This document shows positions 1 through 64,000 of a stretch of 64,000 nucleotides of DNA, one piece after another (positions within the stretch are counted from its first letter, which is position 1; every line of letters starts with the position of its first letter). The notes under the pieces were generated by a model. The model had not been told where the DNA came from, did no database searches, and saw only the letters and a program-made list of their open reading frames with translations. The position numbers and the translations under genes are program-made. Source of the stretch: Marsupella aquatica (taxonomy: Eukaryota > Plantae > Marchantiophyta); NCBI GenBank assembly GCA_973895155.1, contig OZ316899.1, positions 767,573 through 831,572 on the forward strand. The letters are read 5' to 3'.

Positions 1-2918
1 TCAAGATTTGTTGATCTTACAAGAAGTAGAGAAGCAGTGCGCTCTTTTGTATGAGCTCCTGAGGATTTGCGTAACAGTGAATCAAGGGAGGTCCGTAATG
101 CTCGGCGCAAACTTCTTGCGCATACTCACAAGACTCTCACGGCAGAAGAAATCAAGAAACTAGAATCTCCGCCGACATTGGAGGAAATCCGTTGCACTCT
201 TTGGCTACTTCCAGCGGACAAAGCTCCTGGTCCCGATGGCATCACTGCTGAGATATACAGATCTTGTTGGCATTTTATGAAGAATGATCTGTACGACATG
301 ATTCTTGACTTTTGGAGAACAGGCACCCTCTCAGCTAATCTGAAGGAAGGCGTGATTAAGTTGATTCCTAAGAAACCTGACAAGCGGAGACTGAAGGATT
401 GGCGCCCTCTAACAATGCTCAACACAGTATACAAAATTGTAGCTAAGCTTTTGGCCTTAAGACTTAAACCGCTCCTCAATAAGCTCATAAGTCCCCAGCA
501 AACCGGTTTTATTCCGGGCCGACATATATTAGAAAATATCTCTATTGCTTGGATGACTGTCGATTGGGTCTGTTCCCAGAAGACTAGTGCACTTTTCTTG
601 CTTCTTGATTTTGAAAAAGCATTTGATAGAGTATGTCACTCCTATATCTGGGAAGTTATGCATTTACTCGGTTTGGGTAGCCATTTCATTAGCCTGGTTA
701 GATCCTTGCTTACTGGAGCCTATTCCAAAGTTCACGTCAACGGTATGTTCTCTCAGGACATCAAGATGCTTAGAGGGGTTTTTCAAGGGTGTCCTCTTTC
801 CCCCCTTCTCTTCGTTATTGCCACTCAGCCGCTGATGGATTATTTGGACCACAAGATCCGTCAGGGCAGTTTCAGAGGCATTCAGGTCTCTGAATCTCTC
901 TTGATCTCTTACAGACTATTTGCAGACAACTTGGGAATGGTTATACCAGCTACCGAAGAGGACTTCAAGGGAGCAACTGAGGCATTAGCCTGCTACAAAC
1001 TTGCCTCTGGTGCCGAGCTCAATCTTTGCAAATCGACGGTGATTCCCCTGACAACAGAAAATGTTCCCGAATGGCTTATGAACACTGGATGCAGAATTAG
1101 CCTTCCTGGAAAAATTCAGCGATATCTGGGTGCACCTCTTGGATGGGGCTTAATTGCCTCTCGACTTCACAAATTCTGTCTTGACAAGCTAAGCGCCAGA
1201 CTCTCTAGCTGGGCTACTCGTTTTCTATCGTTTACAGGACGCACTATTCTCATTAAACATGTGTTACAAGCGATACCCATCTATAACATGATGTTCTTGC
1301 GCAGCCCCAGCTCACTAGCCAAATCGATGGTTGCCTTATGCCGTGACTTCCTCTGGGGTTACAATGCTGCTGGCCGTAGAAAGATTCCTCTGGTTGCATG
1401 GCAAATGATGGCCAGACCCAAAATTGATGGCGGTCTTGGCTTCAAAGATTTTAGAAGTCATTCAGATGCGCTACTATGCCAATGGTTTACTCGAGCGCTG
1501 GATACGAAGCTGTCTGATTGGTCTTTCCTATTTGAAGCGAATCTTCGTATGGCAAAATGGAGGAATCCGAAACACATTCGGCGGAACAATTACTCTCTTT
1601 CCGATCTTTTATTACTCAGTTATCCTTTTTCCTTTGGCCGCCTTCACTACACAGGGGGATTGTGGAAGGCTTGGGAATCATTACGTTCCCATCTTATTTT
1701 CTCCCTGAAAGCATCTAGTGTCGCTAGCTGGTGGAGCATTGAGGACGTACTTAGATGTTTTGAAATCTTTCAGCAACTGGATGATCCTACTCTTTGCTCT
1801 ATGATTAAGCTATTGGGAAGAATAGGTATCAGGAAAATAGCAGATCTTAGGGGAGAACATGACGTGGTCTTACATTACTACAATGGCAAACTGTCACGTA
1901 TCAGAGGTTTTGAGTGGAGGATTCGGGAGCTGTGTCTGCTTTTCATCGGGAAAATCCAGGGCATTTCAGATGCGAGAGGCCCTCTCCAGTTTAGAGCCAC
2001 ACAATGGTGCTGGTCGGACAAGGAGGAGCGGCTGGAAAAATTTTATTTGCCCAATGCACGGATGTATCATCTATTGAGACCTAAAGGCTCAGACTTTATC
2101 CGGCTCAACAGAATTTGGGGCCATTCACGCTCTGAACAGCAATGGAATAAGCTCTGGATCTCTCTATGGTCAACTGATCTTCCTCTCAAAGCTCGCACCT
2201 TTCTCTGGAGAATAGTAGCACAAGGTCTTTTTACCGGGGTTAGAGCTGTAAGGATCGGGAAAGGAGATGGCCACTGTTTGCTTTGCGCCAACGTTTTGGA
2301 GACGATCCCACATCTTTTTCTTTCTTGCTCTTTTGCGCAACGCTGCTGGACTTTGGTTGGTCAAACTTTTATGGGTACTCTCAACTGGCAACAAGTCGAT
2401 CTCTTTGCCACTCTGGAACTACGTGGTCACCAGGGAGTCCATAAATCCCTCAAAATCTTCATGATTTTCCACACAATGTGGACTTTATGGTTGGCTAGAA
2501 ACGAACAGGTTTTCAACTCTAGACAGACTCGTACCTTCAACATGAACCTGGTCTTGTCTGAACTTCTGGATTCTCTTCATGGTATTTGCGAGGCTTCAGG
2601 CCCTAGCAGAAAACATACTAGACTTCTTAGGATTAAAGAATTAGTAGGTACGGAAAAATTGAGAAGGATTACGCGTACAGATGCTAGGCTGTATAGTTAA
2701 ACACACACCTTAGGTTGATAGGCAGTGGTATGATACTCTTTTTGGAGTGGTCCTCTTTGACATGGAGTTTTGGCAGCTACTGGCCTTACTTTTTGGTCCT
2801 TTTTTGTCCTTTTTTGGCTTTGTCCATTTGCCTTGTTTGGCTTTGGCCCTCCTTCCCGTGGGTTTTCGCGGGTTTTATTGAAGAAAAGGAAAAAAAGAAA
2901 AAAGAAGAAGAAAAAAAA
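1..2918 (+). mobile_element. L1-clade LINE, 3' portion (continues beyond window start), ending in a G-interrupted poly(A) tail
   Basis: ORF2 RT motifs (KAPGPDG, WRPLTMLN, DFEKAFDRV, RGVFQGCPLSP, LFADN), C-terminal CCHC-type zinc finger (CLLC...ETIPHLFLSC), short 3' UTR, A-rich tail at 2881-2918. Confidence 0.95.
67..2700 (+). CDS. LINE ORF2 reverse transcriptase + zf-RVT, probably inactive (FADD changed to FADN; in-frame TGA at 52-54)
   Basis: 877-aa ORF with all non-LTR RT motifs. The second catalytic Asp reads Asn (GAC AAC). Confidence 0.9.
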   Translation: MRNSESREVRNARRKLLAHTHKTLTAEEIKKLESPPTLEEIRCTLWLLPADKAPGPDGITAEIYRSCWHFMKNDLYDMILDFWRTGTLSANLKEGVIKLIPKKPDKRRLKDWRPLTMLNTVYKIVAKLLALRLKPLLNKLISPQQTGFIPGRHILENISIAWMTVDWVCSQKTSALFLLLDFEKAFDRVCHSYIWEVMHLLGLGSHFISLVRSLLTGAYSKVHVNGMFSQDIKMLRGVFQGCPLSPLLFVIATQPLMDYLDHKIRQGSFRGIQVSESLLISYRLFADNLGMVIPATEEDFKGATEALACYKLASGAELNLCKSTVIPLTTENVPEWLMNTGCRISLPGKIQRYLGAPLGWGLIASRLHKFCLDKLSARLSSWATRFLSFTGRTILIKHVLQAIPIYNMMFLRSPSSLAKSMVALCRDFLWGYNAAGRRKIPLVAWQMMARPKIDGGLGFKDFRSHSDALLCQWFTRALDTKLSDWSFLFEANLRMAKWRNPKHIRRNNYSLSDLLLLSYPFSFGRLHYTGGLWKAWESLRSHLIFSLKASSVASWWSIEDVLRCFEIFQQLDDPTLCSMIKLLGRIGIRKIADLRGEHDVVLHYYNGKLSRIRGFEWRIRELCLLFIGKIQGISDARGPLQFRATQWCWSDKEERLEKFYLPNARMYHLLRPKGSDFIRLNRIWGHSRSEQQWNKLWISLWSTDLPLKARTFLWRIVAQGLFTGVRAVRIGKGDGHCLLCANVLETIPHLFLSCSFAQRCWTLVGQTFMGTLNWQQVDLFATLELRGHQGVHKSLKIFMIFHTMWTLWLARNEQVFNSRQTRTFNMNLVLSELLDSLHGICEASGPSRKHTRLLRIKELVGTEKLRRITRTDARLYS

Positions 2919-4990
2919 GACATCCATGTACTCAGCTAGCAACTGTTGCATAGATCTCTCTTCATGCAATTTAAGAGCATATCCAACGTTGAAAGGCTTA
3001 CCATCCTCAAGTAATGTTTTTCTGTATTGCTCTGATTGGATGGCCTGCATCTTGTTCCTCAAGGTAGGGTCCAAACCCTCATCCAAGGTAGCTAACCGAG
3101 ATGCTCCGTAGACAGGTGTGTTCTCCTTTGGCAGATCTCTTGGGCTGGTCTGCCTTGCTGGTTGAACCTGAAATCTTCTCCTCTTGGCTTGCTTGCTGGC
3201 TGGTTTCTGTTGTCTTGTTGGGTTTGACGTCTGGAAAAACTTGCTCCTCTTCCAAGGTAGCTATAAAATCCAGCAAGAAGACTTCATCCTCATCTGAGTC
3301 CAGCTCACTTGTGAAATCAGAATTGTACTCTTCCTTCATGTCAGTGGTCTCTCCTTCATACTTCACATGTTCCCAAGGCACCACAGTTGGTTTCTTGCAA
3401 ACCGGAACTCTTTCCTTCCCCAATCAGTAGTTACCTTTGCACCATAGAGCCATGGTCTCCCAATCAGCACTGGATAAGTGGAAGGTCTTGCTGGTTTCAT
3501 CACTAAATAGTTGAGCAAGAACTCCTTACCACCAATTAGAGTTGGGATATTGGTCAGAGTACCCACTGGTACCACCCTTGCACCATTTGCAAGCCACATG
3601 GTTCTGACTATTGGTTGAAGTTGAGTGAACCCAAGCTGATGTGCCGTAGATTCAATCATGATGTTCACTCCGGAGCCTCCATCAACTGGCACATAGGAGA
3701 GAGCACACCCATTGATTGAATGTCTATCTCGAGAGCTCCGTGATCTTCACAAACCATCATCACATCTGCTGGAGTCCCCACCCTTGGAAGTTTTCTTTGT
3801 TTCTTACCAACCAACATCTCCTTCAACTGCCTTCTATACAAGGGGTTGTCCTTGATCAGCTGCCCAACAGTAGCAGTGACAGGGCAGTCCTTGACATCCT
3901 TCTTGATGTCATAGGGAATGGCCTCTTTTGTAGTCTTCAACTTCACTTGGATTCCAGCAGCCTCAACTAGAGCTTGATGCTTGAGTTTTTCAACATCTTT
4001 GTTGAGAGCCTCCTGATTTTCCAAAGCCTCCATCTCATCTAGTTGCTTCCGGACCTCTTCATCTACCTTGGGATAAAAGAGCTTGGGATGATCTCTCTTG
4101 TAATGCTATCACTTTGAGCCAAAGGCTGGACTTCCTTCGCTTTCCTCCTGAGCTCCTTGACCAGCTCCTTCTCCTTGCTCTTCCCTCTTTTGTTGGTGGA
4201 TGTAGTGGAGACTTTGTAGCAATGGGCTTCTTTGGTAGGGGTCTCCATTCCGGCCAGCTCCTCCAAGAATTCCCAACTACTAGAAGGATCTACCTTCTCA
4301 CCTTCTGTCTGCCACTCCATGGAGATGTAATTCACTCCCATCTCACCGGGTGCTTGGCCAATAGAAGATTGAGGACCTTCCTGCCTAGTAACAAAAACCT
4401 TAGAAGCTGTGGCAATAGGACGGGCAGCGGTAGTGTGCCCTTCCTTCTTACATACCAAACACAAAAGAGGTACCGCTCCGTAACCTTGCTTCCTTGGTTC
4501 CGGGCAGTTATTGGCGTAATGTCCACCCTTGTTACAGTTGAAAAAAATCACCATAGCTCTATTAGAACCTCCTCCCATAGTTCCTCCAAATTCTACAGGC
4601 CTCGGTTGAATTCCAGGCACAAGTTGAGAACCCATTGGAGGTGCTCGCCTCCCTTCAAGGTTCCTTGGACCTGCAGAAATCTGGTACACATGATCCGGCG
4701 CTTCCTCATAGAAGAACTCCAAGACTTCAGCTTGTGGAGCACCATACTGGAGTCCACCTTGTCTTGACTGATCAAGGGACTCTTCGGACACATATTGGAC
4801 CTGAGCTTGCCAGTTTGGACACTCAGATGGAATATGTCCAAATTGCTTGCACTTTACACACCACACATGCGCACGATTCACTGGCACTTTTCTGCGATCA
4901 GGTGGCATACCAGCAAAGTGAACTGAAAGGGCTTTGAGCTGATTGATAATCTCGTCCATCTTGGTATCAAGGACCCTCTTCTCCTTGTAT
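2919..4990 (-). pseudogene. gag-pol: Decayed Ty3/gypsy gag (three zinc knuckles), aspartic protease and pre-RT linker fragment
   Basis: CVKCKQFGHIPSEC, FNCNKGGHYANNC, CLVCKKEGH; protease VPVDGGSGVN...VLIGRPWL; linker ends ...QQLLAEYMDVF at the LINE tail. Colinear with the 44-47 kb element proteins. Several frameshifts. Confidence 0.9.
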
Positions 4991-4999
4991 GGTATAGAG

Positions 5000-5185
5000 C
5001 TTGCTTGTATCTCATGACCCCATGAAGGATTTGTCCAATATATGTGTGTAAAATGTTAGTAGTAGAAGGATTAGCAGCGTCCCATGCCGCTAAGCCGCGG
5101 AACCGGCCTCACCAAGAGCGAAACCTGTGGGAATCGGCTTGTGCAAGGGGGTTATTGGGTTTAGGGAGCCATGGGACGCACCACA
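5000..5185 (+). repeat. 3'-terminal fragment of the ORF-bearing giant-LTR family (ends ...GACGCACCACA)
   Basis: Matches 17338-17525 and 7244-7422. Confidence 0.85.
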
Positions 5186-7422
5186 CCCCTTCATCCCCAT
5201 GCTTCCTAGAGTAGTTTGAGGGGACCCCAACCAGCAGAGCAGCCCCAAGTCTCCCCCACCAGATGTCGCTCCCCCGAGATTCGACGGGGTAAAATAGACG
5301 GCACAGGAGTTGCAGGAGCAACTCAGGGAACAAGAGGAGGCAACCCTGGCCAAGGAGAAGGATTTACCTGGGGGAGAATGGCTAGAGGACATCCGACGGC
5401 TTGCAGAAAAATAAAGCAGCCCTCCACCCATGTTAGAAGAGATCCGAAAGGCGGCTTGGGAACAAAGGCCGCGGTGGGTGATGCCGATGACTACTACTCA
5501 CTTCGCATATGCGCAAGACAAAGCCATGGAGTACGGGGAGATGTGTGGGGAACTTGCGCTCAACATCTTTGGGGAGGAGTTGGAGCAAGGACCTTTTTTT
5601 CCAGAGAGATATGTTGGAAAAATGCCGATTGGAAGAAGCAGTGGCTTTGGAAAGAAGAAAGAAGAACGAGATCATCCGACGGCTTAGAGAGAAGTAAGTC
5701 GAGGTAGAGGACCTGAAGGCGGCCAAGAAAGCCCAAGATGAGCTGCAGATTAAGTGGCATGAGCTAAACATCATGTAGGGGCAGCTGGATACCGCTCAGT
5801 CTGATAATCAGATTATGAAGGATAAACTGACTCGGACCCAAGGGGAGTTGGCCGATGCGGTCAAGGAAAGGGAGAAGTGGAAGCAAGAGCTGAGGGACGC
5901 AGAGGAGGCCCACATAGCAACCAACAATTGGGCCATGGCGGAGACCCAGAGGAGGGAGAGGGCGTTGAAGGGGGATCTCGAGTATATCCGTGGAGCCCTT
6001 GAACAGAAGGAGGCCGAGTTAGGGAAATCTTATCAAGGGATTATTGTGCTGCAGCAGGAGCTTGCATCCCTGACGGCCAACTTCAAGGCCGACCTGCATG
6101 AGAAAGACGACCAACTTGATCAGACTTATGCCAAGATGAACTAGATGGAGTCTGAGGTCGTGACAGAGCTCGACAAGGAGGTGAGAGCAACCTAGGAGGA
6201 GAGGGCTACCTTAAAGAAGGAAGGAGGAAGCCAGAAGGAATTGGAGGAAGCCCAAAAGGAGTTGGAGGAGGCGCAGAAGGACCTGGACAAAATGCAGGAG
6301 GAGTTTGAAGAAAGCACAAGGAAGATGGAGAACTTACAGCGGCGGGCCGATAACCAAACGAAGTGGCTGAAGAAACAAGCCGCAGTATTTAAGTGCTTGG
6401 TTTCATCAGTTCCAACTCCAAGTGGGGCAACCAAGTTGCCAGGGGTAGTACTGGCCGAAGGACAAGCCGCGACACTCGCACCGGTGCTGGAAGTAAGTGG
6501 CAAGGGGAAGGGACCAGCTGCCAAAACAGGGAAGAAGAAGAAGCAAAAACCTTCTGGGTCAGGGAGTAACACGGCTTCTCAAGCCGTAGTGACCATGGAG
6601 GAAAACCCAGCACCAACCTCAGGCAGGGTCACGGCAGAGGATACAACTATCCTAGAAGGCGGGGATAGCAAAGTTGAGGCCAGGACAGTCAGTGATGAAG
6701 CCGGGGTACCGGATCCACCACTAGAGCATGCAGGGGAGGCCGTAGCCATATTAGAGGCTGTGGCCAATGCTGAGGCTGAAGCCGAGGGTGGACGTAGTCA
6801 GGCCAATGGAGAGTTGACTTGGTCTGGGGCAGGTAATCTGTCAGAATGCGGACCTAGGGCAGTGGCTGTGGAGGAAGCATTGGGGGCGTCCATTGAGGAT
6901 CAGACACCGCTACCATGATGGTGATGGAGGGCCGATCCTTTTAAGGAGGGCGGAAGTGGAGGGAGGAGGCGTGAGTGGGCAGGGCGGGCTCAAATCTCCA
7001 AGTTTAGAATTAGGATCAGGACCAAGAGGCTATTTGTGTGTCGCATTAACTTGTTTGAAGATTGCCCACATCAACCAAGAGAAGGGAGTAAGCAAGGTAG
7101 TAAGAGTTGGATGTGTTGAGCTGAGAGAGGTCTTAGCGGCTTATCCAAGCCAGTTGGGGATCATTCCGGCGGCGGAATCCAAACATACTTAAAGGAAGAC
7201 CACGAGAGGAAGAGAAGGGAAGGCATAGAATAGGCCGGCTACGTATCTCATGACCCGATGAAGGATCTGTCCAGTATATGTGTGTAAAATGTTAGTAGTA
7301 GAAGGATTAGCAGCGTCCCATGCCGCTAAGCCGCGGAACCGGCCTCACCAAGAGCGAAACCTGCAGGAATCGGCTTGTGCAGAGGGGTTTCTTGGGTTTA
7401 GGGAGCCGTGGGACGCACCACA
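5186..7422 (+). repeat. Tandem unit A: 3' part of the giant-LTR element (second half of ORF plus 3' end), with ~400-bp internal deletion
   Basis: Colinear with ~14870-17525. Deletion at ~7029 relative to 9442-9839. Ends GCACCACA. Confidence 0.85.
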
Positions 7423-10183
7423 CCACTTCATCCCCACGCTTCCTAGAGTAGTTCGAGGGGACCCCAACCAGCAGAGCAGCCCCAAGTCTCCCCCACCAGA
7501 TGTTGCTCCCCCGAGATTTGACAGGATAAAACAGACGGCACAGGAGTTGTAGGAGCGACTCAGGGACAAGAGGAGGCAACCCTGGCCAAGGAGAAGGATT
7601 TACCTGGGGGAGAATGACCAGAGGACATCCGACAGCTTGCAAAAAAACAAAGCAGCCCTCCACCCACGTTAGAAGAGATCCAAAAGGCGGCTTGGGAACA
7701 AAGGCCACGGTGGGTGATGCTGTTGACTACTACTCACTCCACATATGCGCAAGACAGAGCCATGGAGTACGGGGAGATGTGTGGGGAACTTGCGCTCAAC
7801 ATCTTCGGGGAGTTGGAGCAAGGACCTTTTTTCCAGAGGGAGATGTTGGAAAAAAGCCGATTGGAGGAAACGGTGACTTTGGAGAGGATGAAGAAGGACG
7901 AGGTCATCCATCAGCTTAGGGAGAAGGAAGCCGTGGCAGAAAACCTGAAGGCGGCCAAGAAAGCCCAAGATGAGCTGCAGATTAAGAGGCATGAGCTCAA
8001 CATCATGCAAGGGCAATTGGATATTGCTCAATCTGATAACCAGATTATCAAGGATAAACTGACTCGGACCCAAGGGGAGTTGGCCAACGCGGTCAAGGAA
8101 AAGGAGAAACAACTTTTTATTATACTACCCCCCAAACTGGTAGTTATTAGGATACTGCCCCCAAAACTAAAATATTTAGTATACTGCCCCCAAACCGTAT
8201 CCCATCACTTTTAACCCGAGTACTTGACCACTGTTGTGTTCCGATTTGGGGGCAGTATACTAAATATTTTAGTTTTGGGGATACGGTTTGGGGGGTAGTT
8301 TAGTAAAAAGTTGAAAGGAGAAATGGAAGCGGGAGCTAAAGGACGCAAAGGAGGCCCACATAGCAACCAACAATCGGGCCATGGCGGAAACATAGAGGAA
8401 GGAGAGGGCGCTGAAGGGGGAGCTCGAGGATCTCCGCAAAGCCCTTGAGCAGAAGGAGGCCGAGTTAGGGAAATCCTATCAAGGGATTATTGTGCTACAG
8501 CAAGAGCTTGCATCCCTGACGGCCAGCTTCAAGGCCGACTTGCGTGAGAAGGATGATATGCTTGATCAGACTTACGCCAAGATGCATGAACCAGATGGAG
8601 TCTGAGGTCGTCCGAGAGCTCGACAAGGAGCTGAGAGCAACCCAAGAAGAGAGGGCTGCCTTACAGAAGGAATTGGAGGAAACACAAGGAGCTAGAGAAG
8701 GTGCACGAGGACCAAGATGAAACGCGGGAGGAGTTGGAGGAAAGCACGCGGAAGCTGGAGAACTTACAATTGCGGGCCGACAACCAAACGGAGCGGCTGA
8801 AGAAACAAGCCGCAGTGTTTAAGTGCTTGGCCTCATCAGTTCAATCTCCAATTGTGGCAACAAGGTTGCCAAGGGTATTACTGGCCGAGGGACAAACCGC
8901 GGCACTCGCACCGGTGCCGGAGGTAAGTGGCAAGGGGAAGGGACCAGCTGCCAAACAAGGGAAGAAGAAGAAGCGGAAACCTTCTGGGTCAGGGAGCAAC
9001 GTGGCTTCTCAGGTCACCATGACCAATGAGGAGAACACAGCACCGGCCTCAGGCAAGGTCACGGCAGAGGATTCGACTATCCTAGAAGGCGGGGATGGCA
9101 AGGCCGAGGCCGGGACGATCATTGATGAAGCCGTGGTAGCGGATCTATCACTAGAGCAGGCTGGGGAGGCCGTAGCCAAAGCTAAGGTTGAAGCCGAGGG
9201 TGGACCTGGTCAGGCCGCAAGAGAGTTGACTTGGTCTGGGGCAGGTAATCTATTAGAACATGGACCTACTGCAGTGGCTGCGGAGGAAGCATTGGGGGCG
9301 TCCATTGAGGATCAGCCACCGCTACCATGACGGTGGTGGAGGGCTTCTCCTTTTAGGGAGGGCAAACGTGGAGGGAGGAGGCAATTGTGGGTAGGGCGGG
9401 TGCAAATCTCCAAGTTTAGAATTAGGATCAGGACCAAGAGGTGGCCCTGAAACTTCGATTAGTGGGATTGTGGATCCACTGGTAAAAGCAACACTTGTGC
9501 TCTTGCCTCACTGTACATAGGTAGATTACAGTTAGGATAGATTAGGCTTACGCTACAAGGAATTAGGCAGATCCACTGCCAGGATAAGTACCTGGGCAGC
9601 GGGGAGTTGAGGGCCTTCTTCTTTAGCAAGTTTTTAGTGCACCAACAGGGTTGGGATCAAGTAGTAAAAGAAGCTCTTGGTTAGTTATACATTGACCCTT
9701 GTGTATATTCATGTTTCCTCATGCCTAAGAGTTGAATAGAGTTGGCCTCACGGCTTAGTTCGCAGATCTTGTGTATGAGAAGTATTGTTTGTATGGCAAG
9801 TGCATGGTATATATAACTCAGTTAGAAGGAGTCATTTTGCTATTTGTGTGTCATATTAACTTGTTTGAAGATTTCCCACATCAACCAAGAGGGAAGGGAA
9901 GTAAGCACGGTAGTAAGAGTTGGATGTGTCGAGCTGAGAGAGGTCTTAGCGTCTAACCCAAGCCAATTGGGGATCATTCCGGCGGCAGAATCCAAACATA
10001 CCTAAAGGGAGTCCAGGAGAGGAAGAGAAGGGAAGGCATAGAATAGGCCTGCTACTTATCTCATGACCCGATGAAGGATCTATCCAGTATATGTGTGTAG
10101 AATGTTAGTAGAAGAGAATTAGCAGCGTCCCATACCGATAAGCCACGGAACCGGCCTCGCCGAGAGCGAAACCTACGGGAATC
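7423..10183 (+). repeat. Tandem unit B: same 3' part of the giant-LTR element, carries a MITE, truncated just before the terminus
   Basis: Same start junction as unit A (CC[C/A]CTTCATCCCC). Colinear with unit A and 14870-17470. Confidence 0.85.
8110..8313. mobile_element. 204-bp fold-back MITE, Mutator-like
   Basis: TIRs CAACTTTTTATTATACTACCCCCCAAA / TTTGGGGGGTAGTTTAGTAAAAAGTTG, perfect 36-bp internal inverted repeat, 10-bp TSD AAAGGAGAAA (8100-8109, 8314-8323). Absent from the sister copies. Confidence 0.9.
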
Positions 10184-10186
10184 AAA

Positions 10187-12686
10187 TTTTATCCAATATC
10201 TCCCTATGGATAAAAGGCCCTATCTCCAACTCTTTCCCAAAGATGTTGAGAACAAGTAACCCGCACATCTTCCCGTACTCCAAGGCTCTGCAGCGTGCAG
10301 AGCCTTGGAGTGGTTAGGAGATGCTGGCATCTCCCAACATGGCCTTTGTTCCCACGCCGCCTTTCAAACCTTGTCAAACGTGGGCTGGGGCCCGGCTTGG
10401 TCCTCTGCAAGTTGCCAAATGTCCTCCGGCCATCCTCCGCCTGGAAAATCCTTCTCCCTGGCCAGGGTTGCCCTCTCCAGATCTCTGAGTTGCTCTTGCA
10501 ACTCCTGGTCAGCCTATTTTCTCCCATTGTAATTCGGAGGAGGGACGTCTGGTGGGGGAGACTCCAAACTCCTCTGCTATTTTGGGTCCCCACGCACCAC
10601 TCTTGAAAGTGTGGGGATGAAGCAGCCACGGGTCCACACCCCTAGTACCGAACAATCCGACCCATAGCCAAAGTCATCCTCATTGTATTCCTCCACACCC
10701 TCCCTTCTGGCCTAGAGTACTAGTGCCTGCGGATCCTCTCTTGGACTAGCTGAAAACGCGGCATCCTACCGGAAATTGTGCATGTGTGCTGGTCTCTCCT
10801 CGGGCTCCCACACCCGCCTTTCCCTCTCCTTGTCATGATTGGGAACCCTAAGCCCTTGTCCCTTGGGTTCCGGACTTGAGGCTCCCACGTACATCCGCAC
10901 CCCCGGCTTGTTTTTTGGCCTCCTTCTCTCCGTGGCCCCTGCAAAGGGATCTGATCTGGTGGGTCTTGCGGTGTCTCCCTCCCCAACAATGCCCTGTACC
11001 AGTGCCTCTACTGCCATTGTTGGCTTCTCCTTTTGTAGAATCTGCAAGAGGCTCTGCATAGCTGGTTGTTGCATTGGCATGGGTTCCGGCGTCGGCCTAA
11101 AGATCTACACTATTGTGGGGCTGTCGGGCGGTTTGGGCTTCCTTGCTGCCGGCCTTGGCTCCCACTCCTTTTCTGGCTCCCTTGCCTGTAGGGGGAGTAT
11201 TGATGCAAAGGTCTGGCTTCGGGCATACTGGCACAATAACGACATGTGATAACCAAGCCGGGACACGCTCCCCTAGCCTATCATCTGTTGTTCCTCCTTC
11301 AAGATCTTCTTAAGTTGGGTGAGGAGGTACCCATTGTAGTCTTGGCTTGGGTCTGGCCTCTCTGCCAAGTAAACCTATGCCTTGCCAATCTCCAGCCTTT
11401 CCAGGTTGCAATGCATTGTCACCCGCAAGAAATCAATGATTTCTCCAATGTGCGGGTTGATGCAGGTGTTTCAAAAGAAACCTTTCTTCGTTGGTGGCCC
11501 GGGGAACGATCTAAACTCCTTGTCCGATAAGTTCTTTCGGGTGTCTACCTTGGTCTTGTTGCCCATCGGCAAGCCAAATACTTTGGCAATCACCTTGGGA
11601 GTGAGATATAATTCCCTCCCGTAGATCTTGGTTGCATTTGACTCGTGGTCCCATGATCCCACGAATTCCAACAAGTCTGATTCCGACACCTCTAGCTTCA
11701 GCCACGGTAATCTAACAAAGGCCTCCAAGCCCAATCCGGCCATGAAGCCTTGGTACTTTCTGGAGTGCATGGCTGTAAAACATGTATCCTCCTCCCATGC
11801 AAAATGTAACTGCACTGCCGGTGGTATCACCGGCCGCATTGACTGGGTCAACTTCTTGTTCCTCGGCTTTCTCTTGCCTCTGTCTCCCTTGCTTGATTGG
11901 CTTTCTAGATGCCGCCAACCTCGTTCTCTTGGCCAAGGTGGTTTCTTCGTTGTAGGTCATCTTCCTCTTCATTTTGGCCGCTCCTGACAACTCTCCTAGC
12001 ACTATTGCTTTTGTCCACGCCTCTGTGCAACCCTTCAGGTCCCAATGTTTGTTGTTGCAGTGGTTGATGGCCTCTCGGATGCCAACAATTCTATTTTCTT
12101 GAAATAGAAGATTGTCAAGCTGATCGGCAATAGGCATCCACAGGAATGCAGCCTTGATGAGCTCTTCTCCTAGAAAGGCAGACTTCTGCAATTCCCACGG
12201 CCGAGAAAGCTCCTATCATTCTCGGGCTGCTCTCTACTCCTCGTCCTTGTATGTTCCAATATACTCAGTTGCCCGTTCAAACAGGCATCCCCAGAAGTGT
12301 GCAGCTTGATTGACGTTGCTCATTCCCACCTTGTGCCGATGCTTGGTATCTGCTTTCGCCCTCAGTGTTCACCTCAGCAACTGACAATCATTGGCTTCTC
12401 CTTGCGAGTTGCTTGATCAATGGTTGTGAATGAGTCGTCACCCTTGGTGAACCTCCCTTACCCCACTCCGGCCTACCATTGCCTGACTTGGTCATTGATT
12501 ACTTGCAACCCTAATCGTGCCCCTTAGTTGTTGTTGCACCTATTACTCTCGACCTTAGCTCGGGTTCCACAAATACCCTTAATTCTTTATATTTTCTTGT
12601 TTTTCCTCCTTATACTAAGGGTTTTAGTGTATATCACTCGGCTTTACTATTTTACAAGGCCTAGTGATTCTTGGCTAGGCATCACA
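10187..12686 (-). mobile_element. Inverted, 3'-truncated, diverged copy of the giant-LTR element (5' 2.5 kb)
   Basis: Reverse complement starts TGTGATGCCTAGCCAAGAATCACTA like 12890. Encodes homologous peptides (GLEAFVRLPWLK...VIAKVFGLPMGNKTKVDTRK). Confidence 0.9.
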
Positions 12687-12889
12687 AGATGTTATCACTC
12701 TGAAATAATTGGGTATCAGCCTTGCTACTTCCTTCCAACTTCAATTGGAAGGCCTCTGCTACCACCTTCTTGTTTAATTGGAACTCCATGTCATAGATAT
12801 AGGTTAGATTTTTATTAGCAACCCAATTGCCTACAAACTCCATTAACTCACGATCGAGTATCTCCTCATCAAGCCATGGTAAGCGCATG
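12687..12889 (-). pseudogene. Fragment of an older, diverged giant-LTR family ORF (host of the flanking insertions)
   Basis: MRLPWLDEEILDRELMEFVGNW...VVAEAFQL is homologous to VRLPWLKPEVPNSDLLEFVGSW...VIAEVFGL. Joins ...KNSGLEG at 17526 once the insertion and TSD are removed (1-bp frameshift). Confidence 0.8.
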
Positions 12890-12985
12890 TGTGATGCCTA
12901 GCCAGGAATCACTAAGCCCGGTTTACATGGTAAAGCAGGAGTGTACCCTGGAAACACCTTAGTATAGGACCAAAAACAAGGAAAA

Positions 12986-12991
12986 TATAAA
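12986..12991 (+). promoter_or_regulatory. Candidate TATA box upstream of the LTR-embedded ORF
   Basis: AAAATATAAA-N-AATTAAGGG is conserved between this copy and the diverged inverted copy, ~280 bp upstream of ATG 13268. Confidence 0.4.
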
Positions 12992-13267
12992 CAATTAAGG
13001 GTGACTATGGAACCCGGGCCGAGGCCGGAAGTAAGGACGCCGGGGGAGAGAACACGATTAGGGTTAGGGCGCGCTAAGCGTCGGTGGCTAGGGGTGACCA
13101 ACGGGAGGGGAGACCAGAGGAGGAGAGGGGTAAGGACCGCTCGCGAGGAATAGTGGCTCATTTGCAAGAACAAACTGGGCAGATGACTACGGGAGGCCAA
13201 ATGCTGTCAGCTGCTTAGACAAGCACTCGGGGTGGGAACAGATACCAACGATCGACTCAAGGAGGGT

Positions 13268-16200
13268 ATGAGCAACGTCAATCAAGCGGCACATTTTTGG
13301 GGATGCCTGTTTGAATGGGCAGGTGAGTACATCAGGACTTACGAGGACGAAGAATTGGAGAGAGTAGCTCGAGAACGGCAGGAGCTCGCTCGGCTCTGGG
13401 AACTGCAGAAGATGGCTTTCTTAGGAGGAGAACTTATCAAGGCCGAGTTCTTGTGGACTCCTACTGCCAATCAGCTCAACGACCTTCTATTTTGCAAAAA
13501 CAAAATCGTCGGCATCCGGGAAGCCATAAATCGCTGCAACAACCTACGCTGGCAGTTGAAGGGTAACACGGAGGGGTGGAAAAAGGCAACCTTGCTAGGA
13601 GAAACATCCACGGCAGCCGAGATGAAGAGGAAAGGAAACAACAATGAAGAGGCCACACCGGCAAAAAGAACGAGGTCGGCGGCACCTAGGAAGCCAGCAG
13701 AGCAGCAGAGCAGGACAAGGGGAGAAGCCGATGAGGAAGAGGTTGATCCCATCAATGCCATTCCAACAAACGATGACACCTGGAAAGGCTGGGCGGCGAC
13801 CCTACCGGAGGAAGTGCAATTACACTTTGCACGGGAGGAGGATGCATGCTTTACGGCCATGCAGACCAAGAAGTACCAAGGCTTCATGGCCGGATCCGGC
13901 TTGGAAGCCTTCGTAAGATTACCATGGCTGAAGCCGGAGGTGCCGAACTCAGACTTATTAGAATTTGTGGGATCATGGGAACCCGAGACCAATTCCACGA
14001 GGGTGTATGGGAAGGATTTCTATCTCACTCCCCGAGTGATTGCTGAGGTGTTTGGCTTGCCGATGGGTAATAAGACCAAGGTTGATACCAGGAAGACCTT
14101 ACCTGACAAGGAGTTCCGGTTGTTCCCAGGACCATCAACAAAGAATGGCTTCTTCCAGAATATCTGCACCAACCTGCACATCGGAGAGATGATCAATTTC
14201 TTGCAAGTGACCATGCACTGTAACTTGCCGACGGCAGAGATCGGCAAGGCTCAGGTCTACCTGGCAGAAAGGCTAGACCCAAGCCGGGATTACAACGGGT
14301 ACCTCCTCAACCAACTGAAGAAGATCTTGAAGGAGGAATAGCAAGTGATCGGCGTGGGAAGCGTGTCCCGACTTGGCTATCACATGCCGCTGTTGTGCCG
14401 GTATGCCAGAAGTCAAATCTTTGCCCCAGTACTTCCCCTATCGGCAAGGGCACCGGAGGAGGTCCCAGAGCAGAGGCCGGCACCAGAGAAGCCCAACCAG
14501 CCCGACAGTCCAACGATCAAGCAGGTGTTTAGGCCAAGGAAAGAAGACTTGCCGATGCAGCAACCAGGCATGCAAAATCTGTTGAAATTGCTGGAGAAGG
14601 AAAAGAGAATGGTTCCGGCAACGGCAACGGACGCTGCCCCAGAAGTCGACCTAAGCCGACTCAAAAGGGAAGACTCCTTTACCTGAACCAAGGAGAGATT
14701 GAGGCCGGAACACAAGCCGGGAGTGCGAATGTACGTGGGAGCCTCAAGCCCCAAATCAGAGGCAGAGGAGCCAGGAGTCCAAGTAGTGGAGGAGGCGGTG
14801 GAGGACTACAGCAATGATAACTTCGGCTATGGGTCGGATCATCATGTTCCAGGAGTAAGGACCTGTGGCCGATTTATCCCCACACTTCCAAGAGTAGTTC
14901 GAGGGGACCCCACCCAGCAGAGTAACCCCGAGTCTCCCCCACCAGAGGTTGCTCCCCCGAGCTTTGACGGCATAAAGCAGACGGCACAAGAATTTCAGGA
15001 GCGACTTAGGGAGGAAGAGAGAGCAGCCCTGGCTAGGGAGAAGGATTTACCAGGAGGAGATTGGCCGGAGGACATCAGGCGGCTTGCCAAAAAAAGAAGC
15101 AACCCTCTTGCCACCGTAGAAGAAATCCGCAAGACGGCTTGGGAGCAGAGGCCGCGGTGGTTGATGCCGATGACTTCTAGTTACTCCACCTATGCTAAGG
15201 ATAGAGCCATGGAGTACGGGGAGATGTGTGGGGACCTGGCGCTCAGCATCTTTGGGGAGGAGTTGGAGCAGGGACCCTTTTTCCAGAGGGAGATGTTGGA
15301 AAAGCACCGATTAGAAGAAGCGATGGCTTTGGAGAGAAGCAAGAAGGACGAGGTCATCCGACGGCTTAGAGAGAAGGAAGCCAAGGTGGAAGACCTGCAG
15401 GTGGCCAAGGAAGCCCAAGATGAGTTGTGGATTAAGCGGCATGAGCTAAACATCATGCAGGGGCAGTTGGATACCGCTCAGTCTGACAATCAGATTATCA
15501 AAGATAAACTGACTCGGACCCAAGGAGAGTTGGCCGGCGCAGTCAAGGAGAGAGAGAAATGGAAGCGGGAGCTAAGGGATGCAGAGGAAGCCCACTTAGC
15601 AACCAACAATTGAGCCATGGCGGAGACTCAAAGAAGGGAGAGGGCGTTGAAAGGAGAGCTCAAAGATATCCGCGGAGCCCTTGAGCAGAAGGAAGCAGAG
15701 TTAGGGAAATCCTATCAAGGGATTATTGCGTTGAGCAGGAGCTTGCGTCCCTGACGGCCAGCTTCAAGGCCAACTTGCATGAAAAGGACGACCAGCTCGA
15801 CCGGACTTATGCCAAGATGAATAAGATGGAGTCTGTGGTCGTCGCAGAGCTCGACAAGGAGCTAAGAGCAACCCAGGAGGAGAGGGCTACCTTGAAAAAA
15901 GAATTGGAGGAAGCCAATAAGGACCTGGAGGAGGCGCGCAAGGACTTGGACGAGACCCAGGAGGACTTGGAGGAAATCACAAGGAAGATGGAGAACCTAC
16001 AGCGGCGGGCCGACAACCAAACAGAGCGGCTGAAGACCCAAGCCGCAGTATTTAAATGCTGGCTTCATCAGGTCCAACTCCAATTGGGGGAACCCAGTTA
16101 CCAGGGGTAGTATTGGCCGAAGGACAAGCTGTAACACTCACCCCGGTGCCGGAGGTAAGTGGCAAGGGGAAGGAACCGGCTGTCGAAATAGGGAAGAAGA

Positions 16201-16580
16201 AGAAGCGGAAACCTTCTAGGTCTGGGAGTTATACGGCTTCTCAAGCCGTTGTGACCGAGAAGATAACCCCAGCACCAACCTCCGGCATCGGCACGGCGGT
16301 GGATCCACCAGTCCTAGGAAGTGGAGATGGCAAGGCCGAGGCCGGGAGAACCAGTAATGTTGCCGAGGTACCGGATCCTCCACTAGAACATACCGGGGAG
16401 GCCGTAGCCGTAGCAGAGGCCGTGACCGATGCTGAGACCGAGGCCGATGGTGGACCCAGTCAGGCCGATGAAGAGTTGACTTGGTCAGGGGCAGGTAATC
16501 TATCAGAGGACGGACCAACGACAGTGGCTGCGGAGGAAGCGTTGGGGGCGTCCATTGAGGACCAGCCACCGGTGTCGTGA
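13268..16580 (+). pseudogene. ~1,100-codon accessory protein: N-terminal helical domain, basic NLS-like segment, Athila-ORF1/Transposase_32/PMD-like domain, long coiled coil, acidic tail
   Basis: ORFs 13232-14341, 14345-14686 and 14699-15613 are in one frame, separated by single stops that are sense codons in sister copies. Two 1-bp deletions (~15735, ~16060) shift to 15775-16110 and 16056-16580. The domain family assignment is by motif resemblance only. Confidence 0.75.
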
Positions 16581-16839
16581 CGGTGTAAGGGCGCCGTCCC
16601 TTTTAGGGAGGGCGGGCGTGGAGGTAGGAGGCGTGAGTGGGCAGGGCGGGCGCTGATCTCCAAGTTTAGACTTAGGATCAGGATCAGGAGACGGCCCTGA
16701 CACTTAGATTAGTGGGATTTTGGATCCACGGGTGTGGACGACACTTGTGCTCCTGCCTCGCTGTACTTAGGTAGATTACAGTTAGGTAGATTATAGTAGA
16801 TAGATTAGGCTTACGCTGCAAGGAATCAGGCGGATCCAC

Positions 16840-16864
16840 AACCCTAAACCCTAAACCCTAAACC
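16840..16864. repeat. Short interstitial telomeric repeat (CCCTAAA)3 inserted in one copy
   Basis: ATCCAC[AACCCTAAACCCTAAACCCTAAA]CCAGGATA versus ATCCAC[TG]CCAGGATA at 9571-9586. Confidence 0.9.
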
Positions 16865-17525
16865 AGGATAAGTACCTGGGCTGCGGGGAGTTCAGGGCCT
16901 CTTCTTTAGCAAGTTTCTAGTTGCACCAGCAGGGCTGGGATCAAGTAGTAAGAGAAGCTCTCGGTTAGTTATACAGTGACCCTTGTGTATATTCATGTTT
17001 CCTCATACTTAAGAACTGAATAGAGTTGGCCTCACGGCCTAGTTCGCAGAGCTTGTGTATGAGATGTACTGTTTGTATGGCAAGTGCATGGTATAACTCA
17101 GTCAGAAGGAGTCATTTTGCTATTTGTGTGTCGCATTAACTTGTGTGAAGAGTGCCCACATCAACTAATAGAGGAATAGAAGTAAGCAGGGGAGTGAGAG
17201 TTGGATGTGTCGAGCTGAGAGAGGTCTTAGCGGCTTAACCAAGCCAATTGGGGATCATTCTGGCGGCGGAATCCAAACATACCTAATGGAAGACCAGGAG
17301 AGGAATACAAGGGAGGGACTAGAATAGGCCGACTAAGTATCTCATGACCCGATGAAGGATCTATCCAGTATATGTGTGTAAAATGTTAATAGAAGTAGTT
17401 GAAGGAGAGTTAGCAACGTCCCATGCCGCTAAACTGCGAAAACGGCCTCGCCAAGGACGAAACCTGCGGGAATCGACTTGAGCAAGGGGGTTTCTTGGGT
17501 TTGGGGAGGCAGGGGACGCACCACA

Positions 17526-20137
17526 GCATGAACCCTCCAATCCTGAGTTTTTCATAAGACCTGAAAACTTATATGACTGGATGGTTGTAATAGCCTCCAC
17601 ATTCTCTATGGGTCTTACCAGCTTCAATCTAGCCACTACTGGTACAATATCCATCCACCCCTTCCAGTTCCAATACTTGGGTGGTGACGTGATTGGAATT
17701 GCCTCGTAATTGGCATCATCATCTATTGCCTCTTGGTTTGATCCATGTCCCGAACCAACCTTTGTCACTCTCATCTCTCTCCCATGTCCACGACCTCCTG
17801 GATTGGTGTTTCTTCCTTTTTTTGTTGGTGGCTCTGCATTAGTTACGCCATTTACTACCCGTTTCTTGACTTTGGCATCCTTCAGAGCTGCCTTTCCTGC
17901 CATCTCTACCTAGGCTGCAATTTGCTTCTCAGGTCTCCAAGAGTCCTCTCCCCCTAAGATCTTCTCTGGCGCCCACTCTTCCGTAGTCCCAGGTAAATTC
18001 CAATGCTCTAATGAAGTCGCGGAACTTGACTACCTTAACACTTAGCTCCGGCGTTGCTGACTCTGACGCCGAGCTCTTATGGTCCAGGCCCAAATAGGCC
18101 ATCTGGGGAGGACTTAGCATGGGGAGACTAGTGGGCACTGAGACGTGGCACTAGCAAAGGCAAGGAGCCAAGCTGGTGACACACACTAAAGACTTAGGCA
18201 AGTTGAGAGCTTTTCGGGTCAAGGGGAAAGGGGCTGGACTCAAGGTTGACCGTCCGGGCCCCTGGACGGACTTTGAGTTCTGAGGGCTTAAGTGTGAGCT
18301 CCTCTTGGGCCCAAGGCCAATGGAGTTGACGCCATGGGCAACGGACGCTTGGGGCGTGAGTTAGGGCCCGATCTGGGTTTGGCCGATCGGGGACCCCGAG
18401 CGGTGATGAGACCTGAGGTCCTAGGCATGAGCACTGGGTCGGCCCAATCACAATGGGCTAAGGCACTCCGCTTGCGGATGCTTAACGAGAAAGTTATGGG
18501 CATTGTCAGTTGGTGGCACGCGCGATAGGATCCGGGTTGGAGGCCAAATATTTAGGGACCAAAGTTGGTCCGGGGGTGGCAGGTCTCCAGAAGCATATAT
18601 GAGGGGAGTGGTGTCTCCCTTGGGGCCAAGGGCGAGCCGAAGTCGTGAGCCGCGGTGGTCGCGACATTAAGGGAAACCTCCAAACGGAAACGACGATATC
18701 TTCCCAACATGAAGTCCGTTGGAGGACTTCTTGGGTGCATTAGAAAGCTCTTGAGGAGGGCTACGTCCTCCTGATCTTAGCTGGGTCTAGGGGTGCCATG
18801 GGTTCTTGAGGTTTGCGGGTGTTAGCTCACCCGCTTGCCAAATCCTGCCGAACAGCAACCAAGCAGCGTTCAGTATCCCAAGGGAGCTTGCGTTGGGGAG
18901 GCAAGGCCAAGTAGGCGTGGAGGTTGAGTTCCAAGGGTGATCGGCCTCTAGACCATCAGTGGGGCGAGAACCGGGAGTTGGTTGCTAAAGTCGGGGCCGT
19001 TCTGGTCCGGGCGTGTTTGGAACAAGCTTTAGGACAAGCTACGCTATTTGGGCCATGAGCATGTCCTGGGGTCAGGGCGGTCAATTGGTGATGGATAGGT
19101 ATGAGGGGGAACCCGGGCCGCACCCAAGGAAGGGACTGTTCTGGATGAACAGTAGGTGTGGGTTCTGGTTCCGGCTTATGGCATCGGGAGGACCTATCGC
19201 TGACCTATTTACCAACGTCTGTTGAGCTTGAGTTAGGATGCTAGACTTGGCGAGTTCTAGATCCTGAAGGGTTACTTACCAAGGTGCTTGGTTGCTTGTG
19301 CAGATGGTGAGGACCGTTGAGTAGCGGTCGTGTTGGAGGGCAAGTGCGGCTTTGTATGGGAGGGGCCGCTGGTAGTGCAAGGGGCACTAGGTTGCTTGCT
19401 CAAGGTATTCCGTGGAGGCGTTTGGGCACCAGGGGCACTTAGGCATGAGTGCTGGGATTGGTGAGGGCGTTGGGTGGCAAGGTCCATCACTATTGAGCAC
19501 CAATAGACTACCTGTCGAATGGACCGTAGATTCCCATCCTCGAAACAAAGAGCGTTCAAATCCTCCACATTGGATTCCCACTTGAATTTTGCATCAATGT
19601 AATCTCCAATGATAAACACAATTGACGCTGCATCCCACAATTGTGCAATGTCTACCCGTTCTCGCTCAGCTCTCTCAGGATCAGTTTCCTCATATGTCTT
19701 TACTAGCTTACGTGCATAGTTGAGCAATGTTTGCCATAAATGCCTGGCCTGATTAACCTTAGCCGTCGATACTTAGATGAAGAAATGATAGACTAAACTC
19801 TAAACCCTACTGATGACAATCTGGAGAGCTCGCCCGACAAGTAATATTCTAGGGTGTGAAGAGAAGAATGAACAGTGTCTTTCCAATCTTCCCTCCTTAC
19901 CCCCTGCCGTAGATGAGAGAACAGTACATATAGTCCTGGGAATATTGTCGTTGTACTCTTGTATATACTCCATAGTAGCCGTTCATATCAGCAATTAGCA
20001 AGCTCCTTACTCTAAGCCTTATTCTAAACTAGTTTCTATACTATTTGTTTTAAAAACACATAACCTATGCTAATACTGTACACAAGCTGGGTTTTTACCC
20101 ACTGATTTTATACACTGATCCCAATAAGGGCATCACA
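17526..20137 (-). mobile_element. Oldest, most diverged giant-LTR family copy (5' part; host), interrupted at 18012-19489
   Basis: 5' terminus TGTGATGCC at 20137. Peptides VNQARHLWQTLLNYARKLVKTYEE..., HWNLPGTTEEW...ILG and WKGWMDIVP...KFSGLMKNSGLEG align to the 13268 ORF. Confidence 0.75.
18012..19489 (-). mobile_element. Probable 1,478-bp solo LTR
   Basis: TG...CA ends (TGATG...CTTCA on the minus strand), 4-bp TSD CTAA/CTAT. Removing it restores the in-frame host peptide CSIEHWNLPG. GC-rich, no recognisable domain. Confidence 0.55.
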
Positions 20138-21169
20138 AATCTCTTCAAAAAATTTCTACATACTATATGGAGAAATTAGGCTAACAATATACAAATGATT
20201 AGGGAATATTGTACTATAGTTAAATGAAGATTGTAGCAACTTACTTAGAAGTTGAATGAACAAAGTTGTCAAAAAGCTGGATAGCAAATTGGATTTTCCA
20301 TAAATTATTTACAATTTTGTTCAATCTTTGTGTAGACATAGGTCCATACTAACACTATATACACATCCTTGACACCAAAGTGCTAGAGAGTGTGCTTTGG
20401 CCTTTTGGGTTTGTTTATCTCTATGCCCACAATTGATCTTTGTGCTATGGTGGTCGTTCAAATATATTGGGTGCATTCTCACTCTTGTTTAAAGATCACA
20501 TGTACAAAACACCATGCATAGAAACTAGAGTTAGTTGCTATTGTAACTAGAAGTCTTGGAAGGTATATATCATTTGGGGTCCATAAAAGAGCCCTTTCTA
20601 GGTTCTGGAGATTTGATAATGACAACATACTCCTCACTGGTATATGACCTCAATTTTCAATTTATTTGCACATGTTTTGTTTTCATTGGTAAGGAAAACA
20701 ACATCCTTTTAGGCCAAAGATTAGGGTGGGCTTGGTGATATGGGCACTAGGTAAGACTGCACTGAAGCTAGTGGGTGATGACCAGTGATCAAGCTAGAGG
20801 CCAGATTGAAGATAGTCAAGCTCAAGCTGAGTAGCCACCCACAAAGAAGCTAATTATACTGAAGATCAAGCTTAAGGTGATAGGAGACCTAAGCTAAAAA
20901 ATAAGCCCCCGTATCTAATGGCAAATTATATTGTGCATTTGGGAAAATAATGCTAAAGTAGCAACTTAGGCAGATCACTGCACACGGTTGAGCATATTGG
21001 GTTCTCACATCATTGCTTGTTGTCATTATTCTATGTTGTTTATGACATACATTTATTATTATTATTACATTATTCCCCACACTGCATACCTACCTGATAT
21101 TGGAAGTACATGATGAATTAGGATACTCCAGTCAGCTGGAATTTTATCTTTTTGCCCTATCCTAACAGT

Positions 21170-21910
21170 ACACACCATGAAGTGAGTCCACCTAAGTTCA
21201 AGCTTTGAGGTGCATGATTACACAGTTCCAAGATTCCAATAAGGAGTGTCAAAGCACAGTCAAATGTAACTCAGTTATTGCTCACAGCATAAAACACCAT
21301 TACAGCCAGGACAAAATCACTAATTATGGGCCACCAAAATATGAATCCCATAAGGGTGATACGTCCAAAGAAATAAATCTGTAACACTTTGACACACCCT
21401 ATTCATCCTTTTGGATTGTTGTACACCAAAGGTGCACTAACAAAACCAGAAAGGGCATAGCCATAAGGACCCCACATACTCTACCCCAGAGGTGTACTGA
21501 AAGATTTGGAAAGGGCAAAAATTCATTTTGCCTAGGCCTTTGTATGACATTCCGGAGGCAACAGGGTTTAGGGAGGGGTTTCCTAACTAAGGAATGTCAA
21601 TTACGTGCATCCTGTCGGCTGAGATTTTAGCATTTTGTCATATCCCAATCCAACACACCATGAAATTAGCCCACCTGAGTTCAAGCTCAGAGGTGTGCAA
21701 GATTACACAATCTGTTCCAATATTTGGCTCCTGCTCTACACCAAAGGCACATTGAAAGCGGGACTGAAAGAATGGGAAAGGGCGCTCCTCGTGTGGCTCC
21801 CACTCCATGTCGGAAAGGGAAATGTCATACAAAGGTGTACTGAAAGAAAGAGAACGGGCAAAAAAATTATTTTCCCTTGGCTTGTTTATGGCATTCCGGA
21901 CACAGTGGGT
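21170..21910. repeat. Diverged tandem duplication, ~480-bp period
   Basis: CACACCATGAA...GTTCAAGCT...GATTACACA and AGGTGTACTGAAAG...GGGCAAAAA...CATTCCGGA each occur twice (~21170/21654 and ~21490/21833). Confidence 0.6.
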
Positions 21911-22719
21911 GGGTCTCCTCAAGAATGTAACTACCTGGGGGCTGGTGCAAGTGGAAAGAGCGTCGGTGGCAGATTAAGAGCTTGGAAGCCGCATTCATGA
22001 GGACACAAAAGCAGGTTTAATTTGGCCTTCAGTTGCTTCCTATTGGCTATGACCAATTCAAGCATGGGAGCCTTGGGGACACGTGTACTTAGTGCCCACT
22101 TCATTTTGGGGCCGTTCATAGGAATCCATATTATTATCCTTTTGAGAAAATCTTTGGTGATGGCTTGGATTATCAAAACAATGAGCGTGAATATTATGCT
22201 GCAGTTAAACATAATTGTAGCAAATCACACCAAATATAGTACCGTACATGTCTATGTGCCTCTAGATCTAGTTCCCCTACAATTCTTTCTAGTTGAACCA
22301 AGGTTGACAAGTAGGGACAGTGGGTTCCTGGGTGCATAGACTTTGTGAATCTTCCTGGGGAAGTGGTGGATTTCATTCACGCCTATCACCAGAGCAACCG
22401 GATATCTGGACTCAAATGCATTTAATCATTTTTAGTGATGAATGTTAATTACTTGGTGTTATTGACACTATTGTAATGGGCTCGTAGACTGTTGTAAGAA
22501 CCTGGGGAGCACGACCATTCTCATTGTTACCATAGTCTAGCATGACATTTGTCTACATATCAAACTGATATCAAACCAAGATAGTGTGCCAACAGAGGTT
22601 TGGTGTACATACTAGACTAGTGGTAAGAAGGGATAGTGATGTCTTCCAAGCCTATGGCCATGCCAACATTCTATTTTATCCCACCACTTGTGGTGACAGT
22701 ATTGCGTCAAGCGCAACAT

Positions 22720-22970
22720 TTGGAATATCTTTAGCACAGTGGGCTTGTAGACTTTGTTTTGGGAGTTTGTTGGGAAACTAAGAGTCATTCTAAGTCTGAC
22801 ATGATAGATTTCATCCAGAACTTTGGCAGCAAACAATGTGAAACATGGGTTTGCGAGGGAAGAATAGACTTGAGTTTGGATTTGATCAAGAAGACATTCA
22901 AGTTGCAAGGGGAGGCATTTGAGCAAAAGGTAGTTCAATATAATCCAAGGTCATTTGCAGGGATTAAAAG
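22720..22970 (+). pseudogene. Fragment of another Athila-ORF1/PMD-like accessory domain
   Basis: SGLVDFVLGVCWETK...DMIDFIQNF...IDLSLDLIKKTFKLQGE aligns with SGLEAFVRLPW...DLLEFVGSW...LTPRVIAEVFGLPMG. Cut by the LTR at 22971. Confidence 0.55.
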
Positions 22971-23530
22971 TGTCATGAGGACACACATCCATACACAACT
23001 CACATTGCGGCACACCATGTCAACAAGAAAACCAAAATCACACGACACACAACACATGTACGCCAAAATCCATAACAATCTCTTGCAAAACGGGACCCCA
23101 CTGCAAGGTATCACTAAGTCAAGCCAAACTCACCCGCTAGCCATGCAAGACTCCAAGTCTATACACATAGCAGAACCCTGCCAATGTCGCTCTCCATGCC
23201 AACCGACATACACTCTCTCTCTCTCACCATAGTCACACTCACATGAGCTCTACTAGTGCCGGGAGGCTCAACTTGGAAGAATGAGGAGCTAATCCCTCAT
23301 TCTCCAAGGTATACCCCCATGTCACAAAGGCATGGTAACCTGGGTGAAGAGGTCACCCTCCCAAACTCACAACACATGTGCAACCAACAAAGTTGCAACT
23401 CAAATGCAACATGGGGTGACAGCTGTCGGGCGGACACACATCCATACACAACTCACATTGAGGCACACCATGTAAACAAGAAAACCAAAATCACACGACA
23501 CACAACACATGTACACCAAAATCCATAACC
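22971..23530 (-). repeat. 3' LTR (~560 bp) of the PHD-bearing gypsy element
   Basis: Follows PPT AGGGGGGCG (23531-23539, minus). Ends ...TCATGACA. Contains a ~95-bp direct repeat at both ends (22981-23075, 23435-23529). Confidence 0.65.
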
Positions 23531-23704
23531 GCCCCCCTAGTTGGTGGTTAGGTCCCACTAACTATAGCTAGCCCAAAAACTAAAAGGAAGTATACACCTT
23601 TAGGGTGCACAGATCAAGAGGTCGGGTGCAAAGGAGCCCCATCATTAATCGTCTACCTGCAATCTATACTACCTAATGAGTTTTATGCTAATCAAAGCCA
23701 CTCT

Positions 23705-24203
23705 CTATCTACAATTGGGACACAACCACTGTCCTTCAAGAACTGAATCAAGAGGTGACGTCAAACACGCCAAGTGCCAACCTCTTGAGTAGCCATCACA
23801 AATCAACATGGTTGCAGCTCCACGGGCGGATCCACACAACATACACCATAAGCCTGTAGGTATCACTACTAGACTAGGATCGATGATATCATCAATGTTT
23901 GGAAGGTGACAAGGTGCACAGTTGCGTACATGATCCTTCCAAACCATACCATCACAACCTTCTAAAACCAGAATTCCTGATGGAAAAACCTTCTGCACTC
24001 ATAGAATAGTACGTCCGGCAGTGACATCCAAAGTAGTAGGTGCTGTCTGTTGCAGATACACATAGTCTCCAGAATGAAATTGCCTGATGCTAGGACGATA
24101 TCCTCCTCCCCGAATAGTGGCACACCTCAAAGTATCCCAATGCTGCGCAATAGCTAAGTTCTCAAATGCCATGGGCATCACTCTCCAAAACAAGTCTGCC
24201 CGT
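23705..24203 (-). pseudogene. pol: Gypsy integrase C-terminus with terminal PHD finger
   Basis: ...FHSGDYVYL...EGCDG...CAPCHLP then CMLC...LICDGYSRGWHLACL...WLCPNC (C4HC3 with one Cys to Tyr). Continues the integrase at 29180. Confidence 0.85.
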
Positions 24204-25053
24204 TGTCGTGCCGAAAGATTTCGGCTCATGAATGGCTTTTATAGGGGATGATGGGCGAGGACTCTCGGTTGGGTTGCGTGCATGCTGACTCGGAGGGGCT
24301 GCTTGGTTGGATGGATTGAGGTTTGGCAATTGGGTGACTCGTCGTCACCAGGTTTGGTGTTTGGGTGAGTCACCAGGCTTGGAGTTTGGATGAGCCTCGC
24401 TGCTGGCAACTGGCTCAGGCTGGATGGTTGGGTTTCCGATGCTACTTAAGACTTGAGCCTTGCCTCATTGAGGTTGGCGGTTGTCTATTGAGATCTGTTG
24501 AGTTGCGTTCTGTGAGTTTCGCTCCGTTGTGCGGAACTCGACTCTTGTGCGACGGTTTTGGAGTTCTGAGTGAGTTTTCAATCCAGGTGGGGAGTTTTTG
24601 ATCCAGACGGGGAATTTCTTGAGTCTGGAGTCTCGTTGATCCAGGCGGGGATTTCTCGAGTTTGGAGTCTTGTCGATCTAGGCGAGGATTTCTCGAGTTT
24701 GGAGCCTCGTTGGTCCAGGCCCGAGTTCCGTGTGAGCTGTTTTAGACTAGTGGAGTAGCTAGTCGAGTTTTTGGTTTTGTGAGTTAAGGAAGATAGTTTT
24801 TCTGTCAGATTTTGAGTAGTTAGTCACTCGAGGAGTTCTACCCAACAAGTTAGAGGTAGCGGCCCGCCGTAGGGCCAGCTACTAGACTCTTGCGGGCAAG
24901 CTTACTCGAGGGCACCTATTGTAACCTTTGTGAGAAAAGTAAAAAATATAAAGGAGTGAGAGTTCACTCCGAAAAGTGCTTGTCACCTGTCCCGATCGCA
25001 GCCAGAAATGCGTAGTTTGCCAGAGGAGCCCCTAACTTTAAGTCCTCGCGACA
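24204..25053 (+). repeat. 5' LTR containing ~37-bp tandem subrepeats (GATCCAGGCGGGGATTTCTCGAGTTTGGAGTCTCGTT) at ~24579-24722
   Basis: Direct alignment with 28330-29179. Confidence 0.92.
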
Positions 25054-25094
25054 TTGGCAACCATACTGGGGATTCCTTGGGGCGATTGGATGAG

Positions 25095-28000
25095 ATGGGT
25101 GACTATGACGAAGTCGATCGGATATCGAGCATCGTCATGTCGATGATGAGAACCATAAGGAAGGAAGAGCTTGAGTCGGAAAGGGCAAACAAGGAAGCGA
25201 ATAGAACTACTCGGTGTCTCCAAGAGGTTTTGAAGGAGAATGGGCAGTTCGATGGGAGAAATGTGACAAGCTACCTTAAGTCTTACTTGACAGAAGTAGT
25301 TGTCTACAAGTTGGACAAAGGGACAGCCGTGAAAGAGTTCATGGTGCTGGTTGAGAAGGAGTTGAGTTCGACGGTGCGGACCATCGTTGAGTCAGCTGAG
25401 GGCTGGGATGACTTCGACCAGAAGATGAAAGAGGAGTTCCAAGCGGAGGATGTTGATCGGGTCACGCAGGCTACCTTCTTGGATTGGGTGAATGATAGGA
25501 ACAAGAAGCTGAAGGGGCCGCAAGAGCTCCTAAGGGAGTTCAAGAGAAGGGTGTCTCAGTTACCAAAGCGGGATGTGGGAATCATCAAGTTGCAGCGCTC
25601 GACGCTCTTCTTGAGGGCAGCCGATGAGGACCTTCGAGAGGAGCTTGAGAACGCGATGGAGCTGCTGGAACCTTTGAGAGTTACCTTGTCTAACGAGTGG
25701 AACCAAGTTGAGAAAGCGGTGTCAAAAGTGAGCAATCGACACCGGCGGCGAGAGCTAGACAAGCAGGCTACCACTCTCGACCTAAGGCCGTCGGAACCGA
25801 TATTGAGGAAAGGGAAGCGAGAACCAGTGAAGGATGAGATCAAGCCATCGATGGATGATCTCGCGGAAATGATGCAGAACCTAAAGATCTTGGCAGCACA
25901 TGCGGTCGAGAATCCAAAATTGAGGGTTGCGAGTGCTCCCAAGAGGAAGCGAGAGATGCAGAGTTGGCCATGCATGTGGTGCAACAGCAAAGAGCATGAT
26001 AAATGGGAGTGCCTGGACCTGAGGGAAGCTGTAGATAAAGGGCTGATCAAGTTTGTCGGTGAAGTTGGTCAGAAAAAGATATCGTTTGCCAACACTGAGG
26101 AGCCAATTCCATTCAACTCCAACAAGGGAGGCATGAAGGCTTTGGCTGAGAAGCGAGCTGGGAAGCAAGTCGAAGAGGCATCCTCTTCGCACCTGGAAGC
26201 GAATGTTTACAATGTGGAGTTGGATGGCCCTGTGACAGAAACGGACAAGTTTTACAAGCGCTTGGTGGATCTGGTGTGAGAGAGAGATGGAGTGACCCGG
26301 TGCTGATCAATGCGATAACGGTTGAGGTTGGGGCTAGTTGGGATGCCTCGGTTGAGTCAAAAAGGAAGAAAACCGACGAGGATGACACTCCGTCTCAATC
26401 AGGGGAACAAGAGAGGCAAGATACTCGAGACAAGGAAAGGAGGGTTAGGTTCAAAGAAGACGAAATGAGCGAGAAAGAGCCAGAGAAAGGGAAACCGATT
26501 AGGAAGGACCCGGGCTGGGTGCTTGGCAGGGACGTGGACCAGGCCATGTACCCGGAGGTTGTAGCTGAGAAGTTCTGGAGCCAACAGGCTCAAGGGTTTA
26601 CCAACGCCAAGTTCTTTGGTAGTATGAGGCGGGAGATCTAGGAAGCAATCTTGGAGAGATCCAAGAGGGAACGGATTTACAAAGAGGGCCCTCACACCTT
26701 GATGGGGGAGGCTGGCGAGACGGAAATTGGGAGTTTCCGAACTTACACTGTTGGGGTGTCCATGGGTTCAGGTAGTAAGCTTGCTGGCCCCGAAGAGTCA
26801 GATTTGGGGGAACCAAAGAGGGTCAAGTCCCTTGAAGAGGAGCTCATGAACTTGGACGATGAGTTCTTTGATGTGGAAGAGGACCTCATGGGAACCGGAA
26901 GCGAAGCTGAGTCTGTGGCAAACAGGGACCCGACCAAAGGGGGAGAACGGGAAAGCATTACCGCACAGTCGAGGACCATTCATGTCATGGGCTCAATGAA
27001 AGGAAACGATTATGCTTACCGAGATGGATACTGGGCTTGAGCAAGTCCGGAGAGCGAGTGCCAGTTGGAAGGAATGGAAGGCAAGGTGCGGGCGCTCATT
27101 GATACTGGCTCGGAGATCAACTTGATGGATCCAAAGGTGTTTCAAAAGGGGAATTGGCCGGTGGACAATGAGTTGCTTTGGAGTGTGAACTCGGTGAGTT
27201 CAATGAAGGACTATCTTTGGGGCGGATGTCCAAATGTGATGGTGAAGTTCGGGAATGTCAAGCAGGCTTGTAACATTTTTGTTCATGAGCACTTGTCGTT
27301 TCCGGTGATACTGGGCATGCCGTTCATCACTGAATGGAGGATGGAGACGAAGGTTCTGGATGATACTACCTTCATGGTGAAGGTTTGGGGCAAAGATGAT
27401 AAGGAGGTGGTTCAGTTTCCGACGGTTCTACCTGGAAATGAGAGGAACCAAAAGCAGTTGCGAGATCCAATAGCGGCAGAAGTTGGCATTGCTATGGGGG
27501 AGAACCGAGATGCTAAGATGGATCTAAGTGCAAAGTTCAAAGGGGAGCCAATTGCGGACCAAAAGATGGGGAGTCTAGTGTTCAAGGAAGAGTGTTACTC
27601 AAGAGAGCTACTGGACATTGGGAAGTACCTGAGTGACTTTGGGAAGCGGCTGAAGCAGGATGGTAAAGAGTTCGAAGACATTCGAGTGAATTCTGATAAG
27701 TTCATTCTTAGAGAGGGCTACCTTTGGCGGAAACCTAAGGGCCCCATGCTAGTACCGAGGAGAGTTGTCGATTCTAAGGATGAGCAAAAGCGGATTTTGG
27801 AGGAAGTCTATGATGCTGAGGTCAAAGGTGGTTTGAAAGGAGTAAGGGCAAAGGTCTGTGAGCGGATCCAAAAGGAGTATTGGTGGCCAGATTTGTATTG
27901 GGATGTTCAGGAGGATGCTGACAATCGAGGGATCCATCACAACTTGAAGAGGCAGATTCAAGAGCTTGATCGGATTGACTATCGAGTCGTTGACATACGG

Positions 28001-28204
28001 GAGAGAGTGAAGGTTTGCAAGGTGCGACCTAGAGATGGAATGGACTCAAGTTCCGACTTGAGTGAATTTGAAGACGAGGCACTGGTCCAGGCGCATCAGT
28101 TGGACTTGAGTTTCGAAAGTGGCTTGATTGGTTCTGATTCGGATGAGTTGGACTTTGAGTTTCTGGAAAGTGGAGTGCCTAAGGCCGAGTCTGAAGGTGT
28201 TTAG
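25095..28204 (+). pseudogene. gag: gag (zinc knuckle + DUF4100-like segment), aspartic protease and relic integrase zinc-binding region; RT, RNase H and integrase core absent
   Basis: FDGRNVTSYL gag start, CMWCNSKEHDKWEC knuckle, ALIDTGSEINLM protease, EGYLWRK...EQKRILEEVYD...YWWPDLYWDV relic. Frameshift near 26276 and stops at 26639 and 27038. Confidence 0.8.
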
Positions 28205-28329
28205 GGTTTAGGTTTGAGTTTCTTGAGGAGGAAGTGGTTCAGGCGCATGGCTCGAGTTTGGACTCAGACTTAGAGGAAATCTGATGGATTGGAACAGACC
28301 GGAGGCTGCTCAGGTTTACTAGGGGAGGA

Positions 28330-29179
28330 TGTCGTGCCGAAAGATTTTGGCTCAGGAATGGCTTTTATAGGGGATGATGGGTGAGGCCTCTCGGTTGGGT
28401 TGCGTGCATGCTGACTCGGAGGGGCTGCTTGGTTGGATGGATTGAGGTTTGGCGATTGGGTGACTTGTCGTCACCAGGTTTGGTGTTTGGGTGAGTCACC
28501 AGGCTTGGAGTTTGGATGAGCCTCGCTGCTGGCAGCTGGCTCAGGCTGGATGGTTGGGTTTCCGATGCTACTTAAGACTTGAGCCTCGGCTCATTGAGGT
28601 TGGCGGTTGTCTATTGAGATCTGTTGAGTTGCGTTCTGTGAGTTTCGCTCCGTTGTGCGGAACTCGACTCTTGTGCGGCGGTTTTGGAGTTCTGAGTGAG
28701 TTTTCAATCCAGGTGGGGAGTTTTCGATCCAGGCGGGGAATTTCTTGAGTTTGGAGTCTCGTTGATCCAGGCGGGGATTTCTCGAGTTTGGAGTCTTGTC
28801 AATCCAGGCAAGGATTTCTCGAGTTTGGAGCCTTGTTGGTCCAGGCCCGAGTTCCGTGCGAGCTGTTTTAGACTAGTGGATTAGCTAGTCGAGTTTCTGG
28901 TTTTGTGAGCTAAGGAGGATAGTTTTTCCGTCAGATTTTGAGTAGTTAGTCACTCAAGGAGTTCTACCCAACAAGTTAGAGGTAGCGGCCCGCCGTAGGG
29001 CCAGCTACCAGACTCTTGCGGGCAAGCTTACTCGAGGGCACCTATTGTAACCTTTGTGAGAAAAGTAAAAAATATAAAGGAGTGAGAGTTCGCTCCGAAA
29101 AGTGCTTGTCACCTGTCCCGATCGCAGCCAAAAACGCGTAGTTTGCCCGAGGAGCCCCTAACTTTAAGTCCTCGCGACA
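28330..29179 (+). repeat. 3' LTR of the 24204-29179 element
   Basis: See 5' LTR. Confidence 0.92.
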
Positions 29180-32165
29180 TCGTTGAGAACAAGCTTGCAT
29201 CCACATGTCAGAGTCATCCAAGTGCAACACCTCACCAACCTCCCTTTGAATGGCTGCTGGCAACACTAGCTCCCTATCATAGAGCAATAAATATGGTGAA
29301 AAGGATGCAAGAGATGCTTGCCTACTGAATCAATATCCCATCGCTAACCATGGTAGCTGGATATCCCAATCATTCACATGACCCTTCTGCAAGCCATTCT
29401 TCCGCAATCCTCTCTTTATAGTATGGACAACTCTCTCTGCCAATCCATCTGCCTCTAGATGATCCCTAGACGTTGTACGGTGATCAATCAATGCTTGATC
29501 ACACAAGGCCTGAAAATCTCCACAAAACTCAATCCCTTGGTCAGTCAAAACCTCAGTAGGAGCACCAAAGTGGCTCAATACACGGTCCAGAAAGGCATAG
29601 GCAACTCCTTCACTACCTTTATCTAGCAATGCAACCAACTCAATCCATTTAGAAAAGTGCTCCACCATCACTAAGGCATAACGGTTTTGATGTCTAGTCA
29701 GTGGTAAGGGTCCAGCAAAATCTAAACTCCAACAATATCCCAAGCCCATGATTGGCAAGAGATGCAGATGCGGGGTAGGAGCATTAAATGATGCTCTCAC
29801 TCTGTCACGCACAGTACACCGCACCACAAACTATTGCACCTCAACATGCATTCCACGCCACCAATATTGGGTCTAGAGTAAGTTGTATGTCCACTTCACT
29901 CCAAAATGTCCAAGCTCTTCATGAGCATGTCACACCAATTGTGCACGCTAGGATAAAGGAGGTACCAATTGCACCCTGCCATCATCCCAAACTCTCAACA
30001 AGTGAGATCCTTCCCATCTAAACCTCTTAGCTTGTTGTAGGATCCAATTTCTCTCCTTGGCAGTCACCATGCCTGACATGCTGTCTGTGCACAGATACAT
30101 CACAACATCTGCATCATCATAAATATCATGTCCAATAGACTCCTCACTAGAAATCTCTGGATCCACAAAGTCTGCATTGGGCCTCTCCAATGATGCCATT
30201 GCACCAAGACCATCCACACTCTGCAACAAGCACAAATAAGCAGAAGCATGCCAACTTGGCACCATCTCCTTGTTTGCCTCATCGTGCCAACGTGCTCCTG
30301 TCAAATACCTCTGGCTTGGGCAGGGATTGCGACTCAATCCATCAGCATCCTGATGTAAGTGACCAGGTCTATGCAAGACCTCAAAATCATACTCCTGAAG
30401 TATGAGTGGCCAACAAGCAAGCTTACCAGTAAGCTTGTCTGACTCCATCAACCATTTGAGTGGTTGGTGATCCGTAACAAGAGCGAAGGGGTTACCAAAC
30501 AAGTAACATCGAAAATGAGCCACTGCCCACATTGCAGCCAAACATTCTCCCTCATAGGAGCCATACTTTGATTCTGTAGTGTTATTCGATTGATTGGCAT
30601 ATGCTACCACAAACTCCCTTCCCTCATCATCCTGCTGAGTGAGCACTGCTCCAAGTCCCACCATGCTCCAATCAGTATGCAACCTAAATGGACGGCCCCT
30701 GATAGGTCTCCTCAAGATGGGCGTTGATGTGAGCTTCTCCTTCAACTGATGGAAAGCTCTATCCTGGTCAGCACCCCACTGCCACTCATGGTCCAGTCTT
30801 GTAAGTAACATCAAAGGTTTTGCAATTGCACTGAATCCTTTCAATACCTTTGGTAGAAGTTTGCAAGCCCCAAAAATGCTCGGACTCTACTCACATTTGT
30901 AGGCTGAGGGATGCCAGCAATTGCCTCCACCTTTTTCTGCTGCACACCCAATCCACTTGGATAATGGTATGCCCTAAATATGCAATCTGGTCATGGAGAA
31001 CTTACATTTTCCAGGATGCAGCTTCAATCCATGCTCTCTCAACTGCTCAAACACCTACTGCAAATGTATAGCATGCTCCTCCACAGTGTCACTGTACACA
31101 ATAATGTCATTGATATAACATTTGGTAAAATCCAGGTCTGCCAAAATCCAATCCATGACCCTTTGAAACTCAGCTGGCACATTCTTCAATCCAAACGGTA
31201 AGAATAGCCACTGATACAACACATCCTTCCCATGAGCATCAACCCCCCAAAATGTTGTCTTCTGCCTGTCACCAATCCTAATAGGCAGTTGGTGATATCC
31301 AGTCCTGAGATCCAATGTGCTAAACACTCTCGCATGCCCAATGGCATCAAATATCTCCTTTGGTGTGGGCATGACATACCTGTCAGACTTAGTCTACCGA
31401 TTAATTGGACAATAGTCTCCACACATCCTCCTATCAGTCCAATTGCCATGCATATCCTTCTTTGCTGGCATCACAGTGGCAGAAGCATACTCACCAAATG
31501 ACTTCTCCACAAGTCCTGCTGCCAACAAATCCTGGCACCTTGCCTGAATCAGTGCCCTCTCCATATCGGAATACCAATATGGTCTCCAAAAGATGGGCGC
31601 ATCAACTGCCAAATCTATCCGGATGCCTGGTCCCTTTAACATGCCCAAATCCTGCATGCTCAAAGCAAAACAACTTCCATAACTCCGTAAAAACTGTTGT
31701 ACACATCGTCTCTCACCTCCAGTGATCTTGGGGCCAATAGTTGGCTCCCAACTGTCAATGGTAACCTTGGCAGAAGGTGTAGAGAACGCCAACTGTGGTT
31801 GCTATGCTGCAACCTCAGGAGCAGCAATACCATGCTGTTGCAAAAAAGAAAGCCCATTGGCCTCTCCATTGACTCCCCATGAAGTCCAGGGATGACGATC
31901 TGTGGCACTGTTGCCCCCTGCTTTGAACTCTAAGGACCCAAGAGAGGAAGAGCATCCATGTGGAGGTGTCACAGATGATTGTAACCGGCGCTGCTCTACC
32001 AAGGCTAAACTCACAATCTAAGTCAAACAATTAAGATCCATAGCCTGACCCAGAATTTGACGGCGTGCTGCTTCAGTCACTGAGGGGATTGTTGTGGGGC
32101 AAGTCTGAAATTCCATAGCACGCTCACACTCATCAAAAGTCACTAGTAGAAACTGGGGCAATTTA
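29180..32165 (-). pseudogene. pol: Gypsy pol (RT, RNase H, integrase core), decayed and 5'-truncated
   Basis: RRMCGDY, LDLRTGYHQ, LPFGLKNVP, YINDII (YIDD decayed), LHTDWSMVGLGAVL, TDHQPL, SLDFAGP, LTDQG, DGLAER. Confidence 0.92.
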
Positions 32166-32408
32166 GACCATACCTTATAGGACTAAGCCCACTAAGTCCT
32201 TCTTCCATACTTTAAACGACTCGCATCCATTGCCAAGGTTTTGTTAAAGACTATAAAAGACTTTGAATGTTTCCCGGTTTAGTTAAAGACTATGAAAAGT
32301 ATACTTGCTATTTTGTGAAGGGTGAACACTCTACACATCATGGATTTTATTCTTGGAATCCACAATAAAGGTCCACACAAAGACTAGGACACTCGATAGT
32401 CTTACAAG

Positions 32409-32553
32409 GGTTCATCATAAGAAGTGTACTTCAAAAGGACCGGCCGACGTGCTACATTTTGGCCGCAGTGCTTAAGGAACATGCCTTGTATATATCACCA
32501 ACGTTAACTAACATTGCACCGTAAAGATCCATGTAACAGGTACTTTTCATAAC
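32409..32553 (+). repeat. Left copy of a ~144-bp direct duplication flanking a LINE insertion
   Basis: Matches 32917-33060 with about 6 differences. Confidence 0.9.
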
Positions 32554-32574
32554 CCTAAACCCTAAACCCTAAAC
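32551..32574. repeat. (CCCTAAA)3 telomeric repeat at the LINE 5' junction
   Basis: AACCCTAAACCCTAAACCCTAAAC between the duplicated target and the LINE sequence. Confidence 0.9.
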
Positions 32575-32916
32575 TCTGTGAAGCCTCGGGTCCCAGTAGA
32601 AAACATACTAGATTACTGCGAGTCAAAGAATTAGTCCGTCAGGAACGTCTTAGGTGGGTTACTCGTCCAGACGCATGGCTTTTTAGTTGAAGCAATACTT
32701 GTTTATGCATTCTACTTTAGTTGGCTAGGAACACTTCTTTTGCCTTTGCACTTAGGTGCTCATTATGGCCTCACCTGGGTCACACTATGCTGCCCACGCT
32801 TATGTTGCCCTATTGGGCCCCCCTTCCCGTGGGTTTTCGCGGGTTTCATTTTTATTTCAAAAGAAAAAAAGAAAAAAAGAAAAAAAGAAAAAAGAAAAAA
32901 GAAAAAAGAAAAAAAA
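32574..32916 (+). mobile_element. 5'-truncated LINE copy related to the element at 1-2918, with a G(A)6-7 tail
   Basis: Encodes LCEASGPSRKHTRLLRVKELV...AWLFS* versus ICEASGPSRKHTRLLRIKELV...ARLYS*. Shares 3' motif CCTTCCCGTGGGTTTTCGCGGGTTT. Confidence 0.92.
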
Positions 32917-33060
32917 GGTTCATCATAAGAGTGTACTTCAAAAGGACCGGTCGACATGTTACATTTTGGCCGCAGTGCTTAAGGAACATGCCTTGTATAT
33001 ATCACCAACGTTAACTAACATTGCACCATAAAGATCCATGTAACGGGTACTTTTCATAAC
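32917..33060 (+). repeat. Right copy of the ~144-bp duplication
   Basis: Matches 32409-32553. Confidence 0.9.
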
Positions 33061-34763
33061 TTAGGGTACTTTTGATAGAGGTAATTCCATGAGGGGGGCC
33101 CGGAGGGGGGGGGGTAGGGTGGGGCACAACTGATTAAGTGGCCTCATACTTGAACAGAGAGGGATTTATTTAAAGTTATCCTTTACCCTCACCCAAATGT
33201 ACTCATTTGTTGCCTAATTAAGTCCACATTGTTCCCCTACATCAAGACTCTGGCCAGGACTTATCAAGCCTAACGGCTCAACTCAACGGAAACGGGCACT
33301 CGATTAGCGTTTAGGGTCCTGTTTGCACTAAGTCTTGGGTTAGGGTGAGTATGCTTTGGTCATTGTATCAAACTGGGTTTTTGTGAAGGGAACTATCGAG
33401 TGTCCGCGCCTCAGGCGTTTGGGCCCCATCATTTGTGCTTTGCGACAGAACGACCTGCTTCATGTTTGTGAGTTTAGCATACGAGCAGAGTTTAGGGTAA
33501 GCATAAAACTCCTCAAACTGGCCCATTGTTCATTGAAACCCCACATATTACCCACCGGCACCAAGGGTCCAGTCCCAACCCGTCTTCCGCTTCCCACCAT
33601 CTTCACTCTCTCGCGCATCTATCTCCTGAACGGCGTCGCTGGCCCTTAGACGCAGAATGCTCCGCTGTGATATCGCCTCCAACTTTTCTAGTGCAGTCTA
33701 GGCAATTAGACTGCTTTTGAGAAAACTGCCCTTCTTAAAAGTGAGCAATACTAATAAACCTCGGTAGGGGCGGAGCTGGGCGGAGCTGTGGGTACTGAGG
33801 GAGCTGGGTGTGAGGGTTCGTTACGATGGCCGTGGACCTACCGTGGGCTATGAACAAGAAGCCTTAAAGGGTGAGTAACAAGCCCAAACTCTAAGCACTC
33901 TCGTAAAAAAATTGCAGAAACAAAGAAAATGGCAAAAAAGTGGCCAAAAATACTACCTGTTTTTTGACAAAATTATAAAACAAACTGAAAGTATTAAAAT
34001 GACACACTTTTTTCACCATCTCCTAATTACAAAATGATCTCAACTTACTTTTGATAAAATTACTACCTATAATTTTACTATGCCATTTTAGCAATTTTTA
34101 CCAAAACATGATTTGTATTTTTAACAAACAATCAAATTACCTCCATAATTCATTAGACTTGGGAAAAATTCAAATTCATAAAATATGATCTCTTTTTGAC
34201 TCTCCAACATGCGCCCCTTCACTCTTTGAGGAAGACTTTTCAATGGAAGATGATATCTCCACAAATTCACCACCTACGCTTCCAGATGTACCCGTTTTGG
34301 TCCAAATCAGATCACTCAATGGCTCCTCTTTTACTCTCAACCTGGCTCTCAACATGCCTGAGTTTGATTTGTTAGGCAACATCTGAATTTCACAAACATA
34401 TTGACCCAACTGGGCTCCCCCAACCTCTTCTTGGGGACCTCTTCCAAATTCTTATTCTTCCCCTTCAAGCTAATTTCTTGATATTGATTGGCTTCCAATC
34501 TCAGCCAAATGATGCAAGTGTGCCCGGGTGACCTTCTTGTGATGATCCTTTCCTTGCCGGAATTATTTGCAGCCTCAGTAGGTCTTCTTGTGTCCCCGCT
34601 TGTGTCAGCGCTCTTACACCTTCCTGGAATTTGAGAGATGTCAGACGACCATATTCACTCTCTCCCCTTGGTGCTTGTTGCAACGCTTGACCTTTCCAAA
34701 ATGCACAAAAATCTGGTTTTGAGACAGGACTTAGTGTTTTTAGAAACTTGTTACAATCGGTCT

Positions 34764-36703
34764 TCATGAATTCATGAGTCCGCTTTCTCAACTGTCCACT
34801 ATCTTGAAGACCCTTGAGTCGGACACCCAAATTAACACTAGTCTCAACCACATGGGATGGAACTTAACGCCCGGGGAGGCTAGTGCTCTCAAATGAGTGA
34901 GAAGAACTTAATGTAGACAAAACACACAAAAGAGCAAAAACCCTTTAACTTGAAACAAATGAAATAACATGTTTTCATGAATAGAGGACGCCTATTTGTA
35001 CTTAATTGGTCCTTTCTCTAATTTAAATGAATAAGAAATGCTTAAATCATTTTTCAATAATTAAGCCAATCCTTTCATGGCATAGATGAACAAGTCAAGG
35101 AAAAAGTTGAAAAATTTATATTTCCAAAAGTTTTTTATGACACAACACTTTATTAATTAGTCTTCTTGGCTACTAGGTGGTATCTTAGTCCTTTGACTTT
35201 TTGGCTTGTTGGGAAACTTAGGGCTTCTTTGGGCCTTTTCCCTTCCCCATACCTCCCTTTACTAGATTGCTCAATTATTAATCTCACAATATTGTTTGGA
35301 CTACGCAATCCAATTTACTTGGAGAAATAAATCATTTTTAGGTTTGCATTCCCACGTTTCATGAGGATAAACATTGGCATTAAAAACCCATATGTTTTTG
35401 CCCACCAGTAAAAACCCATATGTTTTTGCCCACCAAGATACGTACTTCCATGACTCATGATGATTGGAGAGTTTGTCTTGTTGACCTACTGTTTCCATAT
35501 GCTTTTTGGAATATTGGCATTTGGAGCACTTTTTGCTTTTATTTCACCATATTTTTGGCATTTCTTGAGATTGAGTGGTTTGTCTTTATCCCCTTTTCTT
35601 TCACTTTTGAAGTCTTTATTTTGGCTATTCTGGAGATTCTCTCCCTAAGATACCTTATTCTCTTTCATGAATTCATGAAGGGGCTACCACCTGGGAAACT
35701 GAGAAACCAAAAGCTTCATGAATTCATGAAGCCCAAAACTGGTTGTGACAAAATACAAAGGGCAAAGATTGTGTTGCAAGCTCAATGACCTACAAAGGGC
35801 GAGGGTAGCCAATTGGCTATGGCAAAGGAGGCTGCGGCCTGGAGAGGGCTATTGGCCCTCACTTAAGCTCAAGTCGCATCAAGGTGCTGTCATCAGCTGC
35901 CGATTGAGGTTAGGCCTAATTTATGGTCTGGGAACGACTGCTAATCTCTGCTGTCGCCTTCAAAATCCTGAAGCTGAAATTTTGAATTCCTGGTTTGATG
36001 TTGATGCTTTGATTGCTGGATTTCACCTGAGTGTTGGACTTTGATTTCTCAGATTTGGTTATTGAATGAGCTTCTACTGTGATTGACTGCTGCTTGAATT
36101 AGCTGTGGTAGACTCTGATTAAATGAGACAGATTCCAATTAGGGGAGATAGCCACAAAGGATCAGGGATAATTTGTGAAAAATTGAGCTTGAGAGCTAGA
36201 TCTCAATCGAGCAGACCTAAGGATTGAAGGGGGAGCGAGTGGAGGATGGGAGAGGGAGCAAGGGAGATTGGAATGGGATTGATAAGGATTGGAAGGGGAT
36301 TGGAAGGGGGGCCATTTAGGGATTGGAGGAGGGTGGACGATTGTACCGTCAGGGGAACGATCAACCATCATAGGGGGATGGAGCACCGGAGGAGGGCAGT
36401 CGAGCATCAAGGGGATGATCAAACATTGGAGGGGGAGCGGTAAAAGATCGGGGGGGAGGGTTTAGGATTGGGGAAGGGTTTCACTAATCAGGGACCGGGG
36501 GAGGGCCGATCGAGAATCAAGATTGATCCAGGGAGGATTAAGGGTTGACCAGGCCTGGTCTGGGTCAAAAATGAGTCCAAGGTGGGTGGATTGGGAGCAG
36601 AAGCAAAGAGAACTATCGAGCTTGGGGGAACTAACTGGATGGAGCTAGGAGGATCAGGTAGCTTCTTTCAAGTGAGAACCCGGCTTCATGATTTCATGAA
36701 GCC
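34764..36703. repeat. Four dispersed copies of the palindrome core TCATGA(A/T)TTCATGA
   Basis: 34764-34777, 35664-35679, 35713-35732 (perfect 20-bp palindrome), 36682-36703 (one central mismatch). Confidence 0.75.
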
Positions 36704-38011
36704 AGGTGGCTGCCCAAATCAAACTCGATGTACATTTTGATATTGGTATGGATCAAGAGAGTGAGGAGGACGTGAAACGCACCAGAGTAGAGGGTGCAAC
36801 AGAAGATGTAACTATTGAGCTAGCTCGGATTGAAGCAAGGATCTTCTAGAAGTGGAGAGGAGGTTAGAGAAGCCTTAGATTAGTTGAGTTGCATTGTATT
36901 TAGAAATTTAGTGGACTTAGATGCACACCTACAATGGATAGTGGCATTCTACTTAAGATTTTGAGTTTGCACAAACTCAGATCAAAGACCGTAAATTTTA
37001 TGTTTGTAATTAAGTATGGATTTGTTGTTTTTGGTAATTGTGAAAATGATGTTGAAAATATCCCAAGATTTTCATTGAAAGAATTATAATAGCAAAGTTC
37101 ACAAAACATGTTTCATTTTTATATGTTTTTTTAAAGCACTTTTGGAAAAATTATGAAAATCTTGAAAAAGGAATTCGGGCCTTGGACTCATCCCTTAAGG
37201 CTCCATGTTTATGGTGGAACACTCTATTGTCTATGATGACTCTGAATCTGCTTGAACTGCAAGTGGATGTGCTTTAAGGCAAACTCGTCGGAGAAATTAG
37301 AATGGGGGGACGGAGTTGTCAGTGCTTAGGTTGTGGCATTTTTTAGATTGTCAAGAGTAATCTGTGATCTCATTTCTAAACGGTTTGAGCTCCTCTGATG
37401 TGCATAGGAATCGGGCTGAGGAAAGCTTTTGGGAGCTATCATCGGAACTAGCTTTCGATCTATTTCTGTTACTTTTGAATTGGTACTTGGGAAGGCTTTG
37501 TATCGTTAAGCACTACAAGATTCACAGGCCAGACCTGCTTGCTAGTATGAGGGGCTTTGAAGGAACGTGTGGCCAGGGCTGATTAAGTATGGATTAATTT
37601 TGCATTGCCTGAGATACTGAAACTGCCACCCGCTTTGTTTCAGTGCGTTTGACTGCTTGCTCTTGCAACTTTGGAGCTGGGAGGGTGAGACAGAGGGTGA
37701 GACGGAGGGTGAGTTGTCTGTGTCGCTTACCTTTGCTCAAATTCCCCTTTGTGCCTCTCTGGCTTTGCTGCTACTGTGGGTTGTCTCTTTTTGATCTTTG
37801 TCCACCCACTTGTACTTTGTCCACCCACTTGCCTACTCAATCTAGTGAGTACAGCTTTGTCTCTGCGTATGTTTTTGCTCTCTTTGTCCCTCCCCTTGAA
37901 ATTGTGGGCCTTAAAAAGGTCAGTTGGCTTATGTAGTTTTTCTCCCCTCCGCGCATCTTTCAGCTGATTTTAACAGCTACTTCCCTTTGTTTTCGCTAAG
38001 ATCCCTCCCCA

Positions 38012-38039
38012 CTAAACCCTAAACCCTAAACCATAAACC
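38012..38039. repeat. Short degenerate interstitial telomeric repeat
   Basis: CTAAACCCTAAACCCTAAACCATAAACC. Confidence 0.7.
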
Positions 38040-38750
38040 TGCATCCTTTTCTAGTGTCAGGGGGGATCATAGCCTCCAGCCATACCTTGTGGCAGGCCTG
38101 GTCAAGATGGTGGTCTGTACTTTGTTTGCTTTCTATTGGCATGTTGACATTTGCTCTTGGAATGATCCCCGAAAGCTCCATGAGCAGTTTATGTTGAGAA
38201 TTCAGTTTATGTTGTTGTTTCCGTCATATGCAGCTTGCATTTTTGAATATATGTCCTGTCATTGATGATAGAGGGTGGTTGAGAACGGTTTTCTTTCTTC
38301 TTGGCAGTGGGTCAGTGTGTTCCCATCTTCCTGGAGCCTTGTCTGCTTTCTGCCACCGCCTAGTACCTGAGGTCTGAGTGGCATCGAGAACAGGGTTGGT
38401 ACCCATATCTCACCTGGTAATAAGGTGAGATATCTGATACCGCTCTCACACCTGCATAGCTGTGCCTATGACTATACATGATTGGACTCCAATATGGTCA
38501 TGGGTGTGCATGCAGAGGCGGTACATTTGAGGACAGCGGAGGAGGTGGTGACACCCTCCAACATTTAGGAATTTTGTGTCATTCACTTGAAAATAGGTAC
38601 ACTACTCAAGAACCTATTTTTTTCTTTTGGGGTGGTTTAGGGTTTGTGTACATTTATTACACGTTATGTTAACTCTTTTGGCAGATACAGTTAGGGATAT
38701 ATGGAACACAAATACCACCATTAGGCATCCTTGTTCATTGCTGTCCATGA

Positions 38751-41485
38751 TTGCAGAGATTCCAGCCTGTTACAATGCACCCTGGTCACCACCCTCCCCA
38801 AACCCAGCCTAGGGCACAGGCATTGCCTTTGCATCATCCCACAAGGATTTCACGCCATGACAATAAGCTTTGGCAGCGTGAAAGGTTACAAACCAGACTT
38901 TCAAGAGCCAGTAGGATGAGATGTCCTTGTGCAATCTGCCAAGGATCCCGTACCAGGGGTCTGAATGAGGTTTGGCGGCATATCGTGGTTCATGGAAGAG
39001 ATCCACGACATTGAGTTTGGAATGATCCTGCAGAGGAAGATTCTTCCGACGAGGAGTGGAGGTCAGAATTTGATGTTGCCAATGCTGCAAGACGGGCAAG
39101 TGAGGTTCTGCCTGGTGCATTTGAAAATGTTGTAGTTGGTCTCTGTGGGTTGTCAGCCCTCCAACGGGATGGTGCTCAGGCAACACCACGTGACAAAGGA
39201 ATTCATGTGGAAGACATGGTGAGAGACATCTTCCAAGACTTGGATGCATTTCACAATGGGCTGGACAACGAAGAGGATACGGTTGCAGATGCAAGTGTGC
39301 CCCCTGTTGAAGAGCCTCTTGATGAGTTTGAGATAGGGCAGGAAACCCTTGGGCATGATGGGATGTTTGGCTCTCCCCTGCAAATACAGGAAGGCAGGAA
39401 GTCTTTGTACCCCGGTAGCAAATGTTTTAAACTGGGATTTGTCACCATGTTCCTGAACATTTGCGGCAACCACAATGTCCCCAACATTTAGTTTCTGAGT
39501 TGTTGGCATTCTTGCAAACAACTGTGCTACCAGATGGTAATATTTTGCCCAAGAACATGTACGAGGCAAAAAGATGCATATCTAATCTTGGATTGAACTA
39601 TGATTCCATCCATGCCTATCCTGATGGGCATGTTCTTTTCAAAAAGGAGTATGCAGAATTGTTGACATGCCCTAAGTGTGGGAAGCACAGGTATCGGAAC
39701 TCAGAAAAGTCTATGGTTCCCGCCAAGGTACTTCATCATTTTCCACTCATTCCCAGACTCCAGCGGATGTTCAAAAGCCATGCCATCTTGGAGGTGATGA
39801 CTTGGGCAACTGACAAGAAAAGTGTTGATGGGCTACAACAACATGCTGCAGATTCAAGGCAGTGGAAACTCATAGATGAGATGTCTCCCAAATTTGCTGT
39901 TGAGCCAAGGAATGTCAGACTTGGGCTATCATTGGATGGGGTAAACCCATTTGGAAACAAGAACAACTAATTTTTGTGCTGGCCTATAACTATTTTGAAT
40001 TATAACCTTCCTCCTTGGATGACTACAAAATGATTTTTTGTTCTGATGGTCCTACTAATACCAAGGCCAGACAGTGCAGTATCTGCCAACACGTATGTGT
40101 TTCTGGCTCCCCTAGTGGAGGAATTGAGAAAGATTTGGGAGGAAGGAGTTCTCACATATGATGTCCTACAGAGGCTTGGGAGGTTAAACCCATTCATCCT
40201 TAGAGCCATCATCATTCTGACTATAACTGACTACCCAGCCCATGGGATGATATCAGGCCAAACAACAAAAGGATATTGTGCTTGTACTATCTGTGGGCGC
40301 AATGTCACCAGTGAGTACTCCAGAGCCCTGCAAAAAGTCATATACATGGGCCATCGTTGTTTTCCAAAGGCAGATCACCCTTATAGAGAAGACAGGCACT
40401 GATTGCACACTTTGGCAATGAGATTGAGCAATGTGGACCCCTGGCACGAGTGACCAAAGAGGAGATCAGGCAGTGGGGAGCACTGAGGGATGACTATATC
40501 AAACAAGGGGGTAGGGAAGATGGAGTGAGTGATCCAATAAAGCAATATGGTGTAAAAAGATAGAGCATATTGGACTTGGAGCTCAAGTATTGGAGGGTAA
40601 GCCTCTTGGAGTTGATGCTAATTGGGATACATGTTTTGGTTCAGAGCATGTGCATTCATTTTGAAGAGAGAGACTAAACTTGAGGCATTTGCTGACGCTC
40701 TGCATTGCAACGGTGCAGGAGTTTGAGCCAAGCAAACATAACATTGAGAAGAATATTTATGAGAGTCTACTCAGATTCTTGTGTGGAAAGAAAGACACTG
40801 GTTCTGTGAGATTGGATCTTGAATAGAGGGGAATGAAACCCCATCTTTGGTTGAGGCCACATGCCCACAGAGCTGATGTGCTCTTGAAGTACCAAGCGCC
40901 CTATGTTCTAACAGACACAGAGTGGCAACTATTTGTGCAGAGGTTGAGTTCTTTGAAGGTTCCTTCAAACTATGGCAGTGCTTTCAAGAAGCATATCATG
41001 ACTAGAAAGCTTGGTAGTATGAAAAGCCATGACTACCATATGTTGATGCAACAGGTGTTGCCTTTATGCCCGAGGCCTATTGCAAAAGCCTGTTTGTAAT
41101 GTGATCATGCAACTTAGTGATGTGTTTTGTCGTATTTGTGTGAAGGTTTGGGATGAAACCCACTTCCCACAACTGACCAAAGATGTCGCTCAGGTGCTGT
41201 GTGACCTGGAGATTTATTTTCCTCCAGCATTTTTTGATGTCATGACTCACCTACTTGTCCATGTTGTGGAAGAGCTACACCAAATTGGGCCTGTCAGTGC
41301 TCATTGGTTGTACCCTTTGGAACGGTACATGAAGCTACTCAAAGGTCATGTGAGAACATATTACAAACCTGAAGCAAGCATGGCTAAAGGTTACATTAAG
41401 CACAAGACTCTAGGATTTCTGACCGAATACATAGCACAATATGAGCATGTGAAGACCAGGGTGTGGAATTCTGATGAGGAGGAAG
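38751..41485 (+). pseudogene. CACTA/En-Spm transposase (TnpD/Tnp2-like), 5' part
   Basis: CPCAIC transposase-associated motif, HFPLIPRLQRMF, EPRNVRLGLSLDGVNPF, DYPAHG, KSHDYHMLMQQVLP, FPPAFFDVMTHLLVH, WLYPLERYM, PEASMAKGY. Multiple premature stops. Confidence 0.92.
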
Positions 41486-42873
41486 TGTGGTATGGGTGTC
41501 CCTGCAATTTTTTCTGGAAACTTGTTTATTTTTAGCATATCACAAGATTTACTTACACTTTAGACACCTTCCGGCCAACATTTACTTGTTCTGGACACTT
41601 ATAGAAATATTTGACATCTCCGGCTTTCCTGACGATTCCTAGTGTACTTTGCCCGACGCTGTGACCAGCGCCCGTTTCTTTTACTCAAGACGCTGCGGAA
41701 GCGTCCAACCTCCTCATGACGCTTTTGGCAGTGCCCGACCGCCACCAAGACTCTATGAGGATTTCGACCGACGCTGTGGAAAGCGTCAGCTTCAACACAC
41801 GACGCTGTGAGCAGCGTCCACCCTAGTATTGACGCTGTGAGCAGTGTGAGCAGCGTCCGTTGGTTTTACTTAAGACGCTTCTAGCAGCGTCCAGATTCTC
41901 CCGACGCTTCTAGCAGCGTCCGCTCAACACTTAGTTTTTGAAGTAGATTACTAGTAAAGTAGTATTCTACCACCCTTGTTGAAGTACTTATGCTGTGCTT
42001 CTCCCTTGTTTAGTTTTAAGCTTGGAAAGGCACGACTGTTCTTACCTCCTCCATTTTAGGATTCCAGCACTTATAAGACAGAGTAGAATGCTCATTTGAA
42101 GTAGAGAGAAATAGAGTTAATACTGTATTCAGAATTGAGTCTTCTGAATAGTTTTCTCCTCCTTCCATTGTAACAAGGCATGCTGTGAGTGTTTTGTATG
42201 GAAGTAAAGCTATATTGATTGAAGTTAAGATTGAATTCAAGAGATTCCTGTGGTGATTGAATTCAGTTGCAGATTTCTGAAACTCGTATTGAATTCACTG
42301 CTAGGCTTGCTTGCAGAGTCGGGATTCGCTAGCCAATTCAAGAATAGTTAATGATAAATGAGAAGTAAATTCTGATTCTCAGAGTAGTTAGTACTGTTGC
42401 TTTGATTCTGGAATATGGTTTAGAGTTTGACTGAATTGCGTATCGCTGATGTCAAACCATGTTGACGGCATTTTAAATCATATCATTCATTTGCAATCAG
42501 AAAGCTTCTGCTTCATCAGATTGAGAATTCCATTATCATTAACCTTTGTGTTTTGAAGAGTGAGATGGATGAATTATGAGATAGATTTCATGTCTATACT
42601 GAGCCCAAATCCTTTCTGAAGGAGTGGCAGTAGCTTGTAGTCTCTAAATCCTTACTCATTTCTTCTCTAATTCATAAATCAGAAGTTCAGTTACTTTGTT
42701 GTTTGTTTATTCGATTTTTTTTATTGAGAAGTGAAGTCAACATAGAGCTCAAGACTCTAAATCACTCGGAGTGATAAAAGTTATACAATTCATTCTGAAA
42801 TCTGTTCTTAAAGGGATCGAAACCCTGGTTTTAGGTGAGGAGAGTCACTTTTGATACTTAGCACTATACGACA
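41486..42873 (+). repeat. 5' LTR
   Basis: TGTGGTAT...ATACGACA, duplicated at 53643-55030. Confidence 0.97.
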
Positions 42874-42879
42874 TCTTTT

Positions 42880-42897
42880 TGGCGCCGCTGCCGGGGA
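42880..42897 (+). promoter_or_regulatory. Primer-binding site complementary to the tRNA-Asp 3' end (Athila type)
   Basis: TGGCGCCGCTGCCGGGGA, one mismatch to the canonical TGGCGCCGTTGCCGGGGA. Confidence 0.85.
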
Positions 42898-44091
42898 ACG
42901 AATTTAAGATTGAATTGACGTACAGGCAGTGTATGCCAGAAGGAGCTAGACGGGAGAGGAATTCACGTTCTACTATAATTGTGAAGATGCGTCATCACTC
43001 CAGTTAAAAAGATGAAGAGCTTCCATTTCGAGGTGATGCCGTACTCTATCCAAAGCGCCCCGGAAGCTCTCTTAAGAGTATTGGAAAAATTTGTGGTGCC
43101 AAACTTAAGAGAAGAAACCGCCCTCCCACCAGAAAAGGCCTCACAGAGAGGAGCTGTTGCTCGTCAAGTTGCTTTGGAGATAGTTGAAGACACCAAAGAC
43201 ACTTTGAGTGACAAGTGAAGTTATTCTAACGTTGCTCGGGACGTATGATTTGTAAAATTGTCCAACCATCCTGGTTCGTGTGACCGATGCCACCTATCCG
43301 ATCTTTGGGAACATTAAGAATTAGGAATTTGAGGAATCGTTATGTTAATTCTTGGGTTCTGAGCCTGAGAGGGAGGAATGGCATACATTGGTTAACTATC
43401 ACCTGGTGGGAAGATGAAAGTTTGCATTTAGTAATATTAAGGCTGAATGGTAGGATCACACAGGAGTGATATTTAGTCATTTCCATTCGGGAGTTAGCGG
43501 AAAGAATCATGCACCAGGAATTGCGTAGAAGATTAGGAAGGAGTTAGACGTCTGATTAGTAGGATGGCCTAGTGTAGCGTACCATGTGGTAAAGAAATTT
43601 CAGGGTGAAGGAAGTCGGAGATTATGGGGAACGCCCGGTTCCAGTAATCGCCACCGTAAAGGAGATAAGGAAGGACGCCGCGAAGAGCGTCCAATGCGAT
43701 TCGTCCCAGAAGATTCCGCAAGTCAGGACGCTTCGAGTAGCGTCCGATCCCAGTGGACGCTGTGAGCAGCGTCCGGTGGAATCTGTGACGAACCAACGTG
43801 CGCGACGCTTCTGGTGTGCCTTTCCGCGTCTCAACCTGAAGGACGCACCAGAGAAAACGAGGTTTTAGAATCTCGGCTGGTCACTGAAGGGAAGTATTAG
43901 CTACGGGATAGCAAGGGGGAGGAATCATGCAAGGGATGTTGAACGACGCTACGGGAAGTCACTTTGAGGAAGCAGGTTCATATCTCCCGGAGTGGGGTGA
44001 TAACGTCGCACCTAAATGGTGACTCCTTGCATAAAGACTCCTGAGGAGCGGGTCTGGTGTCTCAAAATCACCCGTGCTTGGAGAATGAGGG

Positions 44092-47000
44092 ATGTCTGAG
44101 GGAGATCCACCGAATAAAAGAAAACCTACCAAGACCTCCAGTAATTCGGATGCTGCAAAATTAGTAGTGACCCCTCGCACATTGTTACCCGAATTCCAGT
44201 CACCAGGAGCACCTGCACCGGGTAGTGTGTGGAAACAAGTGGGATCTATTCAAGAGGCAAGTGGCTCTTTGGAAAGGCCCACGTCGACCCGACCCCTGTT
44301 TGTAAATCTTCGTTCAGGTCCAAAACTTATTGGTTCTCAAAAGACCAAGCTCCGCCAGCAGACAGTACGTTCGGTGAACCAAATTGACTCTGGTGTGGAT
44401 AGTACCACTGAGAGGGCCTTATCTCATACCGAAGGAAGAAATTTGGGTTTGCCCGAGAATACAGTTGCAGAATCGCTGGCCCAAGATAATTCTGTCGATC
44501 TTTCACAATTGGATAATCCAGAACCACTGAGTGAAGCCGGTGGTTCGTCTTCTAGTGAGACAAGCAGCAGTTCAGGCTTGGGCAGCCCAAACCCATTTGC
44601 TACCCGATCAGCTCTTCCTTTCGTTACCCTCCTAGCTCCAACCACGATGGCTCGAAATAATGTGAGGTACGACCGGTTCTTCGGTACTTCCAAGGAGGAT
44701 GCAGAGGTGTATTTGAAAGAATTTGAAGCTGCAGCTGCATCCAATGGACAGAGTCAAGACGCTGAAAAAGCCAATCTGTTTGGTGGTCTAATGAAAAAGG
44801 GTGCTCAGAAATGGTATGACCGTTTTCCGGACAAGCAGGATTGGGGGAAATTGAAGGCTGCTTTCTTGGCCAAATATAAAGAAGAAGGAGCAGCTGCGCG
44901 TGCCTTTGCCCGAATCTCACATCTGCACATGAAGAAACATGGGTCTGTGAGGAAATATGCCGACAAATTATTGGATTTGGTAGATCAATATAATCCAGCT
45001 ACCTCGAAATCTACTATCAAGGACTGGTTTATTAACGGTTTACCCTCCAGGATTGCTCGTTACGTGAGACGAGAAGGTGGCACCACTTTGGAAGAAGTAC
45101 AAGAGGCAGCCCAGAAGTACGTAGACTCGGAGATTTCAGAGAGAAAACGAGTTAAGAAGGACCTGAAGAAAGACAAAAGAAAGAAGAAGAAAACGTCCAG
45201 GTCTAAATCTGACTCGGAGACGGAATCAAGTGGAAGTAGCACTAGTGAGGAGGACGAGAGTACAAATTCGAGCACTAGTGATAGTTCAAGCTCAAGTTCC
45301 GACTCAGAATCCGTTGCTCCTAAAAAGAAGAAATCCTCTGTAAAAGGGAATAATAAAGTTCCCAACCAGAAGAAGATGGATCGCATGATGGAAGAACTCT
45401 CTGGCCAATTGTCCAAGTTGAATGTCAATATCGCCGCGGTAAAACCAGTACGAAGGTTGCCTGCTCCCATGAGAATGAACGTATGGTGCACCCGATGCAG
45501 TCAGCAGGGCCATTACCCGAACGAGTGCCCCACATTATGAACCCCGGTGAATTATGTAGATGGTCAAGAAGAGGCTGAGGAGTATGAGTACGATCCCACG
45601 TATACCGTCCAAACAGCACCCCCTGGACAGTATTTCCCACCACCTCCTGCTTCCAGACCGACTTGGGGACCACCTAAGCCCACTTTCAATAAACCAACGT
45701 CAAGACCACCCATGGGACCCCCGGGAGGATACCCACCACGAGGAATGCCGCGTCAAAAAGGGGCTTGTTGGAATTGTGGCCAACCTGATCATTATTCACC
45801 CCAGTGCCCTTATCCCAAACAGGAGGTGGGGTATACACCTGTCTGTGGGAACTGTGGAAAAGAAGGACACTTACCGGTGGAATGCCCGAATCCGGCTAAG
45901 CCTAGGCTGATGGTTCGATTTGCTCAAGAGCCAGTTAAAGAAGCAAGTCGACCTGAAGCCAAGATTCGGATGGTTTATTCTGAAGAGATGGAGCAATGCA
46001 GCTTCATTCAACATATGGATGTAAATCGGGTGGAATTAAAGCCAGATTCACTTTTTCATCAACCAGTATCCGGGGTGGTGCCTGATGTCTTGGTAAGTCA
46101 TTTAGTGAAACCTGAAGTAGTTGGTATGCCGAATGATCGAGTTCAGAATCGGGATAAAGTTCTGACTAATATTTACGCAACTACTCGTTCGAAGAAAAAG
46201 GAGACCAAGAAGCACGAGCATCAGAAGGTCGCGAAAGCTCCCAAGGATGAAGGGCGCAAGCCATGTAAGGAAGGCCTCGACAAAGAAGACGACCCTGCTT
46301 ATGACCGATATGACCCAAAATACTTCTTGCCCGACATCTCTTTGGAAGTGAAAGACCATCTGGAAGAGCTAGTTAAGGAGCAAGTGCAATCTCCTAACCC
46401 ACCAGTAGTAGTCAAAGCTAAAGAGCCACTGAAAAATCCAGGTTATGATATTGTTGAAGATGTCAAGAATCATCCTGCACATATCACCATTGGGGAATTA
46501 TTACAGGACAATCCGGTTTATAGGCGACAGCTGAGGAGCCTCCTTGCAGGAAAACGGAGGAAGAAGAAGTTACCTTCGGTGGATGTGCTACGAACAGAGT
46601 GGGAGGACAAAGGACCGATGGAAATTGAGGTTCAAATCCAGGGGTGTGTCATTCGGAGAGTTCCTGTGGATGGAGGAGCCAGCGTTAATCTGATTACACA
46701 GTCAGCAGCATTTAATTTGGGTTTCACTAAGTTTGAGCCCACTCCCAAGATTTTGCGCATGGCGGATCAGTCTCGTGTGGTACCCATAGGGAAGCTGACC
46801 AGAGTAGAAACTTTGATTGCTGGTGTCCCTTTTCTGTTGGATTATGTGGTTATTAATCCGGAAATACCATCCAGCTTTCCTGTTTTGTTAGGCCGACCAT
46901 GGTTGTATAAGGCTCAAGTTCAGGTTAATTGGCAATCTCAAGAGCTTTCATTTGGGAAGCCTAAGGTGACTGTTAGTTGGGTTCCGGAACCACATTTTGG

Positions 47001-47145
47001 AGAAACACAAACAGATGATGGGTACACCTCGGATTTTTCGACCTCTTCGCTAGTCCTGCAGCCATTGGAATTTGAACTGGAGGAAGTTCGTTACTTGGAA
47101 GTTTATCTGTCTGATGCTCCCATAAAACCAACTAGGCCCTCCTGA
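44092..47145 (+). CDS. gag: Gag (retrotransposon gag domain, Ser-rich linker, three zinc knuckles) and aspartic protease; in-frame TGA at 45538-45540
   Basis: ORFs 44092-45540 and 45547-47145 share a frame. CTRCSQQGHYPNEC, CWNCGQPDHYSPQC, CGNCGKEGHLPVEC; VPVDGGASVN...VLLGRPWL. Confidence 0.9.
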
Positions 47146-50119
47146 CAATTAACTTCATCATCGGAAGTGGGCCCAGCAGCAGACGAACCTCCTAATACTG
47201 AGGCTAATAGGGATTTACACCATGATATGGGAATGTCAGCTACCCTTGAGCCATTTGCACCAGAAGTATCCAAACTTGGACTTCAGCCGGCAAACCTCAC
47301 GGATGGAATTGTGGATCCAAAAGCTTGTCAGAAAATCGAAATTGAGCCAGGCAAGTTTTTGAATATTGGTAAGCATATCGAAGGAGAGCTACGGGAACAG
47401 TATATCAGTTTATTAACCCAGTATAAAGATGTCTTTGCCTGGAGTCATTCTGATTTAAAAGGTATCCATCCACATTTGGGCAAACATCGTATTGACCTTA
47501 TGGAAGGAGCAGTACCTGTCCGACAGAGACAGTACCGTTTGAATCCCAAATATTCCATCCTGGTTAAAGACGAGTTGGACAAGCTCACGACTGCTGGATT
47601 TATCTACCCGGTCTTGAGTAGTGAATGGGTCTCACCAATTGTCATTGTCCCCAAAAAGCCGGGACCCGATGGTAAAACGAAAATTCGCGTTTGTCAAGAC
47701 TTCCGGAAGTTGAATGCTGCCACTCGGAAAGATCATTATCCTTTGCCATTTATTGATCTGGTACTTGATTCAGTGGCCTTGCATGAGTTATACAGTTTTT
47801 TAGATGGGTACTCTGGTTATAACCAGGTGTCCATTCGGAAGGAGGATCGCGACAAGACTACGTTCACCACCGACTGGGGTACATATGCATTTACCATGAT
47901 GCCTTTTGGGCTGTGTAATGCCCCGGGTACTTTTCAGCGCATTATGATGATTATTTTTCAAGAATATTTGCGGCATTTCATGGAGATTTTTATTGACGAC
48001 TTTTGTGTTTACGGGTCAGCGGCTGAACACCTCGTCCATTTGGAGAAGACATTTCAGAAGTGTAGAGAGGCTCAGTTGTGTCTTCATCCAGAAAAGTGCT
48101 TTATTGGTATGAAGGAGGGAATTTTGTTAGGCCATGTTATTTCACAACGCGGCATTGAGGTTGATACAGAGAAGGTTAGAGTAATTATGGAGTTGCAACC
48201 ACCGACCGATTTAAAGCAGCTTCGTGCTTTTCTGGGACATGTGGGGTATTATCGTCGGTTCATTTATAAACATGCTAATATTGCCTTACCCTTAACCCAA
48301 CTGTTAAAAAGTGATGTGGAATATACATGGAATGAGGAGCGGCAGCAAGCATTCCAGTTGCTCAAGGATCGGTTAATCTCTGCACCTATTTTGTCACCCC
48401 CAGATTGGACTAAGAAGTTTCATGTCTTCATTGACTCTTCTGCGTTCTGCATTGGAGCTAATCTCAGTCAGAAGGATGTGGAAAACCGTGACCATCCAAT
48501 TTACTATGCCAGCCGCCAAATGAGTGCAGCCGAGAAAAAACTACTCCGTCACTGAACGGGAAGCTTTGGCCATCGTCTTTGCGTGTAAGAAATTTCGTCA
48601 CTATTTGTTGGGGTATCAGGTTACTTTTCACACTGATCATAATTCCTTAAAATATTTGGTTAACCAAGTGGATCTCTCAGGACGAGTAGCCCGCTGGGTT
48701 TTACTACTCCAAGAATTTGATTATGAAGTTCATGTCCGACCTGGCAAACATCATGAGAATGCAGACTTCCTATCTCGGTTACCTGGTCCGGAGAATCAGC
48801 ATAATCTCTCCGATGAATTTCCTGACGAGCATTTGTGGCACATTGAAGGGGAGTCTTCTCGATATTTTAATATTGTGCACATGCTGCTTCATGGAACGTT
48901 CCCTGAAGGCTTTAATGCGGAAGAACGAGCTGTCTTTGCTCATAAGGTGGGTCCCTATACCATTATTCGGGGCACTTTGTTTAAACAAGGTCCTGATCAA
49001 CAATTGCGACGTTGTCTAGAGGATAGGGAACTTCCCCAAGTAATTGAAGCTTTACATTCAGGAGAAACCGGTGGGCATTATGCAGTGAATACCACAGTTA
49101 AGAAAATTTTGGATGCTGGATACTGGTGGCCTACTATGCATCGAGATACTTACAATTTTATTAAGACCTGTGATCCCTGTCAAAGGATCGGGAAGCCCAC
49201 TGCTAGTTCCAAATGGCCTCTTACGCCTATCCTTCCGTTGGCACCATTTGAGAAATGGGGGATTGATTTTATTGGCCCAATTTCTCCAGCAGCTCGGAAA
49301 AGCCGAAGCAAATATATTATTCTGGCCACTGATTATGCCACCAAATGGGTAGAGGCGAAAGCTACTCGCAAGAATGATGCTATAACCGCAGCTGCATTTC
49401 TCTTTGAGCACATTATCACCCGGTTTGGTTGTCCTTTGGAGTTGGTAAGCGATAGGGGTTTGCATTTTCTTAACTCAACTATTGAGTTAATCACTGACCT
49501 TTATCTTATCAAGCATCGCAAAACTACTCCTTACAACCCCCGAGCTAATGGCTTAACCGAGAGAGCTAATGGCATTATGGGCAAGATTCTGAATAAAATG
49601 GTAGAATCTCACAAGACAGATTGGGATGTGAAGCTCCATTCTGCATTATGGGCTTACCGCACCGCTGAGAAGATTACAACTCTTCACACCCCCTTCTATC
49701 TGACCTATGGCCTGAATAGTATTATTCCAATAGAATTTTCGTTACCAACGGAACGTATCTTGGTACCACACCGACTCTCTCCTTCAGATAGTCTCTCACA
49801 TCGGTTTTCCAATATTGTTAAATTAGAAGAAGTTAGACTTTTAGCATTAGACCATACAGTCACCATTCAGAACCAGCGTAAACTTGCTTATGATAAGAAG
49901 CTGCGCGTAGTGCAGTTAGATGTTGGTGATTTAGCATTAGTCTTTGATTCTCGTTATATGCTATTTCCTGGGAAACTTCATACTCATTGGATTGGTCCTT
50001 ACCGAGTTACACACATCTGGGATAATGGTTCAGTTTCATTGACTACCTTAGATGGTCACCCACTTAACACTAGAATCAATGGGTTTAGGATTAAACGGTA
50101 CTATGAGTCTTCCATTTAG
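47146..50119 (+). CDS. pol: RT, RNase H and integrase; in frame behind the TGA at 47143; +1 A frameshift in the run at 48535-48540
   Basis: RVCQDFRKLN, FLDGYSGYNQ, MPFGLCNAP, FIDDF, FIDSS, IYYASR, H-X-H...C-X2-C, WGIDFIGP, VSDRG, NGLTER, GP-Y motif. No chromodomain. Confidence 0.93.
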
Positions 50120-50141
50120 AATTCCACCTGGGACAGGTTGC

Positions 50142-50157
50142 AATTTAAGTGGAGGGC
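50142..50157 (+). promoter_or_regulatory. Internal (upstream) polypurine tract, identical to the terminal PPT
   Basis: AATTTAAGTGGAGGGC, also at 53625-53640. Confidence 0.8.
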
Positions 50158-50502
50158 GGTAGTTATACTTAGTTAGAATTAGTGACCCTCCCTAGTAAGT
50201 ATTCGGCATATTTTTTTAATTTTTTTTAGTTACTTTCAGTTTTTACATTGGACGCTGTGAAAAGCGTCCATTGTAACTCGACGCTGGGGAAGCGTCCACT
50301 TAGTTTACAAAGGACGTTGTGCAGAGGTCCGCTTTTGTATTAGTTCAGTTGCATGAGACGCTGTGAGCCGATGACTAGGCATCTTGTACAATGGCGGATT
50401 GCGACAGCTCAACGGGACGCTGAGGAGTAAGCAGTCGCGCTTCGCCCTAGTTCACTATGGAACACGATTCTCACTGAGCTTACGGAGCTAACAAGTCACG
50501 CG

Positions 50503-53076
50503 ATGGCGGAGACTGAGCTGACGACGCGACCAATACTCGCAGACATTCCATCGAATGCAGTGCATAGGCGGCAGTTGAAGACGGCTCTGGCAAAAATGGG
50601 CTTGAAGAAGCTGCTTCAACTTCCTTGGAAGATTTGCGAATTCAGCCTTATCGATCAAGGTGTCTGGGACGCTGAAGAAAGGATTGGTGTGCGCTCGCGT
50701 CCCAGTGTTTGGACTGAAGCGCTCATAGCGAAGGTCTATTCGACGCCGATGGAGGGCGAGGATTTACAGAGGGTTGATTGTGAGCCTCGGGTTTATGTAG
50801 AATCCTTCTTCGCTCCAGGATCTTTCAAGAGGCGGAATGGATGGCTAGCGGCGGACTGCTTAGATAATTCTCTGCAGCGTCTATTTCGATTTCTGGCACC
50901 AATTTTCTACCCAGAAAGCCAGACGCGCATCACTCTTTCGTTCGCTGCAACGGTGATCTGTTCATTAGAACAGACGCAGTCTATCAATTGGACGAAGGTT
51001 TTGCACCGAGTAATTCATACTCAGGTCAAAAATTTTCGTAGCAGGCTGAAAACGGGGAAAATAAGGTGTACCTACTTGGCCCCTTATTTAGCTCACATTT
51101 ACCATAAGTATGACTGTCTGCTTGTCTTGGAAAAAGATTTTTATCGCAACAATCAGAGAGCATCTACCGGTGAAGCAAATTATATGCCTGAAGTACGAGA
51201 AGTCCGAGCCAATTCCACAGTGGTAGAGCTATGTGCAATACTCGACTGTGAGGAACCTGAACTGGTGGGTGAAGTTCGGAAATTGAAAGAGACAAGAGCA
51301 TCAGCTGAAGGGAGTGACGATCCGATTCTTCACCAACCAAGAGAGGCTCAAGTTGCCGAAGATGTTCCTTCAGCAATGCCAACAGGGTTGGAGCATTCTA
51401 TGTCACCTCGACTCTCGTGTTCACCTTGTGCTGCCGAGCCTATTTATGATGTTGATCAGGATAATTCTGCTTCTCAGATGAATGTTGAAGATGAGGTGAG
51501 GGTGGATGAAGAAGGTTTTTCAGGGGAACCTCTTCAACATTCTACTGCTGAGGACGAGTATGATGGATTTACTTCTACCCCTGTTTTGGTTCCCATAGAG
51601 GCAAATAGTGATGCTTTGCAGGCTTTACAGGAGTATGATTCGTCCGACTCTCTTAGTTCTAGCCCAAATATAGGTGAAATCCCTCTGGTCCAGGAGTCAG
51701 AAATATTAAGCTCAGAAATTGTGAAGCTGGTTAAAGTTGATTCGGAGGATGCAATTGTGGATATAGACGAAGTAGGTGAACCAGTGACTTCTCCCCAATC
51801 TGTCGCAAGATACCCTGCCTGGTCTACACCTGGTTCACTCATATCGATTCCTTTGGATATAACTAAGGAATTAGATGAGGCAATAGCCGCGATAGGAGCT
51901 CCTTCATTTCCGCCTGTAAAATGGGTTTCTCCTGAAGATGAGTTGATTGAAGGAGGCTCTGCTGGTTTTCCGAGTCGCAATCAGGTATCTGGTAATATGG
52001 GTATATCTGTACCCATATTGGTACCCGAGACACCCGCTTCGACAACCAGCTCAGCACCAGTTTCATTGGCTACAAACGAGGATAAAAACATTCGGGAGGA
52101 GTTTTCAGTGACGTATACTCGAAAATCTTGGAAACGGTTGCGCCATGCTATCAGTCGACAGATCTTTCCTGAAGCATCTTCCCAGGATTTTGAACAGGGA
52201 GAAGCACCTGTCGGAACAGACGAGCTACCCCTTCCTGTACTTTTGACAGATCGAACTAACCAGGAAGTCTCTTTACCTAGCGATAATTTTAAAGAAGAAC
52301 TTCCTGTTTTAGTACCAATGCATCCCATTGCAGATCAACCAGCTACTGTTGCAAGAGAAGAATTTGAACCACTGGAGCCCGAACCTTCTGCTCCTTCGTC
52401 TCCTGTTACATTGCCAATTCGACCAGTTAAGGAGTCAGTGATTCCTTCCGCTATGCCAGATGTAATTTTCCGTTGGATAGGAGCACCAAGTGATGGAGAA
52501 GAAGACGAAGACCCTCGCATTATCAGAGTACCTCCTCGACTTCGGCATACAGTGGATTTGCCACCCCGAAATCCTATCCCTAATTTGGCTTCAATTCACA
52601 GGTGGGAGAAGAAACATTTTCGAGTAGCTTTTCGACATCTGGAGATGGAGAGCATTTTGCAGCAGCAGCAGATTTTGCCAATGACATCCCATCCGAGGAT
52701 TCGTAGTTTGATTCGCACATATGAACCGGGGAAGGCGGTTCCTCCCATTGATAAGGACAGACGACATAAGTTTTCGGAGTTCGAAATTTGGTGTTGGGTG
52801 TATATGCTTCGACGAGCTCAAGCTCCATTTCCGCCCCTTGTGCCGGAAATTCCATGGCCCTATCCATACTATGTTTGGGTTTGTCCTGGTGGGTTTGCTA
52901 TTCCAATTAAATATGAGAAGAAGCTTGTTAAGCTAAGGGAGCAGTTGATTACAAAACAATGTATGCTACCGGCTTCCCAAGGGTTCAAGTCGCTTAGGTG
53001 TTTAGCGTTCCTACCTATTATTCCTTCTTATCCGGATGTGATTATTCAAGGTGTTTTATCTAGGACACAGATTTGA
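50503..53076 (+). CDS. 857-aa 3' accessory protein: N-terminal Athila-ORF1/Transposase_32/PMD-like domain, long acidic/Pro-rich disordered region, small C-terminal domain
   Basis: Intact ATG-started ORF. GLKKLLQLPW...WTEALIAKVYSTP...INWTKVL...YLAPYLAHIY resembles the domain in the 13268 ORF. Occupies the env-like position. Confidence 0.8.
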   Translation: MAETELTTRPILADIPSNAVHRRQLKTALAKMGLKKLLQLPWKICEFSLIDQGVWDAEERIGVRSRPSVWTEALIAKVYSTPMEGEDLQRVDCEPRVYVESFFAPGSFKRRNGWLAADCLDNSLQRLFRFLAPIFYPESQTRITLSFAATVICSLEQTQSINWTKVLHRVIHTQVKNFRSRLKTGKIRCTYLAPYLAHIYHKYDCLLVLEKDFYRNNQRASTGEANYMPEVREVRANSTVVELCAILDCEEPELVGEVRKLKETRASAEGSDDPILHQPREAQVAEDVPSAMPTGLEHSMSPRLSCSPCAAEPIYDVDQDNSASQMNVEDEVRVDEEGFSGEPLQHSTAEDEYDGFTSTPVLVPIEANSDALQALQEYDSSDSLSSSPNIGEIPLVQESEILSSEIVKLVKVDSEDAIVDIDEVGEPVTSPQSVARYPAWSTPGSLISIPLDITKELDEAIAAIGAPSFPPVKWVSPEDELIEGGSAGFPSRNQVSGNMGISVPILVPETPASTTSSAPVSLATNEDKNIREEFSVTYTRKSWKRLRHAISRQIFPEASSQDFEQGEAPVGTDELPLPVLLTDRTNQEVSLPSDNFKEELPVLVPMHPIADQPATVAREEFEPLEPEPSAPSSPVTLPIRPVKESVIPSAMPDVIFRWIGAPSDGEEDEDPRIIRVPPRLRHTVDLPPRNPIPNLASIHRWEKKHFRVAFRHLEMESILQQQQILPMTSHPRIRSLIRTYEPGKAVPPIDKDRRHKFSEFEIWCWVYMLRRAQAPFPPLVPEIPWPYPYYVWVCPGGFAIPIKYEKKLVKLREQLITKQCMLPASQGFKSLRCLAFLPIIPSYPDVIIQGVLSRTQI

Positions 53077-53088
53077 AGGACACCATTT

Positions 53089-53565
53089 ATGAGAGATATC
53101 AAACGGTGTTGTCATTTATATGTATATAAGCCGTTACTTTTGCAGCATCCTGCAATTGTTTCCTTCTTTCTCCTTCGAATTGATATTTATCTGCTCATGT
53201 GGGACATCAAAGCTACTATGGATTGTTGGAATTCTTTACCCCGTGCTTTCCAACATTCCTTTGAAGGCAAGATCAAACTGGGAGGACATGCTATTCAACA
53301 CTTTGTTATTGATCCAGGCTCTCGAATTAATTTCCTCTCCCACAGACTGTGCCAGCAATTTGTTCATCAAGAAGTACAACCGATATCTGCTCAGATATCA
53401 ATCGATGGACGAATCATTAATCTTTGGGGAAGAGTTAAAGGAGTCCCAATACAGATCGGAGAAGAATTCCATGACCTCGATTTTTATATTCTGGATTCGG
53501 ATATCTCCCAACTCCCGTCAATGATTTTGAGCACTACTTGGATTATTAAGCCAGAATATTATTAA
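53089..53565 (+). CDS. Second, atypical retropepsin-like domain (D-P-G in place of D-[ST]-G)
   Basis: FVIDPGSRINFLS...GRVKGVPIQIG...LDFYILD...MILSTTWI follows the retroviral protease pattern. True start unknown. Confidence 0.6.
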   Translation: MRDIKRCCHLYVYKPLLLQHPAIVSFFLLRIDIYLLMWDIKATMDCWNSLPRAFQHSFEGKIKLGGHAIQHFVIDPGSRINFLSHRLCQQFVHQEVQPISAQISIDGRIINLWGRVKGVPIQIGEEFHDLDFYILDSDISQLPSMILSTTWIIKPEYY

Positions 53566-53624
53566 TGAAGAACATGTCACTCGCTTCTGATTCAATTCGG
53601 TCATGTCTTGTGGGGACACGGCGA

Positions 53625-53640
53625 AATTTAAGTGGAGGGC
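53625..53640 (+). promoter_or_regulatory. Terminal polypurine tract
   Basis: 2 bp upstream of the 3' LTR TG. Confidence 0.9.
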
Positions 53641-53642
53641 TA

Positions 53643-55030
53643 TGTGGTATGGGTGTCCCTGCAATTTTTTCTGGAAACTTGTTTATTTTTAGCATATCAC
53701 AAGATTTACTTACACTTTAGACACCTTCCGGCCAACATTTACTTGTTCTGGACACTTATAGAAATATTTGACATCTCCGGCTTTCCTGACGATTCCTAGT
53801 GTACTTTGCCCGACGCTGTGACCAGCGCCCGTTTCTTTTACTCAAGACGCTGCGGAAGCGTCCAACCTCCTCATGACGCTTTTGGCAGTGCCCGACCGCC
53901 ACCAAGACTCTATGAGGATTTCGACCGACGCTGTGGAAAGCGTCAGCTTCAACACACGACGCTGTGAGCAGCGTCCACCCTAGTATTGACGCTGTGAGCA
54001 GTGTGAGCAGCGTCCGTTGGTTTTACTTAAGACGCTTCTAGCAGCGTCCAGATTCTCCCGACGCTTCTAGCAGCGTCCGCTCAACACTTAGTTTTTGAAG
54101 TAGATTACTAGTAAAGTAGTATTCTACCACCCTTGTTGAAGTACTTATGCTGTGCTTCTCCCTTGTTTAGTTTTAAGCTTGGAAAGGCACGACTGTTCTT
54201 ACCTCCTCCATTTTAGGATTCCAGCACTTATAAGACAGAGTAGAATGCTCATTTGAAGTAGAGAGAAATAGAGTTAATACTGTATTCAGAATTGAGTCTT
54301 CTGAATAGTTTTCTCCTCCTTCCATTGTAACAAGGCATGCTGTGAGTGTTTTGTATGGAAGTAAAGCTATATTGATTGAAGTTAAGATTGAATTCAAGAG
54401 ATTCCTGTGGTGATTGAATTCAGTTGCAGATTTCTGAAACTCGTATTGAATTCACTGCTAGGCTTGCTTGCAGAGTCGGGATTCGCTAGCCAATTCAAGA
54501 ATAGTTAATGATAAATGAGAAGTAAATTCTGATTCTCAGAGTAGTTAGTACTGTTGCTTTGATTCTGGAATATGGTTTAGAGTTTGACTGAATTGCGTAT
54601 CGCTGATGTCAAACCATGTTGACGGCATTTTAAATCATATCATTCATTTGCAATCAGAAAGCTTCTGCTTCATCAGATTGAGAATTCCATTATCATTAAC
54701 CTTTGTGTTTTGAAGAGTGAGATGGATGAATTATGAGATAGATTTCATGTCTATACTGAGCCCAAATCCTTTCTGAAGGAGTGGCAGTAGCTTGTAGTCT
54801 CTAAATCCTTACTCATTTCTTCTCTAATTCATAAATCAGAAGTTCAGTTACTTTGTTGTTTGTTTATTCGATTTTTTTTATTGAGAAGTGAAGTCAACAT
54901 AGAGCTCAAGACTCTAAATCACTCGGAGTGATAAAAGTTATACAATTCATTCTGAAATCTGTTCTTAAAGGGATCGAAACCCTGGTTTTAGGTGAGGAGA
55001 GTCACTTTTGATACTTAGCACTATACGACA
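53643..55030 (+). repeat. 3' LTR
   Basis: Same length and, by eye, same sequence as the 5' LTR. Confidence 0.97.
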
Positions 55031-56037
55031 GGAAGGGGTGATAGGTGAAGTACTAGAAGGGGCTGCAACCACAAAGAACCTGACCATATCTATGAGAGAC
55101 TTGGGACATGACTTTGTATTGCACAACACTGTGGTGATGGAACCCTGGATACAATGAGTGCATACATATGCTTTAATCCAGTTCATGAGCTTAAATGTTG
55201 TGTGCATGTGATTTTCTCCTTGTCACTGGGTTCATATTAGCCAAGCTAATGTTGTGTGGTTGTTTGTTCAAGGAGTATGAGTCATTGAAGGCGGCCCATC
55301 CCACTACAGGAACAAATTTTCCAGGTTTCATGGAGTGGATCAGAGTGGCAATTAGAGAGCATCACGAGACCCACCCAAACATGGATGCAGACGTTTACCT
55401 ACTATCTAATGCCCCTAGCCTGAAAGTGAAGACTTACAAACGGATGAGAGCATATGGGAATCACTTTCGAGTGAAGGATGGTGATAGTGCCTACAGGGTG
55501 ACAAATGACTGTGGGCTCATCACTATATTTGAGCAACAGAGCCACAATCATGACAAGGCCTGGATGGAGATGGGATATGTGGGAGAATTAGTTGACATAT
55601 GAGCTCTGGACTATGGGGCGGTGTCCAGTCCTGTGATTCTTATGAAAGGTTCATGGGTGCGGCAGGATTGGCTTGGTAACTGGGCTACCATGAAGAGAGA
55701 CAACGACGGTTTCTTGCTGGCCAATTTCAAAGGGAAATTGCCCGAATGGTCTGAGTCATTTGTGTTTCCCAGTTAGGTGGAGCAAGCTTTCTTCCTGGAT
55801 GTGGAAGACTCCCCAAGTTGGCGTGTAGTGTGTCATAAACAGGCTAGGCAACGTCGGATGGAAGGATCAAACCTTGAGTTTCATTTACACTCTCATAGTG
55901 CCTTTGATTGTTGGCGTTTAGACCAAGTGCCTGTAGTTCATGATAGCGGGGACTTCATTCCTGTGACAAGGGTAGAGGCATTTGCTAAAGGAGGCAAATT
56001 CAGAGATGCAGATGCCAACAGTGTGCCTGTTATATGA
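55031..56037 (+). pseudogene. CACTA transposase, 3' part (DUF4216-like region)
   Basis: Resumes after the TSD (SDEEE|GVIGEVL). RAYGNHFRV, GYVGELVDI, DNDGFLLANF, ESFVFPS*VEQAFF...WRVV. Confidence 0.85.
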
Positions 56038-56149
56038 GTAATGTGAATTGTTTGCATGGACATTTGTGAGGGGAAGGTTGTGTAATAAAGTAATTCTGAA
56101 GCAACAAAGATATATGGATGGATGCCTGGTGATTGTGGTTGCATTGTGT

Positions 56150-58246
56150 TATACAGGGTGACCATAGATGACATGTTTTTGTGGTCCAGTCAGATGGAAG
56201 AGAGTGACACGGACATGGGTGAGTATGAAAGGAAAGCTATGGAACATCGAGCATATGTGAAAGCCAAAATTGCAGAACTGGAACTGAAAAAGGTTGTGGC
56301 TTAATTGTAAGGGAACAATTCTCAACCACAACCCTCCGCTGAGTTTGTGTGACATGAATAGTTCAATGTGGCACTAAAATTGTGACTGTATTCTCATATT
56401 GGAATGTCGCAGAGCCACAGAACTTTCAAAGAAACAAAAGGAGTACGCAAGAAGGGTGACCAACACTATCTCTGGGCCTGTGCGTTGGAGTGAAAGGTTG
56501 AGCAAGAAGGTTGTACCTACAATGGCAGAATGTGGAGATGACATGGATGTTGCACAGGTGGGTGCAAACACTAGACAAGAAGATGCAGATGATGAGTATT
56601 TTCCAGAGGAAATGGATGAGGATGGGGGTTATGAAGATGAATACATTGTAGCGCAGCCCCAAAAGAAATAGGTAAGTAGTTTTCCCGACAAGGTTTTGAG
56701 TTAAACTCTCTTGTTTAGAGGTTTGATATGTTCAGTACTACACATATGTACCTTGCTTAGTTTGTGACGTTGTAGTTGGTGATGTGATGCAGCGTCCTGT
56801 CAGTTCTATTTTGTCTGCAAAGCCTGTGCATGCACCATACCAGTAGGGGGGCTGACCTTTGATCAAGGTTGGTGAGGTGGCAATAGTGGTAGATTCCAAG
56901 CTGGTGCCCAATACTATGGCAGGGGGCAAGGTCAAGGTTATGCCCGGGGTAGAGGCAGAGCAGGTCCAAACCCACAGTCTCGTGGGTATGGACGTCCACC
57001 TCAAACATGGGGATGTGAGTATATATCTATATGCCAGTTTTTGTCAAGGCATGGCACTTATGAATTTCAGACTGCACGTCAATTTTTGACATTGTTTGGG
57101 ATGTATTGGATTCACACAACATGAAATTCTGTCCACCTGCCATTGCATGCAGATTCTGCCCAACCTGATTAGGCAAATGCTGGTAATGATCAGTTTCAAT
57201 GTCCACAAGGACAGACATGGGTTGAACCAGGTTGGGAGGATGGTGGTGGATTGTGGAATGAACAAGGTTGGGAAGGTGGTGAAGGTAATTGGCAGGGATT
57301 TCAAAATATAGTACCTACAAACGCTGGAAGAGGGGCAGGTAATGTCTGATCTTGTCAACAATGGAAGAACTCATTATATCTGGAGTCCATTCATGTGGGG
57401 GGATTCTGCACATGTATAATGATAGAAAATGTATGTGTGCAGGTTGGACAGTCAAACCATCAACTCAAGTATTCACTAATGCCCCTATGCAGATGCAGCA
57501 CGGAAGGGGGCCAGGTATGTCAGTGAATGTTCACTTGTTTTCCTACAATTTGTACTTAGTTTTCAGTACATATGTTTGCACATACATACCTAGAAAGTGA
57601 CATCATCCGGCCCCTGTACTAGGCTGGACAGGTGGTCCAGGGTCGCAACAATTCCAGAGTGTAGTCCCTGCACAGATGTCTACAGGCAAAGCTACAAGTA
57701 TATATGTTTGAATAATTTTTGTTGAAGTGAAGCATTGAATGTTGTCGTCATTGATTCTACTGTATGTAGTTCTCAAGCATGAATGGCATTGTATTTTCGT
57801 AGGTGACTTCAGAACCCCAGGTAGGGTGAATCAAGGGGTGGCCAATACACTGCCCAGTACTACCAAGAGCAGTACACAAGGGGAGGTGACAAAGAAAGGG
57901 AACTTAAAGTTGAATGAGAGACAATAGGTGGATGCTGAGTATCCTCGCAAGAACCGATGGCATGCTGATTTGAAAGCTGAAGTATTGCGTTGGTTAGATG
58001 TGAGTATTATTAATTTTAAAAAGCAGCATCCAAAATATTGGAAGACTGTATGTGAAAATGTTGTTGCCAAATGGAATTATGTGGGCAGTGATGATGGCGT
58101 GGACATAAGTTGCCTAGAGAGTACAGCAGGTAACATCATCAAGCAAGAGAGATGGAGAATGCATAAGGCTTGGAAGGAAGGTGGGGAGAAGCCAGATATG
58201 CCTCCACCAGCAAGTTGTGATGATAAAGTGTGGGCAAGGTTAGTAG
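56150..58246 (+). pseudogene. CACTA second gene (TnpA/PTTA-like), multi-exon 5' part with Gly/Trp-rich low-complexity exons
   Basis: GT-AG introns inferred. Acidic segment, RGG/GW-rich exons, RWLDVSII...WNY...KQERWRMHKAW...CDDKVWARLV. Confidence 0.65.
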
Positions 58247-60240
58247 TGTTGTGGGAGAAATGAGACAAAGAGTTGGTTCCATCTTTACTCTTGGTAGAAT
58301 ATGTACATGTGGCTACGGCCTAAGTAGTTAGGGTAGTTACATAGGTAGTTATCCCAAAGGTAGACTTAACTCAAGTATGAGTTACAACACTCCCCCTTTG
58401 TAACATTGGGGTTGAAATGTTACAATCAAGAGTCTACTTTGGGTATACTCAGTGGTATACAATAGGTTTTGTTTATGTCTAGCCTATTTTATAAATGGTG
58501 TAGCCATCTCAAGTCTACTATAAATGAAAAGCTTCTCCTAATAGATGTCTTATAATTCATGTTGCATGGTAAAGTGTAAGTGGGGGATGTAATCTCATTA
58601 AAACCTCCCCTACTTTCTTTGTGGGAGGAAAGAGTATTACCATCCCCATGGGTGAAACATAATTGGATTTAAGTATATAGTGTATGTGTAATTTCTACAA
58701 AGTCTCTTAAGGTGTTTGTCAACACTATAGGCTTGTTGAAGATCTTGTTTCTCGTGTCTCCTTCCAATCGGTAAATGGAGACTCCTTGATGGTCACCAAT
58801 TACATGCCATGACAAAGTAAAGTATTAGTGCAAAACGAAGATGATATGGTGTAATCCATGGCCTTGGAATTGGATTGGGTGTCCAACCCTAGATTTGGTG
58901 TGGGCATAACCTATTTGCACCACATCACGTACCATATCCACAACATAGGGTTATCATATTGGGGTATGGCGCACCATCTCTTATGGTGCCTTACCATGCC
59001 ATGTCTCACCTTATGGTACCTTATGACCTGGTACTGTACCTCATATTATCATATGGTACTTTTATATCCAGTATACCTCATCAAGTATTGGTAAGTGATT
59101 GTGTTAACACCATGTTCAATCATTTATAAAAATTCCTTAGATTTCATGATTTGGCATATGCATGGAATAGAGTTCCATTTTTAGGTATTCATTGGTGCGA
59201 AAGGCACTTGTGCAATAGGCACATCCCATGGGTTACATGGCTTGATGTCTCCCCCTCAATTTGTCATTTACTTCCATGTGCAGTAGGCACTCATTGGCTT
59301 CCATGTGTAGTAGGCACGGCGCTTAACTTTTAAGTGCAGTAGGCACGTTGGGAAAAACAATTCTCCCCCTGAATTTATGAAATTAATTGGTGGAAGTAAT
59401 CATCATTTGTCGCCATGTAGGTTCTGTAATTTAGTTTCTTTCTTTATGTCCTTACTTCATGCCTTGTTGTTTGGTTTTTCTTGCCTTTTGAAGAGAAAGT
59501 CTCTTTGTTCTTTAGTTCTCCATTCCTTAGTGTAAAATGGTCTTCTTAGAAGAAAAGGTAGAGGACTTTCCTTTGGTTTGATGGCTTCTCTTTGTTTGCC
59601 TCCTTTGCCCGGCGTCTCATCTTTAGCTTGTACCACAATCTCCGTCTGTACTGGACGTCCTTCTCTCTCCTGGCGTTCCTCACATTCTCTCTTTGGTTTT
59701 TCCGGTTTGTGCTTCCTTCAATGTTCTTGGATTTATCCTCCTTGCCTTTGGTGCTTATTGTTTCTCCTCTATCTCGCATTCTTTCCTTCAAAGTTTTCAG
59801 TTTCTCCCTTCGCGTTCGATCATGGACTGTCTTTATATGTTCGCGATGCTGCCTGCCTTGCTCACGATCTGCGTTCAATTTCTGTAGCGTCTTCTCTCCT
59901 CCTATCTTTTCAATTGGGAATTAGGCGTATGGGTGTTCCTTATGAATCAATCTTCCGTATGAGGTCGCCTTCACGGACTGGAAATAGGAGGTCTGATGAC
60001 TCGTTCCAAAACGCAGATCTCCATGAACTTACAAAATACAATAGTATTATATACTTCAAATGTGGAACTCGTGCAGACGCGTCAGTATAACCACGTATCG
60101 TCTCGGCAAACGCCCAGTGTGCCTCACTTGGCCCCCGAAACCAAAACATTTTGCGCCTGTCAAGAGAGCTTCACAAATATGATTGACGAAAACTTCCCTA
60201 CATGTCGTCGATCTTGAATGACGGAGCATGCTTCATCTTG

Positions 60241-61182
60241 TTATCGAATTGTAACGTAACGGTTAGTTCGGACATGCTTTGCCCAGTGCTCCTTCAAATC
60301 GACAGGATAATTTACATTTATCCCCTTGCAGCCGAGTTGTTCCAAAAAGTTCATGGAGATCATAGTAGTGCAACACGAGAACTGCCAGCCCCCGTTACCC
60401 CATCTGCTTGCCCATCTATAACAATGTTGTCTCACACCTGTACAGGAGCAGTGGGGAATGGGGTATCGCACATTATCAACGTGAACATCATTGTTCGGGC
60501 CCTTCAGGTAATCGGCCTTGTCGCTATCTCCAAGCTCCAAACAATGCTCCTGGGGAGAACGACATGATCTTTTCAAACGCACTGTGCGATCGAGCGTAGA
60601 TTTCACTATTAGCTTCCTCTTCCTAGGAAAATCCGATCTTGCCAAGGTCAATATTGCTGGACGACGGAGCTCTGCTACTTTTGATAGGCCGACAAGGATT
60701 CTTGGAGTTTTGGGCTGCATGAGGAAACCTGGACAACATCTATGGGAGGAAGAAACCGTCTGAGGCTCCGACGCAAGCATCAGCAGGACCATATATCGAT
60801 GAGTCTTCATCAACCGGCCCTTACGGTGGCTCTCAATATGCTTCTCCTTACACGAAACTAGCAGCCAAGCCGATAACAAAAGGGCTACTCCCAGTCGGGT
60901 GAACCGCTGGCAGGTGTTGCACCTGCCTATGGAAGGCCGGCGTCTGGGTATGGTGAGGATTATGGTCCCTCGCCTGGAGATCCTGCACCTCCTCTTATAC
61001 AAGTCCCCGAACACTTCTGAGTGCAGCATTTGGTCTCTGAATTCTCTTACATTTTTCGCCGCCTGAAATATCTTGAGGAACATTCTCGAGAGTGTCATAT
61101 TGTTGGAATAGGAAGCATTTGCCGGAACTAGTACAACATGAATTTTGGACGGCACATCTTCGTAATCCTTGCCACTGTGCAA
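60241..61182 (-). CDS. BPC: 313-codon ORF ending in a captured BBR/BPC (GAGA-binding, basic pentacysteine) domain
   Basis: PIPHCSCTGVRQHCYRWASRWGNGGWQFSCCTTMISM...LEQL...PVDLKEHWAKHVRTNRYVTIR* matches the BPC C-terminal consensus (CSCTG..CY.WGNGGWQSSCCTT...P.DLK.HWAKHGTN.Y.TIK). The N-terminal part is unassigned and the start is uncertain. Confidence 0.85.
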   Translation of the reverse strand: MHSGKDYEDVPSKIHVVLVPANASYSNNMTLSRMFLKIFQAAKNVREFRDQMLHSEVFGDLYKRRCRISRRGTIILTIPRRRPSIGRCNTCQRFTRLGVALLLSAWLLVSCKEKHIESHRKGRLMKTHRYMVLLMLASEPQTVSSSHRCCPGFLMQPKTPRILVGLSKVAELRRPAILTLARSDFPRKRKLIVKSTLDRTVRLKRSCRSPQEHCLELGDSDKADYLKGPNNDVHVDNVRYPIPHCSCTGVRQHCYRWASRWGNGGWQFSCCTTMISMNFLEQLGCKGINVNYPVDLKEHWAKHVRTNRYVTIR

Positions 61183-61646
61183 AACCTAGGAATTGTATAA
61201 CTTCCGAGGCAATAGATCGCTTCAAAACTGAGATATCGACGAGGCATCATCGCAATTCTGCACTTAAAGTTGACAAAGACACCAAGATCGAGGGAATCCA
61301 TTGCTCAAAAATTTGTTAAAAATGAGAAGAAGACATCCAATAGCAACCATGAAACTTAGGACGAGCGGGATCCCAGCGTGCATAGCCCAAGCCGACAACA
61401 GGCGATGCGGATGCCGTTTGCTCCCAATGTATCCCGCTTCCCCTTCACGCAAGGGCCGCATTCAAGCTAACATCAATGCCATCTTCGTCCACATTCCGCT
61501 ACAATTCAGAGTGCAGAGTGAGCTGCAGCGCTTCAAGCAGCTCTCGCAAAAAAAACTTTGGTACATTCAAATCATGTCTTTCCCTTCTTTCTTCGTCTTA
61601 GAGTGAATCAGTCATGGCCTAAAAAAAATTCAGCCAGTCTTAGGCT

Positions 61647-61659
61647 CGTGCTGATAACG
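61647..61659 (-). promoter_or_regulatory. Half-tRNA type primer-binding site (complement of the tRNA-Ile anticodon stem-loop)
   Basis: CGTTATCAGCACG directly after the LTR end ...ACAACA, a motif I associate with Bianca-lineage copia elements. Confidence 0.7.
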
Positions 61660-61801
61660 TGTTGTGGGAGACTGAGACAAAGAGTTGGTTCCATCTTTAC
61701 TCTTGGTAGAATATGTACATGTGGCTACGGCCTAAGTAGTTAGGGTAGTTACATAGGTAGTTATCCCAAAGGTAGACTTAACTCAAGTATGAGTTACAAC
61801 A

Positions 61802-63421
61802 AGTAGCTTATTTTGTAACAGATGCTTCAAAAAGAAGAGTTCACAGATGACCAAGGCCAGGTTGAGTGTTCAGAACCCTAATTTGACAGGAAGGACCGGC
61901 ACTGCACCGATAGCAAAACGCTTGGTAAGAATCAATGACTAATTATGTAATTTATGCTACACTATGTACTGATCACTTTGTTTTTGAGTGTAAGTTCCCT
62001 AAATAATAATGATAACTTGTGTTTGCCATGCATGTGCAGAAAGCCCAATTGGGGCAAAGCCCTTCAAAAGAAGAGTTGAGGGCTGAAATTGTGAACAATA
62101 GGTCTCAAGAGGGTGCATCTGAATCCTCCAAGCACGTAAGTTATATGAGTTCTAATTGGTAATTGAATGACCTACGTTGAATTTCAGGTGTACACATATC
62201 ATTGATTGTGCATATATTGCCCAACATTTCATATGGAGTGATTGACTATATTCCTGTGTCATGTAGGGAGGAGGATCTTCACTTACAGAGATAAGTGGTT
62301 GTTTGAAGGCTGTGGAAACATGTCTTCCAAAGATCAATGAACGTTTGAATTCATTGATAGACTTGTTCCATGTGAACTTCAAGACATTAATGGAAGCCGT
62401 TGTGTCGGTGAGAGATAAAATTGATTCCAATTTTGCAGGAGTTCCACCATCACCACTTGAGGTGGCAAAGTTGATGCACTCTTCTGGCATGCCAACGACA
62501 TCTAGGCTTGAAAGTAAGGCCTTTATAACTTTGTGAGATATGATTATTAAATGTATAGTTTGAATTGACATTGTTTGTTGAATGTGTTATTTTCAGTAAC
62601 ATATATTATGGTTGTTGTGCCCATAGAGAATAAGACAGGTGTTGCAGAGAAGAAGTGTGAGAACCTGGCAGAGTCGCTACAATTTAGAGGCAACAAAGTT
62701 GTAGTCTGTACATGCAACTAATTTGACAAAGGGCAGTGAACCATGTTTGGTTGAGGATGAGATTGGCAAGGGATTGGATGATATCAATGTTGGGGCAAAT
62801 GAGGATATCAGCAAGCATGACAATGATACCATTGAGCCAGATTCATGCTATGTAGATCTTGACTCCATTGCAGAGATAAATGATTTGCAGAATGTGTCAT
62901 TGTCAATGACAGGTGTGCCTCTGGTTGCGATAAATCCAACCAAAGAGTTAGTTGATATGACACTCCCAAGTGAGGAACCTGCTCCTGTGACAGTCCCAAC
63001 AGAGGAACCTACTAAGCCTAGCTTCACTACTGTGAAGAGAGGAAGCATGCACACACAAAGCAAGTCTACTGCTAGGAGTAGAGCCATGTCAAAGGTTTCA
63101 TACAAACCTCCAAGAACGATGCTGGCAGAAAGATCTAAGGTGGAAGTGGGGAAGGCACCTAATGCTGAGGGACAAAGTGGCTTGTTAGCTGTTGATGAAA
63201 GTGGAACACGAGTAGGATTTGGCAGAGTGCAGGTTGGTTCTACAACGTTCCATGGCAAGAGGATTCCCCCAGGTTATTCAGTAGTGTTAATCACGTTACT
63301 AGTGAAACCTAAAGCTGTCCTTCCCATTCCAAACACAAATGATGATCCTCCTCAGACGACATTTGGAGATGCTGTAGGTTCTTTGGTATTATGGCCAAGC
63401 AAGTTCATAGGGGATGCATAA
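61802..63421 (+). pseudogene. CACTA TnpA-like gene, 3' exons with C-terminal Tnp1/En-Spm-like domain
   Basis: Resumes after the TSD (WARLV|AYF). KARLSVQNP...GRTG, then RVGFGRV...FHGKRIPPG...VLPIP...FGDAVGSLVLWP. Confidence 0.7.
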
Positions 63422-64000
63422 CAATGTCATGTCATTATTTGTTTGTACTGTGAGTCCTGTTCTGTAGATTTTAGATCTCAAGAAGCAGTACAAGAATCAT
63501 GTTTGATAATTGATAGTATCATGCATGTGTGGTCAATTATCTCAAACAATTATCAGTTTACAAGTTCCTGTTTTCTCTTAATTACATTGATGACATTGTA
63601 AACTATTCCATTGTAATTCAAATGATCATCATCTTTTAGTAAGATTGTGATTTGGTTGAATTCTTATGAATGTTTTATGTAGGATCTGCTTATATGATGT
63701 TTTGTTTCATGTGAATGTCATTCATGCTCTATTCATTTCTTGTATTCAATGTGTTATATTTGTAAAGTGTGAACATGAGTGTTTCTATGTATTGCAATGT
63801 GGAGTGCTCATGACTTGACTCTCTCTCCTTATGAACTATCCCTCTGTGTTCATTAGTCATGGTTACAACTTCTATCTCAACCTCATTAGTTATGAACATG
63901 ACTATATAGAGGCCCAAATGGGTCTGGTGTGTGACCCGGACCAGGGTCTCCATTGGTCTATTATGTGACACTAAAATGTCACAAGGTAGGCATTGTTAAG

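Follow-up and report, generated by a model that had tools for sequence, protein, structure and literature searches.

The 64-kb window, that is, the whole stretch of DNA analysed here, contains at positions 12890-17525 a unit of 4,636 nt with the termini TGTGATGC...GCACCACA, bordered on both sides by GCATG. This duplication is perfect, and at given ends an exact 5-mer match is expected by chance about once in 1,000 cases. The TG...CA termini show an inverted match at 7/8 bases. A Pfam scan of 5/5 frame pieces detected no gag, protease, RT, integrase or transposase in the unit, an Rfam search gave no match, and self-blastn revealed no direct repeat pair inside it (between head and tail, 9 nt exact or 11/12 at best). 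Inspection of the termini, self-blastn and Pfam thus confirmed what an earlier sequence-only reading had stated about the ends, the 5-bp duplication and the lack of gag, pol and transposase. A short-LTR TRIM or LARD is ruled out by the absence of an internal direct repeat pair. The unit and its borders comprise the following features:

12885-12889, no strand: left target-site duplication GCATG; the junction at 12890 reads gcatg followed by TGTGATGC
12890-12913, plus strand: left terminus, likely an integrase att end; 23/24 nt identical to subfamily 2, with a sharp rise in contig depth
12986-12991, plus strand: TATA-like box common to subfamily 2, putatively a promoter element
13268-16580, plus strand: single broken reading frame of about 1,100 codons with three stops and two frameshifts; its ATG is common to subfamily 2
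13268-13600, plus strand: N-terminal helical region of no known family (homologs P0005, P0008 and P0009; 35% identical in subfamily 3)
13625-13675, plus strand: bipartite NLS-like basic motif KRK-x10-KRTR, read from the translations and kept in subfamily 2
13757-14431, plus strand: conserved globular domain (dN/dS 0.14), homologous to an accessory ORF of a neighbouring gypsy element
15305-16054, plus strand: long coiled-coil region (dN/dS 0.15-0.22)
16194-16211, plus strand: KKKKRK basic cluster in a low-complexity C-terminal tail
16581-17525, plus strand: non-coding tail of 945 nt, an ordinary LTR size, with (AACCCTA)3.6 at 16840-16864
16601-16613, plus strand: purine tract 20 nt past the stop, kept in 3/3 covering copies; a weak candidate for a relic PPT
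17526-17530, no strand: right target-site duplication GCATG; the junction at 17525 reads GCACCACA followed by gcatg

Compared with subfamily 2, the other 5' non-coding windows of the unit are identical at only 8-20/24 nt, versus 23/24 for the left terminus. The TATA-like box had been described as conserved between diverged copies, which holds for two of the three subfamilies and is not evident in the third. A telomere-like TAGGGTT follows this box at 13059.

Three subfamily starts in the window carry TGTGATGCC, at 12890 on the plus strand and at 12686 and 20137 on the minus strand, in agreement with the three subfamilies of common start proposed beforehand. The further copies are:

5007-10183, plus strand: head-to-tail 3' halves of subfamily 1 (81-91% nucleotide identity), joined on the left side to a minus-strand gag-protease
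10188-12686, minus strand: 5' half of a subfamily 2 copy (71-74% nucleotide identity), inserted 203 nt from the unit
17526-20137, continuing at 12889-12687 inside the same domain, minus strand: subfamily 3 copy (35-42% amino acid identity), host of the unit

Nesting, the many copies and the target-site duplication rule out a host gene. The same subfamily 3 host copy also harbors a second solo-like TG...CA unit at 18004-19499.

From the ATG at 13268 to the stop at 16580, the frame spans 3,313 nt or 71.5% of the unit, and the earlier estimate that about 72% of it is one repairable ORF proved accurate. The frame is broken by stops at 14339, 14684 and 15611 and by frameshifts near 15733 and 16059, and in-frame similarity to subfamily 2 starts about 27 codons before the ATG. 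Between copies, dN/dS amounts to 0.21, 0.28 and 0.29, as opposed to 0.88-1.58 in off-frame controls, and the gene was therefore selected; the same values rule out a chance ORF. This calculation had been proposed together with the sequence-only reading, for which a value near 1 combined with no transcription would have marked the ORF as a passive relic. None of the three stops is common to the three aligned relatives, and 4/4 aligned copies carry stops of their own; selection therefore worked on the lineage that replicated, and the copies themselves have decayed. With all copies in the window broken, the proposal of a trans-acting, functional cassette in each solo copy is not supported.

By region, dN/dS is 0.21 across 13187-13600 (the N-terminal region) and 0.55-0.57 in the C-terminal protein tail. 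KRK-x10-KRTR is presumably a pattern of the NLS type. The long coiled coil that had been noticed in the ORF was found at 15305-16054. The accompanying label, Athila-ORF1/PMD-like, fared less well: no Pfam family (ATHILA ORF-1, Transposase_32, PMD) gave a match up to E 1 with the unit or with any of 16 homologs of plant type, these being the 17 found minus P0014, a bacterial repeat protein dropped as a chance match. In its favor stand the homology to the neighbor's accessory ORF and ESM Atlas leads of 0.84-0.87, below the 0.9 mark, to PF03078 and PF20167 clusters, so that a resemblance of the globular domain (13757-14431) to ATHILA-ORF1/Transposase_32 is a weak lead. A fold prediction from the single sequence was useless (pLDDT 37), and a weak 16-sequence model (pLDDT 53) predicts a helix-hairpin-helix core for the domain. 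Foldseek gave no match in PDB or BFVD, a blank that excludes nothing; no fold match ties the domain to PMD or VANC, and the best VIA match (Z 4.2) lay on a helix pair. A profile search of PDB sequences was likewise without a match and excludes nothing, and word-based homolog searches, one of them limited to proteins of 1,072-3,060 aa, found no relatives.

A homolog of the ORF lies within the window itself, in an intact gypsy element that serves as comparator:

41486-55030, plus strand: full-length gypsy element with identical 1,388-bp LTRs and a GGAAG duplication
50142-50157 and 53625-53640, plus strand: its PPT, present twice and identical at 16/16
50503-53076, plus strand: its sense accessory ORF, homologous to the ORF of the unit and located between the two PPTs and between pol and the 3' LTR

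With the comparator's ORF excluded from the profile, the unit's core domain aligned to it over 175 columns (hhalign 84%, E 7.6e-6), and tblastn linked the comparator's ORF to subfamily 2 (E 5.9e-6). The 16/16 PPT repeat upstream of the ORF was matched in 0/300 simulations. Two findings are new here: the homology between the unit's core domain and the comparator's sense accessory ORF, and the second, identical PPT just upstream of that ORF; an extra PPT has been reported for Athila4 and Calypso (PMC2829016). The layout of the unit also matches the stretch of the comparator from the upstream PPT to the element end, with 346 nt to the ATG and 4,873 nt to the end in the comparator and 378 and 4,636 nt in the unit. 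The unit ends TGTGATGC and TGTGGTGC resemble those of the window's two paired-LTR elements (TGTGGTAT, TGTCGTAT, TGTCGTGC and TGTCGCGA). The unit has no nucleotide similarity to the comparator's LTR or spacer and GC3 is 0.62 in the unit versus 0.39 in the comparator, which is therefore an analogue and not the parent.

In the unit, TG...CA ends with a short inverted repeat and a target-site duplication in the range of 4-6 bp occur together with a gene whose homolog in an intact OTA-type gypsy element sits between pol and the 3' LTR. Duplications of 5 bp are usual for plant LTR elements (PMC11963269), and LTRs of up to about 5-6.5 kb are known in this group (PMC6317226, PMC6431247). We consider it probable that the unit is a solo LTR, in one orientation or the other, and give about even chances to the more specific reading of a solo LTR from an Athila/Tat-type gypsy family whose accessory gene moved into U3 of the LTR. 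Plus-strand priming would have shifted from the LTR-adjacent PPT to a second one directly downstream of pol, and the stretch copied into either end would then have comprised the spacer, the accessory ORF and the old LTR; the comparator, with its PPT present twice, shows the starting state of such a shift. Each full element would then hold two gene copies, each with a TATA box at its left end as putative promoter. The solo LTR would be what remains after the two 4.6-kb LTRs of one element have recombined, and fixed solo copies would decay.

Against this reading, the only gag joined to any copy lies on the strand opposite the ORF. At 5006-3363 a minus-strand gag-protease abuts the right-hand 180 nt of a copy, as would result from a deletion in a minus-oriented 5' LTR if the unit were the solo LTR of a reversed element. 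The unit's gene would then be antisense to gag-pol, like the antisense ORFs of Retand and Grande, and would have been taken up by the LTR together with a promoter of its own on the PBS side. Retand antisense ORFs with Transposase_28 or SMC-like domains and own promoters are described (PMC7264820), but the account in PMC11963269 places Retand elements with such ORFs only in angiosperms. An unrelated insertion plus deletion would yield the same gag junction, GC3 of that gag is 0.46 versus 0.62, and the closest testable homolog is a sense ORF; we regard an antisense origin as unlikely.

Copies beyond the window were sought in contigs from sequencing runs. Contig depth, which is not equivalent to copy number, fills 28/28 bins overlapping the unit in 4/4 runs, with the two outer bins more than 100-fold lower, and the left end is sharp, with five different flanks of single-copy depth among the six rows listed. 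The terminal motif was absent from metagenome and viral contigs, and related-locus scans returned 0 loci. Taken together, the data support a genuine insertion of the integrase type that occurs in high copy and has as its body a single selected gene with kin among gypsy accessory ORFs.

Against the solo-LTR reading, a PBS or shared PPT adjoined 0/6 termini in the window (two of them one event) and 0/5 contig flanks, where contigs seem to need about 30 matching nt and branching junctions are therefore missed. Unrelated DNA flanks every terminus seen, in the window and in the contigs, as would be expected of a one-gene DNA cassette with att-like ends, mobilised in trans either by an integrase of the retroviral type or by a transposase like that of Ginger elements. 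The promoter-like head, the terminator-like tail and the perfect duplication around a single unit agree with such a cassette. Yet the inverted repeat is imperfect and only 8 nt long, while Ginger ends measure tens to hundreds of nt, no transposase was found in the unit by Pfam, the kin of the gene is a gypsy accessory ORF, and an RNA from TATA box to tail would presumably require a second copy for the ends to be restored. This origin seems distinctly unlikely to us. A Ginger-type DNA transposon proper, whose hallmarks are long terminal inverted repeats and an integrase-like transposase, was rejected on account of the 8-nt imperfect ends and the absent integrase.

The tail allows for one further origin, in which master elements possess ordinary LTRs of about 0.9 kb that correspond to the tail, their accessory ORF is internal, and the unit is a by-product with a single end, extending from an internal PPT as far as the end of the element. 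In favor of this, the tail has the size of an LTR, a purine tract lies before it, and its bins are deeper than the ORF bins in runs X2 and X4. Scored as a relic PPT, however, the tract counts against our main reading: in a fair test by simulation of the whole unit 810/1,000 runs scored as well, an in-place test was marginal (157/5,000), no TG follows 16601-16613, and the first pattern had been chosen after the tract was seen. The depth difference can be explained by higher identity of the tail (88% to tandem copy B, versus 81% for the 3' part of the ORF), and contig depth is not copy number. Moreover, the left end is the best-kept sequence, common to three subfamilies down to about 35% protein identity, and was therefore used in a replicating lineage. 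We hold such a by-product to be very unlikely.

Returning to the solo LTR with an absorbed gene, its closest known parallels include the Athila/Tat (OTA) Ty3/gypsy elements, which share with the unit the 5-bp duplication, TG...CA ends, multi-kb LTRs and a related accessory ORF (PMC6317226, PMC7264820). Their extra 3' ORFs include Athila ORF-1 (PF03078), PMD (PF10536) and Transposase_28 (PF04195) (PMC6317226, PMC7264820). The window's intact element at 41486-55030 is itself a case of an Athila/Tat-type 3' accessory ORF. In contrast to the unit, whose gene fills the presumed LTR, Athila/Tat ORFs are described as part of the internal region, either after pol and before the 3' LTR or ahead of gag. 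Ogre elements resemble the unit in LTR size (1.9-6.5 kb), but are described as having long LTRs and internal extra ORFs (PMC6431247). A whole accessory ORF within the LTR (U3), and therefore duplicated, is found in sag of MMTV (PMC12789967). MMTV differs in being an animal retrovirus, and its membrane superantigen is unrelated to the unit's protein. The sag ORF and its LTR are also far smaller. Our literature searches found no description of a whole gene inside a plant LTR, an arrangement known from this mouse retrovirus.

As a model for function, the chromatin factors VANC and PMD-C (MAIN, MAIL1) combine a globular domain with a coiled coil like the unit's protein, and VANC and Athila domains are predicted to oligomerise via coiled coils (PMC13547354, bioRxiv 10.1101/2024.09.27.615353). 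VANC differs in being encoded by Mutator-like DNA transposons, and no sequence or fold match to the unit's protein was obtained. By analogy with PMD and VANC, we tentatively propose that the gene product may be an oligomeric coiled-coil protein of the nucleus, which would aid its own family in staying transcribed or in reaching chromatin. More speculative, and in our view doubtful as a whole, is the scenario that an old plant gypsy lineage, its subfamilies only about 35% identical in protein, transferred an accessory gene of 1,100 codons, with a nuclear product, to its LTR through a plus-strand primer switch, so that each element would carry two copies and young solo LTRs would be promoter-gene-terminator cassettes still supplying a trans-acting chromatin factor of the anti-silencing type after loss of gag-pol.

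Being selected and self-contained, the gene lends itself to tests of what gypsy accessory ORFs do, and ORF annotation tools that skip LTRs would overlook such genes. If true, our reading would explain in a simple way how giant LTRs can arise, and would assign a task to the second PPT of Athila-type elements, the function of which has been called unclear (PMC2829016). A retrotransposon is regarded as disarmed once solo-LTR formation has removed its genes; a gene borne by the LTR would survive this process, and would be doubled in full elements.

The insertion at 12890-17525 (+), hereafter the unit, is bounded in the window sequence by the junctions gcatg|TGTGATGC at 12890 and GCACCACA|gcatg at 17525, which bears out the ends and perfect 5-bp duplication proposed in the sequence-only reading. 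Seven of its terminal 8 bases are inverted, and its ends resemble those of the two paired-LTR elements of the window (24204-29180 and 41486-55030). Self-comparison revealed no repeat pair within the unit, so that a short-LTR element could be ruled out. A single frame, from an ATG at 13268 to 16580, occupies 71.5% of its length and is interrupted by 3 stops and 2 frameshifts, in agreement with the repairable ORF of ~72% described earlier; as also claimed there, Pfam detected no gag, pol or transposase in the frame pieces (0/5), one of which matched generic coiled-coil families only, below the cut-off. A non-coding tail of 945 nt closes the unit.

The gene of the unit was under selection. Pairwise Nei-Gojobori comparisons, restricted to gap-free codons in well-aligned stretches, yielded a dN/dS of 0.21 (95% 0.16-0.26; 646 codons) against the subfamily 2 copy, and of 0.28 (563 codons) and 0.29 (549 codons) against two tandem 3' halves of the unit's own subfamily, which are not independent of each other. 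Shifted-frame controls gave 0.88-1.58 against these 0.21-0.29, and the value near 1 of a passive relic, the alternative raised at the outset, was not obtained. By region, dN/dS amounted to 0.14 in the core domain, 0.15-0.22 in the coiled coil and 0.55-0.57 in the tail. None of the unit's three stops recurs in the three aligned copies, which carry 10, 7 and 3 of their own, and the first frameshift is missing from most contig depth in 4/4 sequencing runs, the second in 2/4. Given the low dN/dS, the unshared stops and frameshifts mostly absent from contigs, the replicating lineage retained an intact gene and every copy in the window decayed. Tandem copy B also carries a MITE-like, AT-rich insertion of ~205 bp (8110-8314) with a long internal inverted repeat.

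The unit is likewise mobile and high-copy. It splits a subfamily 3 relative (35-42% amino acid identity), having inserted within the corresponding domain. Contigs of four runs (X1-X4; at most 4 samples from 2 studies) cover 28/28 unit-overlapping bins, the two outer bins being >100-fold shallower; X3 contains a flank with 0 differences and may be the source, and the host repeat also occurs in X2 and X4 as a diverged copy that lacks the unit. Contig depth over the first 24 nt reaches 62,000-64,000 in X2, 9,000-9,600 in X3 and 23,500 in X4, and at least 4 nt upstream of the left end it is at most 457 per bin (X2-X4); such depth is itself no copy number, and its natural reading is that hundreds of copies are present. 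At least three nestings among the three subfamilies lie within 15 kb (5007-20137), and an X1 contig shows an additional start inserted near 13869. This nesting may reflect self-targeted integration.

No PBS or shared PPT adjoins any of the 6 termini in the window or any of the 5 distinct contig flanks among those listed, whose shortest pieces measure 30-33 nt, so that any junction contig diverging within a few bases beyond the end would probably have escaped detection. Such an absence is expected if the solo-to-intact ratio is high. Because a minus-strand gag-protease meets a truncated copy at 5006/5007, the element could be oriented either way relative to the gene; this remnant adjoins an open LINE RT frame of 881 codons (55-2700). 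The host of the unit is also split in its N-terminal region by a GC-rich TG...CA unit of 1,496 bp (18004-19499), probably another solo LTR, whose ends are briefly inverted and flanked by a CCAA duplication. The 5-kb element at 24204-29180, with 850-bp LTRs 97% identical, encodes a gag-like ORF and traces of protease and integrase zinc domains, gave no RT match in Pfam, and is of a non-autonomous type.

A HMMER search against 1.84 billion representatives (E up to 0.001) returned 17 matches to the unit protein, one of which, a bacterial repeat protein, was set aside as chance. A plant name stands on one of the 10 homologs looked up, from the liverwort Calypogeia fissa (E 8.8e-4), which hints weakly at a bryophyte host. 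The cluster member P0026 (787 aa) runs from domain through linker to coiled-coil-like C-terminus, as the unit protein does. The suggested Athila-ORF1/PMD-like domain with coiled coil stood in part: the coiled coil spans ~250 codons, and homology extends to a gypsy accessory ORF. Neither the unit protein nor its homologs matched a Pfam family, the structure model is too weak for fold naming, and the ATHILA ORF-1 and Transposase_32 clusters that the ESM Atlas returned for the unit and its best homolog (0.84-0.87) are leads only. Two NLS-like basic motifs together with the coiled coil suggest that the product would be a nuclear oligomer.

The gypsy ORF belongs to an intact neighbour, listed here with further features of the window:

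39431-41532: CACTA transposase fragments (Transposase_21, DUF4218), interrupted by the neighbour
41486-55030 (+): young full-length gypsy element, identical 1,388-bp LTRs, PPT duplicated (16/16)
53077-53565: protease-like remnant directly after the neighbour's accessory ORF
60241-61185 (-): BBR/BPC GAGA-binding domain fragment, apparently degraded

A 13-sequence unit profile, built with the neighbour's ORF excluded, matched its 881-codon sense accessory ORF (84% probability, E 7.6e-6, 175 columns), for which Pfam gave no match. This ORF is located between the two identical PPTs, one ~22 nt past the integrase stop and the other 2 nt ahead of the 3' LTR, a recurrence seen in 0/300 simulations. 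The upstream PPT lies 346 nt from the ATG and 4,873 nt from the element end; the corresponding distances in the unit are 378 and 4,636 nt. The neighbour's PBS is of Athila type. Since the two share no DNA similarity and differ in GC3 (0.39 in the neighbour's ORF vs 0.62 in the unit), the neighbour belongs to another family.

Athila4 and Calypso carry an additional PPT whose role is described as unclear (PMC2829016). As the PPT priming the transferred plus strand sets the start of U3, an established retroviral mechanism (PMC12789967), priming at an upstream PPT would yield a single giant LTR made up of the spacer, the ORF and the former LTR. DNA primed upstream is usually outcompeted (PMC12789967), and such a switch would therefore require that the proximal PPT be lost. 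In 3/3 copies the unit's stop is followed by a purine tract, a weak candidate for a relic PPT, simulations scoring equally in 810/1,000 cases anywhere in the unit and in 157/5,000 in place.

By analogy, the unit protein may have a chromatin-type function. VANC and MAIN share a common fold, and coiled coils are the predicted means of oligomerisation for VANC and Athila domains (PMC13547354). The telomere-like motifs of the unit (13059 and 16840-16864) can be set beside the telobox promoters at which PMD-C proteins counteract Polycomb (bioRxiv 10.1101/2024.09.27.615353). Plant LTRs reach ~5-6.5 kb (PMC6317226; PMC6431247). In the surveys cited here, the additional ORFs of plant elements are internal, outside the LTRs (PMC7264820; PMC6317226; PMC11963269), whereas the unit's gene lies in a presumed LTR, and open-access literature searched by phrase, title or abstract yielded no report of ORFs inside plant retrotransposon LTRs. 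The MMTV sag gene, an entire ORF within U3 (PMC12789967), resembles the unit's gene, which would likewise lie wholly in an LTR. The unit is real, selected and unusual.

Follow-up and report, generated by a model that had tools for sequence, protein, structure and literature searches.

Positions 12890-17525 of the window (the whole stretch of 64,000 nucleotides that was analysed) are a solo LTR from a plant retrotransposon, and this LTR contains a complete protein gene. On balance, we favour the view that this LTR belongs to a Ty3/gypsy (Athila-like) lineage, that the gene inside it is the accessory gene of that lineage, and that the position of the PPT marks the boundary of the LTR. More tentatively, we propose that, in what would be an old lineage of land-plant elements, this accessory gene may have moved between the internal region of the element and its LTR through a jump of the boundary between two PPT copies, with both architectures being represented in the one window and the gene in the LTR being held under purifying selection. 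Coordinates of the features are collected in Table 1.

Table 1. Features of the giant LTR and the Athila-like element in the window, with the LTRs of Calypogeia fissa relatives
Feature	Position	Strand	Length and remarks
Solo giant LTR ("right copy")	12890-17525	+	4636 bp; TGTGATGC start, GCACCACA end (…CACCACA)
Target-site duplication GCATG, left copy, of right giant LTR	12885-12889		5 bp
Target-site duplication GCATG, right copy, of right giant LTR	17526-17530		5 bp
LTR-borne accessory ORF	13232-16580	+	about 1,100 codons; degenerate in right copy; about 70% of LTR
Flagged tract TTTTAGGGAGGGCGG	16601-16615	+	within G-rich stretch of about 60 nt (16601-16655) after ORF stop
Non-coding LTR tail	16616-17525	+	about 0.9 kb; ancestral short LTR of the original prediction
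Inverted, cut-off second giant-LTR copy ("left copy")	10186-12686	-	aligns with 12890-15303, 72% identity
Older, diverged giant-LTR-like copy ("Z")	17526-20137, continuing 12889-12687	-	TGTGATGCC start at 20137
Tandem array of giant-LTR 3' 2.65 kb	5007-10183	+	179-bp tail, unit A (5186-7422), unit B (7423-10183)
Full-length Athila-like Ty3/gypsy element	41486-55030	+	LTRs 1388 bp, 100% identical; duplication GGAAG; primer-binding region from 42880
PPT1, internal PPT copy	50143-50157	+	23 nt past pol stop
Accessory ORF of Athila-like element	50503-53076	+	intact, 857 codons; shared domain at residues ~14-183
PPT2, LTR-proximal PPT copy	53626-53640	+	2 nt before 3' LTR
Calypogeia fissa L005, full-length element	3' LTR 9201-13614		4414 bp, TGTGAGGCGG...TTAACA; 5' LTR seen to its end at 2984
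Calypogeia fissa L007, solo LTR			4558 bp; flanks match 4/5
Calypogeia fissa L001 and L006			5' LTRs, then gag-pol

The solo LTR and its copies in the window

The original prediction had treated the 4.6-kb unit as a real LTR, and the structure of the unit bears this out: its termini TGTGATGC and GCACCACA are of the TG...CA type, match one another in inverted orientation at 7 of 8 positions, and are bordered by the 5-bp GCATG duplication. The left copy, read on the minus strand from 12686, has the same first base and the same first 15 nt as the right copy, and its upstream flank (beyond 12686) is not purine-rich. The right copy was inserted into copy Z, as protein similarity runs on at both sides of the insertion. 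In Z, the domain-bearing ORF begins about 335 nt after the start of the copy, compared to 342 nt in the right copy, and its TGTGATGCC start is preceded by a weak T-run and GAAGAGA, the only such flank among the giant-LTR copies of the window.

For the window's own giant-LTR family, no direct pair of giant LTRs around gag-pol was found within the window. Z was considered as a 3' LTR to the pol that lies at 31741-29225 on the minus strand and rejected, there being no integrase C-terminus or other link in 20138-24203; the block 5006-12686 was likewise rejected as one insertion, its flanks not matching as a target duplication. No clear TATA-like motif was seen in the LTR tail of the window. Short telomere-type (CCCTAAA)n runs occur in this tail (at about 16843-16870) and also at 32548-32574 and 38012-38039.

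The protein gene inside the LTR

Between the giant-LTR copies, dN/dS is 0.13-0.22 (0.13-0.16 and 0.22) over the first two thirds of the ORF and 0.56-0.68 in the low-complexity C-terminal ORF piece. The former values indicate that the LTR ORF evolved under purifying selection and, thus, that it was a working gene during the diversification of the family. In the right copy, at least two in-frame stops and two frame changes interrupt the ORF, whose conserved domain lies at residues ~200-340 of the first ORF piece.

A profile search with this first piece, against 1.84 billion proteins, gave 23 matches. The best of these, P0002, has 37% identity over 219 aa and comes from a short contig on which the ORFs follow in the same succession; the liverwort Calypogeia fissa contributed two more of the 23 matches, whose paralogues supplied usable loci. 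P0012 was rejected as a bacterial false positive. A word-indexed protein search with the first ORF piece returned no match, exact look-ups of the window ORFs returned no record, and two metagenome scans (one with an alignment of the C-terminal ORF, the other with the first ORF piece) returned no relatives. In Pfam, at E-values up to 5, no family was found for the 857-aa ORF of the Athila-like element, the LTR ORF pieces, P0002, or P0027. The AlphaFold model of the first ORF piece has a pLDDT of 51.5.

Gene-bearing LTRs in Calypogeia fissa

In the Calypogeia fissa element L005, a direct pair of ORF-bearing LTRs encloses gag-pol and a PPT. Over the 3 kb available for comparison, which include the part that encodes the domain, the two LTRs have 94-95% identity; they enclose gag, protease, RT, RNase H, and integrase, for which aa identity to the pol of the Athila-like element in the window is 54-60%. 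A second Calypogeia family, on the minus strand of L001, has the same PPT, followed by TGTGAGGC and then by some 2.9 kb of sequence in which the domain is encoded, the LTR start of this family being placed from the motif. When compared by hhalign, the Calypogeia LTR ORFs match the window LTR ORF with 97.8% probability (E 1e-12). Together with the full-length and solo LTRs of Calypogeia, this match shows that gene-bearing giant LTRs are a real architecture, common to the two species.

Within the Calypogeia giant LTRs, no relic PPT was found, the best internal match being reached by 139 of 200 shuffles. A TATA-like motif is present about 470 nt past the ORF in L001. In the same locus, positions 9201-17561 hold a truncated giant-LTR element that is nested, in opposite orientation, in a full-length element of the second family (2727-21395); this self-nesting is of the same kind as that in the window.

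PPT position and gene order in the two architectures

The Athila-like element at 41486-55030 is a very recent insertion, as indicated by its fully identical LTRs, its perfect GGAAG duplication, and its intact 857-codon accessory ORF. Pfam domains for RT, RNase H, and integrase lie at 47167-50119, and its pol appears as four consecutive ORFs in a bacterial-style ORF list. The Pfam ATHILA model is unmatched by the accessory ORFs of the window, and "Athila" is a provisional label for the element.

Identical PPTs on both sides of the accessory ORFs of this element had been predicted, and these are indeed present: ATTTAAGTGGAGGGC stands at 50143 and 53626, one base from the 50142 and 53625 first given, these being exactly the two occurrences in the whole window. 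Identity between PPT1 and PPT2 is complete over the 15-mer and amounts to 24 of 30 nt when the upstream GGGACA context is included. As an internal, same-strand copy of the LTR-proximal PPT, 50143-50157 is a candidate central PPT. The segment from PPT1 to the end of the LTR (50158-55030) measures 4873 bp, in agreement with the LTR of about 4.9 kb that the original prediction had derived for priming at the upstream copy.

The PPT had further been expected to stand in front of long LTRs, and so it does in the full-length relatives from Calypogeia fissa, with the same motif and at the position of PPT1. In L005, the giant LTR starts with TGTGAGG directly after CAATTAAGTGGGGAGCTA; in the window, PPT2 reads AAATTTAAGTGGAGGGCTA, followed directly by TGTGG, and PPT1 reads CAATTTAAGTGGAGGGCGG. 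Between the last integrase residue that could be aligned and the start of the PPT core, the spacing is 39 nt in L005 and 43 nt for PPT1; from these spacings, the Calypogeia PPT that sets the edge of the giant LTR is the positional counterpart of the internal PPT1 in the window element.

The giant LTR and the segment from PPT1 to the LTR end also share one order of parts, i.e., a head, an ORF with the shared domain, and a non-coding tail. In the window giant LTR, the head before the ORF is 342 nt long; its counterpart in the Athila-like element, from PPT1 to the 857-codon ORF, is 345 nt long. The total lengths are 4636 bp (window giant LTR), 4873 bp (PPT1 to LTR end), and 4414 bp (L005). The domain of the 857-residue ORF matches the LTR ORFs with E 7e-6 in tblastn and E 0.004 in BLASTP, while hhalign gives 67% (E 5e-5) and 51% (E 1.5e-4) for two independent profiles that align the same residues. 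Homology between the internal 857-aa ORF and the LTR ORFs is, on these alignments, probable but not firm. The two ORFs had been predicted to have the same N-terminal domain; a shared domain that is probably homologous was recovered (at the above 67% and 51%), but its location is N-terminal only in the Athila-like ORF, with the LTR ORF having it at ~200-340. P0001, a homologue of the 857-aa ORF from a Logan contig, has a below-threshold match (E 0.014) to Pfam PF20167 (Transposase_32, "putative plant transposon protein"), which covers the region aligned with the shared domain and offers a lead for the naming of the latter.

No DNA similarity was found among the heads or tails of the three LTR types, including the 1388-bp Athila-like LTR and the Calypogeia tail, so the case for positional homology is built on the PPT motif, on pol, and on gene order. 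The suggestion that the window holds the "before and after" states of one process was not upheld: its two elements are of different families, without DNA similarity and with domains that are about 20% identical. By sequence, the window giant LTR and the Athila-like element are cousins, and not ancestor and descendant.

The tract after the ORF

It was the tract TTTTAGGGAGGGCGG at 16601-16615 that the original prediction had read as a relic PPT, left behind as the LTR grew by switching to an upstream PPT. The tract itself is confirmed by direct reading, 20 nt past the stop (TGA at 16578-16580) of the ORF at 16056-16580; unit A has TTTTAAGGAGGGCGGAAGTGGAGGG from 6939, again as described, and unit B has a version with two mismatches at 9351. 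The ORF stop codon and the G-rich run of about 60 nt are kept in all three copies compared (right copy, unit A, and unit B), with 16601-16655 containing six runs of at least three G.

The properties of the tract argue against its reading as a relic. Its purine content is 10 of 15, on a plus strand that is 60% purine across the giant LTR and that contains 42 tracts with at least 13 of 15 purines, of which several precede a TG; judged as a purine tract, the flagged one is ordinary and no better than chance. Nor is it specially conserved, three-way identity of the right copy and units A and B being 0.67 over the tract versus a median of 0.75. No terminal repeat like an LTR start follows it. The reverse complement of the giant-LTR 3' end is TGTGGTGC, which the true start TGTGATGC at 12890 mirrors at 7 of 8 positions, and neither TGGAGG (16619) nor TGAGTGG (16634) mirrors that end; a purine run followed by a TG mirroring the LTR end is thus absent from 16601-16615. 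Relatives with an LTR of about 0.9 kb beginning past the purine tract, as anticipated for the ancestral state, were not found.

The claimed resemblance to the Athila-like PPT was borne out in part. The 15-mer of this PPT, at up to three mismatches, has no match in the window giant LTR, and a search with the PPT motif at up to two substitutions returned nothing in any giant LTR. In a local alignment of the 22-nt PPT1 region with the 4.6-kb LTR, the flagged tract is the single best match in the giant LTR (1 of 76 windows), and lies in the predicted 120 nt, but its score of 20 was reached by 31 of 200 dinucleotide shuffles LTR-wide. With the 120 nt after the stop shuffled alone, the score was reached 19 times in 2000 for the right copy and 11 times in 2000 for unit A (p ~0.01); as this test was post hoc, we read its result as suggestive only. 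Overall, we consider it unlikely that 16601-16615 is the leftover of a lost PPT, and the tract may be no more than a portion of the G-rich run downstream of the ORF.

The tandem array of LTR 3' parts

Array units A and B each correspond to 14873-17525 of the right copy, and their beginning is at the equivalent of 14873 and not at the tract. At the array junction, the last base of the LTR is followed by 3-4 nt and then by a mid-ORF position. Since this junction cuts the ORF mid-way, the array is secondary, and we take it to be a secondary rearrangement (e.g., a nested insertion of the same family followed by unequal recombination) and not the trace of a short LTR. Neighbouring units match in a mosaic way, with 91% identity around the junctions and 83.5% mid-unit, and unit A is without some 400 bp that are present in unit B and in the right copy.

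A reading of units A and B as arrays of short LTRs and internal regions was rejected, given that no primer-binding-like region follows CACCACA, that each unit opens within the ORF (at the 14873 equivalent), and that identity is unchanged at the tract. A minus-strand reading of the element, in which GGGGATGAAGGGG meets TGTGGTGC at the array junction, was also rejected; the plus orientation of the giant LTR is fixed by the selected ORF and by the Calypogeia relatives, and the junction cuts the ORF.

Next to the array, a minus-strand fragment of a non-Athila-like Ty3/gypsy element at 3384-4980 encodes gag (with a zinc knuckle) and protease. This fragment is severed by the tandem array 49 bp upstream of its start codon, and is most closely related to the gag of the Calypogeia giant-LTR family.

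A proposed shift of the LTR boundary and its alternatives

In the giant-LTR lineage, the PPT directly after pol would set the 5' edge of the LTR, and everything from that PPT to the end of U5 would be duplicated at both ends of the element, i.e., the head of about 340 nt, the ORF, the promoter, and R/U5. The Athila-like element has the same post-pol PPT together with a second, identical PPT past its accessory ORFs, the second of these setting the LTR of 1.4 kb. The two architectures would hence differ by the position of the PPT that marks the LTR boundary, from which we infer a change of PPT use. This retains one part of the original prediction, namely that the LTR boundary is set by which PPT is used, for which the position of the Calypogeia PPT and the colinearity of the two architectures argue; it does not retain the short-to-long direction or the relic. 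Shortening in the Athila-like lineage and lengthening in the giant-LTR lineage are equally good stories.

Were the giant LTR the older state, the Athila-like lineage would have gained a second PPT past its accessory ORFs, thereby shortening its LTR and leaving the gene outside it, and the tract at 16601-16615 would be no relic. As a specific account, this seems to us unlikely, despite the window giant family and two Calypogeia families, three of the four lineages compared, having the ORF inside the LTR, the appearance of PPT2 as a duplicate of about 30 nt of PPT1 (24 of 30 identical), and the Calypogeia LTRs being without a relic. Those four lineages are a sample without a tree, the best PPT1-like match in the window LTR falls right after the ORF stop, and flowering-plant Athila elements have short LTRs with the ORF internal. 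The length given for Athila LTRs in the ATHILAfinder preprint is 1-2 kb.

Less likely still is an independent capture, whereby the ORF would have entered U3 by recombination or template switching with the RNA of another element, and the G-rich stretch would be promoter-proximal or quadruplex-prone. Such a capture would need the LTR to start by coincidence exactly at the post-pol PPT, at a PPT1-like distance, and would need a second coincidence in the length of the head (342 versus 345 nt); the captured gene would, moreover, have to be the lineage's own accessory gene. It would nonetheless be compatible with the six G runs of 16601-16655, with a tract that is unremarkable as a PPT, and with heads and tails that are without DNA similarity to the Athila-like element. 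That the 4.6-kb unit is not an LTR at all, and instead belongs to a larger tandem or palindromic repeat or is a mobile element of another kind, is very improbable. This reading would draw on the window being without a direct pair around gag-pol, on the tandem repetition of the 3' 2.65 kb at 5007-10183, and on the inverted copy 203 bp away; it is largely refuted by the 5-bp duplication and the TG...CA termini, by a first base that is the same in copies differing by 28%, by homologous ORF-bearing units that are proven LTRs in Calypogeia, and by the secondary nature of an array whose junction falls mid-ORF. Of the accounts considered, a move of the LTR edge from one PPT copy to another is the most parsimonious and the one that we prefer.

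Relation to known systems

An accessory ORF downstream of pol is a hallmark of Athila-type elements, and in flowering-plant Athila elements, the LTRs are short and this ORF is internal. The elements described here are like Athila/Tat-type Ty3/gypsy elements in their gag-PR-RT-RH-INT order, their accessory ("env-like") ORF past pol, their conserved PPT/LTR junction, their 5-bp duplication, and their TG...CA ends. They differ in having the accessory ORF inside an LTR of 4.4-4.6 kb, whereas Athila LTRs measure 1-2 kb (ATHILAfinder preprint). Internal or central PPTs are known in lentiviruses, in yeast Ty1/Ty3, and in Arabidopsis EVADE, where they prime extra plus strands (PMC7197481, PMC5371799). 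As in these systems, PPT1 of the Athila-like element is a second PPT upstream of the LTR-proximal copy and a PPT copy after pol is in itself ordinary. A central PPT does not set the LTR edge, however, whereas the pol-proximal PPT of the giant-LTR elements is the sole and LTR-defining one.

Genes in U3 occur in a few retroviruses, such as that for the superantigen of mouse mammary tumour virus, as well as nef, which overlaps U3 in primate lentiviruses; their transcripts are either the 3' portion of the genomic RNA or a subgenomic RNA. The giant LTRs may be likened to them in having protein-coding sequence within or overlapping U3, but the lineages and proteins are unrelated, and the ORF here is far larger, with about 1,100 codons that take up some 70% of the LTR. 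Very long, non-coding LTRs are a feature of Ogre elements and of the LARD/Sukkula elements of Triticeae, which resemble the present family in LTRs of 4-5 kb and in the frequency of solo LTRs. To our knowledge, no conserved protein gene is known from the LTRs of Ogre or LARD/Sukkula elements. In the papers searched, we found no account of an accessory ORF lying within LTRs of the Athila type and none of LTRs growing through a PPT switch, which is not proof of novelty.

LTRs are usually treated as non-coding control regions, and annotation pipelines limit their length (the ATHILAfinder default being 1-2 kb). If the present reading is true, such tools would overlook or wrongly divide gene-bearing LTRs of 4.4-4.6 kb, and solo LTRs would pass for genes. 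A shift of the boundary from PPT to PPT, if true, would offer a simple and general route for the growth and shrinkage of LTRs, and for the entry of genes into them and their exit. The shared accessory-ORF domain, which is without a Pfam family, also gains a defined phylogenetic spread, from the liverwort Calypogeia to the organism of the window.

Other elements in the window

Several other elements were noted. An 877-codon ORF at 67-2700 (plus strand) has Pfam RVT_1 and zf-RVT domains, corresponding to a non-LTR (LINE-type) reverse transcriptase that is unrelated to the giant LTR. An RT-RNase H-integrase fragment of another Ty3/gypsy element lies at 29225-31741 (minus strand), and no gag or LTR linked to it was found. 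Adjoining this minus-strand integrase fragment is a small LTR element at 24204-29180 (plus strand), with 851-bp LTRs that are 96.6% identical; as its internal region has only a weak match to an integrase zinc finger, it is probably non-autonomous. Finally, the ORF at 60241-61182 (minus strand) matches Pfam GAGA_bind (the BBR/BPC family of plant transcription factors), in keeping with a land-plant source of the window, and is likely a host gene.

Follow-up and report, generated by a model that had tools for sequence, protein, structure and literature searches.

The window that we analysed, 64,000 nucleotides of contig OZ316899.1 from Marsupella aquatica, contains a locus that is very probably the product of one LINE insertion event with telomeric filler, the telomere repeats lying between the truncated 5' end of the element and its target. 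The order of parts on the plus strand, obtained from sequence reading, repeat finders and self-BLAST, is target copy, telomere tract, LINE 3' end, tail of the type found in this LINE family, and target copy. Together, the 5' truncation, the family-type tail and the flanking duplication form the signature of one LINE insertion, which these observations support, and none of the four constituents (duplication, tract, LINE match, tail) is due to chance. Telomerase is our leading candidate for the maker of the filler, a choice that we hold tentatively.

The left target copy (32406-32553, plus strand, 148 nt, firm from 32409) ends in CATAAC at its 3' end and is followed by the telomeric filler (32551-32574, plus strand), which Tandem Repeats Finder (TRF) describes as a period-7 repeat with 3.4 copies and 100% matches. 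The LINE part, also on the plus strand, begins within ORF2 and comprises its last 38 codons and the stop codon (32574-32690, delimited by tblastn and DNA alignment) and a 3' UTR (32691-32858) with a conserved box of 25 nt at 32822-32846. A G-interrupted A-rich tail of the form (GAAAAAA)n occupies 32859-32913 of the same strand (TRF period 7/8, 96-97% matches), and the right target copy (32914-33060, plus strand, 147 nt) completes the arrangement. This layout had been claimed in the initial annotation, and it was borne out by our reading of 32100-33400, by the repeat finders and by self-BLAST, with two adjustments of length. The 343 bp attributed there to the LINE 3' end include the 55-nt tail, leaving a LINE body of 285 bp, and the flanking duplication, which is real, is 145-148 bp long and not ~144 bp.

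The C-terminal match and a common 3' UTR box indicate that the insert derives from a LINE with a reverse-transcriptase ORF2. A related LINE copy, its 5' end cut by the window, lies at 67-2920 on the plus strand and consists of ORF2 with RVT_1 and zf-RVT domains, a 3' UTR and a tail. Its ORF of 877 aa (67-2700) matches Pfam RVT_1 at 2e-28 and zf-RVT at 1.7e-13, the usual domain pair of plant L1-type LINEs. Positions 32574-32687 of the insert encode the last 38 aa of ORF2, with 73.7% identity to residues 840-877 of this ORF (tblastn, E 6e-11); the stop codon of the truncated LINE follows at 32688-32690, and a 3' UTR of 168 nt then runs to ~32858. The 25-nt box within this UTR is identical to ~2851-2875 of the related copy, and a hairpin with a 7-bp stem and a 4-nt loop is predicted inside it (32826-32843 and ~2855-2872). 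The hairpin is the same in both LINE copies, which are otherwise 70-80% identical, which leaves no covariation to be seen, and its folding gives weak z-scores. Situated just before the tail, box and hairpin are candidates for a site that the LINE reverse transcriptase recognises. The related copy also carries a similar G-interrupted A-rich tail at 2880-2920, and in the insert the tail directly abuts target copy 2, as is found in LINE insertions.

Rfam and ARAGORN returned no Rfam or tRNA match in the region 32000-33500, and the insert is therefore a truncated LINE and not a SINE, the region containing no tRNA-like or other known RNA. Both a SINE/tRNA head and a telomerase-RNA fragment in the insert were rejected on the same grounds. 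Among protein sequences, a word search with residues 560-877 of ORF2 scored nothing, and a word search with the last 200 aa of ORF2 recovered one Logan protein (P0001, from a public read assembly) with 47% identity. A metagenome scan with a conserved 21-mer of the LINE 3' box gave only one match, which is a chance match: positions 127-147 of Ga0157380_10334054 (L001), a GC-rich, bacterial-looking contig that is unrelated to the LINE.

The duplication that encloses the insert is a direct repeat of 148 and 147 nt (32406-32553 and 32914-33060) with 95.3% identity, the firm part of the left copy being 32409-32553. The final A of the tail blurs the left end of the duplication by up to 3 nt, and the length of the duplication is therefore given as 145-148 bp. 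The two copies differ by six substitutions, all of them transitions and mostly at CpG, and by one indel of 1 nt, a pattern that fits an old duplication in methylated DNA. An assembly artefact was rejected in view of these seven differences and their pattern of CpG decay. Target site duplications (TSDs) of LINEs are usually about 7-20 bp long. A direct repeat such as LINE insertion produces is thus present at the locus, but at 145-148 bp it lies far beyond the usual range, which means that part of the event is non-standard. It is pure speculation that the ~147 bp between the breaks correspond to the DNA of one nucleosome. An exact-pattern scan of JGI metagenome contigs for the uninterrupted target, with a target 24-mer, gave no match.

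A perfect (CCCTAAA)3 is found at 32553-32573, and TRF extends it to 3.4 perfect units at 32551-32574; the 7-nt periodicity begins in the AAC of the target and extends to the first C of the LINE part. The overlap by AAC between the repeats and the end of the target, which had been described in the initial annotation, is real by this TRF span. Only ~0.003 telomere tracts of at least 14 nt are expected by chance in 64 kb. The tract consists of perfect TTTAGGG-type units, TTTAGGG being the telomere unit of bryophytes (PMC6410037) and hence presumably of this organism.

On the evidence of two LINE relatives and of target copy 2, the tract is foreign to both the LINE and the target. In the related LINE copy the homologous position (2565-2590) is ordinary coding sequence with no telomere repeat, and P0001 likewise has an open coding frame across the junction position, so that the tract is absent there from two relatives; this was the check that had been proposed for a possible origin of the repeats within family members. 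In addition, (CCCTAAA)3 read from the sequence contains a stop in all three frames, so that a family member with the tract at this point, 114 nt ahead of the ORF2 stop, could not be functional. On the basis of these stops and of the two relatives, we rejected the tract as a part of the LINE. The target provides an internal control, since copy 2 runs into TTAGGGTAC and not into CCCTAAA; it follows that in the uninterrupted site CATAAC was probably not followed by the tract, and on this control a tract already present in the target was rejected as well.

The orientation of the filler is also as it had been described: read on the first-strand cDNA, the repeats are TTTAGGG and form its 3' end, and they lie exactly at the 5' junction. 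On the cDNA (bottom) strand the order is LINE ending in ...CACAGAG, then TTTAGGG x3, then target, and the G-strand thus continues the 3' end of the cDNA. To our knowledge, a G-strand on the cDNA with its 3' end away from the LINE is the only orientation that telomerase can produce. The G-strand prolongs a 3' end that was present at the break, as is expected of a telomerase-mediated insertion, and the orientation is that in which a telomere would cap the chromosome fragment on the right. Microhomology is found on the target side of the tract and, less clearly, on its LINE side. On the LINE side the register extends over 1 nt strictly (G) or over three of four positions (AGAG against AGGG); the boundary between LINE and tract can be set only to within about 3 nt, since the nearest relative has no more than 70-80% identity. 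On the target side, the AAC-3' end of the top strand is complementary to GTT of the tract.

Taking these features together, our preferred account, a tentative one, is that an L1-like plant LINE retrotransposed once, long ago, into a decayed gypsy element and that the end of its cDNA was extended, most likely by telomerase. The order of steps and the enzyme are what we infer from the anatomy. From the contact of the tail with copy 2 we locate the first nick on the bottom strand, at the left end of the segment that was duplicated, and the priming site with it; the nick site, as read from one complete junction, would be about CCTT/GTAA. A bottom-strand nick at this position would accordingly have freed a 3' end, and this end would have primed reverse transcription on the A-rich tail. 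Synthesis of the cDNA would have halted after only 285 nt of RNA, and the 3' end of the first-strand cDNA (...CACAGAG-3') would then have gained TTTAGGG x3, the likeliest agent being telomerase with AGAG, which is partly in register (compare AGGG), as its seed. Through GTT/AAC, the resulting ...GGGTT-3' end could have annealed to the ...CATAAC-3' end of the top strand, provided by a second break ~147 bp downstream. Second-strand synthesis would have started at this AAC-3' end, and fill-in of the two long overhangs would have yielded the duplication of 145-148 bp.

Individual steps of this account have precedents. In mammals, telomerase-made interstitial tracts as a rule start from 1-4 nt that are in register (PMC2246262, PMC7215372), and the same applies to healed ends, among them those of the truncated LINE-like MoTeRs in Magnaporthe (PMC7367193). 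Experiments have shown that 5'-truncated L1 insertions are closed by NHEJ/MMEJ, with microhomology, small tandem duplications and templated insertions (PMC11702581). The template of Arabidopsis telomerase RNA is 9 nt long, CTAAACCCT (PMC6765143), and the tract measures 21-24 nt; on an Arabidopsis-type template it would therefore require repeat addition and not one template pass. The same figures, together with the lack of a telomerase-RNA flank in the insert, disfavour a further suggestion of the initial annotation, a jump of the LINE reverse transcriptase onto telomerase RNA.

One feature of the junction speaks against a simple action of telomerase. A primer ending in AG, placed canonically on an Arabidopsis-type template, would give GAG-GG-TTTAG, which differs from the observed sequence, and the observed register would need the primer to pair with one internal mismatch. 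The locus had been called a direct footprint of telomerase. The orientation and the microhomology fit that description, but it is too strong for one locus, so that the earlier account is partly supported, its structural reading being sound and its attribution to an enzyme going too far. A broader version, in which telomerase regularly closes breaks linked to transposable elements in this organism, seeding TTTAGGG on free 3' ends, including those of stalled LINE cDNAs, before end joining, is conceivable and at present doubtful. Under such regular action of telomerase, this locus would be a case with an unambiguous substrate, namely a retrotransposition intermediate. In that case, telomerase may have been drawn to the site with the help of a telobox-like cluster beside the target.

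It also counts against telomerase that a copy of any (CCCTAAA)n RNA or DNA would look just the same, and short tracts occur elsewhere in the window (16840-16864, 38012-38032). The filler of a single LINE insertion could thus have been copied, either by a LINE reverse transcriptase that switched to (CCCUAAA)n RNA or another tract-bearing RNA, or by a theta-type repair polymerase using a telomere or an interstitial tract, and we regard this as possible though rather unlikely. Template-switch chimeric LINEs have foreign sense sequence 5' of a truncated LINE within one duplication (10.1101/2025.02.02.635956), L1 junctions show templated insertions (PMC11702581), both junctions of the present insert have microhomology, and possible nearby donors with three perfect units exist, for example 16840-16864 in a large LTR. 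Copying requires, however, that entry and exit both fall in pure repeat, with no non-telomeric donor bases on either side; no donor RNA body was found in the insert, pure repeat alone lying between LINE and target. Moreover, C-rich telomeric RNA is hypothetical in this organism, the template of telomerase RNA would be too short (9 nt in Arabidopsis, PMC6765143), and captured DNA could take either orientation, yet the one compatible with telomerase is seen, which amounts to one bit of evidence only. The tract might instead have been joined to the LINE already in a chimeric source RNA. A truncated LINE would then have stood beside telomere repeats, because it was subtelomeric, because it had been healed like fungal MoTeR relics or because it lay behind a telobox promoter or 5' UTR, and a read-through (CCCUAAA)n-LINE transcript would have been mobilised in trans through the 3' box and hairpin, with 5' truncation within the repeat. 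There are documented cases of truncated LINEs that carry telomere repeats at the point of truncation (PMC7367193), and an identical box and hairpin in two diverged copies fit a recognition of the 3' end that permits mobilisation in trans. Nevertheless, we consider a chimeric source improbable: it requires two rare events, self-BLAST finds no second copy of the junction CCCTAAA-CTCTGTGAAGCC in the window, and it leaves the in-register microhomology on the LINE side unused.

Two further explanations dispense with extension or copying at a LINE cDNA end. Break repair by end joining could have captured a ready-made fragment, composed of a telomere seed, the LINE 3' end and the tail, with sister-chromatid or fill-in synthesis making the 147-bp duplication; interstitial telomeric tracts at breaks are indeed sometimes accompanied by target duplications (PMC2246262, PMC7215372). 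The fragment stops, however, exactly at the LINE's own tail where this abuts the duplication, which is the hallmark of tail priming and is not to be expected of a random fragment, and capture is for us a very improbable origin. We judge it highly improbable that the events were separate, with a 147-bp tandem duplication arising first and the LINE, the tract or both arriving later at its exact junction, and no particular observation favours this course. Such an arrival would have to hit one base in ~147 without a short duplication of its own, none being seen at the LINE edges, and the tract sits exactly between target and LINE.

Among known systems, telomerase-made interstitial tracts (Nergadze et al. 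2007, PMC2246262; Santagostino et al. 2020, PMC7215372) resemble the locus in having a few perfect units at a break and, occasionally, target duplications from staggered breaks. In those cases the extended 3' end is chromosomal DNA, whereas here it would be the first-strand cDNA of a LINE; the present host is a plant with TTTAGGG repeats, no telomerase-RNA fragment lies beside the tract, and the ancestral state is read from target copy 2. Chimeric LINEs such as U6/L1, Alu/L1 and others, which are formed by template switching or RNA ligation (10.1101/2025.02.02.635956), share with the locus a foreign sense sequence, a truncated LINE, one duplication and a LINE tail. They differ from it in that the foreign part is here pure telomere repeat with no recognisable RNA body and in their shorter duplication, which is typically 10-30 bp, about one tenth of the present one. 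MoTeR relics (PMC7367193) are likewise non-LTR elements that were truncated at the 5' end, received telomere repeats there on seeds of 1-4 nt and later came to lie at an internal site. In contrast to our LINE, MoTeRs target telomeres and bear telomere repeats at their 3' side too, while the 3' side here consists of an ordinary tail and a target duplication at an internal site within a gypsy element. Elements of the TRAS/SART or MoTeR type insert into telomeric arrays and have telomere repeats on both sides; at our locus the repeats are confined to the 5' junction, with unique target sequence on the 3' side, and a telomere-specific LINE was rejected for this reason. In the case of Morrish et al. 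2007 (cited in PMC2246262 and PMC11702581), L1 reportedly inserts independently of its endonuclease at dysfunctional telomeres, where the 3' overhang of the telomere primes L1 reverse transcription. The locus is similar in that LINE cDNA is physically joined to telomere repeats, a cross-talk of two reverse-transcription systems, but there the repeats adjoin the L1 tail and here they adjoin the truncated 5' end, after cDNA synthesis.

Two known kinds of structure, LINE junction filler and telomerase-made interstitial tracts, would thus be combined at one site. LINE reverse transcriptase and telomerase are relatives, and the meeting points of the two that we know of so far are LINEs priming on chromosome ends and telomerase patching chromosomal breaks. 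If our preferred account is correct, a telomere tract on an aborted LINE cDNA would represent the reverse hand-over, in which telomerase or a telomeric template acts on a retrotransposition intermediate, and the telomerase-made interstitial tracts of mammals would be extended to an early-diverging land plant. In-register CCCTAAA at the 5' junctions of LINEs would moreover be a signature that can be counted across whole genomes and put to the test in the telomerase mutants available for bryophyte models. A single old locus is an anecdote, and its value hinges on further cases of this signature.

With regard to the genomic context, the LINE insertion sits in degenerate sequence upstream, in the sense of the minus strand, of a decayed gypsy-type pol (29330-31792, minus strand) that is recognised from its ORFs as pieces of RT, RNase H and integrase (RT_RNaseH 1.6e-32). 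On the gypsy strand all frames of the target are full of stops, so that the target offers no protein handle for finding paralogues, and of ten ORFs near the locus that were looked up for exact matches, none is in the protein collection. Telomere-like 7-mers occur in the window at chance level (47 against 44 in shuffles), while tracts of at least 14 nt exceed chance; apart from the junction tract these are 16840-16864, 38012-38032 and 28199-28212.

Just to the right of the duplication, four G-strand telomere-like 7-9-mers lie within 33061-33498 on the plus strand (at 33061, 33309-33317, 33340 and 33490-33498). This cluster spans 440 nt, with a naive Poisson P of about 6e-5 that was calculated post hoc, and two of its members are contained in a direct repeat of 22 nt (33296-33317 and 33477-33498). 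On the minus strand the 7-9-mers resemble telobox motifs. The tract at 16840-16864 is a second perfect (CCCTAAA)3, 25 nt long in phase, inside an LTR-like unit of 4.6 kb (12890-17525). With the junction tract of the LINE it has 24 identical nt in common, which is trivial for in-phase repeats, and it is a possible RNA or DNA donor. The 14-nt G-strand tract at 28199-28212 (GTTTAGGGTTTAGG) lies exactly at the end of an ORF of 379 aa (27065-28204) and ~120 nt before the segment 28330-29180, which repeats 24204-25054 at 96.6%. Finally, 38021-38033 and 38633-38645 form a perfect inverted pair of 13-nt telomere-type sequences (AAACCCTAAACCA and TGGTTTAGGGTTT) that are 599 nt apart; the left arm belongs to the telomere-like tract of 21 nt at 38012-38032, and such a pair may indicate a small element or a regulatory region.

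Follow-up and report, generated by a model that had tools for sequence, protein, structure and literature searches.

A Bianca-type non-autonomous LTR retrotransposon of Marsupella aquatica carrying an apparent fragment of a liverwort BPCV gene

The window analysed here is a 64-kb stretch of Marsupella aquatica DNA. At 58247-61801 it contains a non-autonomous LTR retrotransposon of 3,555 bp that reads in sense on the minus strand. The features are as follows, with the basis of each in brackets.

58242..58246, unstranded: left copy of the target-site duplication (TSD), AGTAG (sequence; empty-site joints)
58247..58389, minus: 3' LTR in element sense, 143 nt, TG...CA (LTR comparison)
58390..58399, minus: polypurine tract (PPT), sense AAAGGGGGAG, adjoining the 3' LTR (sequence reading)
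58400..60001, minus: 3' internal region (no Pfam match; depth and deletion variants in runs)
60002..60240, minus: BPCV-type 3'UTR-derived stretch, about 240 nt (blastn)
60241..61182, minus: 313-codon open frame, TTG to TAA (ORF listing)
60244..60674, minus: BPC-derived coding stretch, BPCV residues about 138-288, with the RKRK basic stretch and the BPC domain (blastn, Pfam, tree)
about 60269..60272, minus: 3-nt insertion turning WAKHGTN into WAKHVRTN, G replaced by VR (alignment; approximate coordinates)
60351..60352, minus: junction of a 75-nt deletion; 25 aa (YPLPMNPTKRGSRLAGRKM..AFE) are gone, including the invariant PLP and RxxGRKM positions (alignment; PMC6477699)
about 60403..60416, minus: 12-nt insertion (+4 aa, ASRW) between Cys3 and Cys4 (alignment; approximate coordinates)
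60675..61182, minus: non-BPC N-terminal 170 codons (homology, language-model and periodicity searches)
61183..61642, minus: leader from primer binding site to open frame; numerous upstream ATGs and short uORFs (ATG count)
61643..61659, minus: primer binding site (PBS), sense CGTTATCAGCACGAGCC, half-tRNA-Ile(IAU)/Bianca type (sequence; PMC6317226)
61660..61801, minus: 5' LTR in element sense, 142 nt (LTR comparison)
61802..61806, unstranded: right copy of the TSD, AGTAG (sequence; empty-site joints)

The element has direct LTRs, TG..CA ends and a 5-bp TSD, within the 4-6 bp by which LTR retrotransposons are recognized. The two LTRs are 98.6% identical, a single substitution and a single 1-nt indel setting them apart, and the PBS and PPT both lie on the minus strand in the orientation of the open frame. 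In runs X3, X5, and X6, contigs pass directly from 58241 into 61802, the two sides overlapping by 5 nt; such joints represent the empty site, as it stands in paralogous copies of the repeat that flanks the element. An earlier note, made from the letters alone, had described near-identical LTRs of 142/143 bp with a perfect TSD, and both the LTR comparison and the joints bear this out. It had also reported no recognizable gag or pol. Across the long stop-free stretches of the element the sole Pfam match is GAGA_bind, the ten other stop-free stretches giving no significant match, and this absence of gag/pol coding capacity is what defines a non-autonomous element.

A PBS complementary to half-molecule tRNA-Ile with an inosine anticodon is found in 92% of Bianca elements and a 5-bp TSD in 96% (PMC6317226), and both are present here. 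The Bianca-type PBS and PPT named in the earlier note were located; on the plus strand the PBS reads ..TCGTG-CTGATAA-CG, the anticodon-loop form C-U-[G/I]AU-A-A with U33 and the anticodon [I->G]AU, which fits a half-tRNA-Ile primer (PMC6317226). Rfam returned no partial tRNA match at the PBS, and no tRNA gene or autonomous partner lies within the window. The tRNA matched is tRNA-Ile(AAU). The element is most likely a member of the Bianca lineage of Ty1/copia, an assignment drawn from the PBS and TSD, with no RT, RH, or INT to place in a phylogeny. It shares the PBS type, the 5-bp TSD, and the TG..CA ends with the Bianca elements of REXdb (PMC6317226), but differs from them in length (3.6 kb against a reported 4.2-8.6 kb) and in lacking GAG, PROT, INT, RT, and RH.

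The Pfam GAGA_bind profile (PF06217) recognized the cargo in two stretches (E 4.4e-26; 93 bits, the cut-off being 26.6), a check that the earlier note had proposed. BPC homology is confined to 60002-60674. Within the coding stretch, 60630-60674 shows weak identity to BPCV and the part from 60629 downward high identity, and DNA identity amounts to 87.5% with the liverwort orthologue L001 and 83.6% with that of Calypogeia (L002). The 3'UTR-derived stretch is 75% identical (blastn) to L001 1755-2084, reaching about 230 nt beyond the stop of that gene. Judged by alignment, only codons ~170/185-313 of the frame, together with ~240 nt of 3'UTR, are BPC-derived. The sense 313-codon ORF ending in a BPC domain stands as to frame and domain, but its BPC-derived part is limited to those codons. 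The N-terminal coiled-coil/dimerisation region of liverwort BPCs (IAERDAAILERN...) has no similarity to the element in any frame or strand.

The domain retains all five BPC cysteines (C245, C247, C254, C270, and C271) and the native stop position, as the earlier note had read them, with the 4-aa insertion between the third and fourth cysteine; this insertion resembles a tandem duplication of AGATGGGGTAAC, though an imperfect one. The three in-frame indels that it had listed were likewise recovered (+12, -75, and +3 nt), the deletion being 25 aa where about 24 had been given. All three are multiples of three, for which the odds under random lengths are roughly 1/27. RxxGRKMS is a defined BPC motif and WAKHGTN is required for DNA binding (PMC6477699). 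The invariant central RxxGRKMS was taken out by the 75-nt deletion, and WAKHGTN is broken beside a terminal TIR that is kept. Overall, the cargo has lost two of the three invariant BPC-domain signatures and 9 of the 32 positions that 48 BPC proteins share without exception. The earlier note had supposed a DNA-binding-defective product; these losses agree with it, but plain decay fits them equally.

In the tree, the cargo falls inside the liverwort BPCV clade (SH-aLRT 99), with the BPCU clade separate (100). BPCV, which in Marchantia is MpBPC2 (MpVg00350), is the gametolog, on the V chromosome, of Feminizer (BPCU), the sex determinant of liverworts (PMC8699743, PMC11132968). The cargo shares with BPCV/MpBPC2 the clade, the diagnostic residues (NVRYPIPHCSCTGVRQ, NVNYPVDLK), and the stop position. 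It differs in lacking residues 1-~137 with the conserved coiled-coil, in having no RxxGRKMS and a broken WAKHGTN, and in being multi-copy within a transposon. The BPCV genes compared were orthologues from other liverworts, 12-15% diverged from the cargo.

The remaining part of the open frame has a different character. The N-terminal 170 codons did not match the BPC N-terminus (BLASTP E=18), had no relative in collections of 1.8 billion representatives and 5.8 billion clusters (HMMER against the former gave a repeat-type match only), scored low in protein language-model recognition, and showed no coding-type codon periodicity. Some contigs match solely from 60725 onward, which suggests that the N-terminal part is itself a mosaic, and 60725-~61017 could form a module of its own, present in other contexts too. 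The first ATG of the frame is codon 29, followed by codons 34 and 52, among others. Codons 29 and 34 are private to the window copy, being ACG/AGG in all other contigs covering them, and 19 ATGs lie ahead of the first one, 16 of them downstream of the LTR. Elsewhere in the interior, the 3' internal region includes, at 59264-59346, a 27-nt tandem repeat, and its sense strand is rich in purines at about 59540-59900. Coverage in the runs is deepest over this region, which also has the widest coverage in organisms C and D.

Multiple copies of the family exist in organisms A and B, where 4-11 distinct contigs cover each ORF position, all unlike the window copy, and structural variants of the element occur among the contigs. 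A single-copy element had been named in the earlier note as grounds for refuting its idea; with a multi-copy family that objection is inapplicable. The cargo has accumulated 9 synonymous and 15 nonsynonymous lineage-specific changes (omega ~0.48), against 10/5 and 17/8 in two host BPCV genes (omega ~0.15; Fisher p=0.036), and its terminal branch is 0.26 against 0.05-0.09. These substitution patterns indicate relaxed constraint. Private changes of the window copy fall in seven nonsynonymous codons against one synonymous, and A/T in the window copy facing G/C in other contigs is about twice as frequent as the reverse, which fits deamination decay of a silenced repeat. No RNA evidence for the element was found; the listed runs that contain its sequence include none on record as RNA.

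We therefore read the element, with a probability of about 0.6, as a young copy of a multi-copy, non-autonomous Ty1/copia (Bianca) family with a captured, decaying passenger cargo. A family ancestor would have taken up the 3' half of a host BPCV-type BASIC PENTACYSTEINE gene (residues ~138-288 and about 240 nt of 3'UTR), most likely by reverse transcriptase template switching onto a co-packaged host mRNA, and would have spread in trans via the proteins of an autonomous Bianca-type partner. The BPC piece would then have been carried as passenger DNA under relaxed constraint, with the N-terminal coiled-coil half and two signatures lost, and the 313-codon frame would be a chimera of unrelated sequence and this piece that has so far acquired no closing stop. 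Most likely, it encodes no protein needed by the element. The earlier view of a young, mobile, non-autonomous copia/Bianca-type element with a captured and remodelled part of a BPC gene is upheld.

Some observations do not sit easily with passenger cargo, namely the 313-codon openness, the in-frame indels, the kept cysteines, and the fact that at nine places where other contigs differ from the window copy's frame none (0/9) creates a stop. The chance that the 170 non-BPC codons are stop-free is ~0.0005 under a first-order Markov model, and the other two sense frames contain 11 and 5 stops.

It is possible, though we think it unlikely, that the cargo is a retrocopy of an already remodelled host gene, a lineage-specific chimeric BPCV paralogue with a new N-terminus, in which selection would have shaped the open frame and the in-frame indels before the element inherited them. 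Both the 170-codon open extension and the three in-frame indels would be explained without selection inside the transposon, and the comparison set consists of orthologues from other liverworts. However, the N-terminal part looks unlike protein and is without relatives in the collections searched, the contigs matching only from 60725 suggest a mosaic, and the ATGs are not shared across the family.

More doubtful is an action of the cargo as RNA only, in which small RNAs from silenced copies would damp host BPCV (perhaps BPCU) mRNA in trans, either as a by-product or to the benefit of the element. Gene fragments in transposons can give rise to trans-acting small RNAs, as with rice miR820 from CACTA elements, which targets DRM2, and with Pack-MULE siRNAs. 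The present family offers comparable material, being multi-copy and carrying a BPC coding piece in sense orientation along with 3'UTR, and its DNA identity of 84-88% even to other species' orthologues makes a higher identity to the host's own gene probable. Against this, the element lacks a long hairpin, the one long-range stem being 14 bp (z -2.6), and such an effect would be hard to tell from noise.

Finally, the ORF could be translated as a dominant-negative BPC that disables the dimers of host BPCU/BPCV. Polycomb would then be recruited less strongly to GA-rich targets, transposons among them, or sexual development that depends on BPCs would be disturbed. BPCs are recruiters of Polycomb (PMC6477699), BPCU works via chromatin repression of SUF (PMC8699743), and transposons are repressed by PRC2 in Marchantia (10.1101/2022.10.24.513474). 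Dimerisation of the BPC domain is reported to run through the five cysteines (Theune 2017, as cited in PMC6477699), so that cysteines kept and DNA-contact motifs lost is a profile also expected of a dominant-negative; the improbably open frame, the in-frame indels, and the amplified family point the same way. We nevertheless regard this as very improbable: no start codon is conserved and 19 ATGs lie upstream, constraint is relaxed, survival of five cysteines through ~15 replacements has a chance of about one half, the domain is predicted with less confidence than that of a host-type BPC (pTM 0.29 vs 0.49), none of the listed runs that contain the sequence is recorded as RNA, and amplification of a non-autonomous element needs no cargo function.

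The same points weigh on the earlier proposal of an ORF that works as a counter-silencing device, which we do not uphold, as its N-terminal 170 codons do not look protein-like, the coiled-coil/dimerisation half is missing, and its first two ATGs are private. As an anti-Polycomb decoy it is unsupported; the idea stays conceivable because the frame's openness is improbable. Transposon-linked proteins acting against chromatin silencing are known. VANC of VANDAL/Mu elements is a transposon-encoded silencing antagonist (Fu 2013, as cited in PMC13317346), and ALP1, which derives from a Harbinger transposase by domestication, binds PRC2 and counteracts silencing by Polycomb (PMC4671723), giving anti-Polycomb action by a transposon-derived protein a conceptual precedent. 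Unlike the present frame, which we know from its sequence, both are conserved, expressed, and proven by experiment to act, and the mechanism here would use a captured host-factor fragment rather than a transposon protein.

[quoted passage not shown] Like these, the element has intact ends, PBS, and PPT around an internal host-gene part with 3'UTR, is amplified with its cargo, and may hold a chimeric ORF. It differs in its liverwort host, in a cargo that is the DNA-binding half of a BPCV-clade BPC factor, and in an ORF whose 313 codons have stayed free of stops in spite of three indels. New in this analysis are the partial BPC extent, the BPCV-clade origin, the multi-copy status, the motif losses, the relaxed constraint, and the private ATGs.

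The element documents LTR-retrotransposon gene capture in a liverwort. Dispersed, amplified BPCV-like fragments can mislead those orthology and sex-linkage analyses in which BPC genes serve as markers of the oldest liverwort sex-chromosome stratum. BPCU and BPCV are Polycomb recruiters and, in Marchantia, sex-setting factors. We favour an inert cargo, and there is only a slim chance that the captured V-linked BPC half yields a DNA-binding-dead, dimerisation-competent fragment or small RNAs, either of which would interfere with host BPCU/BPCV. Such interference would relax the silencing of transposons by H3K27me3 or upset sexual development, and if the frame or its small RNAs did act on host BPCs, this would be the first transposon to turn a captured Polycomb recruiter against its host.

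The element at 58247-61801 (3,555 bp, minus-strand sense) is, with a probability of about 0.6, a transducing, non-autonomous LTR retrotransposon of the Bianca type with a decaying passenger cargo derived from BPCV, the V-linked gametolog of Feminizer (BPCU) within the BBR/BPC GAGA-factor family (BPC). Its parts are as follows.

58242-61806: complete small LTR retrotransposon, target-site duplications (TSDs) included
58247-58389: LTR of 143 nt, element sense minus
61660-61801: LTR of 142 nt, element sense minus, one substitution and one 1-nt indel apart from the other LTR
Flanking both LTRs: TSD AGTAG, 5 bp, perfect
61643-61659, minus strand: primer-binding site (PBS) CGTTATCAGCACGAGCC, adjoining the LTR at 61660, single occurrence in the window
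58390-58399, minus strand: polypurine tract (PPT), purine run AAAGGGGGAG, adjoining the other LTR
60241-61182, minus strand: ORF of 313 codons, counted from a TTG right behind a stop

Contigs from four public runs were aligned to 58242-61806, and in those of three runs (from the organisms coded B, C, and D) position 58241 is joined straight to 61802 with a 5-nt overlap. The joining contigs are paralogous copies of a very high-copy target repeat that show the exact empty site, and they thus confirm the insertion and where it begins and ends without recourse to the LTR alignment. Together with these joints, the perfect TSD and the near-identical LTRs, both of which start with TG and end with CA, bear out the young LTR element described in the earlier note. 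The target repeat itself (57750-58241 and 61807-62300) is covered, in summed contig depth, tens of times more deeply than the element, and the 106 codons immediately left of the insertion, in a repeat that had been labelled CACTA TnpA-like, had no match in Pfam.

Read on the plus strand, the PBS (..TCGTG-CTGATAA-CG) is shaped like an anticodon arm that contains U33 and the anticodon G/I-A-U, and the tRNA behind the match is presumably tRNA-Ile. A partial-tRNA check of the PBS against Rfam gave no match and ARAGORN likewise added nothing. Among Bianca-lineage Ty1/copia elements, 92% have a PBS complementary to a half-molecule of inosine-edited tRNA-Ile and 96% have 5-bp TSDs (Neumann et al., PMC6317226). 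The element is alike in both respects, and therefore the label of a Bianca-type PBS, previously given from the sequence, is right; the claimed PPT was also found in place. The reported lack of recognisable gag or pol held as well, as ten further long stretches free of stops, taken from both strands, gave nothing significant in Pfam, and no related element was found elsewhere in the window.

The earliest ATG of the ORF is codon 29. Its product matches Pfam GAGA_bind significantly (E 4.4e-26), as the earlier note had expected of an ORF ending in a BPC domain, and its best relatives are all from liverworts (68% identity with a 288-aa protein of a Logan contig, 59% with Calypogeia fissa, and 53% with MpBPC2). 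All five cysteines of the domain are kept and the stop lies at the native position. The three in-frame indels that had been noticed are all visible in both the protein and the DNA alignments by which we defined them.

Indel 1, in frame: +12 nt (ASRW) between the third and fourth Cys, an imperfect tandem duplication
Indel 2, in frame: -75 nt, taking out YPLPMNPTKRGSRLAGRKM..AFE
Indel 3, in frame: +3 nt, turning WAKHGTN into WAKHVRTN

No BPC structure has been solved in the PDB. AlphaFold models of modest to moderate confidence, taken as a weak indication only, gave a pTM of 0.49 for the host-type domain, in which the segment deleted from the element falls in the ordered part, and 0.29 for the element's version.

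Only part of the ORF derives from BPC. At the DNA level, homology to two BPC loci extends from ~60674 (strong from 60629) down to 60002, and the cargo corresponds to BPC residues ~138-288 plus ~240 nt past the stop, in the 3'UTR. Codons 1-170 showed no similarity to these loci in any frame or strand of a six-frame comparison, BLASTP against the BPC N-terminus was empty, an HMMER search of 1.8 billion representative proteins yielded no relative, an Atlas search was empty with a low 'recognition' value, and coding-type codon periodicity was absent. Moreover, two contigs from organism A match the window only rightward from 60725, their BPC-side letters being unmatched, which hints that the N-terminal part may itself be a mosaic; in one of the two, a net loss of 1 nt shifts the frame relative to the ORF. 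The plus strand of ~60725-61017 can be read, with one frameshift, as a Gly/Tyr/Pro-rich peptide, and this stretch may be an additional, unrelated module of the element. That another gene was captured there in antisense (60723-61017) is unproven, as the opposite-strand reading had no match in Pfam, no usable match in the Atlas, and no family.

The parental BPC type, left to be identified by the earlier note, is indicated by the protein tree, in which the cargo groups with MpBPC2 and related Jungermanniopsid sequences (SH-aLRT 99), outside the BPCU clade, and belongs to the BPCV clade. MpBPC2 (MpVg00350) has been renamed BPCV; it is the V-chromosome gametolog of Feminizer, and the split between the clades dates to the ancestral liverwort (PMC8699743, PMC11132968). 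Calypogeia fissa has a BPCV-type gene (288 aa) and a BPCU-type gene (305 aa) on separate large contigs, in agreement with the old age of both clades.

The element family is multi-copy, so the single copy named in the earlier note as a refuting condition does not apply. In organisms A and B, one to seven short contigs, often several, differ from the window copy at each listed ORF place, and structural variants are also present. A search for sister-copy proteins with the C-terminal 124 aa matched a lycophyte BPC alone, looking up the ORF product by exact match gave no entry, and metagenome scans with a protein pattern and a deletion-junction 24-mer were both empty. Among the variants, ~185 nt beside the PPT (58398-58594) are present or absent in organisms B, C, and D, an 893-nt deletion derivative (58744-59638) occurs in organism A, and in organism D a piece of ~50 nt (around 58590-58640) occurs by itself in great abundance. 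In the 3' internal region, a 27-nt unit (TCATTGACTTCCATGTGCAGTAGGCAC-like) occurs three times in tandem at 59264-59346. A 14-nt perfect inverted match, AGATCTCCATGAAC, joins 60016-60029 (plus) and 60352-60365 (minus), the first arm lying at the distal end of the stretch derived from the BPC 3'UTR and the second exactly at the 75-nt deletion junction; when the RNA is folded, they pair as a long-range stem with a z of -2.6. One family variant, present in organisms A and B, has TTGTTCCAAAA in place of 60013-60071. The inverted match may have been left behind by the rearrangements from which the cargo took its shape.

Several observations argue against a functional ORF. In 48 BPC proteins, ranging from liverworts through to angiosperms, 32 positions are invariant, and the cargo has lost 9 of them. 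Theune et al. name RxxGRKMS and WAR/KHGTN among the three most conserved BPC signatures, the latter needed by AtBPC1 for DNA binding (PMC6477699); here the first is deleted and the second interrupted (two of the top three). In a 124-codon alignment that takes two host BPCV genes as reference, 9 synonymous and 15 nonsynonymous changes are unique to the element's lineage (omega ~0.48), compared with 10/5 and 17/8 in the host genes (omega ~0.15; Fisher p=0.036), and the element's protein-tree branch is 3-5 times longer than theirs. Private states were counted at nine ORF places among the best-supported differences listed, beyond which 245 further places lie across the stretch. All or nearly all other contigs have a different letter at the nine, and the window copy's states are nonsynonymous in seven codons and synonymous in one, a ratio that fits neutrality and fits an omega of 0.15 poorly (~0.003, binomial, our own calculation). 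The first two ORF ATGs are ACG and AGG in other contigs, and upstream of the first lie 19 ATGs, whose uORFs reach 65 codons. A/T in the window copy against G/C in other contigs is ~2 times as frequent as the reverse, as is usual when a methylated repeat decays. Among the listed runs that contain the sequence, none is recorded as RNA.

Pure neutrality leaves a residue unexplained, and two other readings are therefore retained. The chance that all 170 non-BPC codons would lack a stop is ~0.0005 (11 and 5 stops stand in the remaining two sense frames), all three domain indels keep the frame, and letters from other contigs introduce no stop at any of the nine listed places, as would be expected had a host paralogue, remodelled already, been captured whole. 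The open frame and in-frame indels, along with the kept cysteines, which are reported to mediate BPC domain dimerisation, would also suit a selected and possibly dominant-negative product; however, the lost invariant positions, the relaxed substitution pattern, the 19 upstream ATGs, and the non-shared first ATGs speak against selection. The anti-Polycomb decoy or siRNA action proposed in the earlier note is not supported by direct evidence and is weakened by several indirect lines, among them the omega of ~0.48 and the ATG context, which leave it a small probability. GAGA motifs as bait for BPC were rejected for want of enrichment, with four hexamers in the element against ~3.8 expected from window density, and the search for a hairpin or siRNA source yielded only the 14-bp stem. 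ALP1 is a precedent for a transposon-derived protein that antagonises Polycomb (PMC4671723).

The capture of gene fragments by plant LTR retrotransposons is well known (PMC13317346), and the Bianca-type element described here is of that kind. It is noteworthy for its liverwort host, for a cargo from the clade of the sex determinant's gametolog, and for an oddly persistent open frame.
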